DNA of 36,848 nucleotides from Actinomycetota bacterium (GTDB lineage Bacteria; Actinomycetota; Geothermincolia; Geothermincolales; RBG-13-55-18), in NCBI GenBank assembly GCA_034188985.1, contig JAXHVT010000032.1, positions 1-36,848 on the forward strand. The letters run 5' to 3'. The translations under genes were made by a program, and so were the position numbers. This document shows positions 1-36,848 of the stretch, piece by piece (the stretch's first letter is position 1; the number at the start of each line of letters is the position of its first letter). The notes beneath the pieces were generated by a model. That model did no database searches. It was given only the letters and a program-made list of their open reading frames with translations, and was not told where the DNA came from.

Positions 1-114
1 AACAACAAGATCAAGGTCATAAAGAGGGTGGCCTATGGGTATAGAGATGAGGAGTACTTCTTCCTGAAGATACGGGGAGCTTTCAGGCCGGCTACCCACA
101 CTTCTGGGAGATGA
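1..114 (+). CDS. 3' end of a DDE transposase, ISL3-family-like (partial; gene continues upstream of the window)
   Basis: Frame 1 from nt 1 reads NNKIKVIKRVAYGYRDEEYFFLKIRGAFRPATHTSGR then TGA at 112-114. The NNKIKxxKRxxYG[YF]R block matches my recollection of the conserved C-terminal segment of ISL3-family transposases. Family assignment is from memory and not searched. Confidence 0.5.
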   Translation, partial: NNKIKVIKRVAYGYRDEEYFFLKIRGAFRPATHTSGR

Positions 115-391
115 GCCATAATTGTTTATCATCTTTAAGATTGATATGTAACAGTTTCAAATCAGTTTGTACTGAATCCATGAGCGCGTCTCGAACAGCG
201 TCAATCAAAGAATTACCAATCTCGCGGTAATGGGATTCACCAGCAGTCCTTATAGAAGGTCGAAAGCCGTTACAAATATCATAATCGTGTATTCCAGTAG
301 AAGCATTGAAGTGTTCTATATAATACTTTAGCCATCGAACAAGGGTCGGAACCCTGCTGCTACCAAGAGCTAAAGAATAGACGGCAAGCAC
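92..391 (-). CDS. hypothetical 99-aa ORF; 5' end overlaps the upstream 434-aa gene by 22 nt and 3' end runs into the transposase stop region
   Basis: ORF track only. No motif recognised. It sits in the AT-rich block and overlaps the IS-like end, so it may be a gene truncated or fused by IS insertion, or it may be spurious. Confidence 0.2.
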   Translation of the reverse strand: MLAVYSLALGSSRVPTLVRWLKYYIEHFNASTGIHDYDICNGFRPSIRTAGESHYREIGNSLIDAVRDALMDSVQTDLKLLHINLKDDKQLWLISQKCG

Positions 392-1674
392 TCTTTATAC
401 CAGTAAGGTTCAACACCTGCTGACGGTTCAGTGCTAATCTTCGATGTCTTCGTTGGTGGGCGTGGACAAAAATAGGCATAAGCAAGCTGCATCCCCTTGT
501 CATGATGATCGCTTTCGAGCAACCTGACAATAGCTCTTGCAATATCCCTGGGATCAATTCTAAAGTTACCAATCTTATCATCGGGCCATTTTTTCATCTT
601 GTGGACAAGCCTTGCTAAATCAGCTGGGTCTAAAACCGTTGCGGCCTCTACAATCCCTCGCCTTACCCACTCATTGTTCGAACCAGCAATAGGCTCCAAT
701 ATATCTGCCACTTCTTTGCTGGCGATTGATACCATTCGAACAAGATAATCGATCTCTGGCCACAGGCCAGATAGAACATAACCATCAGTCTGAATCTTGC
801 TTTCGGGGGGATTAGCAAAGACACCTTGCTTTTTAAGTGCAGCTATCCAATATGGATTGTTCAACTTGGAATAAAAAGCTCTCCTCAATGATAGATTTCC
901 CAAACGAGCCAGCGCGGCGCGTACTTGTCCTTCACTTGGGTTTTTATATTTATATTCATTATTTAATACATTCGCTTGATTAATAAAATCTTGCAATTCA
1001 TCATAAACATCAAAGAAAGCCCCTAAGCGATTCCTAAGTGATGCTTCTATATTCTCAAGATGCGATAAAATTTCCCTTTCAGATGGCAAATTCCTTGAGC
1101 GTAATCCGATTGGAATTTTTCGCTTGAAGTGCACAAAGCTCATAAAATAATCACGCGCCGCTTTCCACGGCTTTACAGCTGGATCGTGAGCATCAATTCT
1201 CCCTAGCACTACAGCGGAATCGCGTTGAACTTCCCTAGTTGTTCCCTCGCTTACCGATTGAACTAACTCGCCTACTACATAAAGTAAACTTTGCGGTATA
1301 GTAACTAACTTGGGTTGCCCAATCTCTTCAACTTTATTTGCGTTCATATCTTCTGGCGGCAAACCACCAAAAGCTTCATACTCGTCAACGAGCAACTTCT
1401 GCCGTTCACGCTCTTCTTCTCTATCGCAATTAGCAGGAAGACCGTCCACATCATTTAGAGCATCCTGAATTGAATTCATCAACTCACGAAGACAGTGTCC
1501 TATCAGAGCAAATCGAGCCATTTCTTCGCCAGGCTCTGCAGGAACGGATAGCAGGTTTATCGTCCACCGATATAGGCCAGCAAGCTGAGGGTCTACATCC
1601 TGAAGCTGTTCATAAAGTGATTCCCTTTCTTTGTTCCATAGTTCAATATCTTTATCTGGTTCCATACAGACCAC
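370..1674 (-). CDS. hypothetical protein, 434 aa, second gene of the low-GC ATPase operon (candidate effector or partner)
   Basis: Long ORF in the AT-rich block, same strand as the ATPase gene and ~52 nt downstream of it. No family recognised by eye. Starts at GTG 1674 or ATG 1664. Contains R-x4-H strings (e.g. REILSH), but such strings occur by chance. Confidence 0.6.
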   Translation of the reverse strand: MVCMEPDKDIELWNKERESLYEQLQDVDPQLAGLYRWTINLLSVPAEPGEEMARFALIGHCLRELMNSIQDALNDVDGLPANCDREEERERQKLLVDEYEAFGGLPPEDMNANKVEEIGQPKLVTIPQSLLYVVGELVQSVSEGTTREVQRDSAVVLGRIDAHDPAVKPWKAARDYFMSFVHFKRKIPIGLRSRNLPSEREILSHLENIEASLRNRLGAFFDVYDELQDFINQANVLNNEYKYKNPSEGQVRAALARLGNLSLRRAFYSKLNNPYWIAALKKQGVFANPPESKIQTDGYVLSGLWPEIDYLVRMVSIASKEVADILEPIAGSNNEWVRRGIVEAATVLDPADLARLVHKMKKWPDDKIGNFRIDPRDIARAIVRLLESDHHDKGMQLAYAYFCPRPPTKTSKISTEPSAGVEPYWYKECLPSIL

Positions 1675-1726
1675 TCGTTATCTACATACATTCAGAACTT
1701 ACATATTGCGAGAGCTTGGCAGCCAC

Positions 1727-3883
1727 TTAACATCCGCTCATTTTTAGGTGATGATATTTGTCGTGTCGTTCGATGGTTCCAATTAAGAACTTAGATGACT
1801 CATGAATTTCAGAAGGATTTTTTGGTTGATTGGTTCTATGAGAATAGATATTACAGATATCCAATAGTTGGCGTAGTTTACGCTGCTCGGTATTTGATAT
1901 ATCTGCTTTCTCTTTACCAAAAAGAGCCTTGGAAATATCACCTGTATGAGCAGCAGTTGCAAAATCAACATTGACGCGAAATTTGACATATTCTTCAATG
2001 ATACGACGCATCGTGTTTGGCATATTTAAAGCATCGTCGTCGGAAATACTTGCTCCATCCATCTTTCTAAACTCATCAACTTTTTGATAAAGCCTCATGT
2101 ATGGTGTAAGTAATTTCTCTTTATTAACTGGATGAATGTTGCTAATCCCGCCATGCTTCTGGATTTCAAATAACGAAATCTTCTCGCCTTTTCGCCCGTA
2201 AGCAAGATTACAAAAATCATCCCACGAATGAGTTAGCACAAATATCTGTGCAGTCTCTTGATCTAGCATGCTGCAAATAAGATTTGTGATGTAAAACTTA
2301 TAATTGCCATCAAGACTAGATATAGGATCATCGATAACAATGAGTTTGATTGCATCTTTCAGCTTGCCAGACTTATCAATATGCATTTCGTAACAGAAAT
2401 AGATTAAAGATAGAAGATTCCGTTCCCCGTCGCTAATATCTTCAACTTTTATGCTCGGCCCATCAGTGTGGGTAATGGTGTACACCCCACCACTCAATGA
2501 GAGGTTAAAATCTATATTGAGATCTTTTAATATTGCATTTAAAAACCCTGCGAAATCAGCTAAATCTGACTTTTGCGCCAGCAAATGTTTATTCTCCAGT
2601 TCAAGTTTGATTTGTTGCTCGCGCAATTCTATAATCTGAGCGTCAGCAGCCTCAATTTCATCTATATTTTCTGTAATCGTGTTATTATTCTTGATTTCAA
2701 AACCAATTGCACCTTTTACCAATGTTTCGAGACGGTTAATTTTTTCATTTATATCCTTTGTACTCTGTGCCTTGGCGTCTTCTAATGCTTCCATTGCATC
2801 ACCAATATTTTTTATTGCATTAGGCAACATATTACTGTCAATCGTGTGTGTGATACCCATGTCCTTTATCTTCTTATCAATGTCCTCATTTATGAATATT
2901 AGAATCTGTTCCATGCTGACTGAGACGTCATCAAATTTCACTTTGCCGTCGGTGAGGCTAAGCACTTGCACATAAGTGTCTCTTTGATCAACCAACAGCT
3001 TCGCCACCTCGTAAAGTTCAAGCAGTGACTTCTTCAAAGTTTCCAGTATTTCGTTTGCCTTGTGCTTTTCATTATTTAGGTAAGCGTCCACACGCTTTCT
3101 TATTTCATCGATATCAATATCAGCACCACAAAACTCACATCGTTTCTTGCCTTTGTGAATTCCTATACCACCTTGCAGCCAGTTCACAACTTCGTACTCA
3201 GGCACATCAATGTATTCATATTTTGTTCCGAATATGCTTGCCAGGTCACCAAGTTTATTGTCATCAATTTCCGGCATTTTAGGGAACGTTATAAGGTTTA
3301 CCTGTTCACTTTCTGCAGAGAAATCGGCACTGCCAGTAATGGCATTATAGTCTTCGTTGGGAAAGTTTTTATCTGCATATTCATAATCCTTAACCCACAA
3401 ATAAATTTTTTCCTGAACGGTTTTGTTATCGGGTTTATTATTTATCTTCCTGTTCTTTCCTTTCCTACGCTTTACTATTTCTTTGATCAACTGGTCGGTC
3501 TGCTTAGTGAGGTTCTCTTTAATAACATTATGCTCGTCTATACTTTTTGTTAATTCGGCAACTTTCTTCTTGTTGACATCAACCTTATTCTCGATGTCTA
3601 CGTCTATTGCGCCAAAATTAGAAACGACACCACGAATTCCGGATCTGTCCTCCAATAGTAAGGTGCTCTCAACGTACTCGCTGTTAAAGAATCGTGCCGA
3701 ATCTTTACCGTTGATTTCCAGATACGCTTTTTTTATTCCGTGTGAAAGCGCGCTTTTTCCAGCACCATTACATCCAAATATTATGTTAGTTTGATTGAAT
3801 ATTGCGGTTTTTAAGTTGGACGAAGTTTTCCAAGATTTATAGATATGATTTTCAATATTTTTGACATACAATGCCTGACTCAA
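1727..3883 (-). CDS. SMC/ABC-type ATPase, RloC/PrrC-like (AAA_13-type) with CxxC zinc hook in a coiled-coil insertion; C-terminal ~190 aa of unknown function
   Basis: Walker A NIIFGCNGAGKSAL near the N-terminus. A ~450-aa K/E-rich coiled-coil insertion carries KKRCEFCGADID (CxxC). ABC signature ISDGERNLLSLIYF, Walker B KLIVIDDPISSLD and H-loop FVLTHS follow. TTG start with a GGGAGAGG Shine-Dalgarno ~9 nt upstream. Low-GC codon usage, unlike the rest of the window. Confidence 0.8.
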   Translation of the reverse strand: MSQALYVKNIENHIYKSWKTSSNLKTAIFNQTNIIFGCNGAGKSALSHGIKKAYLEINGKDSARFFNSEYVESTLLLEDRSGIRGVVSNFGAIDVDIENKVDVNKKKVAELTKSIDEHNVIKENLTKQTDQLIKEIVKRRKGKNRKINNKPDNKTVQEKIYLWVKDYEYADKNFPNEDYNAITGSADFSAESEQVNLITFPKMPEIDDNKLGDLASIFGTKYEYIDVPEYEVVNWLQGGIGIHKGKKRCEFCGADIDIDEIRKRVDAYLNNEKHKANEILETLKKSLLELYEVAKLLVDQRDTYVQVLSLTDGKVKFDDVSVSMEQILIFINEDIDKKIKDMGITHTIDSNMLPNAIKNIGDAMEALEDAKAQSTKDINEKINRLETLVKGAIGFEIKNNNTITENIDEIEAADAQIIELREQQIKLELENKHLLAQKSDLADFAGFLNAILKDLNIDFNLSLSGGVYTITHTDGPSIKVEDISDGERNLLSLIYFCYEMHIDKSGKLKDAIKLIVIDDPISSLDGNYKFYITNLICSMLDQETAQIFVLTHSWDDFCNLAYGRKGEKISLFEIQKHGGISNIHPVNKEKLLTPYMRLYQKVDEFRKMDGASISDDDALNMPNTMRRIIEEYVKFRVNVDFATAAHTGDISKALFGKEKADISNTEQRKLRQLLDICNIYSHRTNQPKNPSEIHESSKFLIGTIERHDKYHHLKMSGC

Positions 3884-4073
3884 AATATTCGACCTCTCCC
3901 CTGCACCCTAATGAAGCACGCCAATCCTGGATAGGTTCAGCACTACCATTGCATCTATTTTATCACGACTGCTCTGCTTTAGTCGCTTACCCTGAAAGCC
4001 CGATGCAAGTTATGGCTCTTGGCCTCAAATGCTATCGTCGTCTTGATTAACTTTCGTTCATTATCCCCAAGTC

Positions 4074-4259
4074 TTAGTATTTCCATTTTTCTCGTTCAGT
4101 CGCATCTTCGCACCAGACCAATTCGTCCCCCGTACGAGCCCTATACCTAGATGGCCGACAGCTTAAGAGATCATTGATCAGATTGGCTATATTCTTGTGA
4201 TTACGGTCGTCATCGTCTTTAGACACGTTTGACTCTATCAATCCTTGAGAGACATTCAC
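4074..4259 (-). CDS. small 61-aa ORF upstream of the ATPase gene (speculative)
   Basis: ORF track only. Lies in the AT-rich leader of the operon. No motif recognised. Confidence 0.15.
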   Translation of the reverse strand: MNVSQGLIESNVSKDDDDRNHKNIANLINDLLSCRPSRYRARTGDELVWCEDATEREKWKY

Positions 4260-4264
4260 ATAGG

Positions 4265-4334
4265 ATGGGGGTCAGGTCTCGAATATAGAGTAATTAACCA
4301 GTATATGGAATATATCTCGACAGGCTGACCCCCC
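4265..4334. terminator. inverted repeat GGGGGTCAGGTCTCGA ... TCGACAGGCTGACCCCCC with ~35-nt AT-rich loop, abutting the antiporter stop; coincides with the GC-content boundary
   Basis: Read directly: gggggtcagg at ~4267-4276 pairs with cctgacccccc at ~4324-4334. The antiporter stop codon (TAA on the minus strand) follows at 4335-4337. Confidence 0.35.
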
Positions 4335-6296
4335 TTACATGGGGTAGACGATCACGGCCAGGGAGGCCTCGCTGCCGTCCGCCAGCTGCTCCGGTATCCT
4401 CCCCAGGCAGGACCCGAAGCGCATCCTGGAGACCAGGGTGGACACCACTATCAGGTCCGTGGAACTGGTCCTGGAGACGACGTCGCGCACCACGTTGCGC
4501 CCCAGCTTGAAGGCCTTATGGGATGGCCCCATATCCATACCGTCGAGGTGGGAGCGCAGATCCTCCAGGTAGGACTCCTCGGAAAGCACTATCATGGGCA
4601 CGTTCAGGGCGGCGGACAGGGTGGCCACCGTCTCCAGCACGTCCTCCATAGATCCCTGCGTGCAGCTGTTCTGCGGCACCACCAACACCACCCTCTTTAT
4701 GGCGTTGATGGGATGGCTGATCCTCCCCACCATCACCGGTATCTCGGCGTTCCATAGCACCTGGTCCACGATGGAGCCGAAGGCGCTCTCGCGGTAGGTC
4801 TTCTCGCTGTGCCATCCCATTACTATCATGGTAACGTCGTTCTCGATGGCGGCGTGTAGGATACCGTTGACCACATCGGTATCCACCCGGTGCAGCAGCT
4901 CCACATCGGTATCGGGGTCGTTCAGATCCTCCGCGCCCATCAACAGCTCCATTTCCTCCGACCCGCTGAACCTCTCGCTCTGCCTGCGCAGGGTTACGTG
5001 AAGGGAGAACAGCTTGCCGGAAACGGTGCGGGCCAGGATACCCGCCAGCTCGATCAGTCTTTCATGTGTCCGCGGATTCGCCAGGGAGACCAGTATCCTG
5101 CGGTAATGAGAATCCTTCTCCTCCGGGACAGTGGTGGGTACCAGGCGGGAGCCGAACCTCTGCACGATAATGGAGGAGGTGATGCAGGTGACCATGACCA
5201 TTAAAACACCGCCGTTGAACACCGCCGTGGTAAGCAGGCCCATCTCCACCCCTACCAGCAGGATGGCCAGGGTCGTGGTCGCCTGGGCCTGCGAGATCCC
5301 CCACATGGTCATGAGCTCGTCCCGGCTGTACTTGAAGATCCCCGCGGCGATCCAGGAGGGTATGAGCTTGGTCAGGTAAACCGACATGATCATGATCCCC
5401 CCGGCCAACAGGGTGTTGGGCTCGGTAAACATGGTGGCGGGATCGATTATCATCCCGATGTAGATCAGGAATATTGGGATGAAGAAGGCCTCCCCCAGGA
5501 ACAGTACCCGGTTGATGACCGAGCTGTGGGAGGGCAGAGAAGAATTGATGGCCAGACCCGCCAGGAAAGCGCCGATGATCACGTGCATCTCGATAAGCTC
5601 GGCCAACAACGCCGCCACCAGGAGCACCAGAATTATGAACTGGAACTCGATCGCCCTCCCGGTGAAGCGTTTGAAGAAGAACTTGCCCAGGCGCGGCACC
5701 ACTATCAATATGAACAGAGTGTAGGCGATAAACATCGCGACCTGCAATATATAACTTAAGACCGATATGCCTCCCCCTTTGGTCCTGACCACGAAGGCCA
5801 GCACCAGCAGCGCGGACACGTCCGTGAAAACGGTGGCCCCGAGGGTGGAGGCGACCGCCTCGTTACGCAAGATGCCCAACCGCCTCAGAATAGGGTAGTT
5901 TATGAGAGCGTGGGAGGCGATCACGGCTCCCAGCAAGATGGAGCTGTTCAACTCGAACCCCAGCCAGCGCCCGACGATTATTCCCACCAGCACGGGGATG
6001 GCGAAGGTGAGTATGCCGAATACGATGGCCCTGTTGCGCACCTTCTTGAACTGGCGCAGGTCTATCTCCAGGCCCACGCTGAACATAAGGTATATCAGGC
6101 CGATAACGGCCAGGGTCTCGATGGTGTATTCGGTGGAAAGCAGGTTGAGAACATGGGGCCCTATGATGATCCCCCCGATGATGATGCCCACTATGCCGGG
6201 CAGGCGGAAGCGCTCAATTATGAGCGGGGCCAGGAGGATGACGGCCATTATGGCCAGGAAGATCGCCACGGGGTTCTGTATCAAGGGCTCTTCCAT
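4335..6296 (-). CDS. monovalent cation:proton antiporter (CPA/Kef-NhaP type) fused to C-terminal tandem universal-stress-protein-like domains
   Basis: 653 aa. About 12 hydrophobic helices with a Na+/H+-exchanger-like N-terminus (MEEPLIQNPVAIFLAIMAVILLAPLIIERFRLPGIVG...). The soluble C-terminal half has two USP-like blocks (VLVVPQN..., DLIVVST...). Confidence 0.8.
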   Translation of the reverse strand: MEEPLIQNPVAIFLAIMAVILLAPLIIERFRLPGIVGIIIGGIIIGPHVLNLLSTEYTIETLAVIGLIYLMFSVGLEIDLRQFKKVRNRAIVFGILTFAIPVLVGIIVGRWLGFELNSSILLGAVIASHALINYPILRRLGILRNEAVASTLGATVFTDVSALLVLAFVVRTKGGGISVLSYILQVAMFIAYTLFILIVVPRLGKFFFKRFTGRAIEFQFIILVLLVAALLAELIEMHVIIGAFLAGLAINSSLPSHSSVINRVLFLGEAFFIPIFLIYIGMIIDPATMFTEPNTLLAGGIMIMSVYLTKLIPSWIAAGIFKYSRDELMTMWGISQAQATTTLAILLVGVEMGLLTTAVFNGGVLMVMVTCITSSIIVQRFGSRLVPTTVPEEKDSHYRRILVSLANPRTHERLIELAGILARTVSGKLFSLHVTLRRQSERFSGSEEMELLMGAEDLNDPDTDVELLHRVDTDVVNGILHAAIENDVTMIVMGWHSEKTYRESAFGSIVDQVLWNAEIPVMVGRISHPINAIKRVVLVVPQNSCTQGSMEDVLETVATLSAALNVPMIVLSEESYLEDLRSHLDGMDMGPSHKAFKLGRNVVRDVVSRTSSTDLIVVSTLVSRMRFGSCLGRIPEQLADGSEASLAVIVYPM

Positions 6297-6450
6297 CTAT
6301 CGCCACTCCGTCCCTCGACCATGGGCTATCACTGCATTAACTCGAAAGCCGGCGAAGGCGCCCTCCTGTCTCCGGTTGCCCTCAAGGTAGTTTTTCGCCC
6401 TTCCCACCCGCCAGGCCTTTTAACCGGCGGAAAGGCACTGTGTTACGTTC

Positions 6451-7548
6451 TCAAGAGGAGCGCGGTGTTCCCTGGTGTTCCCGCTCCAGTTGAACGGTGC
6501 GTATGGGGAAGGGTATGACGATCCCCTCCTCGTCGTATCTCCGCTTGAGCCTCTTTATAAATTCGTGCTTAACCAGGTAACCGTCCACGTATTCCCGGAC
6601 GCGGAGTATGACCGTGAAATCCACGCTGAAATCGGAGAAGGTATGGTATCTCATGAAGGGCTCGAAGTGCGGCACACCGCCTTCCACCTCTTTCAAGACC
6701 TCCCTGGCCACATCCACCGTGACCTCCTCCACCTTCTCCAGGTCGCTGTCGTAGGCCACTCCGGCCTCGAACAGCAGCGACATCTCTTTCACCGGCCGGT
6801 GATAGTTAGTGATGATGGCCGAGGCCAGCTTGGCGTTGGGCACCACCACCAGGTTATTGGGCAGCGTCTTGACCGTACAATTTCTCCAGGTCACATCCAC
6901 GACATGGCCCTCTTCACCGGTATCCAGCTTGATGTAATCACCGGGGGTAACCTGCTTGGAGGCCAGGATATACATGCCCGAGAACAGGTTTGAGAGGGTG
7001 TCCTGAAAAGCCAGGGCTATGGCAAAACCGCCGATGCCAAGGGCGGTGATGATTGGAGTGATGGGTATGTCCAGGACGATCAGGATGACCAGGATCCCGG
7101 TGATAACGACCACGATCCTCACGATGTTTCCTATTATCGTTGTGGAGGGAACGGCTCCCTCGGCCCTCCTGAGATAGGAATCGACCAGGCCGGCAGAGAT
7201 CCTCGCCGCCACCAGGGTGATGGAGAAGGCCACCAGGACCAGCAGTATCTTGTTGTAGATATCCAGTATGTCGGGCCTGAAATCGAAGAAACGGGTCACG
7301 GAGTAAAGGCCCACCGTGACCGACCACAGGACGATCATACCCCGCAGCCCATGCTTCACCGTCCCGTAGGTCTCCCAGCCCTTCCTGAACCATATCCTCC
7401 TGACCGCCGTCAGAACCAGCTTCTCCAGTATCAGGCCGAAGACCAGGCCTCCCATGATAAAGGCCGCCGGGATCACGAACTGGTTGCTGGTAAAGAAATC
7501 TCTTGCGTTCATCATACCCAACACCTTAAATAGAAACGTCGCTATCAC
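6451..7548 (-). CDS. MscS-family small-conductance mechanosensitive channel
   Basis: 365 aa. TM helices followed by GGFAIALAFQDTLSNLFSGMYIL...PGDYIKL...G.VVDVTWR.T.V.T..N..V.VPN, the MscS pore-helix and beta-domain signature. Confidence 0.85.
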   Translation of the reverse strand: MIATFLFKVLGMMNARDFFTSNQFVIPAAFIMGGLVFGLILEKLVLTAVRRIWFRKGWETYGTVKHGLRGMIVLWSVTVGLYSVTRFFDFRPDILDIYNKILLVLVAFSITLVAARISAGLVDSYLRRAEGAVPSTTIIGNIVRIVVVITGILVILIVLDIPITPIITALGIGGFAIALAFQDTLSNLFSGMYILASKQVTPGDYIKLDTGEEGHVVDVTWRNCTVKTLPNNLVVVPNAKLASAIITNYHRPVKEMSLLFEAGVAYDSDLEKVEEVTVDVAREVLKEVEGGVPHFEPFMRYHTFSDFSVDFTVILRVREYVDGYLVKHEFIKRLKRRYDEEGIVIPFPIRTVQLEREHQGTPRSS

Positions 7549-7844
7549 CCCCGCGACCTCCGCGAATAACCGTCATTGTTAAAAAACATATGACTCCCTC
7601 ACTCGGTCGCGGGTTCCCCATCTTAATCCTAACCGCGGCGTTTTTCTCGAAAACCGGGGTTGCTAGTATCAAAAGCGCCGCTGAGCCAGTTCCGCAGCCA
7701 TCGTCTACTATTATCAGCATTACCATGGCTGGGTATTCCAAAACATGGCCGGCATCCGCGGGCGACCTCGATTCACGACCTCGGAGGCCGGACGTCGCTT
7801 TCAGCCGCGCAGCCCCAGCGGTCCCGTGCGTGGCCTTTTAACGC

Positions 7845-8285
7845 TCAGGTGGCGTGAAATGTCAGCCGGTAGTTCCCCAGCTCCAGCACATCTCCGTCGC
7901 TGAGTACATACGCCTGCTGCGGGATGAGAGCGGTGCCGTTTACACAGGTGGAGTTGGTGCTATTGAGGTCCACTATATAATACTCGCCCTGCCCGCGTAT
8001 GATCTTGACGTGCATCCTCGAGACCCCCCGCTGCAGGGCGGCCTCATCCTCTAGGGTGACGTCCGGACGCTGCCCCCTGGCCGGATCGCCCCTGCCGATT
8101 ATGGCCTCCTTATCCTGCTCCAGTGAGTACTCTTTGCCCGTCTCCTCCGACCTCAAATGAACCCCCCTCACACCGAGAGGTGAAAGGTCCCCGGGTGCTA
8201 CCGCTTCAGCCAGGGGTGCACCGCAGCTGTCGCAGAACTTGGCGAAATCAAGGTTGTCGTTCCCGCACCGCGCACATCTCTTCAA
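7845..8285 (-). CDS. FHA-domain protein with N-terminal zinc ribbon
   Basis: 146 aa. MKRCARCGN...CDSCGAP (CxxC-x-CxxC) then an FHA core RMHVKIIRGQGEYYIVDLNSTNSTCVNG...LSDGDVLELGNYRLTF. Confidence 0.8.
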   Translation of the reverse strand: MKRCARCGNDNLDFAKFCDSCGAPLAEAVAPGDLSPLGVRGVHLRSEETGKEYSLEQDKEAIIGRGDPARGQRPDVTLEDEAALQRGVSRMHVKIIRGQGEYYIVDLNSTNSTCVNGTALIPQQAYVLSDGDVLELGNYRLTFHAT

Positions 8286-8301
8286 ACCCTTCTCCCCCTT
8301 A

Positions 8302-9633
8302 TCAGAACTCGGCCCTGAGGGCCTCGGTTATCTCCACCTTGGTGGCCTGACGCGCCGGGAAGACGCCGGCCAGAACCCCGACGACGAAGGCGGCGACGAA
8401 GGCTGCCAGCACCCCCCAGATGGTCGGGGAGGCGGGCAGCACGGTCATGTTGATGAGCAGGGATGCCGCGATACCCAGGGGTATCCCTATCAGCGCCCCC
8501 AGCATACACAACAGGATGGATTCGAAGAGGAACTGGAGGATTATCATGCGCTTGGAGGCACCCTGGGCCAACCTGACCCCTATCTCCTTGGTCCTCTCCT
8601 TAACCGATACGTACATGATATTCGCCACCCCCACCCCGCCGGTGATCAGAGAGATGGCCGCCACTCCGAAGATGAGGGCCGTCAAAACGTCGAAGATATA
8701 CTGGTAGGTATTCATGAGATCTTCCTGATCCTGGGTGTTGAAGTCCTGTTCACCGCCGTGATTCTCCATTACGGCAGCCTCCAGCGCGCTCTTGGCGACG
8801 TCGATGTTCTCCTCCGAATCCACTGCGGCATCGATCTCCAGTACAAGGTCCTCGAAACCCCCCGCCAGGGATTGGGCACCCTTCACCGGAATGTAAAGCT
8901 CCAGGTTGGGGTTATCGAACACTGTCTTGCGGCGTTCCTCCATCACCCCCACCACCTTGAAATCCATCGACTTCTCAGGGCTGGAGTTGGGGTCGGTGGG
9001 ATCCACGGCGGAGAGGTCGACATACTTTATGGTGATCGTCTTGCCCAGCACGTCCTCGCCTGTGGAACCGAACAGGGTGCTGGACACCAGGGTGCCCAGA
9101 ACGCATTCTCCGTCCACCTCGCTCGTTTCCTTCGACCCCCCGCCCCCCTCATCCGCCTTGAGGAAGCGTCCGTATGCCACCTCCACCTTGTTCATATCTA
9201 TGTAATGAGAGTCGGTGCCCTTGACGAAGGTCCTGGTCTGCTTGAGCTCGCCTCCCCCTCCTCCGCCCGTCTCGATATCGTAGACCATCTGGATCATGGG
9301 ATAAGCGTTATCTATATGCTGCATACTCCTGACGTCCTCCAGGTCCTGGATGGTGAGGGTGCTGGAGCCCAGGTTGGGCTGTGAGAGCATCTGTATCTGG
9401 CTGGTGGAGATGCCCTCCGTCTCCGAGACGGGCTCGCCGCTTCGCACTACCAGCAGGTTGGTGCCCAGGTTCTGGATCTCCTTGGTTATCTGGTTTCTCA
9501 CCCCTTGGCCCATGGCTATTAGGGCTATGACCGAGGCTATGCCGAAAATCACCCCCAGTATGGAAAGTATGGCCCGCATGGGATTTATCCTCAGGGAGCG
9601 TAGGGCGGTGCGGAATATCTCCTTCAGGTTCAC
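8302..9633 (-). CDS. ABC transporter permease, MacB/FtsX-like
   Basis: Real start most likely the GTG at 9633, whose GTGA overlaps the ATPase stop. N-terminal TM LRSLRINPMRAILSILGVIFGIASVIAL, a large periplasmic domain, then a C-terminal FtsX 4-TM region (KERTKEIGVRLAQGASKRMIILQFLFESILL...). The long ORF-track extension upstream is a GC-rich read-through artefact. Confidence 0.8.
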   Translation of the reverse strand: MNLKEIFRTALRSLRINPMRAILSILGVIFGIASVIALIAMGQGVRNQITKEIQNLGTNLLVVRSGEPVSETEGISTSQIQMLSQPNLGSSTLTIQDLEDVRSMQHIDNAYPMIQMVYDIETGGGGGGELKQTRTFVKGTDSHYIDMNKVEVAYGRFLKADEGGGGSKETSEVDGECVLGTLVSSTLFGSTGEDVLGKTITIKYVDLSAVDPTDPNSSPEKSMDFKVVGVMEERRKTVFDNPNLELYIPVKGAQSLAGGFEDLVLEIDAAVDSEENIDVAKSALEAAVMENHGGEQDFNTQDQEDLMNTYQYIFDVLTALIFGVAAISLITGGVGVANIMYVSVKERTKEIGVRLAQGASKRMIILQFLFESILLCMLGALIGIPLGIAASLLINMTVLPASPTIWGVLAAFVAAFVVGVLAGVFPARQATKVEITEALRAEF

Positions 9634-10631
9634 GGTCTCATACCTCCCACCGGCCGGGCTTTCAGGGCATCGTCCATGGCTCCCCCGCAGCTTATGCAGT
9701 ACCGGGCGAAGGGCCGGTTGGGGGTGCCGCAGTAGGGGCAGTCGACCTCGAGCCCGACCATCCTGCGTATGATGGTATCGGAAATCCGGGGGGCGACTTC
9801 CAGGGGGAAGCCGCAGTTGGCGCAGAATCCGGCCCGGGGGCGGTTGCCGAAGCCGCACCTAACGCAGATCTTCTGTCCGGCGGCCGGCGGCCCGGCCCTG
9901 CCCCCGGCATCGATCTCCGCACTGGTCACCACCTTGGACCTCACGGCCCGGTCCCCCACAATCCGGCCGTCCCTGAGCTCCACGATCCTTCCGGAATAAT
10001 TGGCTACATCCTTGTCGTGGGTCACCACGACTATGGTGCGACCCTGGGCGTTGAGCCGCTGAAGGATGCCCATGACCTCCCTTCCCGAGCTCTGGTCCAG
10101 GGCACCGGTAGGCTCATCGGCAAGGACGATGGCCGGCTGGTTGACTATGGCCCGGGCTATGGCCACCCTCTGCCTCTGACCTCCGGACAGCTCGTTGGGC
10201 TTATGATGCAGGCGGTCACCCAGGCTCACCGCCTGCAGGGCCCGGGCCGAGGCCTCCTTCCCCTCCTTCTTGGACATGCCCGAGTACTGCAGGGGAACGT
10301 TGACGTTGTTCAGGGCGTCCTCGTGGGGAAGGAGGTTGAAGGTCTGGAATATGATACCTATATGCTTGTTGCGTATCCTGGCCAGCTGCTTGTCGTCGAG
10401 GTCGCCGGCGCTTGTGCCGCTTATCCTTACCGTGCCCGACGTGGGCTTGTCGAGGCAACCGGCGATCTGCAGCATGGTCGATTTGCCGCAGCCCGATGGC
10501 CCCATGACGGAGACCATCTCCCCCTCCGCTATCTCCATGTCGATTCCCTTGAGGGCATGTACCTGGCTCTCGCCCATAGTGTAGACCTTGGTAACCCCCG
10601 CGAGCTGCAAAACGGGATAATCCACTACCAA
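9630..10631 (-). CDS. ABC transporter ATP-binding protein (MacB/LolD type) with C-terminal double zinc-ribbon extension
   Basis: GPSGCGKST Walker A, LSGGQRQRVAIARA signature, IVLADEPTGALD Walker B, VTHD H-loop. The C-terminus adds CVRCG...CANCG and CPYCG...CISCG (two CxxC-x-CxxC ribbons). Confidence 0.85.
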   Translation of the reverse strand: MVVDYPVLQLAGVTKVYTMGESQVHALKGIDMEIAEGEMVSVMGPSGCGKSTMLQIAGCLDKPTSGTVRISGTSAGDLDDKQLARIRNKHIGIIFQTFNLLPHEDALNNVNVPLQYSGMSKKEGKEASARALQAVSLGDRLHHKPNELSGGQRQRVAIARAIVNQPAIVLADEPTGALDQSSGREVMGILQRLNAQGRTIVVVTHDKDVANYSGRIVELRDGRIVGDRAVRSKVVTSAEIDAGGRAGPPAAGQKICVRCGFGNRPRAGFCANCGFPLEVAPRISDTIIRRMVGLEVDCPYCGTPNRPFARYCISCGGAMDDALKARPVGGMRP

Positions 10632-10825
10632 CCTCCCGAAGCATTCCCTCTATCGCTACTGCAGATTATAACAGCCGGCGATGGTGTCAGCCCCCCCAAC
10701 ATTTTTAAGTTGGATGGGGTCGGGTCTCCAGGAATGCCTTGGGCATCATCCCCGCCTGCGTTCATGGCGGGGTTTGTGCTACGAGATCACTCCGTGATGG
10801 CGTTGGTGGAAGGTCTGGTTCAATA

Positions 10826-10848
10826 GGGGCTCAACGGTGTTGAGCCCC
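10826..10848. terminator. perfect hairpin GGGGCTCAAC-ggtg-TTGAGCCCC downstream of the DUF3795-like gene
   Basis: Read directly: 9-10 bp GC-rich stem and 4-nt loop in the intergenic gap between the DUF3795-like gene and the ABC ATPase gene. Confidence 0.4.
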
Positions 10849-10882
10849 TACGATGATTCTATCGGGCCGGAACCTGTTTCTT

Positions 10883-11341
10883 CTAGGTTTTCTTCTTGCG
10901 GACCGGGCTGTATAACAACGGGCCCTCGTCGACCCAGCGGTTCACTCCCACCTTCTTTATCTTCCTGAGGTTCTTGATGTGCGCGTCGCCGTGTACGGGG
11001 ACCAGGAAATCCATCTTGCCGCAGTCGGCGAACTCGCCGCATTCCCAGCAGCCCTCGTATCCCCTCTTGATGGCACACTTAGCGATCTCGCAGAACTTGG
11101 AGCGGCCCCCGACCTTGCAGCCCTTGCACCTCAGCTTGACCAGGTTCCCCATGAATTCATACGCCTCCTGGTACTTCTCGGAATCCATGAATGGAATGGC
11201 CTCGGCCACCTTGTCGAATCTCACTTTTCTGAGCTCCTTGCGCAGGTCCCGTGCCAGATCCGGGATAGTCCCCTCGCAAAAGGAGCACTCCCCACAGTAC
11301 AAACCACAGTAGGCCGTCATCTCGGTGCGTTTTCCCGCCAT
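10883..11341 (-). CDS. DUF3795-like cysteine-rich protein
   Basis: MTAYCGLYCGECSFC... followed by further CxxC pairs (CKGCK, CWECGEFADC). Start probably at the internal Met (MAGKRTEM...). Confidence 0.55.
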   Translation of the reverse strand: MAGKRTEMTAYCGLYCGECSFCEGTIPDLARDLRKELRKVRFDKVAEAIPFMDSEKYQEAYEFMGNLVKLRCKGCKVGGRSKFCEIAKCAIKRGYEGCWECGEFADCGKMDFLVPVHGDAHIKNLRKIKKVGVNRWVDEGPLLYSPVRKKKT

Positions 11342-11357
11342 AGTTGATCCTCCTCTC

Positions 11358-12752
11358 TTATCCACCCTTCGCTTGAGTGCATTCTCTCATGACCCCGGTC
11401 ATAAAATCGTGCTTGACCTCGTCGGCCCCGCGCCACAGGGGCTCGACCTTGCGCAGCCAGCCCCCGAATTCCACGGGATGTTCGGGGTAACGTTCGTAGA
11501 ACCCTTTCAGCCTCGCGGCCGCGATCCCCACCTCGGCTATGGAGGCCAGCTTCCTCGGGCTGAGCTTTCCGCCCACCACTCCCCTGGCTATGCCCAGCAG
11601 AACCCTCAGGGCATCGGCCGGGTTGGACACCAACTCGTATTCCAGGTTCAGGACCTGGGTACCCTCAGCCGTTAGAAGACCCGGCACGGTGAAAAGGTAC
11701 TCTATCTCGTCCTCACCCAGGGAAGCCAGACAGGGGATGACCGCCATGAGAAAGGCGAACTTGGACCCCTGGTCGCGAAAATAACGCAGATTGTAGGGCC
11801 ACAGCGCCTCCTTGGAGAGATCGTCGCGGGACAGGGCATCGGCGGCTACCTCGGCCGCGATGCGGCAGGCGGTTAACGCAGAGACGACTCCCTCCCCGTT
11901 GAAGGGTTTGCTCATGAAGGCGGCGTCACCCACGACCATGAAACCGTTGTCCACCAGCGAGTAGGGCGGCCGGCGGTAGGGCACCCTCCCGATCGTTACG
12001 CTGCTCGCCTCCCCAGCGAATGGCAGGGTTGCCGCGAAAGCCTTGTGCCTGTTTCTGGCGGCATCAGGGCTGGCGGGGCAACCGATTCCCACGATGATCT
12101 CCTCTCCCACGCTGGGGGCGTACCAGCCCTGGGCATGGAGATAAGAATTGATGTCCGGCTCGATATCCCCGACGATATCCCGCCACGACTCCATGTAGAC
12201 GACGAGGGTATCGAGGTCATGGACGGGGTCGTTCTCTAACCAGGGGCTGGAGGGCATAGAGGTCCTCACCCTGCCGTCGATTCCCGAGGCGTCCACGACC
12301 AGGTGGCTCCTTATCTCCAGGTCGCCGTTCTCCCCCCGCGCCCTGAGTCCGCCGGGGAATCCTCCCTCCCTTATCACCTCCAGGAATTCCGTCCGCTCCA
12401 GGAACTCCACCCCGGCTTCCCTGGCGTAGCCGTGAAGCCTGCGCATGAACAGGGGTTTGTACATGTTCATGGTGGGCACCCGGGAGGTAATGCCATGCTC
12501 TCCGCTCGGCGACCACATGGTTATATATTCCAAGGCATGCAGCAGCTCTTCTCCGGAGGGAAGCGGGATACCGGACCTCTCGAAGCCCACCTTCTCGATA
12601 TGAAAGGGCCCGATATCCTCCCCCAGTTGGTCCAGGCTCTTCCCCTCCACTACCAGGCACCTGAATCCGGCCTCCGCCAGCTTCCAGGCGAAGTAGCCGC
12701 CCGAGGTACCGGCACCCACCACTACCGCATCCGCCTCCAGGCTCTCAGCCAT
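11358..12752 (-). CDS. FAD-dependent oxidoreductase, geranylgeranyl-reductase family
   Basis: N-terminal Rossmann DAVVVGAGTSGGYFAWKLAEAG. Central GDAAFMSKPFNGEGV, the GDAAG-type FAD motif of GG-reductase-like enzymes. 464 aa. Confidence 0.8.
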   Translation of the reverse strand: MAESLEADAVVVGAGTSGGYFAWKLAEAGFRCLVVEGKSLDQLGEDIGPFHIEKVGFERSGIPLPSGEELLHALEYITMWSPSGEHGITSRVPTMNMYKPLFMRRLHGYAREAGVEFLERTEFLEVIREGGFPGGLRARGENGDLEIRSHLVVDASGIDGRVRTSMPSSPWLENDPVHDLDTLVVYMESWRDIVGDIEPDINSYLHAQGWYAPSVGEEIIVGIGCPASPDAARNRHKAFAATLPFAGEASSVTIGRVPYRRPPYSLVDNGFMVVGDAAFMSKPFNGEGVVSALTACRIAAEVAADALSRDDLSKEALWPYNLRYFRDQGSKFAFLMAVIPCLASLGEDEIEYLFTVPGLLTAEGTQVLNLEYELVSNPADALRVLLGIARGVVGGKLSPRKLASIAEVGIAAARLKGFYERYPEHPVEFGGWLRKVEPLWRGADEVKHDFMTGVMRECTQAKGG

Positions 12753-12899
12753 GACAACCTCCTTCGGACAGGATCACCCAAGATCGGTACCCGATCAATT
12801 CATTTTAGCAGAGAGGTACGGGGTTTGAGCCCGCGATTCAGGATGAAAGCAAGCGCCACGTGTATCATATCTACAATGAAAAGATAAAGACGACCTGAT

Positions 12900-14348
12900 A
12901 TGGATTTAAACAAGGAGTCCGTGACAAAGAAAGGTATTAAAATGAATCACATGCGTTGGTGGCGTATTGCTTCCATGGTTACCATGATCGTATTCATTGT
13001 GACGCTTCTTCAATTCTGCGTGGGCTGCGGACAGGAAGAAGAGCATGCCGATGTGATCGTGATAGGGGCCGGACTCTCCGGGCTTTCCGCCTCGCTCGCT
13101 CTGGCTGAGAACGGCGTTGATGTTCTACTCCTGGAAAAGGAGAACCGGGTGGGCGGAAAGCTCTACTCCACACCTCTGGGCGGCGTCGCCTGCAACCTTG
13201 GGGCGCAGTGGTTGTTCACAGGTATGAGCCCACTCATAGATCCGTATATCACTGAGCTTCCCCTGCAGGAGATCGATAAGAACGGGGCGGTATGGGACGG
13301 CAAGCTCGTTGATATCAGCGGAGAGGATTTCGTCGAGGAACTGCCGATATCGGACGAGGCCAAGGAGGACTTCATCGCCTGTATGGAAAAGATCGCCTCG
13401 GATGCACAATCCCTCTTCGAAACCAGGGACTTCCCTTTCGATAAGGAACCCGAGGATGATCTCTGGAACGCCCTCGAAAGCCATACGGTTGCGGACTACC
13501 TCTCCGTCTATCATCCGGACGTAACCAGGTTCTGGAATGCTCAGTTGGGACCGGAAGCGGGTGGAACCGCCGAGGATCTATGCGCCCTGCTGCTGGTAGC
13601 CTGGTGTGGGGATACGCCCGAGATACCCATGGCGCTCACGCAAGGTGGCAACCAGGAGCTGGCCGAGAGGGTGCTCGAGGACTGCGAGAAATCCAGCGTA
13701 AGGCTGGTATTGAACTGTGAAGTAACGGAAGTTCAACAGGACGGTGACGAGGTGATGGTTCGTTGTGGCAACGGCGAGGAGTACTCTTCGGATTACGCGA
13801 TTGTCGCGACCCCCGCCGGGGTGGCGAGGGAGATCGTCAGGGACTTGAGCCCCGAAAAGATCGAAGCGCTCGAGGCGATACAGTACGGAGCCGCCACCGA
13901 GGTCGGTATGCAGGTGAAGAACCTCCCTTCCGGGGAGGACCTCGGAAGCGTGCTGTTCGTCGGCCAGCCTATCTCCGGCTACCTCAACCAGACCGGGAAC
14001 GTGGCCGGAAACCCGGATACCGGCACGGTTATAAGCGTCTGCGTCGCTGATCCCGAATTGGAGGAACTCTCCGACAAGGAACTGGTCGAGAGCGTCGCTC
14101 AAGAATTGAAGCCGGTAAGCTCGGCCTTCGATCCCTCTACGGATATCATCTCATACTCGATCACAAGATGGCCACGCGCGGTGGTCAAATTCACTCCCGG
14201 CTTTCTATCCAATTACCAGAAAACGTTGAGGGGGCCTAACGGCAAAGTCTACTTCGCGGGGGATTACACCTGCAGTCCCGATTTAAGCGGTGCCGCCTGG
14301 TCGGGCTCCCTGGCGGCGGAGGGTGTGCTCGAGGCCATGGGAAAGTGA
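12900..14348 (+). CDS. flavin-containing amine-oxidase / protoporphyrinogen-oxidase-like FAD oxidoreductase with N-terminal signal/TM segment
   Basis: DVIVIGAGLSGLSASLALAENGVDVLLLEKENRVGGK dinucleotide-binding motif. Hydrophobic N-terminus ending ...LLQFCVGCG, a possible lipobox. The C-terminal GDYT block is typical of amine-oxidase-fold enzymes. Confidence 0.75.
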   Translation: MDLNKESVTKKGIKMNHMRWWRIASMVTMIVFIVTLLQFCVGCGQEEEHADVIVIGAGLSGLSASLALAENGVDVLLLEKENRVGGKLYSTPLGGVACNLGAQWLFTGMSPLIDPYITELPLQEIDKNGAVWDGKLVDISGEDFVEELPISDEAKEDFIACMEKIASDAQSLFETRDFPFDKEPEDDLWNALESHTVADYLSVYHPDVTRFWNAQLGPEAGGTAEDLCALLLVAWCGDTPEIPMALTQGGNQELAERVLEDCEKSSVRLVLNCEVTEVQQDGDEVMVRCGNGEEYSSDYAIVATPAGVAREIVRDLSPEKIEALEAIQYGAATEVGMQVKNLPSGEDLGSVLFVGQPISGYLNQTGNVAGNPDTGTVISVCVADPELEELSDKELVESVAQELKPVSSAFDPSTDIISYSITRWPRAVVKFTPGFLSNYQKTLRGPNGKVYFAGDYTCSPDLSGAAWSGSLAAEGVLEAMGK

Positions 14349-14694
14349 GCGGAGTGGATTCCCTCAATGAGGGTACACATCCTTTATCTAGAAAATATAT
14401 CCAGGTATTAGTATAATACCAAAGAATCAATTCGGAAATCTCGCGTCACTTCACGTGGGATATCGTCGTCGCTAACGTGCTGTTCGAGACGTGATCCCCT
14501 TTATAAACTACGCTGTAAGCTTGATGGCTTGCCCTTCTGATCCGGACTCCCGGAAAAGGCCTTGACCGACCCGTGATCTTCATGGGATCATGGCCGGGAA
14601 ATTCCCGGGGAAGAATAAGACCCGCGCTTCACGGGTATCCTATTCCTGAGCGAACAAGTCGGGCAGGCGGCGGAAAACAAGGGAGGTCTTGATT

Positions 14695-15147
14695 ATGATC
14701 GTCGATGAAAGACTGCTTGCGCCATGCGGCCTGTACTGCGGGGTGTGTGCGGTGCTCATAGCCCACCACGACGACAACGACAAATTCAAGGAGCGTCTTA
14801 CCGGGGTGTACGGCCTCAAGAGCGTAGAGGATATCCACTGCAAGGGCTGCCTCTCAGACGACCTCTTCATCTTCTGCGAGAGCTGCCCTATCCGAGAATG
14901 CTGCAAGGATAAGGGCATTGAGGGCTGTCACCAGTGCGACGATTTCCCCTGCGAGTTCATAGAGAAGTTTCCCCTGGAAGTGGGCAAGCGGGTCATAATA
15001 CGCGCCATTCCCTACCGCCGCGAGGTGGGCACGGAGAAGTGGGTGGAGGACGAGGAGAAACGCTATATCTGCCCCCACTGCGGTTACGTTTTGTTCCGCG
15101 GCGTCAAGAGGTGCCGCAACTGCAAGGCAGAGGTAGATCTAGATTAG
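14695..15147 (+). CDS. DUF3795-like cysteine-rich protein (paralog of 10883-11341)
   Basis: LAPCGLYCGVCAV..., CKGCL, CESCPIRECC, CHQCDDFPC, CPHCG...CRNCK. AGGGAGG Shine-Dalgarno ~10 nt upstream of ATG 14695. Confidence 0.55.
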   Translation: MIVDERLLAPCGLYCGVCAVLIAHHDDNDKFKERLTGVYGLKSVEDIHCKGCLSDDLFIFCESCPIRECCKDKGIEGCHQCDDFPCEFIEKFPLEVGKRVIIRAIPYRREVGTEKWVEDEEKRYICPHCGYVLFRGVKRCRNCKAEVDLD

Positions 15148-15188
15148 CCTAACCCCAGCGATCCAGCTTTACCCGGGGAGAAGAGGCC

Positions 15189-15683
15189 ATGCTTTCGGAG
15201 ATCGTCATCCAGGAGATGCTGGATGGAGAGGAGAAAACCGTATCCAAGCTGGTCGAGAAGGTCTTCGACGAGTTCGTCGCACCCGATTATGCCCCGGAAG
15301 GCGCGGTGGAATTCAAGAGATATATAGGACCGGAGGCCCTGATTAACCGTATGCGGGACGATCAATCCTTTATACTGACGGCCAAGGACGCCGGGAAAAT
15401 AGTGGGCGTAATCGCCATAAGGGGAGGACCGCACATATTACTGCTCTTCGTGCACAAGGACCACCATCGGTTGGGGATAGCCAGGGCGCTCTTCTCTGCG
15501 GCCAAGGAGCGAAGCCTGGAGAAAAGCCCCGACCTGGAGCGGATAACCGTTAATTCCTCGCCCTTCGCCATATCCGTCTACGAGAGTCTCGGCTTCGAGG
15601 CGACCCAACCCGAGCTGGTTATAAACGGCATCCGCCACACCCCCATGGCCTGCGATATAACGGGAGAAGAAGGGGTCACATGA
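15189..15683 (+). CDS. GNAT-family N-acetyltransferase
   Basis: VGVIAIRGG...LFVHKDHHRLGIARALF core (motif A-like, R/Q-x-x-G-x-A). 164 aa. Confidence 0.7.
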   Translation: MLSEIVIQEMLDGEEKTVSKLVEKVFDEFVAPDYAPEGAVEFKRYIGPEALINRMRDDQSFILTAKDAGKIVGVIAIRGGPHILLLFVHKDHHRLGIARALFSAAKERSLEKSPDLERITVNSSPFAISVYESLGFEATQPELVINGIRHTPMACDITGEEGVT

Positions 15684-15849
15684 TGTGTGTCGTCTCCTCT
15701 CTCGAGGATACCAGACCGGAAGATGGGTATACCATTGGATCTCGAACCCCCATGGAGAAGAGGGTCGGGTACTGGTGTCTGTCGCTTTCCCTGGATAGCC
15801 GCCACGTGCCTCCCAGGCACATTTTCAAGCCTGACCCCAGTGCCTAGAC

Positions 15850-17868
15850 TCAGAGCCCTTCCGGTGTTTCGGGTGTCTCGGGGATATCAGTTATACCGCT
15901 GTCCTCCTCCACGGCTACTATCCCTTCTCCGGCAGCCGCACCCGTCGAATCCCTGTTTATCACGCCCATGATCTGGGCCGCCAGCGCCTCGAGTGTGTTC
16001 GCGCCGCCGCCGGAGACCAGGATATCCGGCACGAACCTCTGGCCGCTATCGGAAAGGGCGTCGATGGCGTTGACCAGGGCGGTGGGCGTCTTTCCCAGCG
16101 CCATCACCTGCGCCTGGTATGCCTTGGCCCTGGCCATACCGACGGCCTCCACCTCGGCTCCCCTGGCGGCACCCGTCTCCTTTATATACGTTGCCTCACC
16201 GTCGGCTTCCGCCTTACGCGCTACGGCGTCGTTCTTGTTGATGTCCACGCCGACCGCCGACCTGGCCAATTCCTTCTGCATATCGGCGGTTCCCTCCGCC
16301 GCCTCAGTTTGAATGCGTTGCTCCTGTGCCTCCTTCTGCTTTCTGTAAGTGTCTATCTCCTGGTTGGCGATCTCGCGCTGGGTTAGAACGTCCACCATCT
16401 CCTGCGGAAACACGACGTCCTGAATGTATACGCCCCTGGTCACGACCTCGTAGTCCTCCAGCTTGTCCTTGATATGGTCGAAGGCGTCTTCCTGGACCTG
16501 CTGTCTCTTCTCGATGAAGTCTACGGCCCTCATGGACTGGAGGGTATCCCGGAAATGGTTGCCGACTGCGGCCTGCAACACCTCGTTGACGAGATTCTGC
16601 ATCGTTCCTACCATCGAGATAACTTTCGGAGCCCTGGTATCGGGAACGTGTATCTGGACCTGGAGGTCTATGGCGAATACAAAGCCCTCTCTCGATTTAC
16701 CGATGATCTGCTTCAGCTGCCTGTCGAGTTTATGCGCTTCCGACGATGCCTCGGCCCAGTTGAGCGTGATGATCTCGGTCGGGACTATCTCCGCCTGATA
16801 GCACCTGGGGTTTATCGGATACTTGCCCGTCCTCAAGGGCTCCTCCCATATCCCACGATGCCCCGGGCGGACCAGGCTTCCGAACTTGAATTCGGTGCCG
16901 GAGGTATCTATGGTAGCCAGGCCGACATATGCCTTTATGACGGCTACCTGGCCCTGTTCCACGACCAGCATGGGCACCAGTTCGACGCTCACCAGGAAGG
17001 GATTGAGGTTGTAAGCGCCATACAGCAGCGGGTCGTGCTGTAGACCTATCCTGCCCCCGTTGTCGAGGAAAGCCTGGTAGTCCTGATAGTTATTGTGAAC
17101 TCCGTTCTTTGTTCCCAGCAGCGTTTCTATCAGCACGAGATCCGGGGCGTCTCTATCCTCCGCCTCCTCGATGTCGGAGAATCCCCCCAACCTGGAGGCT
17201 ATGTCCCCCGCGGGCAGTGGGTCGCCTTCATAGGTTGTTACCACTCCCACCATGTCTATCATCTCTCCGCCGGGCCCGGCGGGGGCGGGCTGTATTATCC
17301 TGACTCCAAGCTGGCTCGCCGACAGGCCGAAAGCCTCGGGGGTCAATGAGCCGTGCTCCCAGATATAGGACTGCAGCTCCGGGGTCACGGGTACGCCGTA
17401 TACCTGAGACCTGGTGATGACCAGAAAGCCCACGGGGTGTATCGGGGCGTTGGTTCCCGGCGGAAGCACCGGTCGTTGAACGCCTTTCTGGCCTCCGTTT
17501 TCGACGAATGACGATATATCGCTGAAATTCCCCAGTACATTCTGGTATTCCGCGGATTTTGCCCCGATAGGGAGGGGTTTTCCAACCTGCGCGATAACCA
17601 CCCCGATCTCCCCGGGTGCGACTTGAACCCATGGAAACTTCCCCACCTTATAAAGAATCCAGAATTTCCACCTTATGCCTGGCATCAAGAGATCGGCCTG
17701 GTATCCTGCCTCTCCCCTGAAAGCAACGGGGTTGTCATCGGACAATTTCTTGATCGAGAACCTCTTGGAGACCAACCCTATTTCCGTCTGACCTATTCTT
17801 CTTAGCGATGGGATAATAAGCATGAGCAGAAAAAAGACTGCGAGTAGGACGATGATCACGGTACTCAT
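15850..17868 (-). CDS. flotillin-like SPFH/band-7 domain protein
   Basis: 672 aa. N-terminal TM helix, SPFH-like region, then a long Ala/Glu/Gln-rich coiled-coil (EAQEQRIQTEAAEGTADMQKELARSA...) typical of bacterial flotillin (YqiK/FloT-like) proteins. Confidence 0.8.
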   Translation of the reverse strand: MSTVIIVLLAVFFLLMLIIPSLRRIGQTEIGLVSKRFSIKKLSDDNPVAFRGEAGYQADLLMPGIRWKFWILYKVGKFPWVQVAPGEIGVVIAQVGKPLPIGAKSAEYQNVLGNFSDISSFVENGGQKGVQRPVLPPGTNAPIHPVGFLVITRSQVYGVPVTPELQSYIWEHGSLTPEAFGLSASQLGVRIIQPAPAGPGGEMIDMVGVVTTYEGDPLPAGDIASRLGGFSDIEEAEDRDAPDLVLIETLLGTKNGVHNNYQDYQAFLDNGGRIGLQHDPLLYGAYNLNPFLVSVELVPMLVVEQGQVAVIKAYVGLATIDTSGTEFKFGSLVRPGHRGIWEEPLRTGKYPINPRCYQAEIVPTEIITLNWAEASSEAHKLDRQLKQIIGKSREGFVFAIDLQVQIHVPDTRAPKVISMVGTMQNLVNEVLQAAVGNHFRDTLQSMRAVDFIEKRQQVQEDAFDHIKDKLEDYEVVTRGVYIQDVVFPQEMVDVLTQREIANQEIDTYRKQKEAQEQRIQTEAAEGTADMQKELARSAVGVDINKNDAVARKAEADGEATYIKETGAARGAEVEAVGMARAKAYQAQVMALGKTPTALVNAIDALSDSGQRFVPDILVSGGGANTLEALAAQIMGVINRDSTGAAAGEGIVAVEEDSGITDIPETPETPEGL

Positions 17869-18017
17869 TTCATCTCTCCTTTCCAGACTTAATGGTTAGA
17901 TTGGATATGACTGATGCCCTTAATATCCACCACATGATGAGATGATTCTACCTTAGTACGGATCGGATGTTTGGACTTTTTCACAAGTTATGGCCGGGAT
18001 TGGACCGGCTCCCTCGT

Positions 18018-19006
18018 TTAGGTCCTGTCAAGGACCATCTCGGCCAGCTTGCCTGAGGTGGGATGAGAGGTCTCGATATCCCAACCCCTCTCGTCGTAGT
18101 ACTCGTCCAGCTCCAGCTGCAGGCCCTCCTCCCCCAGCTCCCGGCGATGGTAGTAGTCGGAGAGCACCTTCTCACCATCCGGAGTCACCTTGGTCTCCAG
18201 CCAGAGCTGGGGCATACGGTTGTCCTCCCGCCCGAAACCCGCCTTACAGTTGATCAGTTTGAACAGGTTATGCCCGCGCTCCCCGCACAGCTTGAGGTCG
18301 GCGGCGCCGGTCTCCTACCCGGTGGTGGCGGATAGATACGGGCCAGGTTCTCCATGTGCACCGGCAGGTTTATCAGGGGATAGAGGACGCGGGCCTCCAG
18401 GCTGTCCATGACCATCCCGACATCCTGGATGTGGCTGGTCATCCTGCCCACCCTCATATCGCCGCCTGAGAAAATCCTCTCGGCGTCCTGCGGCGAGGCT
18501 CCGGTCTTCAAGAATGCCTCGCACAGCGTCTCGTAGTTGACCTCGGGGGCGGATATCACCCAGTGACACTGGGGATGGTGGGAGCCCCTCGGATTGACCA
18601 TCTGGTGGAAGGACCTGACATCCAGGCCGGTGTCGCGCATGTCGTAGAAGCAGAGCGCCCCCTTTTCCAGCCCCATGAAGACCTCCAGGTCGAATCCCGG
18701 GACCGCCTCGGCCAGCTTGAGCCATCCCTGCGCCGCCGCCTCGCCGATGCCCCGGCGCTCGCAGATGAGGTCGATAAGAGCGGCGTACTTCTCCTCCTGC
18801 CGCCCGATATCCACCCCCGGCGTATCCTCCTGGCTCAACAGCTCCAGGTCGTGGGCCACGGACATGAGGAAGGTGGAGCCTATTCCGGCCAGACCCACCA
18901 GGCCGGCGCGGTTGCGGATATCCATGAGATAGGCCATCTTGGGCCATTTCTTTATATCCAGGTACTGGGCCAGGCAGACGATGTCCAGGAGATGTCCCGT
19001 CTCCAT
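18018..19006 (-). pseudogene. hypothetical gene apparently split by a frameshift (18254-19006 plus 18018-18215)
   Basis: The 250-aa ORF degrades into a Pro-rich out-of-frame tail (..RIYPPPPGRRPAPP..). A plausible continuation (MPQLWLETKVTPDGEK...) lies in another frame immediately downstream. No family recognised. Confidence 0.35.
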
Positions 19007-19309
19007 CCTCTGGCCTTTTCTCTCGCCCCCCCAACCTCGTAGCCTATCTTGCAGCCCAGGGAGCAGCCGCTGCAGGCGCTGGAGGAAGCCCTCCCCTCAT
19101 GGCCACCTCCGGCCCGTAGAGGCGGGCTCATTCCTCCTTGGACATAAAGTTATCCTTATTTCGTATCCAAGGAAATCGGGTGCACTATAACAGGATGAAG
19201 GATTCTACTGTCAATATGTTCCTTTTTGATTCAAATAAGACATTCAAACATTTTTCTGACTTTACGCAATTCATTATTGGTGGAGAACTCGATATTCGAG
19301 ATGTGGCTC

Positions 19310-20236
19310 CTATTCCCAGGTCTCACCCCGGTTGTCTACTAAGCGGAAGGTGATCGATCCGTTCGTCTTCTTGCACTCGATATCGAATACCAGGACCTCG
19401 GGTAGCTCATCGGGCCTGTCTTTGTCTAGTTCATCGGGGGTACCGGTAATCGTGGAGACGACCTCGTCGATCTGGCAGGTTCCCTCTTCATAGAAAACGA
19501 TGACAAAGCCGCCCTCGGGATACATCTCCAACGTATAATGGTTTTGCGCCTCGTTGATATACAGCTCGTAGATATAATGAGGGTCGAATGATGCACGGCA
19601 GCGGTACCATCCACCGAGCCCCTCGAAGCTGTCAGCCGTCTGGCCATCTTCGATGTCGCTTAAAAGCCTGGTATCCTCGCCCTTATACCATGCATACCAA
19701 TCGACCGGCATCTCCTCCGCGTCCGGGCTTGCCTTGGCGTAATTGTATCCGTTGGCGTAACCGATATCGAAGGTCTCCGTGTAACCCGCTTTGTAGTGTT
19801 TATTGTAGAAATCTTGGTATTGGTAACCGCCGGGATCTTGTTCTTTCCCATCCAGGCAGTCAAAGTATCCCCTCGAGGCACCGTCGTTGAAGCCGTCCTC
19901 GTAGCCCCTGACGTATTCGCTGTCGGTGGTGTCGATACCCTTGTCACGGTCCGCGATATATCCCCTGTCGTAGCCGTTCAGGTATCCCTTTGAGAATCCC
20001 GCCCGGTAATCCTTGGTAGTATGCCCCTGGGTCACGGGCGGAGTATCGTCACGTTCCAGGCCGCTCTGCCGATCCACCTGCCCCTGCTGGTAGCCCTGGT
20101 CATAGCCCGATTGATATCCGACCTTATAATCGGGGCGGCTTTCATCGATGGGGATATCGCTGTTGGGGCAACCGCACAAAAAGAGGGGCAGGGCCACCAG
20201 CAAGGCCAGCAGCGATACCGCGAATGCTCTCCTCAT
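19310..20236 (-). CDS. secreted lipoprotein with Gly/Tyr-rich short repeats (GY-repeat family, paralog A)
   Basis: Signal peptide plus LFLCGC. Repeats of the form GYQSGYDQGYQQG, KGYLNGYDRGY, RGYEDGFNDG, IGYANGYNY. Conserved C-terminal domain FDPHYIYELYI...VFYEEGTCQIDE...DRPDELP... shared with 21558-22301. Confidence 0.65.
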   Translation of the reverse strand: MRRAFAVSLLALLVALPLFLCGCPNSDIPIDESRPDYKVGYQSGYDQGYQQGQVDRQSGLERDDTPPVTQGHTTKDYRAGFSKGYLNGYDRGYIADRDKGIDTTDSEYVRGYEDGFNDGASRGYFDCLDGKEQDPGGYQYQDFYNKHYKAGYTETFDIGYANGYNYAKASPDAEEMPVDWYAWYKGEDTRLLSDIEDGQTADSFEGLGGWYRCRASFDPHYIYELYINEAQNHYTLEMYPEGGFVIVFYEEGTCQIDEVVSTITGTPDELDKDRPDELPEVLVFDIECKKTNGSITFRLVDNRGETWE

Positions 20237-20292
20237 CTCCCGCCCCCTTGTTTCAGCCCGTTATGGAGAAGACAACTCCGGCGTCCCGCCCG

Positions 20293-20676
20293 CTATGTGT
20301 TCTGGCCGTCCTCGTAGCCGTGGTCGTAGCCTTCCTTATATCCATACATGTAACCATCGATGTAGAGCGCGTTGCTCTCGCCTATCTCGCTCGGTTGATC
20401 GTTATACTCCCCCATCATGCCGTCATCGAATCCGGCCCAGTAGCCCGCCTCGTAACCCTCTCTGCATCCCACGTCCCAGTCGGTCGGGGTTATCTCCTCC
20501 TCTGGCTCCGGGATGCGATAGGGACTGTAATTCGGTCCGGGCTGCTTGCTTTGCTCACTAATCGGTTTGTTGATGACGTTCGTATCACTGGACGGCTGAT
20601 CGCTACCGCAACCACACACGCAGAGAATAGACAACAGGAAAAGCGCCAATACCATCACCGTTATGCTTTTCTTCAT
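20293..20676 (-). CDS. short lipoprotein of the same GY-repeat family (paralog B)
   Basis: Signal peptide plus ILCVCGCG, then EGYEAGYWAGFDDG and DGYMYGYKEGYDHGYEDG repeats. 127 aa. Confidence 0.6.
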   Translation of the reverse strand: MKKSITVMVLALFLLSILCVCGCGSDQPSSDTNVINKPISEQSKQPGPNYSPYRIPEPEEEITPTDWDVGCREGYEAGYWAGFDDGMMGEYNDQPSEIGESNALYIDGYMYGYKEGYDHGYEDGQNT

Positions 20677-20860
20677 TTCTCCCCCTTCGAGTCGGAATCA
20701 GACATCCGGGACTTCTTACATTATAGATTAGATTCTGAAACGCGGCATTTCATGCGGGATGTTGCCCATTGAACGGTTCGCTCGGCTACAACGGCTCAGT
20801 AGTAACGGTATATACGGCTCGAACCACGTATCATCCACATCCAAAAAGAATTGATATGCG

Positions 20861-21460
20861 GTGGCGGAAACCTCATACTTACGTTTAAGGGTTGAGCCTG
20901 TGAGAGAAGGGGTAGATGGGATGGATAATAACGGTAGCAGGGTGCCGGAGGGACTAGCCTCCCGCTGGGACGATCCCAAGATATCGTGGACGCTCGTTAT
21001 CCTCACCTATATCATAGGCGGAGCCGGCATAGCGTTGGGCATCTACGGCTACGCCGATGACGGTGCGGTCCAGGGCATTCACTACGCCGTCCCGCTTATG
21101 GTCGGAGCGGTGGGGGTACTATCCTTCGTACGCCACTCGGTATTTCGGGGAAGCGACGCGAGGCGCATGGGGACGACCTCGGGCGATCCCTACTTCCAGC
21201 TGGAGGTCGGTTTCGCCAACGGCGGCATCGGTCTTCTGGCGCTGATCGCTTTCTTCCTCGATTGGGGCGTGGCGGCGGAGGCCTCCCTTACCCTCGCCTA
21301 CGCCTCCTACCTGGCCATGGGTTTTCTTCTGTTCACCGCCGATAAGGTAAAATCGGGCGGTATCGACGGAGGAATAATCATGCGAGCCGGTTTCTGGCTG
21401 CTGCAGGTAGGCTTCATGTTCTTCTTTGGCATAGCGGCGGCTGTCTCCGCTGGCCTCTAG
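20861..21460 (+). CDS. integral membrane protein (about 4 TM), hypothetical
   Basis: Hydrophobic helices (WTLVILTYIIGGAGIALGIYGY..., LLALIAFFLDW..., AGFWLLQVGFMFFFGIAAAV). Start may be the internal ATG near 20921. Confidence 0.5.
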   Translation: MAETSYLRLRVEPVREGVDGMDNNGSRVPEGLASRWDDPKISWTLVILTYIIGGAGIALGIYGYADDGAVQGIHYAVPLMVGAVGVLSFVRHSVFRGSDARRMGTTSGDPYFQLEVGFANGGIGLLALIAFFLDWGVAAEASLTLAYASYLAMGFLLFTADKVKSGGIDGGIIMRAGFWLLQVGFMFFFGIAAAVSAGL

Positions 21461-21557
21461 TACCCGGGACGGGTAGGCGGCACAGGTCGTCGCGGATCGG
21501 CTACCTGACAGCGACCCCCCCGCTTCAGCCGGATACCGGGGCCGGTTGCTACTTACC

Positions 21558-22301
21558 TCACTCCCAGACCTTGCCGTCCTCGTCTACCAGCATAATCCAG
21601 TAGGAGCCGTTGTTGTTATCGTACTCTACCCTGAAGGTGGGGCAAGTGGGAAGCTCGTCGGGTCTTTTCTCGTGCAGCTTCTTGGGTGTCAAGGTTAGGT
21701 TCTTACCGCCGGCGTCCACCTCGCATGTCCCTTCCTCCTGGAACACCACCACGTATCCGCCTTTGGGCACCATATCCATTTTGTACGTGGTATGGTTGTC
21801 CTGGATATACAAGCTGTAGGTATAATGGGGATCGAATCCCGCATCGCATTGATAGAACCCGTCCAGGTCGTCGAGCACCGTTTTCGCGCCCTCCCCGTCC
21901 TGGTCTTCATCGTCGCCCTCCCACCATTCCTTCCGGCTCTCGCCGCCTACGGAAGTATCGGATGGAACGTCCGTGACCTGTCCTTTGGATAAGTCAACCT
22001 CGTTGAATCCCCGCATGTAGCCATCGCGGTAACCATAAGCGTAACCGGCGTTGTAACTATCGCTGTGTACTTTATCGCTGCCTGGCGGGGTGCTGTTGTA
22101 ATCGAGGCCGTTATAGGCATCAAGCCTCCCCTGATCGTAACCGTTTATATCTCCAGCCTTCTCCCCCTGTTGGAAATCGGGGTGATTGACATCGTAGTTC
22201 CCGTAATCGGCACCGCTTCCCGATTTCTCCCCGCATGCGCACATACACGCGGGTAACAGGAGCAGGAAGACGAGCAGAAGAACCGGCGTCATCCTTCTCA
22301 T
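21558..22301 (-). CDS. secreted lipoprotein, GY-repeat family (paralog C)
   Basis: Signal peptide plus LPACMCACG. NGYDQG, AGYAYGYRDGYMRGF repeats. C-terminal FDPHYTYSLYIQ...VVFQEEGTCEVD...KRPDELP...LVDEDGKVWE, clearly alignable to the C-terminus of paralog A. Confidence 0.65.
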   Translation of the reverse strand: MRRMTPVLLLVFLLLLPACMCACGEKSGSGADYGNYDVNHPDFQQGEKAGDINGYDQGRLDAYNGLDYNSTPPGSDKVHSDSYNAGYAYGYRDGYMRGFNEVDLSKGQVTDVPSDTSVGGESRKEWWEGDDEDQDGEGAKTVLDDLDGFYQCDAGFDPHYTYSLYIQDNHTTYKMDMVPKGGYVVVFQEEGTCEVDAGGKNLTLTPKKLHEKRPDELPTCPTFRVEYDNNNGSYWIMLVDEDGKVWE

Positions 22302-22688
22302 ATCAAGCTCCTCCCCTTACGATCCTGCGCCGTGACATATAACCTTATCACGATTATAGCCTTTTCCCGCCACCGGGATTGAATTGCCGGCGGGTATAAA
22401 CGAGCGCGGCCCGTATGCCGGTCTGCCGTATACCCGCATTATAAAACCGCATTGTGACCGACCCGACCGCCGCTCGATCACTATGGACCTACCCTCAAGG
22501 TACATATCGATTCAAGGATCATCAACGAGCTGCCGACGGGAAAACAAACGCTGGCGCGGCATTTAACGTTCCGAGAACGCAGCCCGTTATGGTGGGAATA
22601 CCTTGGAAGCTGAAAAAGCATCGGCAAACTGCTGACGGTCAAACGCAAATACACAGAGATCTGGTACTGGGGTTACCTGCTCCAGGGG

Positions 22689-23835
22689 TTGGTAGTGCTG
22701 GGCCTGGCGCCCATCCTCCTGCCGCTCCTGGTGGAATCCGCTGGTCTGGAGAACGTGGGGCTGGTCGTCGCCGCCCTTTACATCGGCCAGGTTCTCTCAC
22801 CAGTGCTGGGCAACCTCGCCGACCGAACGTGGCGGTATAACCTCTTATATCTCGCGGGTTACGCCCTGCTGGCCGCTGGGTGCAGCGGTTTCGCCCTCTC
22901 CAACATGACCTTGCTGTGGGCGATATTCGCTTTCGTTATGGGCACCGGGGTAGGCGCCAGCAACACCGTCTCCTACAGCTACATCGTGGAGTTCCACCCC
23001 CGGAAGGAATGGGACGAGCGGCTGGGCTGGCTGCAGACCTTCTACGGCACGGGACAGTCCATGGGCCTGATGGTGGCGGCTTATAGTGCAGGCGCACGCA
23101 TCCTTCGGGATGTGGCTGACAGCAGGATTCATGATGCCCGGCGTAATCCTCGGGAGTAAACATCTACCCAAAGCTTCAGGTAAATAACCTCACACCAAGC
23201 GCAGACCCGCCCTGACCCACAACATCGCAACTATGGGGCCGGGCCGCACACCGATCTCCCTACTCAGGTACTACGAGCACCTCTCGGCAGGTAAACTGAT
23301 GGAGGTGGGAACGGAATAGCGGGGCCTGTTCAGGCTGTAACTGGCCAGCTGGTTCTTGCTCATGTTGGGTACCTGGATCGTTTACAACCTCTATCCCCTG
23401 CTCATGAAACACACCTGTGGAATAGATACGGGCAAGTCCTCCCTCTATTACGCCATCGCCGCCGTTATCGGCATCTTCTTCTGCGCGCTCTCGGGAACCT
23501 GGTCGACCAAATGGGAAGCGGATAAGGTGGCCCTCCTGGGGGCGTTGATGACCCTCTTCTCCATCGCCGGAATGGCGCTTCCGATACCCGCAGGCTCCGG
23601 ACTGCACGGGTTGCTGGTGCCGCTGATTTTCTTAATGCTGCCAGTGGCCTGGTCACCGTTGATAGTCGCCGGCACCGCCCTGGCCGGTGATTTGACCACC
23701 ATCCCACAGGGAACGGCCATGGGCCTCTTCAATGCCTGCACCGCCCCGGCTTGCGTGCTGGCGGCCATCCTGACGGTTATCGCCTTATTTATTTACCTGC
23801 CCATCCTCCTGCGCCATAAGAAAAGCACCTCCTGA
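22689..23835 (+). pseudogene. MFS-type transporter with disrupted reading frame (at least two frame changes)
   Basis: The N-terminal half (22689-23159) and C-terminal half (23356-23835) both read as MFS-like TM bundles. Between them the hydrophobic continuation (..HASFGMWLTAGFMMPGVILG..) is in a different frame. A TGA at ~22603 interrupts the best N-terminal extension. Confidence 0.5.
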
Positions 23836-24013
23836 CCAGGTCGGGTTTCACCATCGAGGATCAAACGCATCGCTTCGTCGGGGTCGGCCTCGAGGATTCT
23901 ATAACCACGATAACGGGGCGAACGACGCGGACTGACAGGTTGATTGACGTCTTCCGATACCTCTCTCGCTATCATCCCGGCACGAGTCCCGCCGCCCGGC
24001 TGCGCATCGACCC

Positions 24014-24493
24014 CTACTTGGCGGCATTATAGGGCTTGACGTTGGACTTCTTTCTCATCGGATCCGTATACATCGCTTTAGAATCCTGAAAACTCTCGGT
24101 TACCTGCTCCAGGCGTTCCTCCTCCTGGATAACATACAAAGCGTAGAGTTTCATCGGGGTATCCTCGAGATAGCGGCACGCACCTTCCCACCCATAGCGG
24201 CTTCTACCCATCTTCTCGTACAATTCCTGCGGCATATCTCCGAGGAGCAAGGAAAGATGCCGTCCCTTGAATCCCCTCTCGTTCAAGGTCTTGTCCTCGA
24301 CGGTGAACCTATTGAAAGGCGTGTCCAGCAAGCGGATTACCAAGGGCGGGAAATCGACCTCCCTCTGCTCCAGCATAGACCCCAGCTTCATGGCAAAGAA
24401 GCTCTTTCGCGTGCCTCCATCTCCCTTTTTAAGCGCCTCCTCTCTTGGAACGGCTCCCTTTGCCGCGCCGGTGTCGCCCGCCTTCATCCTCCC
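24014..24493 (-). CDS. hypothetical protein (start probably MKAGDTG...)
   Basis: Contains SFFAMKLGSMLE...LLDTPFNRFTVED, a block also present in the adjacent small ORF 24588-24785. The 5' part of the ORF-track entry looks like out-of-frame read-through. Confidence 0.35.
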   Translation of the reverse strand, partial: GRMKAGDTGAAKGAVPREEALKKGDGGTRKSFFAMKLGSMLEQREVDFPPLVIRLLDTPFNRFTVEDKTLNERGFKGRHLSLLLGDMPQELYEKMGRSRYGWEGACRYLEDTPMKLYALYVIQEEERLEQVTESFQDSKAMYTDPMRKKSNVKPYNAAK

Positions 24494-24587
24494 CGGCCAG
24501 AAAGGAAACGCAGCGTTTGATGAGGGTATCCTTGATGATATGATACATGGCCTTCCAGCTGTGCCGTCCGCTCTTGGGCGTTTCGTC

Positions 24588-24785
24588 TTATATCGTCCGC
24601 AGCAGTCGACAGAAAACCTTGTCCAACTGGTGGCCTTGCATCTGGTCCTGATATTGTCTGTTCTCCTCCTGGGTGAAGGCATCGAAGGGCTTGTCTAGCA
24701 GGGTCAGTATGGAATCCGGTACACTCGCTCCATCGGCTTCCAGCCTGCCCACAAGCATCTTGGTAAAGAAGCTCGTCGTCGCCAT
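24588..24785 (-). CDS. small hypothetical protein, tandem paralog of the N-terminal module of 24014-24493
   Basis: MATTSFFTKMLVGRLE...LLDKPFDAFTQEE parallels SFFAMKLGSMLE...LLDTPFNRFTVED in the next gene. Confidence 0.3.
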   Translation of the reverse strand: MATTSFFTKMLVGRLEADGASVPDSILTLLDKPFDAFTQEENRQYQDQMQGHQLDKVFCRLLRTI

Positions 24786-24857
24786 AGCCTTATCCCCTGA
24801 TACTGTGATGCCCAGAATATGGTCCCTATAATATAATTCGGTTTTTCGATGGAATAG

Positions 24858-25799
24858 TTGATATCCGGCCGCCCCACCGGATTCGCCTCCCTGGTACCGT
24901 CAGCGTTTCATGATTATACTATGGGCATGTTCGAGCAGGTGATTGGCGATCTCCATCAAGGTATGCGTATGGGCATGGCCTGGTCGCGGGCATACGCTTC
25001 CTACAGGCTGTGGCTGCATCGCGCGCGACCTCCGGGTGGAGCGGGCCGCTGCGAGGCCGACGATATCGACGTCTATTACCTCAGCTACGGCCGCGGAGAA
25101 CCGGTGCTCATGCTCCATGGAGGCTTCATGTTCGCTGAGACCTGGGCGGCGCAGATACCCGCCCTAGCCCGTGGATACCAGGCTGTGGCCACCGATGCCC
25201 GAGGGCACGGCCGCACGACTTTGGGAAGCCTTCCCATCACTTACCGGCAGCTGGCGGAGGACGCGTCCGCGTTTATCGAACATCTGGGCCTGGGTCCGGT
25301 ACACCTCATAGGATGGAGTGACGGGGGCTGCGCCGGCTTGGCCATGGCCATCGAGCGGCCCGACCTGGTGAGAAGCATGGTGCTGCTGGGCACCCCCTTC
25401 AACACCCACAACTACACGCCCGAAGCGAAACGTGGACTGGAGAGAATACTGCGGCCGCGTTCGCTGTCCATGCTGGGCCTGCGGGCCCTGCGGCGAGTGA
25501 TGACGCCGGAGCCGGAAAAGGGCCTGCAATTCGTGGCCGAGATGAGCAAGATGTGGCTTAATTTGCCCGATTTCACGCTTTATGACCTGCGCCGTATAGA
25601 AGCGCCCACGCTGGTCATCGGCTGCGATCGCGACGAATACCTCTCTCTAACCGAGGATCCGCTGGAGATATTCAAGCAAACCGCCAATGCCATCCCCAGG
25701 GCCAAGCTGGCGACCGTGAAGGGGGGAACTCATAGCGTGAGTATAGAGCGCCCCGGGCCCGTCAACCGGTTGATACAGGACTTCTTGAGCGGGAACTGA
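24858..25799 (+). CDS. alpha/beta-fold hydrolase
   Basis: PVLMLHGGF (oxyanion HGG), nucleophile elbow GWSDGG, and a C-terminal His region. Start likely an internal Met (MGMFEQV...). Confidence 0.8.
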   Translation: MISGRPTGFASLVPSAFHDYTMGMFEQVIGDLHQGMRMGMAWSRAYASYRLWLHRARPPGGAGRCEADDIDVYYLSYGRGEPVLMLHGGFMFAETWAAQIPALARGYQAVATDARGHGRTTLGSLPITYRQLAEDASAFIEHLGLGPVHLIGWSDGGCAGLAMAIERPDLVRSMVLLGTPFNTHNYTPEAKRGLERILRPRSLSMLGLRALRRVMTPEPEKGLQFVAEMSKMWLNLPDFTLYDLRRIEAPTLVIGCDRDEYLSLTEDPLEIFKQTANAIPRAKLATVKGGTHSVSIERPGPVNRLIQDFLSGN

Positions 25800-25836
25800 C
25801 GGCATGGCGTAACGGATAGCCGATCTCATCCGCGAG

Positions 25837-25914
25837 AATGTCAGATGCCGGTGCCTTACCCCATCTTCTGACCTGCGAAATGTCCGATGTCAGTGCCTGA
25901 CCCCATCTTCTGAC
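25837..25914. repeat. two tandem ~36-bp direct-repeat units (AATGTCnGATG..TGCCTnnCCCCATCTTCTGAC) in a convergent intergenic gap
   Basis: Read directly: AATGTCAGATGCCGGTGCCTTACCCCATCTTCTGAC followed by AATGTCCGATGTCAGTGCCTGACCCCATCTTCTGAC. A third copy lies at 36119. Confidence 0.5.
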
Positions 25915-25923
25915 GCTTTGGTG

Positions 25924-26400
25924 TCAGGCTCTCGTCTCGAGCGAGGATAGCATCTCGTAGTGGTAGGGTTCCTCACCCCGGTAGAGATAACGCCCGTGCC
26001 TGACCAGGAAGCCCCTATCCTCCACCTTATCCCTGACCTTCTGGTCCAGTTCGTCCAGCCTGGCACAGGACTCCATCCAACTCTTCTGCGGGGCCGTGTC
26101 TCCCGGCATAGGCGCCGTCTCCAGCTTGGCCTGGTAGATGCTACCATCGAAAATGGTAGTGACATAGACCTGGCCATAGAACAGGCTGCCGCCACCGTTG
26201 CTCTTCTGCTTGGCCACGGGAAACACGCGGACTATCTTGCCCTGAGGGGATAATATGCGGCCGTTGTAGGTCTCCTCGAGTTCATCGAGAAAAACGTCGA
26301 GGCCTCCACCGAAATCAACTACTACTCCCATGCGCTCCAGCTCCTTTTGCGTTCTTTTGCAAGCAAAGCACTTTGTATAATAAACGGCGTCTTCCCCCAA
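25924..26400 (-). CDS. hypothetical protein, 158 aa
   Basis: ORF with ordinary composition. No family recognised (..YYTKCFACKRTQKELERMG..). Confidence 0.45.
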   Translation of the reverse strand: MGEDAVYYTKCFACKRTQKELERMGVVVDFGGGLDVFLDELEETYNGRILSPQGKIVRVFPVAKQKSNGGGSLFYGQVYVTTIFDGSIYQAKLETAPMPGDTAPQKSWMESCARLDELDQKVRDKVEDRGFLVRHGRYLYRGEEPYHYEMLSSLETRA

Positions 26401-26594
26401 ATCTTACGCCGCTCTCCAAGTTTAACGGCGGGTAACAAATAAATCAAACTGTCCAATCAAGGGAAGACCGCCCCTATATCCTCCCCTTCTCCAGTAAGCA
26501 GCGCGCGATCACGTTGTTGACGAAGATCACGAACCTGAGGAAATTGCAGTGCTTGATGGTCATGAACAGGGGGACCTGCGAGCCAGTTCCCAGG

Positions 26595-27636
26595 TCAGTT
26601 TGAGGATATCCCTCTCGCTGCTGCTGTCGAAAAGGAAAGGATCTCCTCGCGCATCAGTTTCAGTCGTTGAATATGGAAGTCGAGGTGTGACAGTATCTGG
26701 TCCCCGCCCTCCTTCACCTCGCCGTGGGCCGGCAGAAACAGATCGACGATGCCCGCCTCCACCACGCTTCTTTTAGTCTCCAGGCTCGACCGGCAATCCC
26801 TGAGGGAGCTGTCCATGAGCACGGGATTCCCGGTCCAGTCGGCGTCGCTTACCAGCACCGCCTTCCTGGCCGGCCACACGAGGGTCACGGAACAGGAGCT
26901 GTGTCCCGGGGTGGGGATGAGAACCTTGTCCCCCAACCTCCATCCCGAGAGCTCCATGCCTCCAAGGCCTGTACTCTCCATCTCCTCCTCATGCAGCGCT
27001 TCAGCGGGGACCGAGCCGTCATGGGGAGCGGGAAAAGTTATGATCCTATCACCGAGAAGACTTTTTTCGCAAGCTGCGGGGCCAGGGCGTCCAGAACGGC
27101 GAAGGGGGCTACCAGCAGCTTGTAGGGCATAAAGAAGGAGCGGTAGACGGCATAATACTCCTTGGTCTGATCTATCATCTTCTCCACGAAAGCCACGGGG
27201 TGGTTCATTACCTCGCCGTCGCGGCTTCCCCTCTCGTGTACCAGGACGTGCGTCTCCTCCACACCCAGAAGGTCGGCAGGTAGAAGTTTTTGGCGTGGTC
27301 GAGATGGGAATGCCCGGCTACGAGGTAGGCCTTCTTCCAACCCGAGCCCTCCCGCCTTTTCCCTGCGATATAGCCCTCTATACCGCGCACGATCTTCCTG
27401 CCGCAGAAGGGGTCGAAGATCACCCCCTCCTCTCCGTTATCCAGAAAATAGGCGTGGCTGACCATGGGTCCAGCATCAGGTTGCGCGAGATATTCCGCTC
27501 GAAGCGAACGATGCCCTCCCTGGCCTCGTGCGAGCCCTTGTCCATCGATAACCCCCCCTTGTTCGCTACCGTAAGCACGGTGCCCGCGTTTTAAATCGGT
27601 GCCCTTTAATACGACCAAACCGGCCCTTCCATGCAA
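26595..27636 (-). pseudogene. metallo-beta-lactamase-fold hydrolase split over three reading frames
   Basis: The HxHxDH motif (AGHSHLDHAKNF) is in ORF 27208-27636. The middle segment is in 27038-27340. A C-terminal MBL-like block (LIPTPGHSSCSVTLVWP...VSDADW) is in 26595-26981. Confidence 0.5.
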
Positions 27637-27651
27637 TCCATGTTCCCCCGC

Positions 27652-28089
27652 TCAGTCACCTATCTCCTTTATGAAAACCAGCCCTTTTCTCTCGTAGCCC
27701 CTGGTCTCGTAGAACCTGTGCGCACTATCCCTGTGCAAGGCGGACTCCACCGTAACAGTCTTGCAAGCGTTTATCCCTGCGATGTCCACCAGGTGTTCCA
27801 GCAACATGCCGCCGATTCCCCGGCCGCGGCATCCCTCGTCGACCACGAATTCATCGATGTTGCCGACATATCCCTGCTGCCACATACTGTTCACGATGGT
27901 CATAGTGCCGAAAGCCACCACCTGATTGCCCTCCACCGCGCAGATGTAATGCTGGTTATCGGAATCCAGGCCCCTTTGGAAGGCCCTGCGCATCCCCTCC
28001 CGGTACAGGTCCCTGTCTGGCCAGAGCTGCTCGAGCAGCCCGATCACCGCAGGGAAGTCCTCCATCGAGCACTCCCTGATTTCCGCCAT
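27652..28089 (-). CDS. GNAT-family N-acetyltransferase
   Basis: VVDEGCRGRGIGGMLLEHLVDIA, the Q/R-x-x-G-x-G/A acetyl-CoA-binding motif. 145 aa. Confidence 0.8.
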   Translation of the reverse strand: MAEIRECSMEDFPAVIGLLEQLWPDRDLYREGMRRAFQRGLDSDNQHYICAVEGNQVVAFGTMTIVNSMWQQGYVGNIDEFVVDEGCRGRGIGGMLLEHLVDIAGINACKTVTVESALHRDSAHRFYETRGYERKGLVFIKEIGD

Positions 28090-28108
28090 GTCTTTCCCCC
28101 GGAGCTTC

Positions 28109-28912
28109 TCAGTAGCCGATATGCTCCAGCCATTCCAGTATGGCCCGGCTGGAGGCGTCGGTTACGGTGTGAGTGCAGCAGTGTCCCCCGCCCTCGATCA
28201 ACGCCAACTCGGCGTGGGGTATCCCGCCCACCAGGGACAGGATAGTCTCCGCCGCCACCAGGCGGTCCTCCTCACCACGCAGCACCAGGGTCGAAACGTC
28301 TATATCTCGCAGCCTGGGGATGTAGTCAAGCCTCGCCCCGGCGATGACGCGGTCAAGGTAGGTGGGCGCACCGCAGGCGGTGCCGTAGGCGATGATGTAC
28401 TCGATGAGATCGTCGTTTCCCGGTGAGGAATCCAGCACGAATCCCCGGTGTCTGCTCACCCAGCGCAGTATGGACTTCCTCTGCTCCATGGTAAGGAAGG
28501 GCAGGAAGGCGAGATTGTGCACCAGGCAGGCCAGGGTAAACATGTTGAGGCCGAAGTAACCCCGGCGAAGCCGGTCCATGGTGTTGCAGAGGATGATGCC
28601 CGCCACCCGCTCCGGGTGATATATAGCCAGCTCCTGGGCGACCATGCCTCCGAAGGACTCGCCCACCACGACAGCTTTCGGTAGATCCAGGGAATCCATG
28701 AGGGCCACGACGTCCAGTGCGTAATCGCCTATGGCGCTGGACAAGCGGGGTTTCCGCACCGGAAGGCTGCAGGCTATGGCGCGGTACCTGTCGCCCAGGG
28801 CCTCCGCCTGCGGGGCCCAGAACTCCTTAGCACCCTCCATGCCGGGCAGGAAGAGGACGGGATTGCCCTCCCCCGACTCCACGTAATCGACGGCGGCGTG
28901 GTATCCAGCCAT
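28109..28912 (-). CDS. alpha/beta-fold hydrolase
   Basis: Nucleophile elbow VVGESFGG. N-terminal PVLFLPG. 267 aa. Confidence 0.8.
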   Translation of the reverse strand: MAGYHAAVDYVESGEGNPVLFLPGMEGAKEFWAPQAEALGDRYRAIACSLPVRKPRLSSAIGDYALDVVALMDSLDLPKAVVVGESFGGMVAQELAIYHPERVAGIILCNTMDRLRRGYFGLNMFTLACLVHNLAFLPFLTMEQRKSILRWVSRHRGFVLDSSPGNDDLIEYIIAYGTACGAPTYLDRVIAGARLDYIPRLRDIDVSTLVLRGEEDRLVAAETILSLVGGIPHAELALIEGGGHCCTHTVTDASSRAILEWLEHIGY

Positions 28913-29013
28913 GTCACATCCTTCCCCATGCGGCGCGGAACCAAGGGCCGGGTTTCGCGTTCGGAGACTTGTTTTTCAGAGCCTTATTATAGCAGCGGCA
29001 GCCCGGCGGGTCT

Positions 29014-32000
29014 TCATGGCGCCCATCCCACCACGTCGTGCCCGCCATCGCGCCCCTGGAAGTCGAAATACATGGGGCGCTCGCACACCAGCGGGCAACT
29101 CGAGCTTACGCGGCAGGAAAGCTGGTAATCGCTGCCGGCGTGATCGTTGACCCTGATGCTGATCCGGGTACCGGCGTGGACCATCACCTCGCGGGCCGGG
29201 AGAGCGCCCTGCTCCTGTGTGCGGTACAGGATCTCCACCAGCGCGTCCTCTTCCCCCGCGTTCTGCAGGCACAGCCACTCGTCGAAGCCCGCACCTGTAT
29301 ATCCCTCGGCCAGCAGCCATTCCCCCGCGGAGGACGCCGCCCCCGTGGTGCAGTGCCCCCCGCGGGCCCGCAGCCCGGCGTACGAATAGTCGAAGTACAC
29401 GGGGCGTTCGGCCAGGAATCCCTGCTGCGAATCCAGGTGCGCGGAGACGTCCTTTCCCTCCCCCACCTCGTCGGCGACGAAGACGGTCAGCCGCGACGAA
29501 GCTCCCAACTCGTAGGTTCTCTCCACCTGCCCGCCCTTGTCCTGGCCTAATTGGTAGACGCCGCTTACGGATATGGGGTAGGGGTGCGGATTCTGCAGTG
29601 TGAGCCATTCCTCGAAGCCCGGCCGGGTGCAACCTTCCGCGAAATAATGCTCCTTCTCCAGGGATGTAGCACCCATAGCGCAGTGCCCTCCCCTACAGGA
29701 GAGTCCTCCCCTGCCACCGTAATCGAAGTACATGACCCGTTCGGCCACCACCGGCCGGTCGGAGCGAAGCTCCAGGGAGGCCTGGTACCCCTCCCCCAGG
29801 AGGTCATCCACCTTGTAAGTGGCGCGCGAACGGGCGGGCACCCTTAGGCCATCTACCCGAACCTCGCCCTCCTCCTGGGTCTGGAAGGCGCATTCCAGAG
29901 AGGCCTCGCCGTCCCCGGGGTTGAGGACGCATACCCATTCATCGAAGCACGAGCCGGTATAACCCTCGGCGAAGTACCAGGTGTCGGAGGTTGCCGCGGC
30001 AGCCACGGCGGCATGCCCGCCGCACCGGCCGTCGCCGTAGGTGAAGTAAACCGCTCTCTCGGCCACGATACCGGCACCTGCGGCGGCCTCCAGCCGGGCG
30101 GAGAAATCCAGGGCCTGGCCGTCCTCCTCCCCCAGCAATACGTTGACGTGTATGGTGGTGCGGGACTCCCCTGTTAAGAGTATCCGCTGCTCCCTGCCGG
30201 AGCCGTCACCCAGCATGTACTCGATGGTCACCTCGGCTTCCAGCGAATCGGGGTTGTATATGCATATATAGGAGTCGAAGCCGTCGCGGCAGGTACCCTC
30301 GGCGAAGTAAAGGGATTGCGTTTCATCCACGGGGGGCTGGTCCGGGTTTTCTTCCGGTGGGTCTTGCGGTAGAGGAACGGGTATGCCAGCCAGGTCGCAC
30401 AGCGTGTTCAGGGCATTGATGCGGCCGAAACCGAAGCGGTCGTCCCTGCCCGCATCCCCCAGGTCGTCGGCGCCGTCCATGATAGCCTGCTCCACCTGGG
30501 ATGCGCTGAGGGATGGCTGCAGCGATAGGGCCAGGGCCGCCAGGCCGGCCACGTGCGGGGTAGCGGCTGAGGTCCCCGATCCGTAGCCGTAGCCCCCGGA
30601 CGGGTAGGTGGAGTAGACGTCCTTTCCCGGCGCCGTGACGTCTACGCTGGAGTTGTAGTTGGAGAAGGAGGCCTTCTCGTCGCGGTTCGTGGTGGCCCCC
30701 ACCCCCATAACGTTATCGCAGGCCGCGGGGTAGATCATGGTGGTATCGCCGTCGTTGCCCGCGGCCGCGACTATCACCACCCCCTTGAGGTGAGCGTAGT
30801 CGATGGCCTGCTGCTCGATATCCGAGGGCCAGTAGCTGCCCAGGCTCATGCTGATAACCCTGGCGCCGTTATCGGCGGCGTAATAGATAGCCTCCACGAT
30901 CTCGGCGGTGTTCAGGGCGCCGCTGGGCACGCCGCTGGCGTCCAGCACCTTGAGGGGCATCAGCCTGCAGCCAGAGGATATGCCGGCTATGCCCTTGTCA
31001 TTATCCTCGGCGGCGATGACGCCGCTGACGTAAGTGCCGTGGCCGTAGTCGTCGCGGGGGTAGGGATTGGGATTGGTCTTGAAATAAAGGTCGTCTACGG
31101 GGCATCCCTGCCACTGCGAGCCGTCCCAACCATACTCCTGGCCTTCGTCGTAGATATCGCCGTTCAGGGCGCCCCGGTTGCCGTATATACGGTAGTGGTT
31201 GGCGGCGTCCTGGTTATCGGTGTTGAAGACGAGATAGTAAAGGGCTCCCGACTCCAGCAGCAGCGGGGAGGACAATTCCTTGTAGGCCTTGGCCATGAGG
31301 ACGCCGACCTCCGCGGGGGAGATATCGAAGGAGGCCAGATCGGGGCCTTCCAGCTCAGCTCTTACCGCCACGCTTATGGGCTGCTGGGGGCTTCCCACCT
31401 TGTCCACAAGGATGCCGACGTGGGTAAGTTGCTGCCCGGTACCGGTCAACGACTGGGCGTAGGCGAGGGTGGTTGGGCCATCACCGAAGGAGCGGAACAT
31501 GTACTGCGGGCTCCCGCCCGAGAGGTAGTAGAAGCAGGTCTGGGAGACGCCGGCGAAGTTGTAGCCGTTGACGTCGTCCACGTAGCCGTTGCCGTCGTCG
31601 TCTGCCTGGTTGCCCGCTATCTCCCCCGGGTTCTGCCAGATCACGGAGTCCAGGTCGGGGTGCCCGAAGTCGATTCCGGAGTCGAGAACCGCCACCGTGA
31701 CCGGGTTGCCGTCTCCCCTCTCTATATCCCAGGCCTGTACGGCGTGGATGTCGGCGCCGGGAGTGCCCTCGACGCCCTTTATATCCTGGCCGGTGTTATG
31801 CAAACCCCATTGCTTGCCGAATTCGGGGTCATCGGGGTAATAGAGAGCGTTTCTTACCAGGTTTGGCTCGGCCGCCAGCACCCCCGGGCTCGTACCCAAG
31901 CGGCCCGCCGCTTCCTCCACATCGACGCCGGGGGCCAGGCCGACCAGGAGAGTTCTCTTGTCACCCGCCGGACCCAGCTCCCTGAGGACGTCCACCGCAC

Positions 32001-32235
32001 CCGCGTTCTCGATCAATGCCATCCCCTCATCGCGCGAGACACCCTCCCGGAAACTCACCATCACCTCGCCCGGGACATGGGATGGCGGTGAACCGGGTAC
32101 CGAAAGCGACTCCTCCAGGGCAGCGGTCCCGTCAATAGGCCGTGGCCCAGCAAGTACGGGGGCATGCGAGAGACAGAGCGCGGTCAGGATGACCAGCGCG
32201 GCGAACACGATGGAGATGTATCCAGGCGGCCTCAA
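29014..32235 (-). CDS. secreted subtilisin-like (S8) serine protease with four tandem ~105-aa C-terminal repeat domains
   Basis: Signal peptide. Asp (VAVLDSGID), His (HGTYVSGVIAA) and Ser (GTSAATPHVAGLAAL) catalytic blocks. Then four repeats, each beginning [YW][FL](F/L)AEG.T..GF.EW and ending ERP(V/M)YFDY...GGH. Confidence 0.85.
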   Translation of the reverse strand: MRPPGYISIVFAALVILTALCLSHAPVLAGPRPIDGTAALEESLSVPGSPPSHVPGEVMVSFREGVSRDEGMALIENAGAVDVLRELGPAGDKRTLLVGLAPGVDVEEAAGRLGTSPGVLAAEPNLVRNALYYPDDPEFGKQWGLHNTGQDIKGVEGTPGADIHAVQAWDIERGDGNPVTVAVLDSGIDFGHPDLDSVIWQNPGEIAGNQADDDGNGYVDDVNGYNFAGVSQTCFYYLSGGSPQYMFRSFGDGPTTLAYAQSLTGTGQQLTHVGILVDKVGSPQQPISVAVRAELEGPDLASFDISPAEVGVLMAKAYKELSSPLLLESGALYYLVFNTDNQDAANHYRIYGNRGALNGDIYDEGQEYGWDGSQWQGCPVDDLYFKTNPNPYPRDDYGHGTYVSGVIAAEDNDKGIAGISSGCRLMPLKVLDASGVPSGALNTAEIVEAIYYAADNGARVISMSLGSYWPSDIEQQAIDYAHLKGVVIVAAAGNDGDTTMIYPAACDNVMGVGATTNRDEKASFSNYNSSVDVTAPGKDVYSTYPSGGYGYGSGTSAATPHVAGLAALALSLQPSLSASQVEQAIMDGADDLGDAGRDDRFGFGRINALNTLCDLAGIPVPLPQDPPEENPDQPPVDETQSLYFAEGTCRDGFDSYICIYNPDSLEAEVTIEYMLGDGSGREQRILLTGESRTTIHVNVLLGEEDGQALDFSARLEAAAGAGIVAERAVYFTYGDGRCGGHAAVAAAATSDTWYFAEGYTGSCFDEWVCVLNPGDGEASLECAFQTQEEGEVRVDGLRVPARSRATYKVDDLLGEGYQASLELRSDRPVVAERVMYFDYGGRGGLSCRGGHCAMGATSLEKEHYFAEGCTRPGFEEWLTLQNPHPYPISVSGVYQLGQDKGGQVERTYELGASSRLTVFVADEVGEGKDVSAHLDSQQGFLAERPVYFDYSYAGLRARGGHCTTGAASSAGEWLLAEGYTGAGFDEWLCLQNAGEEDALVEILYRTQEQGALPAREVMVHAGTRISIRVNDHAGSDYQLSCRVSSSCPLVCERPMYFDFQGRDGGHDVVGWAP

Positions 32236-32401
32236 TCCGGCGCTCCTCCATATATAGTTGTCTTTGCGTGCGCCTCATACGAGCGCCAGCATCGTTCCTA
32301 CACTTTATAAAACGACCGAATCGAAAATTCTCTACAGCCGGTGGGGAGCCCGGTGCGTCCGTCGGCTACGGGAGCGGGCCCGAAATAAGGCGTATTCCGG
32401 C

Positions 32402-33496
32402 TCACCACACCCGCGAGAAGTCCTTCGGAGCCGGTGCCGCAGCCCAGGGTGCCCCCGCCTGCCACAGCTTCCTGGCATTGTCGAAAGCATAGTATATACC
32501 CTCCCTGGTAATGGAGGGATCAACTACCCACTCCTTCTCTATCTCCTCGGCTGTGAAAGCATTGTTGCGGTATTTCTCTATATGTTCCCCCGCCATCCTG
32601 TAGCACACCGGCTCAAGGAACTCTTTCCCCCGATCATTGAAGTCCTCGGCAATACGCCCGAACTAGAAGGTGTCCAGGTAGACGTCCAAGGTTGCCATGA
32701 TGGCTACCGCCGGCGTCAACGAAGGTGGAGACGTCCTCGTCGATAAGGGGCGCGTCCATGGGAGTATATTCATAAGTGGAGGGATTGAACTCGAGCCCCT
32801 TGCCAAAGGCGGACAGCCACATCTGGTGGAAGGCCATCGGCTTGCCCAACTCCTCAGCCTGGTCGGAGAATGCCTGGCAAGTGAGGTCGGCCCAGGTGGG
32901 AAGCTCTCCTTTGCCAAGACATATGGAGCGGTCGCAGTGGCAGGTCTTGATCCAGTCCGTCCCCTTCTCCGCCAGCATGCGAACCAGCGCCGCTATCCCC
33001 TACGGGGTATCCGCCCTGTCTATGGCCTGACCGCCGGCGATAAGCTTGGCCGGTCCCTTTAGGTAAGGTATCCACTCCGGTGTGCCGCCGAAGCAGGTGG
33101 TGTAGGAGTTGGCGCAGACGATACAGGGCCCGGGTATCCTACCCTCCTCCACCATACGCCTGGCCCCCTGGATGCGGCGGCGGAAGGCGGCCATATCCCT
33201 CACCGTGGTAATCCCGTCCTTCACCACGGTGCAGAGGTTACTTTTCACCTGCCTGCTCAGAGACATGATCATCACCGGGGTGACCTTGGGCATGAAGGGG
33301 GTGATGAGATGAACATGGGCATCGATGAGGCCGGGGTGACATACGCCCCCTCCAAGTCTATCACTCTATTAGCGGAGAGACCGTCTCGGTCGGCCATTAT
33401 GTCCGCGATCCTCTCTCCCTCCATGCGGATGGCCATATTCTCCTGGATATCCTCGAAGACGCCGTCGATGAGATTAAGGCTACGGAAAAGCACCAT
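32402..33496 (-). pseudogene. amidohydrolase-superfamily gene split over four reading frames
   Basis: With one C removed from the ccgggg run at ~33331-33336, the translation reads ...GAYVTPGLIDAHVHLITPFMPKVTP..., the canonical metal-binding HxH motif. Further segments lie at 33000-33293, 32634-32978 and 32402-32608. Confidence 0.55.
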
Positions 33497-33799
33497 TTCT
33501 ACGCTCCTCCCCTTTTCGCAAGCCGAAGCAGCCGATCACCATCCTGACGTAGTTTAATACATCCGGTTCTAGTACGTACAAAGATACCTTATCGCTGGGA
33601 CGATAAGGACACCGGTTCTCTCAGTGAGCCGCTATGGCCAGAACCCAGATGCCGAATAGGGCCAGGGTTATATGAAATATACCACCGCCGATGACCTCGT
33701 AGAACTTGATCTTGCCCGCGGCCAACTGGCCGGCTACGGACAGCATTCAAACCGCGCTGCCGAGCAGCAAGAAGATGGCCAGTACCAACCAACCCGCGT

Positions 33800-34060
33800 T
33801 CATGACACCTCAACCTCCCCCTCTTTCGCCGGCTCGGGCGACACCCTCCCCCGATTGGCGACGGCGAACAGTATCACAGCCGCAAAAGCTACCCCCCCAT
33901 GAATGAGGTAGATCGGCCATATTCCCCAGGTCCCCTTCTCACCCTGCGCCACGTCCACCAGGCCCAAGATGAGAACGGCCAAGGCCACCAGGATGAGGAT
34001 CCAGCCCAGAAAGACAAGCAATCCTCTCAAGACACACCTCCCTCTACTCGAAGCCGCCAC
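33800..34060 (-). CDS. small 2-TM membrane protein (86 aa); its TGA overlaps the ATG of a further tiny hydrophobic ORF (33621-33803)
   Basis: Hydrophobic helices LLVFLGWILILVALAVLILGL and GGVAFAAVILFAV. ATGA overlap at 33800-33803. Confidence 0.4.
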   Translation of the reverse strand: MAASSRGRCVLRGLLVFLGWILILVALAVLILGLVDVAQGEKGTWGIWPIYLIHGGVAFAAVILFAVANRGRVSPEPAKEGEVEVS

Positions 34061-34248
34061 TTATCCGCTCTCGCAAATCCTGAACATGATATTACCATCT
34101 CGCATTGCGAATAAACATCCTCCAGCGGCCTGGGTGGGCTCCCCTTCTCATATCACGGGCCTCGAAGCCCGATATTAACTTATAGTGACGGAGTGGAGGC
34201 CCGAGGATATCGCATCTTTACTGCGGCGAGAGTATTCAAGGTGACGGC

Positions 34249-35553
34249 GTGATGGGCATGATGGAAAAGAAAGCATACCTGCTTACGGGCATCATCTCGA
34301 TGCTTCTGGCCGTCATATGCCTCAACGCCGGGTGCCTGGAGGCGAACCAACAGCCAGCCGACGAGGCGGAATCGCAGGACACCGATATCTCCGAGCGAAA
34401 GACGGGCGGGGACTGGGAGCTGTGGACGAACGGAACCTTGCTGCGCGGTGCCAATATCTACCAGCGTCGGGTTTATCCCGAGCTGGACGGCGCCGACTTT
34501 ATAGGGCCCGGTCCCGTGGGCCCTCCCTACACGCAGGAGGATATCGACGCCCTGGCCGCCCTGGGGGCCAACTACGTACAGGTGTCCCATCCCGGCCTCT
34601 TCGGCGAGAAGCCTCCCTTCGGCCTCGACCAGGACATGCAAGACAATCTGGATCGCCTCCTGGATATGATCGACGAGGCGGGTATGTATGCCGTGATATC
34701 CTTTCGGACCGGCCCGGGCCGGTCCGAGTTCACTTTCTTCTGGGACGAGGTGGGCACCTGGTTCGACGCATGCTACCTAAACGACTCCGTCTGGGAGGAC
34801 CCCGCCGCGCAGGATGCCTGGGCTGCCATGTGGAGGTATACGGCGCGCCGCTACTGCCGGCACCCCGCCGTAGTGGGCTACGAGCTCATGGTGGAGCCCA
34901 ACTCAAACGACCGCCTGCTGGATATCTGGGACCCGGAGGAGTTCTACGACGAGTACGCCGGGACCCTCTACGACTGGAACCAGCTCTTCCCGTGCATCAC
35001 CTCGGCTGTGCGTGAGGTGGATGAGGAGACGCCTGTTTTGGTCGGTGGGAACGGATACAGCGCCATCGACTGGCTCACCTACGTCGTGCCCAGCAGAGAT
35101 ACGCGCACCGTCTACACCTTTCACCAGTACGCCCCCTACGTCTATACCCACCAGGAAGCGGAAGAGGCGGGCTTGACCTATCCCGGCGTCTTCGACGTGG
35201 ACGACGACGGGGTCGACGACGTTCTTGACAGGGGCGGGCTAAACCACATGCTATCCACCGTGGACGACTTCGCTGCCGCCCACGGCGCGCCCCTCGCCCT
35301 AACGGAGTACGGCGTGGTCAGGTGGGCGCCGGGCGCGGGCCTCTTCATCTCGGATCAGCTCGACTTGCTGGAGGAAAGGGGCATCAACCACGCCATCTGG
35401 GTATGGGATCCCTCTTGGGAGCCCTGGAATATGGAGATAGACGCTTTCAACTTCATGCACGGCCCATATCCCGACAATCACCGGGACGTGGATACCAGCA
35501 GGCTCATCGAGGTCATCACACGGTGCTGGGAACGTAACCTCCAGGGCTCATAG
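34249..35553 (+). CDS. glycoside hydrolase family 5 (cellulase-like) lipoprotein
   Basis: Signal peptide ending LNAGC. YELMVEPN (NEP acid/base motif) and ALTEYG (nucleophile Glu) at GH5-typical spacing. Confidence 0.8.
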   Translation: MMGMMEKKAYLLTGIISMLLAVICLNAGCLEANQQPADEAESQDTDISERKTGGDWELWTNGTLLRGANIYQRRVYPELDGADFIGPGPVGPPYTQEDIDALAALGANYVQVSHPGLFGEKPPFGLDQDMQDNLDRLLDMIDEAGMYAVISFRTGPGRSEFTFFWDEVGTWFDACYLNDSVWEDPAAQDAWAAMWRYTARRYCRHPAVVGYELMVEPNSNDRLLDIWDPEEFYDEYAGTLYDWNQLFPCITSAVREVDEETPVLVGGNGYSAIDWLTYVVPSRDTRTVYTFHQYAPYVYTHQEAEEAGLTYPGVFDVDDDGVDDVLDRGGLNHMLSTVDDFAAAHGAPLALTEYGVVRWAPGAGLFISDQLDLLEERGINHAIWVWDPSWEPWNMEIDAFNFMHGPYPDNHRDVDTSRLIEVITRCWERNLQGS

Positions 35554-36118
35554 CCCCCGGGATACATGCAGCTCTCCCTTCCGTAACCTAAGCGGAGAGG
35601 AGATCGCCTGAAACACCGAGATTCCTGATGTATCGCGTGGAGGATTTTCTGCACAAGTCACCCGAGGTCGATATACAAGATGCTTTTACATGACGGGAAG
35701 CAGGAACGCGATGTCGAGGGTCGGACTGGAAACTAAGCGTTCCCGCCTGAATGCCAGGCCGTGCATCGTTGCCATATCGGTTACGGCTGCCGTGTCATGT
35801 TCACCGCAAGTGTACCCATCGAACGAGGAGGACCGGGCGGAGATAACGTTTCTCCGGCACGCCCTTCAATCCCCCAGATAGAGCCGTTTCGGAGCCTATC
35901 TCTCCTTGCCCGCCTCGTCCCGGGCTTTCTCGAGCCTGTGGTTTTAGGTCCTTGAACGGTAGATTGTCCTGGGCTCGAGGCCTAAGTAATGCCTGTGTAA
36001 GCGGCCATAAACATTGCTCTCCTTCCCTGTGTATTTACAGGTCTCTACGTCTTTACCTTTACCACGGGCGTGTATCCTTTTTGACCATAATAAGGCTATG
36101 AAGAGCAAAATATCCCAT

Positions 36119-36160
36119 GTCAGTGCCTGTCCCCATCTTCTAAGAATGTCGGATCTCCGG
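36119..36160. repeat. third copy, plus a partial fourth unit, of the ~36-bp repeat seen at 25837-25914
   Basis: ATGTCAGTGCCTGTCCCCATCTTCTAAG followed by AATGTCGGATCTCC. 27 of 29 positions identical to unit 2 at 25881-25914. Confidence 0.45.
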
Positions 36161-36234
36161 GGCCGAAATGATAAAGACCGGACACCTCCGAATAATTAGG
36201 TGACACAAAGACCCCTAGTTGAAGGAGGCGCCCG

Positions 36235-36515
36235 ATGGGCAGAGTGTACATCGGAATAGACCTGGCGGCAAAGTGCTGCTGGGCGGCGGCCAGGAAAGGG
36301 GGGGCGAGCTCATGAGCGTGGAGAGGTTCTCCACCAGCGAGCGCAACCTCACCTCCCACGTGAGGGCCCAGGAGGGAGAGGCGTGGTGCTCCTGGAGGAG
36401 TGCTACCTGGCGGGATGGGCCCAGAGGGTCCTCCTCCCCCGCGCGGAGAAGGTGGCCGTCCGCGAGCCCCGGACCAACCTCTCACAACGGGACCGGACGG
36501 AGACTATACCTATGA
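36235..36515 (+). mobile_element. possible IS110-family (DEDD) transposase N-terminus, broken by two frame changes; continues toward window end
   Basis: GGAGG RBS then ATG 36235. MGRVYIGIDLAAK... resembles the IS110 N-terminal V.GIDVAK block. After the G7 run at ~36297-36303 the sense continues in another frame (..FSTSERNLTSHVRAQEGEAW), then in a third (VVLLEECYLAGWAQRVLLPRAEKVAVREPRTN), which resembles the IS110 VV.EATG...V.VVNP region. Recall-based and weak. Confidence 0.3.
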
Positions 36516-36562
36516 CCTCTATGGCTGTTCGAAATAAAGGATGGAGAAACAATGGTTGCCTC

Positions 36563-36848
36563 CTATGAATACGACACCCTCTCACGCCCGGTAGGCTTCA
36601 GGTTTACCTTGGCCGCATCCCGCCAGTGGGGGGCGCCCTCCCGCACCAGGGCCCGCATACTGAGGAGCTCCTCCCGGAGACGGGCCAGCTTCTCTCTGAA
36701 GACGTATTCCTGCTTCCTTGCCGTTACCGGGTTGTAGGTGAGCACCACCGCCCGCTCGGCTCCCCAGAAGATTCCGCTTGAGCGATAGGCGGAGAGCCGT
36801 TCATCATCTAGCCCTTCCCCTGCGAGCTTTCGGTTCTTGCCGGTATCT
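36563..36848 (-). CDS. hypothetical protein, 5' end beyond the window
   Basis: ORF open to the window edge on the minus strand (..GIFWGAERAVVLTYNPVTARKQEYVFREKL..). Not assignable. Confidence 0.3.
   Translation of the reverse strand, partial: DTGKNRKLAGEGLDDERLSAYRSSGIFWGAERAVVLTYNPVTARKQEYVFREKLARLREELLSMRALVREGAPHWRDAAKVNLKPTGRERVSYS

Follow-up and report, generated by a model that had tools for sequence, protein, structure and literature searches.

The AT-rich block at the left end of the window (the whole stretch of 36,848 nt analysed here) is a fragment of horizontally acquired DNA with defence-type content, extending from position 118 to about 4300. In all likelihood it carries two independent modules: an intact gene of the RloC family and, beside it, the dead remnant of a gene from an unannotated family, referred to here as small-big. 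This result is corrective. The original prediction had proposed that three minus-strand open reading frames (ORFs) of the block form an undescribed ATPase-plus-effector system, or that they reveal a new partner for an RloC-like ATPase; instead, the apparently new three-gene system appears to be a known single-protein defence next to a pseudogene, and the case illustrates that a frameshift and an IS insertion can imitate small "partner" ORFs.

The island (positions 118–4264) has a GC content of 40.1% vs. 58.8±2.0% in 4-kb windows of the remaining sequence (z = −9.4), and in 500-nt windows the values range from 36 to 44% across positions 1–4000 vs. 47–68% elsewhere in the window. Tetranucleotide usage of the island correlates with that of the remainder at 0.25, as compared with 0.865±0.033 (minimum 0.795) for native windows, and GC3 was determined to be 0.376 for the ATPase gene and 0.366 for the 434-aa ORF vs. 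0.841 for the antiporter gene. Since GC, GC3 and tetranucleotide usage all deviate, a foreign origin of the AT-rich block, as originally predicted, is supported by computed values. The switch in composition is sharp (4300–4340). An assembly chimera at ~4330 was also considered; over positions 92–14296 of the window, including the junction at 4330 and the frameshift described below, an independent Logan assembly built from run SRR24907504 shows 100% identity, which confirms the junction.

On its right side the island borders the downstream end of a native gene for a CPA2 antiporter (4335–6296, minus strand). Directly after the antiporter stop codon, at the composition switch, lies an inverted repeat (4265–4334) with a 9-bp GC stem (GGGGGTCAG/CTGACCCCC) around an AT-rich segment of ~50 nt. 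This hairpin, pointed out in the original prediction, is present but modest: its RNA has a folding energy of −27.3 kcal/mol (z = −2.16), a stability that 4 of 200 shuffled sequences also attained. It has no U-tract and was not called as an intrinsic terminator by the terminator scan; over positions 1–4600, promoter and terminator scans gave matches no more than chance gives. The non-coding leader that precedes the RloC gene (3884–4264, 45% GC; like the hairpin, not assigned to a strand) contains a minus-strand ORF of 61 aa (4074–4259) without detectable relatives and with a sub-threshold Pfam match only. A tblastx comparison of 3884–4334 with all fetched loci found no relics of upstream genes. 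With regard to the classical criteria for genomic islands, the deviant composition is strong and the left end is off the contig. Searches for a tRNA gene, flanking direct repeats or a second IS copy marking the island ends, for an integrase in the island and for near-identical plasmid DNA were all negative.

The left side is occupied by the right end of an ISL3-family IS (1–117, plus strand), comprising the last 37 transposase codons (1–111) and the stop codon (112–114). The product of 1–111 matches positions 344–368 of the 370 positions of NCBIfam transpos_ISL3 (E = 8.6e-5) and shares 89% identity over 28 aa with annotated ISL3 transposases, in agreement with the ISL3-like transposase end that had been predicted. 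Positions 92–117, a sequence occurring once in the window, were read as a probable terminal inverted repeat of the element (GGCTCATCTCCC... on the minus strand). What the contig holds of the element is this 37-aa C-terminus with its ISL3 match and an end sequence of the form GGCTC...; the remainder lies off the contig, which begins inside the element. The Logan contig from the same sample terminates at window position 92, and both assemblies end within the IS. As the IS sits inside a gene of the island, inserted at 117/118, the left edge of the island is not at the transposase, where the original prediction had set it; the element breaks into the island and is not its boundary.

The gene that it interrupts accounts for two of the predicted ORFs. 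All three minus-strand ORFs exist, but those of 434 and 99 aa are, as judged from alignment with homologues, consecutive out-of-frame pieces of one gene of ~1200 aa. In a tblastn search, the 974-aa protein of a homologous locus (L001) gave two collinear matches, one in frame −3 ending at 376 and one in frame −2 starting at 370. The segment at 967–1674 encodes an all-helical "small" domain of ~235 aa, 59% identical to the 239-aa protein of L001. It is followed, at 376–966, by the first ~197 residues of a solenoid ("big") domain, which form the C-terminal half of the 434-aa ORF and are 61% identical (tblastn) to residues 1–198 of the 974-aa protein. A further part of the solenoid is encoded in frame −2 at 118–370, all three segments being on the minus strand; it corresponds to residues 201–284 of the same homologue, which match window positions 370 to 119 with 43% identity. 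The 434-aa ORF aligns as a whole with residues 1–428 of natural fused proteins of ~1200 aa (~50% identity), and it also has homologues of ~240 aa that cover its N-terminal half only.

The frame is lost at 371–375, where the coding strand reads CTTTA, 5 nt in place of the two codons found in homologues. This 1-nt frameshift, seen in two assemblies that both derive from one read set, creates the TAG at 370–372 that ends the 434-aa ORF. The "99-aa ORF" spans 92–391; its homology stops at 119 and its last codons are IS sequence. In total, the first ~43% of the gene is kept and the last ~57% (~680 codons) is absent, cut off by the ISL3 element. The gene is a dead remnant, inactivated by the frameshift and by the ISL3 insertion, which removed or displaced its last ~57%, and the supposed 434-aa partner is dead because it is the frameshifted and IS-truncated beginning of this single gene. 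Pfam, NCBIfam and PADLOC searches with the 434-, 99- and 61-aa ORFs returned nothing significant; a PF0610-like_N match (20 bits vs. a cut-off of 33) was discarded.

In turn, the 718-aa ATPase gene (1727–3883, minus strand), with a TTG start and GGGGAGAGG 9 nt upstream, is intact, and its product is, by its motifs, a complete RloC-family anticodon nuclease. Pfam AAA_13 matches across its full length (1.9e-64). In PADLOC the best assignment is PDC-S06 (7e-46), which is a candidate class without experimental test and not an RloC model, and PrrC matches over the C-terminal domain (9e-7). The ABC motifs comprise Walker A (residues 37–44, G37–S44), the signature S484-G-E, Walker B (514–519, L514–D519) and H552; a zinc hook, C249-E-F-C252 (C249-x2-C252), lies within an insert of ~440 aa, and the C-terminal domain contains the triad R626-x3-E630-x51-S681-H682. 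In an alignment of 17 sequences, reaching down to 17–21% identity, K43, S484/G486/E487, D518/D519, H552, both hook cysteines and the R626/E630/S681-H682 triad are invariant. Homologues are named "wobble nucleotide-excising tRNase" by JGI; P0088, the sole homologue in that comparison to be so named by NCBI, is 25% identical to the window protein. The original prediction was correct on the defence-type content of the block and on an RloC-like zinc-hook ABC ATPase. Since it has its own C-terminal anticodon-nuclease triad, a separate effector is not needed.

By analogy with the characterised RloC from Geobacillus kaustophilus, the protein would be a single-protein abortive-infection device, in which the C-terminal anticodon nuclease would be kept silent by an ABC ATPase head that resembles Rad50 and bears a coiled coil and a zinc hook. 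DNA damage or disturbed restriction during infection may then release the nuclease, which would excise the wobble nucleotide of tRNAs and so stop translation. We infer this mechanism for the window protein from its relatives. The four closest RloC relatives examined (50–61% identical) are all encoded directly after restriction-modification (R-M) or helicase genes, a position to be expected if the gene is linked to restriction. In three of the four, DUF2130 follows downstream, and small-big genes were found in none of the four contexts.

As a by-product, the broken gene pointed to a widespread unannotated module, encoded by two genes or by one fused gene, to which it belongs by homology. The small-big architecture consists of an all-helical small domain of ~230 aa and a big HEAT-like alpha-solenoid of ~970 aa; small is often encoded as a separate gene and is located upstream of big, or fused to it, in 42 of 45 loci. 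The small family comprises ~400 representative clusters at 50% identity, mostly from Actinomycetota, and the distribution of small-big is patchy across phyla. All 19 members of the big family tested match the non-SIR2 part of the PADLOC Dsr1 profile (best E = 2.8e-17), a match that covers ~150 of the 1227 profile positions and falls in the part missing from the window copy. The best structural match of the big domain is to PP2A-type HEAT repeats. An AlphaFold model of the 434-aa ORF, built on an 8-sequence alignment, reached a pLDDT of 52 and was not used for the fold search. Pfam gave no match, to SIR2 or any other model, for either the small domain or full-length relatives; when the profiles of small and big were searched against PDB sequences, only designed helical repeats were returned (E > 0.04). 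Across 137 representatives the conserved residues of the small domain are H..RE..N, H, E, R and N, the pattern being H-x2-R-E-x2-N. A HEPN-type motif (R54-x5-H60 in the window copy) was rejected, as its arginine is not conserved among these representatives and no HEPN Pfam model matched any family member at E up to 10; a relation to the RloC nuclease domain was likewise discarded (hhalign probability of 0.3%). An effector role of the small domain is a guess.

A frequent position of small-big is immediately behind a type I R-M operon. The order HsdM-S-R followed by small-big was observed at four loci (L005, L013, L026 and L010). L005 is from Cryobacterium; in Cryobacterium sp. GrIS_2_6 an intact small-big gene of 1209 aa has AAA_13 and HsdMSR neighbours. 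L013, from Arthrobacter ginsengisoli, has small and big as a split pair. GmrSD and BrxL are encoded nearby in L001, and MmeI-type R-M and toxin-antitoxin genes in L002. Among ~36 loci, HsdR is a neighbour in five and phage-type integrases in five. One locus, L007, lies among housekeeping genes. No third gene was found to be conserved in the neighbourhood of small-big. We regard it as possible, and state only tentatively, that small-big is an anti-phage family not yet described and the broken gene one of its decayed members. In this scheme a DSR1-like HEAT solenoid would recognise a phage protein and thereby activate a novel all-helical effector domain, with R, H, E and N invariant, which would stand in place of SIR2. 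Such a system may act as a second line behind type I restriction, sometimes together with RloC-type anticodon nucleases.

Whether the two modules of the island ever belonged together was judged from their neighbourhoods. AAA_13 ATPases adjoin small-big in 7 of ~108 loci and stem from at least three unrelated AAA_13 lineages; they occur within two genes in 4 of ~36 genomic loci, in 2 of 71 metagenomic loci and in the window. In five of these (the window, L005, L011, which is partial, L013 and L095), the genes are directly adjacent and co-directional with gaps of 12–52 nt. These counts suggest that the adjacency is commoner than chance, and complete independence of the two modules is not proven. 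They are consistent, together with the near-equal GC3 of both genes in the window, with RloC and small-big having once been a co-operating cassette acquired together, in which the solenoid would serve RloC-type nucleases as an optional accessory for sensing or regulation, or vice versa. We consider this rather unlikely, because AAA_13 neighbours are missing from over 90% of small-big loci, the RloC subfamily of the window lacks small-big in all four contexts (with DUF2130 instead in three), and RloC is intact here and its neighbour destroyed. In addition, both families tend to occur at R-M loci independently of each other, and this tendency by itself could bring them together. The absence of AAA_13 neighbours from over 90% of the loci and of small-big from the four contexts also speaks against the ATPase-plus-effector system of the original prediction.

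It is improbable, in our view, that small-big is unrelated to defence and serves the cell otherwise, as a scaffold or regulator, the island then being miscellaneous foreign DNA. HEAT-like solenoids are generic protein-binding scaffolds, some family members have an N-terminal XRE-type HTH domain that suggests a regulator, no catalytic fold was found, and the L007 locus would fit such a role. Against it stand the patchy distribution, the repeated position directly after HsdR and beside GmrSD, BrxL, MmeI-type R-M, toxin-antitoxin genes and integrases, the match of every member tested to the C-terminal part of the Dsr1 profile, and invariant polar residues in the small domain of the kind seen in enzymes. 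Finally, it is hardly credible that the three predicted ORFs (718, 434 and 99 aa) work together as a single, as yet undescribed defence operon: the ORFs are co-directional and closely spaced, the ATPase falls into a defence-associated class and base composition is alike across the block, yet two of the ORFs are pieces of a single truncated gene, one of them ending in IS codons, the ATPase carries its own nuclease domain, and its nearest relatives have other neighbours.

The preferred reading of the island remains an intact RloC gene beside a decayed small-big gene, and the small-big family is the lead worth following. If it is a defence system, it would provide a new effector domain for the sensor-solenoid class and a further example of restriction-linked back-up immunity.

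Among known systems, RloC is the closest to the ATPase. By definition, a long insert separates Walker A from the signature motif in this family and contains a CX2C zinc hook, and a C-terminal Arg-X3-Glu-X36-52-His follows, often with Ser before the His; a rare start codon has been noted as well (PMC2610378). All sequence features on which that definition relies were found in the window protein. Like RloC from G. kaustophilus, the window protein has ABC ATPase motifs and a long insert with a CxxC hook; its triad (R-x3-E-x51-SH) is within the published x36-52 range, its TTG is a rare start codon, and its close relatives adjoin R-M genes. Unlike it, the window copy has no R-M gene beside it (none was found in positions 1–7000), and membership is by sequence. 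PrrC, an anticodon nuclease for tRNA-Lys, is kept inactive by EcoprrI, a type Ic R-M enzyme. The window ATPase has the same ABC head and catalytic triad logic, although the PADLOC match to PrrC is weak. PrrC, at ~400 aa, lacks the insert with coiled coil and zinc hook, and its gene is invariably part of a type I R-M locus (PMC2610378); the window protein, by contrast, has 718 aa and the insert, with no R-M gene in 1–7000. Assignment of the ATPase to Lamassu, Septu, PARIS or Gabija was rejected, as AriA (5e-8), PtuA (1e-3) and LmuB (0.045) match far less well than PDC-S06. The partner ORFs match no PADLOC model, including the respective partners LmuA, PtuB, AriB and GajB, so that their exclusion from these systems in the original prediction was correct.

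DSR1 and DSR2 are defence-associated sirtuins in which an N-terminal SIR2 NADase is combined with a HEAT-like sensor at the C-terminus, to which a phage protein binds. An intact small-big protein may be built in the same way, as a separate candidate anti-phage module with a solenoid sensor and an N-terminal effector, in which the SIR2 NADase would be replaced by a helical domain; we infer this from the shared layout of an N-terminal module (~230 aa) followed by an alpha-solenoid (~970 aa), from the segment that big shares with DSR1 and from its PP2A-type HEAT repeats, a match also reported for the C-terminal domain of DSR2 (PMC11850899). The differences are that small-big has no SIR2, that its N-terminal module is an unrelated all-helical domain without Pfam or PDB relatives and often a separate gene, and that the window copy is a pseudogene. 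A description of small-big was not found in the literature on PDC-S06, DSR proteins and R-M-embedded defences. Examples of the latter are TgvAB, encoded in the type I R-M system of Vibrio cholerae (PMC11411939), and the Hma-embedded candidates (bioRxiv 10.1101/2024.01.29.577857); neither source mentions the family and the proteins are unrelated to it. Like these systems, small-big is found in R-M operons: in several of type I it immediately follows HsdR, a position also taken by RloC-like genes.

The AT-rich block beside the CPA2 antiporter gene (4335-6296, minus strand) is strong and real. GC content of 500-nt windows was 36–44% at 1-4000 and 47–68% in the remaining window; positions 118-4264 had 40.1% GC vs. 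58.8 ± 2.0% in 4-kb windows outside (z = −9.4). Tetranucleotide usage of the island correlated with that of the remainder at 0.25, vs. 0.865 ± 0.033 for native windows, while third-codon-position GC was 0.376 and 0.366 for the two long island ORFs vs. 0.841 for the adjoining antiporter gene. The original prediction of an AT-rich island is thus supported by all three measures. The composition changes abruptly, at 4300-4340. The window is an entire contig of a metagenome-assembled genome, and the Logan assembly of run SRR24907504, from the same sample, was 100% identical to positions 92-14296. As this assembly is continuous across ~4330, a chimera at the junction is unlikely. Outside the island the genes are ordinary, including the CPA2 antiporter with a Usp domain, MscS, a MacB/FtsX ABC system, FAD oxidoreductases, a Band_7 protein, a subtilase, and a GH5 enzyme. 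A 250-aa ORF at 18254-19006 matched only domains 2–3 of aldehyde:ferredoxin oxidoreductase (AFOR_C 102–294 of 385) and may be a truncated gene; GC dips to 47–51% in 500-nt windows near it (17501-18000 and 19001-19500).

At the right end of the island, the inverted repeat claimed at 4265-4334 is present as a 9-bp GC stem around ~50 AT-rich nt (fold −27.3 kcal/mol, z = −2.16). It starts one base past the antiporter stop codon and has no U-tract, and the terminator scan made no call there. Neither a tRNA nor a direct repeat nor an integrase was found to mark an integration site. No coding relatives were detected for the 380 nt (45% GC) that separate the ATPase gene from the hairpin. A 61-aa ORF in this leader (4074-4259, minus strand) gave only a sub-threshold Pfam match (fvmX3, E 0.033) and nothing related at the fetched loci; it is unlikely to be a real gene.

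At the left end, positions 1-114 code for the C-terminal 37 residues of an ISL3 transposase, stop codon included (NCBIfam transpos_ISL3, E 8.6e-5); over 28 aa, the identity with annotated ISL3 transposases is 89%. This agrees with the predicted ISL3-like end. We take positions 92-117 (GGCTCATCTCCCAGAAGTG..., read from the outside inward), a sequence present once in the window, as the putative terminal inverted repeat of the element. The Logan contig ends within it, at position 92; assemblers usually stop in this way at repeated elements.

The 434-aa and 99-aa ORFs had been read as separate genes. Judged from alignments, they are pieces of one broken gene, a pseudogene. The homologues of the 434-aa ORF measure only ~240 aa and correspond to its N-terminal half. 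A single one of them lies on a long contig (locus L001), where its 239-aa gene and the beginning of a 974-aa gene overlap. We refer to the two products as small (a ~230-aa domain predicted to be helical) and big (a ~970-aa HEAT-like solenoid). With tblastn, residues 1–198 of the 974-aa protein matched 966..376 of the window in frame −3 (61% identity) and residues 201–284 matched 370..119 in frame −2 (43% identity), collinear with the first match. Five nucleotides (371-375) occupy the place of two expected codons, indicating a 1-nt deletion there. Homology to big ends at 119, one base short of the ISL3 end, with the remainder cut off; the element therefore interrupts the island, sitting inside its broken gene rather than forming its boundary as proposed, and the 99-aa ORF ends in residues translated from the IS. 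Residues 1–428 of natural fused proteins align with residues 4–433 of the window ORF (~50% identity, equal linker length), and this end-to-end match indicates that the original gene coded for ~1200 aa, of which ~518 codons are left over two frames, the rest having been severed by ISL3. Copies that look broken were also seen in locus L019 (2960-3963, small divided between two overlapping ORFs) and locus L037 (9998-12842, big divided between two ORFs); decay of the small-big gene may be common.

The remaining island gene (1727-3883, minus strand, 718 aa) is assigned from its motifs as an intact RloC-family member. Pfam AAA_13 matched over its whole length (residues 25–695 on model 11–703/713, E 1.9e-64), PADLOC placed it best in candidate class PDC-S06 (7e-46) with a weak match to the C-terminal part of PrrC, and several homologues are named 'wobble nucleotide-excising tRNase' by JGI. 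RloC is defined by ABC ATPase motifs, a coiled-coil insert with a CX2C zinc hook, and a C-terminal Arg-X3-Glu-X36-52-His triad, with Ser often preceding His (PMC2610378). The window protein has Walker A (37–44), the signature S484-G-E, Walker B (514–519), H552, the zinc hook C249-x2-C252, and the triad R626-x3-E630-x51-S681-H682; ABC, hook, and triad residues are invariant across a 17-sequence alignment reaching down to 17–21% identity. Since RloC bears its own effector, a partner nuclease is not needed, and the proposed separate effector gives way to a predicted nuclease triad within the ATPase itself. Its start codon, TTG, stands 9 nt downstream of the strong Shine-Dalgarno-like sequence GGGGAGAGG (3881-3905, minus strand) and fits the remark that rare start codons, thought to hold expression low, are frequent in RloC genes (PMC2610378).

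We examined four contexts of the closest RloC relatives (50–61% identical). In all of them the RloC-type gene comes directly after R-M or helicase genes (MmeI/Eco57I-type, type ISP, SNF2, PIF1, SLFN-like helicase, T5orf172), and none has downstream ORFs like those of the window. In three, a DUF2130 gene (PF09903) lies directly downstream (L046 9415-10515; L047 9146-10381; L049 8294-9511), and the two may be a conserved pair; the DUF2130 partner is absent from the window. In these same three loci, type IIG/ISP R-M or helicase genes precede the RloC relative.

The small profile retrieved 400 cluster representatives (E ≤ 1e-3) among 1.84 billion proteins, either as proteins of ~220–250 aa or as the N-terminus of ~1150–1250-aa proteins. 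Within the family, small and big are encoded either by split genes (~240 aa + ~970 aa) or as a fused protein (~1200 aa). A few ~1350-aa forms carry an XRE-type HTH domain ahead of small; an extra N-terminal HTH_3 (residues ~138–190) was seen in P0212, P0214, P0224, and P0235 (about 1350 aa), and also in P0211. Scans with big gave 37 genomic and 71 metagenomic loci, the genomic ones mostly from Actinomycetota, with a few from Chloroflexi, Planctomycetota, Verrucomicrobiota, Acidobacteriota, Gemmatimonadota, and Deltaproteobacteria. Of the first 45 loci, 42 have small fused to big or encoded directly ahead of it, the exceptions being two contigs beginning inside big and L036, which lacks a detectable small domain. 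Among the 71 metagenomic loci, many of them short contigs, small was found in 55. Neither protein has sequence relatives in Pfam or PDB. Small is predicted to be all-helical (poor model, pLDDT 52), and Y32, H57, R60, E61, N64, H178, E206, R212, and N231 (numbering of homologue P0004) are invariant or near-invariant in 61–137 diverse members, a pattern that suggests an enzyme or ligand site. A relationship to HEPN or the RloC nuclease was rejected, as no similarity to either was detectable. Neither the databases PADLOC 2.0, Pfam, and NCBIfam nor the papers searched yielded a description of the family.

The neighbourhood survey took in two flanking genes per side at about 36 non-redundant genomic loci. 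The commonest neighbours were type I HsdR (5 loci), phage-type integrases (5), and AAA_13/PDC-S06 ATPases (4). Gene orders included HsdM-HsdS-HsdR-AAA_13 followed by fused small-big in Cryobacterium (L005), HsdM-HsdS-HsdR-small-big-AAA_13 in Arthrobacter ginsengisoli (L013), HsdM-(S)-HsdR-small-big in Microbacterium capsulatum (L026), and HsdM...HsdR-YgjP-small-big in a Thermoleophilia MAG (L010), where the intervening gene (8584-9312) encodes a YgjP-like metallopeptidase. Small-big adjoins GmrSD and BrxL in a defence island in L001, and an MmeI-type enzyme and toxin-antitoxin genes in L002; in L007 it is surrounded by housekeeping genes. A 154-aa ORF in L001 (9546-10010) overlaps the start of small, has no Pfam or PADLOC match, and is not kept in other loci. 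No conserved third gene was found around small-big. The pattern is that of a candidate mobile, restriction-linked defence module.

A true functional pairing of RloC with small-big appears unlikely. An AAA_13 gene is found no more than two genes away from small-big in the window itself, at 4 of ~36 genomic loci, and at 2 of the 71 metagenomic ones; in five of these cases the two are directly adjacent and in the same direction. This recurrence exceeds random placement. Against it, over 90% of small-big loci have no AAA_13 neighbour, the RloC subfamily of the window stands without small-big in all four other contexts examined, and R-M loci attract both families separately. The nearby ATPases fall into at least three lineages of only ~20–30% mutual identity: that of the window, that of L005 and L095 (75% identity between these two, RloC-like triad present), and that of L013 and L040, without a clear triad. 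RloC and small-big are therefore treated as two modules sharing a niche.

Of the original prediction, the observation largely stands, as does its defence flavour; the proposed novel ATPase-plus-effector system does not, the window holding instead a pseudogene beside an intact RloC-family member. What deserves pursuit is the small-big family in its intact form, outside the window. Compared with known systems, the window ATPase carries all the listed RloC features at the sequence level; big is a DSR1-like solenoid joined to an N-terminal domain that is new.

Follow-up and report, generated by a model that had tools for sequence, protein, structure and literature searches.

A probable remnant of a two-module anti-phage system with a Dsr1/Avs7-type sensor beside a probably independent RloC/PrrC-like ATPase gene in an Actinomycetota genome

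What does a 434-codon open reading frame (ORF) that adjoins the gene of an AAA_13 ATPase encode, and do the two genes belong together? The window, i.e., the whole stretch of DNA analyzed here, comprises 36,848 nucleotides of an Actinomycetota genome (assembly GCA_034188985.1, contig JAXHVT010000032.1). ORF calling on the window places the ORF at 370..1674 of the minus strand, downstream of the ATPase gene, which occupies 1727..3883 of the same strand. The gap is 52 nt if the ORF starts at GTG and 61 nt if it starts at ATG, as does the NCBI record of the protein (P0001, 431 aa). A sequence-only reading had taken the pair for a co-transcribed system in which a protein of no recognizable family, possibly a new effector, might be gated by the ATPase, with short R-x4-H strings as its weak candidate catalytic residues. 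The 434-codon minus-strand ORF is real, and both its co-orientation with the ATPase gene and the 52-nt gap (with the GTG start) hold. A minus-strand scan of the gap found no terminator-like or promoter-like sites, the scan performing as it did on shuffled sequence. The two genes share one low-GC island; a search of the island DNA against plasmids gave no match, and no tRNA genes were found in the window.

The ORF has no significant match in Pfam, NCBIfam or PADLOC. To that extent the description of a 434-aa protein without a family stands, but the length is due to mutations and the gene is broken. Every homologue of ORF residues 1-240 either ends at about 240 aa or extends to about 1,200 aa, eight close homologues span these residues only, and a length of 434 aa was found in no other homologue. 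The ORF is a mutational product and not a natural unit: it joins a complete domain, A, to the beginning of a second protein, B. The features of the locus are as follows.

1..117, plus strand: end of an ISL3-family insertion sequence (last 37 transposase codons, stop at 112-114)
119..376, minus strand: second B fragment, its frame differing from that of the first (profile positions 196-284 of B)
370..380, minus strand: frameshift in a T-run, with one T missing at 376-377 relative to locus L085
373..963, minus strand: first fragment of sensor protein B (ORF residues 238-434, B positions 4-198)
955..975, minus strand: A/B fusion junction, with a 23-nt deletion aligned at about 965/966 (DNA alignment with loci L085 and L001)
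964..1674, minus strand: domain A (ORF residues 1-237), an intact all-alpha domain of an uncharacterized family, putative effector
1727..3883, minus strand: AAA_13 ATPase of RloC/PrrC type, 718 aa, probably a one-gene system (Pfam AAA_13, E 1.9e-64)

Comparison with L085, the closest relative, and L001 explains how this arrangement arose. In both, gene calls give A and B as separate genes overlapping by ATGA; in L001, gene A encodes 239 aa and gene B 974 aa (4-nt overlap), and the translation of gene B matches ORF residues 245-434. First, DNA alignment with the two loci revealed a 23-nt deletion that removed the last codons and the stop of gene A together with the start of gene B, thereby placing A and B in one frame. 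Second, a single nucleotide has been lost from the T-run relative to L085 (window CCGTCTA-TTCTTTAGC, L085 CCGTCTATTTCTTTTGC), which brings the TAG at 370-372 into frame and ends the ORF. This one-base loss might instead be an error of the MAG assembly. Third, similarity to B stops at about 119, next to the end of the ISL3 element, whose transposase matches positions 217-240 of the 240 in the Pfam profile DDE_Tnp_ISL3 with its last 24 residues (E 7.2e-6; 26.4 bits, the cut-off being 23). The contig starts inside this element, and only the element's end lies in the window. In hmmsearch with a B profile, the first fragment of B covers positions 4-198 (E 1.9e-88) and the second, contained in a mechanical ORF at 92..391, positions 196-284 (E 3.1e-19). 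B is truncated twice, by the frameshift after 198 of its approximately 970 positions and by ISL3 at position ~284. Domain A is recovered by profile search with E 2.3e-80, and all of its conserved residues are present. Given the fusion, the frameshift and the insertion, the system of the window is, judging by its sequence, most likely non-functional.

The family of domain A comprises 399 clusters at 50% identity (E 1e-3 or better), mostly from Actinomycetota and soil metagenomes, in which A is either a protein of ~230 aa or the N-terminus of a protein of ~1,200 aa; such fused A-B forms are known, e.g., from Arthrobacter and from Cryobacterium, where protein P0034 of Cryobacterium sp. GrIS_2_6 is one. 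Out of 64 non-redundant loci, 50 could be evaluated for linkage, and A immediately preceded B or formed one protein with it in 49 of them (40 split, 9 fused); in the one other locus, L081, a SIR2 gene replaces A. Among the best 150 matches of domain A, A was found only with B. One relative, P0041, has a thioredoxin-like domain where A would be. The locus in the window has the same module, i.e., A with every conserved residue and the first part of B. Genes next to the family loci encode GmrSD, BrxL, type I and type IIG restriction-modification systems, McrBC, SIR2, NACHT and CHAT proteins, as well as toxin-antitoxin systems, integrases and recombinases. A scan of the genome collection with A patterns yielded three loci only, and the metagenome scan was run with the B alignment; tblastn searches gave no match in phages and distant sensor-like matches only in plasmids.

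The relationship of B emerges from comparison with the PADLOC models of Dsr1 (PDLC04166, PDLC04167, and PDLC02183). The C-terminal ~700 residues of B homologues match PDLC04166 with E values from 8e-12 to 3.8e-51. In the fused protein of locus L062, the match covers model positions 292-1214 and begins only at residue 163 of the protein, and hence an A-like N-terminus stands where Dsr1 has its SIR2 part. The two genes of L081 divide a Dsr1 between them: the product of the SIR2 gene aligns with the N-terminal SIR2 region of a Dsr1 model, and that of the B gene with the sensor region of Dsr1 models. SIR2, readily detected in that locus, was not found in the ORF or its homologues with Pfam and PADLOC. 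The N-terminal ~240 residues of B are strongly conserved, with many invariant positions; a PDB sequence-profile search with B gave no match. As only positions 4-284 of B are kept in the window, and the ORF has no PADLOC match, the assignment of a sensor there is based on homology of the B N-terminus. At the level of sequence comparison, the homology, the gene anatomy, the linkage of A to B and the relation of B to Dsr1 are established.

The explanation that we favor, and regard as likely, sees the ORF as what decay has left of a two-module anti-phage system with a sensor of the Dsr1/Avs7 type, lying beside an independent RloC/PrrC-like ATPase gene in an acquired low-GC island. In intact relatives, an all-helical A of ~230 aa is encoded directly upstream of an alpha-solenoid B of ~970 aa, with a 4-nt overlap or as a fusion, and takes the place held by the SIR2 NADase in Dsr1. 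B would bind a phage protein, as the Avs7/Dsr1 sensors of EcDsr1 and SeAvs7 recognize the phage major capsid protein (PMC12803255); binding would turn A on, and A would kill or arrest the cell (abortive infection). A would most likely be a metal-independent nuclease using Y35, H60, R63, E64, N67, H182, E210, and N235. We infer the effector role of A, its chemistry and its trigger; protection from phages is suggested by analogy with EcDsr1 and SeAvs7 (PMC12803255).

Domain A is predicted to be an all-helical bundle (pLDDT 89 with an alignment of 69 sequences, a run that replaced one from 8 sequences with pLDDT 58). The eight residues listed above are conserved in it: R63, H182, E210, and N235 are invariant, and Y35, H60, and E64 nearly so, at a sequence identity of only 20-30%. 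Such invariance among divergent sequences is typical of active sites. The R-x4-H strings of the sequence-only reading, REILSH (R200-H205) and ESDHH, fared differently and were rejected as HEPN motifs, as their residues are not conserved. Position 200 is mostly E (18), D (17) or A (10) among 69 homologues, so the arginine is not kept, and position 205 is His in 34 of the 69. The second string, RLLESDHH (residues 384-391), lies in the N-terminal module of B, with the arginine in 10 and the histidine in 11 of 19 sequences. An R54-x5-H60 spacing occurs on an earlier helix of A, with R54 in 45/69 sequences, and no conserved R-x4-6-H was found in the 69 sequences where the last core helix begins, the HEPN position.

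Searches for relatives of A outside its own family were largely negative. The remote-homology comparison proposed in the sequence-only reading was run as a Foldseek search of the A model against PDB and BFVD, with no match at E 0.001 or better. A PDB sequence-profile search gave no match either, no enzyme family was matched significantly, and the HEPN families of Pfam were not matched. The sole recurrent Pfam family was pP_pnuc_1, matched by 9 of 51 divergent members with E values from 2.4e-5 to 0.05; the score shown, 20.9 bits, is below the gathering cut-off of 26.3, and the match, where reported, is confined to approximately the initial 41 positions of a profile of 133. A literature search found no paper on pP_pnuc_1, and a paper on PIWI contains no description of the domain. 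The resemblance of A to HEPN and to pP_pnuc_1 is weak. Tentatively, A could represent a new effector class, i.e., a helical-bundle enzyme other than classical HEPN, with an H-x2-R-E...H...E...N site, near-exclusive to capsid sensors of the Dsr1/Avs7 type and mostly a separate, translationally coupled protein; in some lineages, the RloC/PrrC-like AAA_13 protein encoded upstream might cooperate with it. The earlier suggestion of a new effector survives in the sense that A is a defense-type, effector-like domain without an entry in the curated libraries, but it belongs with B and is probably not the effector of the ATPase.

Alternatively, A could be a regulatory, adaptor or oligomerization subunit of B, or a four-helix bundle binding a metal or another ligand, while killing would be performed elsewhere, e.g., by a host factor or by the first ~240 residues of B, which are strongly conserved. 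This is rather improbable, although several observations are in its favor: the occurrence of A only with B among the best 150 matches is unusual for a plug-in effector, no matches of A to catalytic families were found, numerous residues are invariant in the N-terminal part of B, and in P0041 a thioredoxin-like domain occupies the place of A. However, A sits exactly where Dsr1 has its SIR2, and in L081 a SIR2 gene stands in its stead; four of its residues are invariant among highly divergent sequences, as in active sites; and its sole recurrent Pfam signal is a family named as a predicted nuclease. As for metal binding, A has two conserved histidines only, too few for a di-iron site of the hemerythrin type.

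The ATPase has motifs of its own. The 718-aa protein matches the PADLOC models PDC-S06 (E 7.2e-46), a one-gene candidate system, and PrrC (E 9.1e-7). It contains a Walker A motif at residue 37, CxxC at 249-252, a Walker B motif at 516 and a C-terminal triad R626-x3-E630...H682, of which R626 and E630 are invariant in four aligned AAA_13 C-termini. An Arg-x3-Glu...His nuclease triad has been described for PrrC and RloC (PMC1484252; PMC2610378), which the ATPase also resembles in its ABC-type motifs and in the long insert bearing the CxxC hook. Both are self-contained one-protein RNases, and no partner of the A or B type is described for them in these papers. From its sequence, the ATPase is probably an independent, one-gene system of the RloC/PrrC type with a putative nuclease triad, and its own triad and CxxC hook speak against the assumption that it requires an effector. 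Whether A might be a nuclease domain split off from a PrrC-type protein was also considered, and the idea was dropped, as the hhalign probability against the AAA_13 nuclease domain was 0.1%.

These observations bear on the original proposal that the ORF encodes the effector of a two-gene, co-transcribed system in which the ATPase controls toxicity, and on the gene order with AAA_13 that it expected to be conserved. At least 1 kb of sequence upstream of A was available in 36 loci, and an AAA_13 gene directly precedes A in only 3 of them; these belong to the Cryobacterium lineage (L004/L005, L058), with a degraded copy in L011. A further upstream AAA_13 fragment of the same lineage, at a contig end in L017, is outside this count. 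The upstream ATPases share about 20-29% identity with that of the window over partial alignments, and the Cryobacterium ones follow a type I restriction-modification system, like PrrC. Moreover, the DNA similarity of L085 to the window ends exactly at the start codon of A, no upstream sequence being shared. The absence of a conserved neighborhood with ATPases had been named in advance as an outcome that would speak against the proposal, and, given the rarity of the neighborhood, the low identity and the break in L085, this is largely what was found. The orientation of the two genes, the gap of 52-61 nt in which no terminator-like site was found, the common low-GC island, and the co-oriented AAA_13 genes of the Cryobacterium lineage and L011 do favor a two-gene system. 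Two or three lineages with such a gene upstream are somewhat above the chance expectation, so the two may be coupled to some degree. Nevertheless, we consider a two-gene system decidedly unlikely, as 33 of the 36 loci have no AAA_13 gene directly upstream, the ATPase matches PDC-S06 and carries a triad of its own, and the ORF has its own obligate partner, A being tied to B in 49 of 50 loci. Probably, the ORF does not encode a partner dedicated to the adjoining ATPase; the observation from which we started is partly confirmed, and its interpretation partly supported.

It is highly improbable that the cell still produces the truncated protein, i.e., A with 197 residues of B, in a role of its own, e.g., as a decoy or as an unregulated toxin that another factor would restrain. 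In favor of such a role, A is complete with each conserved residue, and the ORF has retained its start codon and follows an intact gene from which no terminator-like site was found to separate it. However, a single gene has suffered three independent lesions (deletion fusion, frameshift, IS insertion), and its product has a length seen in no other homologue. Moreover, a different IS cuts B after 196 residues in a second locus, L086, as though the gene had been inactivated repeatedly and not selected for a shortened product.

For the window, the result is mainly corrective: what looked like an operon of an ATPase and an unknown partner appears to be two unrelated defense genes side by side, one of which a frameshift and an IS insertion have already disabled, an example of the fast turnover of defense islands. 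Beyond the window, approximately 400 clusters pair a phage sensor of the Dsr1 type with a domain that stands in the place of the sirtuin and is absent from Pfam, NCBIfam, and PADLOC; current defense-system finders therefore miss the family. Establishing the function of domain A would add an effector chemistry to the scheme of immunity by a sensor with swappable effectors, and in the split A/B form the activation of an effector by its sensor in trans could be studied as it occurs in nature.

Several known systems can be compared with the A+B family. The predicted pPIWI-associating nuclease family pP_pnuc_1 (PF18165) resembles A in the stretch from Y35 to H-x2-R-E; however, the window's own protein does not match it, and its members are nucleases by prediction only. 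HEPN RNases (MNT-HEPN toxins, RnlA/LsoA, and the C-terminal domain of AbiA) likewise occur in defense systems, but the motif of A, H60-x2-R63-E64-x2-N67, is on an earlier helix and is accompanied by H182, E210, and N235.

With Dsr1, the family shares the homologous sensor region in the C-terminal ~700 residues of B, the order of modules, with a (putative) effector at the N-terminus and a large helical sensor after it, and the location in defense islands; the sister locus L081 amounts to a split Dsr1 with SIR2 as a separate gene. Unlike Dsr1, the A+B systems have an all-helical domain of ~230 aa from an unrecognized family instead of SIR2, and in most loci (40 of 49) A and B are not parts of a single polypeptide but products of two translationally coupled genes. 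None of the Dsr1-matching region is left in the copy of the window. The Avs7/Dsr1 sensor is paired with diverse effectors, including an HEPN-like RNase in a Streptomyces protein (PMC12803255, preprint). [quoted passage not shown] If it belongs to the A+B family, the window would hold another, broken member of that family.

The 434-codon ORF lies on the minus strand (1674 to 370), in a part of the window with the following features:

1-117, plus strand: ISL3-family element, inside which the contig starts; 1-111 encodes the last 37 residues of its transposase (Pfam 26.4 bits, cut-off 23)
92-391, in another frame than the 434-codon ORF: 99-aa ORF
370-1674, minus strand: the 434-codon ORF
1727-3883, minus strand: 718-aa AAA_13 ATPase (Pfam E 1.9e-64), upstream of the ORF

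The gene coordinates agree with the sequence-only reading, which placed the ORF co-oriented with the ATPase and 52 nt downstream of it; this gap is counted from the GTG start, and is 61 nt from the ATG of the public record (P0001, 431 aa). A promoter/terminator scan, whose performance over the whole region was no better than on shuffled sequence, gave neither terminator-like nor promoter-like sites for the minus strand of the gap. The ORF had also been described as lacking a recognisable family, and indeed it has no significant match in Pfam, NCBIfam, or PADLOC.

The ORF is composed of two parts. A search of 5.8 billion proteins yielded eight relatives, seven of which are proteins of only 239-251 aa that span residues 1-240. 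On the 36-kb contig of one homologous locus (L001), a 239-aa gene, A, and a 974-aa gene, B, share a 4-nt overlap; the N-terminus of B matches ORF residues 245-434, and further along B matches the 99-aa ORF (92-391). In profile searches the window ORF matched A (E 2.3e-80) and B positions 4-198 (E 1.9e-88), and ORF 92-391 matched B positions 196-284. In the closest relative, L085, A and B are separate genes; its protein A is 70% identical to that of the window, and the DNA is about 86% identical over the aligned region. Comparison with this DNA revealed a 23-nt deletion in the window at approximately 965/966, by which the last codons and stop of A and the start of B were lost and the two genes brought into one frame, and the absence of one T from the T-run at 376-377, creating a TAG at 370-372. 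Finally, similarity to B ends at about 119, next to the ISL3 transposase end, whose stop codon lies 3-5 nt from the end of the element; thus, the insertion truncates B at about position 284 of approximately 970. The length of 434 aa is therefore accidental, the product of three lesions. Misassembly could account for the single-base deletion; the insertion junction is harder to explain away as an artefact. Assembly probably broke at the ISL3 repeat, so the remaining part of gene B may be on another contig of the MAG. This A-B copy is a remnant; as the sensor encoded by B (see below) is gone in the window, the system is most likely dead. A second, independent inactivation was seen in L086 (9054-11800), where an IS3-family element (rve transposase) interrupts B after 196 residues while A is intact; beside this locus is a 603-aa ORF whose sequence suggests a large serine recombinase.

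The insertion end, the broken A-B gene and the ATPase are the only content of a low-GC island (window 1-4300, ~37-43% GC vs. ~54-66% in the remaining window). The GC content jumps at ~4250-4330, beside a cation/proton-antiporter-like gene, where neither a tRNA gene nor an integrase was seen. The high-GC host part contains, on the minus strand at 7845-8285, a 146-aa ORF with an N-terminal zinc-ribbon-like CxxC...CxxC pattern and a C-terminal end suggestive of an FHA domain.

An exhaustive profile search with A (E <= 1e-3) yielded 399 clusters at 50% identity, either proteins of ~200-260 aa or N-termini of proteins of ~1,150-1,250 aa. The B search likewise returned ~970-aa and ~1,200-aa forms, the latter being natural A-B fusions (e.g., in Cryobacterium sp. 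GrIS_2_6 and Arthrobacter globiformis). Linkage was assessed in 64 non-redundant loci from metagenomes and genomes, 50 of which were evaluable, having the B N-terminus on the contig and enough upstream sequence to judge. A separate A gene lies directly upstream of B in 40 of these 50, A and B are fused in nine, and in one (L081) a SIR2 gene stands in place of A. Some A proteins carry an additional N-terminal domain: DUF4062 in L050 (8854-10041), L052, and L069 (8815-9945), or an XRE-type helix-turn-helix, detected by domain scan in the ~1,350-aa P0168 and presumed from similar length and matched region in P0171, P0180, and P0190 (~1,350 aa). In the 1598-aa protein P0041, a distant homologue of B, the fused domain is thioredoxin-like (PF03190, PF13899) rather than A, which is unusual for a defence sensor.

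B is homologous to the sensor region of Dsr1 (defence-associated sirtuin 1). The PADLOC Dsr1 model PDLC04166 matched B homologues with E 8e-12 (L001), 3e-35, 2e-44, 1.5e-48, and 3.8e-51, the C-terminal ~700 residues aligning with model positions ~500-1215. The fused L062 protein aligns from model position 292 and its own residue 163 onwards, so that an A-like N-terminus takes the place of the Dsr1 SIR2 domain. L081 is in effect a split Dsr1 and shows effector swapping on the same sensor: its SIR2 gene corresponds to the SIR2 portion of a Dsr1 model, and the gene after it to the sensor portion. The gene for the 297-aa SIR2_2 protein immediately precedes the B-type gene (8982-12853), and the mechanically called ORFs overlap.

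The ORF had been taken as a partner, and possibly the effector, of the ATPase; this was not upheld. First, the ATPase is self-contained. In PADLOC its match is to the one-gene candidate PDC-S06 (E 7e-46), with a weaker one to PrrC, and it has Walker A at residue 37, Walker B at 516, CxxC at 249-252 within a long insert, and the C-terminal triad R626-x3-E630...H682. An R-x3-E...H catalytic triad has been described for PrrC and a zinc hook for RloC (PMC1484252, PMC2610378), and the same motif pattern indicates that the ATPase has its own nuclease domain. Judged by its motifs, it may be an RloC-type anticodon nuclease; no type I restriction-modification system adjoins it. Second, gene order with AAA_13 is not conserved: of the 36 A-B loci for which 1 kb or more of upstream sequence is available, three (L004, L058, and L011) have AAA_13 directly upstream, and similarity of L085 to the window stops at the start codon of A. 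L004 and L058 represent one lineage, with AAA_13 behind a type I restriction-modification system, the AAA_13 of L011 is degraded, and L017 has an AAA_13 fragment at the contig end. The AAA_13 proteins adjoining A-B are only ~20-29% identical to the window ATPase, in partial alignments. Other neighbours are typical of defence islands and mobile elements: GmrSD, BrxL, a giant helicase, type IIG restriction-modification, McrBC, SIR2, NACHT, CHAT, toxin-antitoxin pairs, integrases, and a serine recombinase. A-B is thus autonomous, and clustering of defence genes best explains its adjacency to AAA_13; in view of the three co-oriented cases, there is a small probability that the two are coupled in some lineages. 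In L004 (1670-13630, Cryobacterium sp. GrIS_2_6) and L058 a conserved block comprises HsdM, a 394-aa gene without Pfam match in the HsdS position, HsdR, an 810-aa AAA_13 (76% identical between the two), and A-B, fused in L004 and split in L058, with gaps of ~30 nt or less.

Domain A is absent from the curated libraries, and no relative of it has been solved or characterised. Its AlphaFold2 model, built with 69 sequences, is all-helical and confident (pLDDT 89.3, pTM 0.82), with long helices at 15-43 (kinked), 51-73, 128-157, and 199-235. R63, H182, E210, and N235 are invariant in the 69 sequences, Y35, H60, E64, F220, and F221 nearly so, and N67 is found in 59; by helix geometry, the i, i+3, i+4, i+7 spacing of H60, R63, E64, and N67 would place them on one helix face. 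The R-x4-H strings suggested earlier as catalytic, REILSH (R200-H205) and RLLESDHH (384-391, inside B), are not conserved among homologues. A single Pfam family, PF18165 (pP_pnuc_1, "predicted pPIWI-associating nuclease"), is matched repeatedly by the domain itself, namely by nine of 51 divergent members (best E 2.4e-5; one member scored 20.9 bits, below the cut-off of 26.3); the reported matches are restricted to the first ~41 profile positions and cover the stretch from Y35 to the H-x2-R-E motif. A is probably an enzyme of an undescribed family, most likely a nuclease by prediction, and possibly related to HEPN.

According to a 2026 preprint (PMC12803255), the Dsr1 sensor is common to Avs7, recognises the phage major capsid protein, and is paired with diverse effectors, including a "HEPN-like RNase" in a Streptomyces protein. 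By analogy, B would bind a phage structural protein and thereby activate A, either within one polypeptide or as a separate subunit, and A could then damage nucleic acid or another essential molecule, aborting the infection. Systems in which a Dsr1/Avs7 sensor carries an exchanged effector are already known: Dsr1 has SIR2 at the N-terminal effector position, whereas the A-B family has A at the same position, and it is this putative effector domain that is new.

What the first reader, a model, noticed from the sequence alone, without database searches (positions are those of the whole stretch)
1727..3883. 718-aa Rad50/SMC-like ATPase with CxxC zinc hook and an unassigned C-terminal domain (RloC-like architecture)
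Motif order is Walker A (GCNGAGKS, aa ~37-44), a ~450-aa Lys/Glu-rich coiled-coil insertion containing KKRCEFCGADID (aa ~245), ABC signature ISDGERNLLSLIYF (aa ~505), Walker B LIVIDDPISSLD and H-loop FVLTHS. That is the head / coiled-coil / zinc-hook / head layout of Rad50 and of RloC anticodon nucleases. The last ~190 aa (..LTPYMRLYQKVDEF..MPNTMRRIIEEYVKF..QRKLRQLLDICNIYSHRTNQ..) do not show the PrrC/RloC R-x3-E...H ACNase triad as I remember it. This could therefore be a different effector or sensor module on an RloC-type scaffold.
Basis: partly seen in the sequence, partly recalled or inferred. Interest (0 to 1): 0.65.

Follow-up and report, generated by a model that had tools for sequence, protein, structure and literature searches.

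The report
RloC-type anticodon nuclease gene
This is an intact gene for an RloC-family defence enzyme (a Rad50-like ATPase with a zinc hook, fused to a tRNA-cutting tail) in a foreign low-GC island, and its tail is the family's standard nuclease domain, not a new module.

Summary
The 718-aa ORF (1727..3883, minus strand) and its ATPase motifs are real. The claim that the last ~190 aa lack the PrrC/RloC nuclease triad is wrong. The protein has R626-X3-E630-X51-S681-H682, which fits the published RloC signature (Arg-X3-Glu-X36-52-His, Ser before His). These residues are conserved in at least 128 of 131 diverse relatives. Pfam AAA_13 covers residues 25-695, and authentic E. coli PrrC matches the same C-terminal part of that model. 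Profile-profile alignment to a PrrC family built here pairs R626/E630/N678/S681/H682 with PrrC R320/E324/N352/S355/H356 (98% probability, E 7e-14; C-domain alone E 9e-5). The modelled C-domain (pLDDT 91) has a HEPN fold, as the literature assigns to PrrC/RloC. The full model best matches Rad50/SMC heads. So this is a new member of a known family. Two differences stand out. The counterpart of PrrC's essential Arg349 is Asp675 and is variable in this clade. In addition, all six sampled close relatives carry a DUF2130 nuclease-family gene immediately downstream, which the window lacks. The window instead has a decayed unrelated module and an ISL3 transposase end. Interest is low to moderate.

The parts
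1727..3883 (-). Complete CDS of the RloC-type protein (718 aa plus stop; TTG start)
   Evidence: ORF list and translation. It is identical to the NCBI 718-aa product P0001. Pfam AAA_13 matches at E 1.9e-64 over residues 25-695.
3752..3775 (-). Walker A / P-loop, residues 37-44 (GCNGAGKS)
   Evidence: G42 and K43 are conserved in at least 128 of 131 representatives.
2438..3751 (-). 438-aa, mostly alpha-helical insert splitting the ABC ATPase head (residues 45-482). Long stalk helices lie at 92-141 and 352-437.
   Evidence: AlphaFold secondary structure, heptad test and Foldseek best hits to Rad50 with coiled coil.
3128..3181 (-). Zinc-hook region, residues 235-252: W235-x3-G239-x3-H243-x5-C249-x-F251-C252
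   Evidence: C249, C252, W235 and G239 are present in 131 of 131 representatives, H243 in 126 and F251 in 127. The CxxC lies in a predicted hairpin between helices.
2420..2437 (-). ABC signature (C-loop), residues 483-488 (ISDGER)
   Evidence: S484 and G486 are conserved in 131 of 131 representatives and E487 in 130. The motif aligns to EcoPrrC LSKGE173.
2309..2344 (-). Walker B plus D-loop, residues 514-525 (LIVIDDPISSLD)
   Evidence: It aligns to EcoPrrC YVFIDDPVSSLD. D518, D519 and D525 are present in 131 of 131 representatives.
2225..2242 (-). H-loop / switch, residues 548-553 (FVLTHS)
   Evidence: H552 is present in 130 of 131 representatives. It aligns to EcoPrrC ...ITTH251.
1730..2122 (-). 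C-terminal all-alpha ACNase domain with a HEPN fold, residues 588-718
1994..2008 (-). R626-R627-I-I-E630: the Arg and Glu of the ACNase triad
   Evidence: Pairs with EcoPrrC R320 and E324. R626 is present in 130 and E630 in 128 of 131 representatives.
1838..1852 (-). N678-I-Y-S681-H682: the His of the ACNase triad with its conserved Asn and Ser
   Evidence: Pairs with EcoPrrC N352, S355 and H356. N678 is present in 129, S681 in 131 and H682 in 129 of 131 representatives.
119..1674 (-). Decayed, unrelated two-gene module downstream. It is not a partner of the RloC-type gene. The 434-aa ORF at 370..1674 fuses a ~240-aa protein homologue to the first 198 aa of a 974-aa protein homologue. The match then continues out of frame to position 119.
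   Evidence: No Pfam or PADLOC match.
1..114 (+). 3' end of an ISL3-family transposase gene running in from the contig edge
   Evidence: Pfam DDE_Tnp_ISL3 at E 7.2e-6 and 26.4 bits (cut-off 23), matching profile positions 217-240 of 240.
1..4300 (.). Low-GC island (about 34-46% GC, against about 58-63% for the rest of the contig), containing all of the above
   Evidence: Composition profiles.

Best explanation
The ORF encodes a full-length member of the RloC family of anticodon nucleases (Pfam PF13166 AAA_13; COG 'wobble nucleotide-excising tRNase'; PADLOC candidate PDC-S06). Its ABC-ATPase head is split by a ~440-aa helical insert that carries an invariant W-x3-G-x3-H-x5-C-x-F-C zinc-hook motif. 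A ~130-aa HEPN-fold ribonuclease domain follows, bearing the PrrC/RloC catalytic triad as R626, E630 and H682.

The likely mechanism is inferred by homology to G. kaustophilus and A. baylyi RloC and is not shown here. The Rad50-like region holds the nuclease silent. Binding of linear or broken DNA, plus one round of ATP binding and hydrolysis, switches it on. The HEPN domain then cuts tRNA anticodon loops by metal-independent transesterification, possibly excising the wobble nucleotide. This stalls translation as an abortive-infection or DNA-damage response.

The gene was acquired horizontally. It sits in a low-GC island at the end of the contig, beside a decayed unrelated module and an ISL3 element.
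For: Sequence:
- Pfam AAA_13 matches at E 1.9e-64 over residues 25-695.
- PADLOC PDC-S06 matches at E 7e-46 and the PrrC model at E 9e-7 over residues 468-704.
- The C-domain alone hits the C-terminal ends of PDC-S06 models (E 4e-5).
- JGI names homologues of 46-61% identity 'wobble nucleotide-excising tRNase'.

Definition:
- Davidov & Kaufmann 2008 define RloC by the Arg-X3-Glu-X36-52-His motif (Ser often before His), a CX2C in a coiled-coil insert, and 658-897 aa (PMC2610378).
- This protein has R626-X3-E630-X51-S681-H682, C249xxC252 and 718 aa.

Direct comparison:
- I retrieved authentic EcoPrrC and verified it at 15 published residue positions.
- It also matches PF13166, residues 154-357 to profile positions 486-687.
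- hhalign of a 131-member RloC-type profile against an 11-member PrrC profile gives probability 98.1% and E 6.9e-14 over window residues 482-704 and PrrC 168-378.
- That alignment pairs R626-R320, E630-E324, F635-F329, N678-N352, S681-S355 and H682-H356. C-domains alone give E 9.2e-5 in the same register.

Structure:
- Anantharaman et al. 2013 place the PrrC/RloC RNase domains in the HEPN superfamily (PMC3710099).
- The full model best matches Rad50, SMC heads and AriA.

Conservation and context:
- In 131 representatives of 17-62% identity, C249 and C252 are present in 131, R626 in 130, E630 in 128 and H682 in 129.
- Relatives lie in R-M or defence islands.
- The unusual TTG start agrees with the rare start codons noted for rloC genes.
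Against: - No biochemical activity is shown.
- Against a single EcoPrrC sequence, the narrow family profile aligns the C-domain only at the N..SH motif and not significantly (E 0.14). The PrrC link for the C-domain alone therefore rests on broad profiles, conserved motifs and fold.
- I could not obtain the G. kaustophilus or A. baylyi RloC sequences for a direct alignment.
- The counterpart of PrrC Arg349 is Asp675 here, and the position is basic in only 16% of the 131 representatives. Arg349 is the HEPN Rx6H arginine, is strictly essential in EcoPrrC, and is reported as conserved in RloC (PMC3025547).
- PrrC His295 and His315 have no invariant counterpart.
- All six sampled close relatives have a DUF2130 gene immediately downstream, which the window lacks. 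This copy may therefore be missing a partner.
- Coiled-coil character is statistically supported only for part of the insert.
Confidence: 0.82

Rival explanations
1. The gene is the orphaned half of a two-gene cassette: an RloC-type ATPase-RNase plus a DUF2130 PD-(D/E)XK-family nuclease, in a pairing reminiscent of Rad50-Mre11 or SbcC-SbcD. In the window the partner was lost when the region was rearranged. The remaining gene may be inactive, deregulated, or functioning differently from its relatives.
For: - Six of six sampled members of the >=50%-identity clade have DUF2130 immediately downstream on the same strand. The gap is 0-3 nt in five of them, and the upstream neighbours differ completely.
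- One 38%-identity relative has DUF2130 directly upstream.
- The window has no DUF2130 anywhere. Its downstream region is a frameshifted, IS-truncated remnant of another module.
- DUF2130 is classified in the PD-(D/E)XK superfamily (PMC3424549).
Against: - The window ORF is full length with every conserved residue intact.
- None of 80 more distant relatives in reference genomes have DUF2130 within 5 kb (control). Three other sampled relatives are also solo, so family members can stand alone.
- GkaRloC is active on its own when expressed in E. coli (PMC2610378).
- No functional link between the two proteins has been tested.
Confidence: 0.3
2. This is the first reader's reading: an RloC-type scaffold carrying a different, previously unassigned effector or sensor domain at its C-terminus.
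For: - The C-domain alone has no significant hit to the PADLOC PrrC model or to a single PrrC sequence.
- The Arg349 counterpart is missing.
- Clade-specific invariant residues Y595, R627 and H711 exist.
Against: - The triad motif is present and conserved.
- The domain lies inside Pfam AAA_13, in the same profile region that authentic PrrC matches.
- Profile-profile alignment puts the catalytic residues in register.
- The fold is HEPN.
- The same 'PN..RR..E....F ... N..SH' motifs occur in proteins named 'wobble nucleotide-excising tRNase'.
Confidence: 0.03
3. It is a Rad50/SbcC-type DNA-repair ATPase or another SMC-like protein, rather than a nuclease-bearing defence protein.
For: - Best full-length structural hits are Rad50 and SMC heads.
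- The PDB profile search finds Rad50 and AriA for the ATPase lobes.
- A CxxC hook is present.
Against: - Rad50 and SbcC lack any equivalent of the C-terminal ACNase domain (PMC2610378).
- No Mre11 or SbcD gene is nearby.
- The insert is far shorter than Rad50 coiled coils.
- The Pfam SMC_N match is below its cut-off (20.7 against 40 bits).
Confidence: 0.02
4. It is a PrrC orthologue, that is, an R-M-silenced tRNA-Lys anticodon nuclease.
For: The ATPase C-lobe and ACNase domain are homologous to PrrC.
Against: - PrrC proteins are about 340-440 aa, lack the coiled-coil/CxxC insert, and always sat between type I hsd genes in the 11 cases examined.
- The window has no hsd genes.
- The protein has a 438-aa insert and no PrrC box.
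Confidence: 0.01

Closest known systems
RloC (prototypes: Geobacillus kaustophilus GkaRloC and Acinetobacter baylyi ADP1 RloC; COG 'wobble nucleotide-excising tRNase'; Pfam PF13166)
   Same: - ABC-ATPase head split by a helical insert with a CxxC zinc hook.
- C-terminal ACNase domain with Arg-X3-Glu-X36-52-(Ser)His.
- Size within 658-897 aa.
- Not linked to a type I R-M locus.
- Rare start codon.
- Located in mobile or defence-type DNA.
   Different: - Only distantly related in sequence: named 'wobble nucleotide-excising tRNase' proteins range from 61% down to 25% identity, and the nearest reference-genome relative is 39%.
- Glu-to-His spacing is 51 residues, against 40 in GkaRloC.
- The residue corresponding to PrrC Arg349 is Asp675, although Arg349 is reported as conserved in RloC.
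- The close clade is paired with DUF2130, which has not been described for RloC.
- Activity, substrate and trigger are untested.
PrrC (E. coli anticodon nuclease of the prr/EcoprrI locus)
   Same: - Homologous ATPase C-lobe (signature, Walker B/D-loop, H-loop) and ACNase domain.
- R320, E324, F329, N352, S355 and H356 align with R626, E630, F635, N678, S681 and H682.
- Both match PF13166.
   Different: - PrrC is about 396 aa with no coiled-coil or zinc-hook insert.
- PrrC has a PrrC box and a LARP motif.
- PrrC is embedded between hsdS and hsdR/M.
- PrrC has invariant H295, H315 and R349, which this protein lacks.
Rad50 / SbcC / T4 gp46
   Same: - ABC head / coiled coil / CxxC hook / head topology.
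- Best structural matches for the full-length model.
   Different: - Those proteins have no C-terminal RNase domain.
- Their coiled coils are much longer.
- They have an obligatory Mre11/SbcD partner.
- In this protein an invariant His (H243) lies six residues before the CxxC.
PADLOC candidate defence system PDC-S06
   Same: It is the best defence-catalogue match (E 7e-46). The models cover the whole length, including the C-domain. A protein named 'wobble nucleotide-excising tRNase' hits the same models at 1e-173.
   Different: PDC-S06 is an uncharacterised single-gene candidate that appears only in genome surveys. The window protein scores far lower than canonical members.
HEPN-domain RNases (HEPN toxins, Las1, Csm6, LsoA, Cas13)
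   Same: An all-alpha fold with the catalytic His at the end of a helix. A metal-independent RNase mechanism is expected.
   Different: The canonical Rx4-6H motif is not present, because positions -5 to -7 from H682 are C, I and D. An upstream R-x3-E helix supplies the Arg and Glu, as in PrrC/RloC.

Membership tests
RloC | ABC-ATPase motifs: Walker A, signature, Walker B/D-loop and H-loop | tested here: met
   G37-S44, ISDGER 483-488, LIVIDDPISSLD 514-525 and THS 551-553. They are conserved in 131 representatives and aligned to the EcoPrrC motifs.
RloC | Coiled-coil insert with a CX2C zinc hook splitting the ATPase domain | tested here: met
   The insert is 438 aa and mostly helical. C249xxC252 is invariant in 131 of 131 representatives. 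The Rad50-like fold is the best match. The heptad signal is significant only for part of the stalk. The apical position of the hook was not measurable.
RloC | C-proximal Arg-X3-Glu-X36-52-His motif, with Ser often preceding His (PMC2610378) | tested here: met
   R626-X3-E630-X51-S681-H682. R626 is present in 130, E630 in 128 and H682 in 129 of 131 representatives. The motif is in register with EcoPrrC R320, E324 and H356.
RloC | Size of 658-897 aa | tested here: met
   718 aa.
RloC | Membership of the curated family profile (Pfam PF13166 / COG 'wobble nucleotide-excising tRNase') | tested here: met
   PF13166 scores 219 bits against a cut-off of 36, over residues 25-695. The COG name is carried by homologues of 46-61% identity. 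The COG profile itself was not run.
RloC | Counterpart of PrrC Arg349, which PMC3025547 reports as conserved in RloC | tested here: not met
   The aligned residue is D675. The position is basic in only 16% of 131 representatives. This residue is not part of the original RloC definition.
RloC | Anticodon-nuclease activity with wobble-nucleotide excision, activated by ATP plus linear DNA and modulated by Zn | not testable with these tools
   This needs biochemistry. It is known only for GkaRloC and AbaRloC.
RloC | Direct sequence alignment to an experimentally characterised RloC (GkaRloC R692/E696/H737) | not tested
   The sequence could not be retrieved. The 807-aa hit P0188 is a different protein.
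PrrC | About 400-aa protein without a coiled-coil or zinc-hook insert; PrrC box present | tested here: not met
   The protein is 718 aa with a 438-aa insert. The 11 PrrC proteins examined were 341-439 aa.
PrrC | Gene embedded in a type I R-M (hsd) locus | tested here: not met
   The window has no hsd genes. All 11 PrrC genes examined lie between hsdS and hsdR/M.
HEPN superfamily | All-alpha HEPN fold | tested here: met
HEPN superfamily | Rx4-6H catalytic motif | tested here: not met
   Positions -5 to -7 from H682 are C677, I676 and D675. No Arg is conserved there in the clade. PrrC itself has R349-x6-H356.
Rad50/SbcC | Adjacent Mre11/SbcD nuclease partner and no extra C-terminal domain | tested here: not met
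   No such neighbour exists, and a C-terminal HEPN domain is present.

The most novel reading that the evidence does not exclude
The window protein may belong to a distinct RloC subtype. This subtype has dispensed with the HEPN/PrrC arginine (Arg349 counterpart) and has its own invariant residues (Y595, R627, H711, and H243 in the hook). In its native form it works as a tightly coupled two-gene system with a DUF2130 PD-(D/E)XK-family nuclease. That would be a Rad50/Mre11-like pairing in which one DNA-sensing ATPase controls both a DNase partner and a built-in tRNase. The window copy would then be a natural 'partner-less' variant.
Probability: 0.2. Interest if true: 0.55.

Novelty: new member of a known kind. 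Interest (0 to 1): 0.22.

Why it matters
As it stands, this corrects an over-interpretation. The C-terminal domain is the ordinary RloC/PrrC-type HEPN anticodon nuclease, so the locus is another uncharacterised RloC-family defence gene acquired horizontally by an Actinomycetota MAG.

Modest value remains in two side results. First, this large, metagenome-rich clade keeps the Arg-Glu-His triad but not the arginine that is essential in PrrC. That is informative about which residues really form the ACNase active site, for which no experimental structure turned up in the PDB searches run here. Second, the close clade is consistently paired with a DUF2130 nuclease-family gene. This association is not mentioned in the literature I could search, and it could bear on the long-standing question of how RloC's Rad50-like region is coupled to DNA.

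Tried and rejected
- Narrow family profile against one EcoPrrC sequence. The ATPase core was found (E 1.2e-5), but the C-domain was not significant (E 0.14). I replaced this with broad profiles on both sides.
- PDB sequence and profile searches found no solved PrrC/RloC-type C-domain, only AriA and Rad50 heads.
- A bait query made of published EcoPrrC peptides returned only short fragments. I rescued it through a frameshifted prr locus (L011) and a blastn search into E. coli genomes.
- P0188 (807 aa) was tested as possible GkaRloC and rejected, because the published residue numbers do not fit.
- The ~380-430-aa hits from the representative search are N-terminally truncated RloC-type fragments, not PrrC.
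- The AFDB50 fold library was unavailable.
- The 434-aa downstream ORF was considered as a dedicated partner and rejected. It is a decayed, frameshifted remnant of an unrelated module.
- DUF2130 is not a general RloC partner. None of 80 distant genome loci have it, so the association is restricted to the close clade.
- No tRNA genes are present. Promoter-like and terminator-like sites do not exceed chance.
- PADLOC has no match for the 434-aa ORF or, meaningfully, for DUF2130.
I therefore could not measure the hook-to-head distance or the clustering of R626, E630 and H682.
Full report

The window has a 718-aa ORF on the minus strand at 1727..3883. It starts with TTG, and a GGAGAGG sequence lies 9 nt upstream. 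NCBI annotates the identical 718-aa product as 'AAA family ATPase' in an Actinomycetota MAG. The window is that MAG's entire 36,848-bp contig.

- Walker A GCNGAGKS at residues 37-44.
- C249-E-F-C252.
- Walker B/D-loop LIVIDDPISSLD at 514-525.
- H-loop FVLTHS at 548-553.

The ABC signature ISDGER lies at 483-488, not about 505. The insert between Walker A and the signature is 438 aa and is only mildly enriched in Lys and Glu.

An AlphaFold model built on a 22-sequence family alignment has mean pLDDT 82.7. It predicts long helices at 92-141 and 352-437, with shorter helices between them. The CxxC lies in a small hairpin at 248-255. A simple heptad test supports coiled-coil character for helix 352-399 (p about 0.007). 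Support is only marginal for helices 92-141 and 401-437 (p about 0.08). Foldseek places the full model closest to Rad50 in MRN complexes, then SMC heads and AriA. So the head / helical insert with CxxC / head layout is confirmed.

**2. The C-terminal domain is not unassigned.**

That claim is wrong. 'MRRIIEEY' contains R626-x3-E630 and 'CNIYSH' contains S681-H682.

[quoted passage not shown] The definition also includes a CX2C in a coiled-coil insert and a size of 658-897 aa (PMC2610378). This protein has R626-X3-E630-X51-S681-H682, so all three criteria are met.

In the family alignment, P622, N623, R626, R627, E630, F635, N678, S681, H682 and H711 are invariant. This holds even against a 25%-identical Thermoanaerobacter protein that NCBI names 'Wobble nucleotide-excising tRNase'.

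Pfam AAA_13 (PF13166) matches residues 25-695 (profile positions 11-703 of 713) at E 1.9e-64, so it covers the C-domain. PADLOC's best match is the candidate system PDC-S06 (E 7e-46), and its PrrC model matches residues 468-704 at E 9e-7. PDC-S06 is evidently PADLOC's RloC-like family, because the named tRNase P0047 hits it at 1e-173. The window's C-domain alone hits the C-terminal ends of those models (E 4e-5).

**3. Direct test against an authentic anticodon nuclease.**

No solved structure matches the C-domain by sequence. I therefore recovered a verifiable reference. Published EcoPrrC peptides (PMC3025547) led, by way of a frameshifted prr locus, to an E. coli gene annotated 'anticodon nuclease' between hsdS and hsdR. 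Its 396-aa product carries all 15 published residue positions: K46, T47, H251, H295, H297, K299, H315, R320, N321, E324, R349, N352, S355, H356 and C386. The LARP peptide is at position 284. Ten further PrrC homologues of 30-55% identity, all inside type I R-M loci, gave a PrrC family profile. Its invariant ACNase residues are H295, H315, R320, E324, F329, R349, S355 and H356.

The narrow family profile against the single PrrC sequence found only the ATPase core (E 1.2e-5). It did not significantly align the C-domain (E 0.14). This is consistent with the original remark that the RloC-PrrC C-domain similarity needed 'manual adjustment'.

I then built a broad profile from 131 full-length representatives, retrieved by an exhaustive HMM search of 1.84 billion proteins with the C-domain alone. 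That search found 353 clusters at E <= 1e-3. Against the PrrC profile, hhalign gave probability 98.1% and E 6.9e-14. The alignment was one continuous stretch, window residues 482-704 to PrrC 168-378. The C-domains alone gave E 9.2e-5 in the same register. The pairs are:
- R626-R320
- R627-N321
- E630-E324
- F635-F329
- N678-N352
- S681-S355
- H682-H356

Authentic EcoPrrC itself passes the PF13166 threshold with residues 154-357 on profile positions 486-687. So the C-terminal part of that Pfam model is the ACNase domain.

**4. Fold.**

**5. What differs from the textbook enzymes.**

- The residue aligned with PrrC Arg349 is Asp675. Arg349 is the Arg of HEPN's Rx6H motif, is strictly essential in EcoPrrC, and is reported as conserved in RloC. 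Across the 131 representatives this position is S/T/K/N/D/A and is basic in only 16%.
- PrrC His295 and His315 have no invariant counterpart. Position 620 is His in 102 of 131 representatives but Asn in the window protein.
- The clade has its own near-invariant residues: Y595, R627 (Arg or Lys in 120 of 131) and H711.
- The hook is an extended motif, W235-x3-G239-x3-H243-x5-C249-x-F251-C252. It is conserved in at least 126 of 131 representatives.

These points mark a divergent subgroup of the RloC family, not a different domain.

**6. Surroundings.**

Bases 1 to about 4300 are 34-46% GC, against about 58-63% for the rest of the contig. This is a horizontally acquired island cut by the contig end.

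The 434-aa ORF downstream of the gene (370..1674) is not a partner. Its first half is 59% identical to a ~240-aa protein. Its second half is 61% identical to the first 198 aa of the 974-aa gene that follows that protein elsewhere. The match then continues out of frame to position 119 and stops. Bases 1-72 encode the last 24 positions of an ISL3 transposase (E 7e-6).

The rest of the window is housekeeping: a Na/H exchanger, MscS, MacB/FtsX, oxidoreductases, Band 7, a subtilase and a cellulase. There are no tRNA genes, no R-M genes, and no promoter or terminator signal above chance.

**7. Relatives and their contexts.**

Close relatives (50-62% identity) occur only in metagenomes. In species-representative genomes the best match is 39% identical. 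Relatives are scattered over Saccharibacteria, Bacteroidota, Coriobacteriia, Streptococcus and other lineages, which fits a mobile defence gene.

Relatives lie next to type ISP, MmeI or Eco57I restriction enzymes, helicases, SIR2/DUF87, DarTG and similar genes.

All six sampled members of the >=50% clade have a DUF2130 gene (PF09903; E 1e-48 to 1e-55) immediately downstream. The gap is 0-3 nt in five of them, and the upstream neighbours are unrelated from case to case. A 38%-identity relative has DUF2130 directly upstream. None of 80 more distant genome loci have it (control), and the window has none.

DUF2130 is classified as a PD-(D/E)XK superfamily member of unknown function (PMC3424549). 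I found no literature linking it to RloC. PDC-S06 itself appears only in surveys.

**8. Mechanism.**

Shown here: family membership by sequence, motif, profile and fold, and an intact ORF with every conserved residue.

Inferred from GkaRloC and AbaRloC work (PMC2610378, PMC3458546, PMC3874168): the Rad50-like region keeps the nuclease off. [quoted passage not shown] The zinc hook modulates this, and hook mutants are hyperactive. The nuclease then cuts anticodon loops, excising the wobble nucleotide in GkaRloC, and so shuts down translation during DNA damage or phage attack.

Open questions: whether loss of the Arg349 counterpart changes chemistry or specificity, and whether this clade needs DUF2130.

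**9. Verdict.**

This is a new, uncharacterised member of the known RloC family. The proposed 'novel C-terminal module' is not supported. Interest is low to moderate. It rests mainly on the side observations: the DUF2130 cassette in the close clade, and an active site lacking the PrrC/HEPN arginine.

Noticed in passing
L001:8415-9515, L003:8156-9118, L004:8139-9356, L103:7146-8381, L104:7143-8396, L105:7139-8386 (downstream); L007:4517-5848 (upstream): All six sampled close relatives (>=50% identity) of the window protein have a DUF2130 (PF09903, PD-(D/E)XK superfamily) gene immediately downstream, mostly 0-3 nt away. The upstream genes differ in every case, which suggests a conserved two-gene cassette. 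It is absent from the window and from 80 more distant genome loci. I found no literature on this pairing.
   Followed up: partly
window 119-1674 (minus strand): The annotated 431/434-aa 'hypothetical protein' is a chimera or pseudogene. A ~240-aa protein homologue is fused to the first 198 aa of a 974-aa protein homologue. A frameshifted continuation follows (370 to 119), and then the match is truncated.
   Followed up: yes
L010:6546-10641: The intact version of that module (154-aa, 239-aa and 974-aa genes with overlapping stops and starts, and no Pfam domains) lies between a GmrSD gene and a very large DEAD/UvrD helicase gene (product over 2,400 aa), near a resolvase. It may be an uncharacterised defence-island module.
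   Followed up: no
window 1-114 (plus strand): The C-terminal end of an ISL3-family transposase runs in from the contig edge (Pfam DDE_Tnp_ISL3, E 7e-6). It probably explains both the truncation of the neighbouring module and the assembly break.
   Followed up: yes
window 1-4300 versus 4300-36848: There is a sharp GC step, from about 34-46% to about 58-63%, at about 4200-4300, just upstream of the RloC-type gene. The island is foreign DNA. A mis-assembly joining two organisms cannot be excluded from sequence alone.
   Followed up: partly
window 3128-3181 (residues 235-252): The 'zinc hook' is an extended conserved motif, W-x3-G-x3-H-x5-C-x-F-C. The His is present in 126 of 131 diverse relatives, so it is a possible third zinc ligand. 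The RloC papers I read do not mention it.
   Followed up: partly
window 1859-1861 (D675); also Y595, R627 and H711: The counterpart of PrrC's essential Arg349 (the HEPN Rx6H arginine) is Asp here and is variable in the clade. Y595, R627 and H711 are clade-specific near-invariant residues. The active-site composition may therefore differ from that of PrrC.
   Followed up: partly
L012:4761-5951: The E. coli B1 PrrC reads YYNAFTEDLFYWDND in the 'PrrC box'. The paper quotes YYNAFYEDLFYWDND, so there is a one-residue difference. All other quoted peptides and numbered residues match.
   Followed up: no
L011:862-8869: A low-coverage metagenome contig carries a classic hsdM-hsdS-prrC-hsdR locus. All of its genes are broken by frameshifts, which are probably sequencing errors rather than real pseudogenes.
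   Followed up: no
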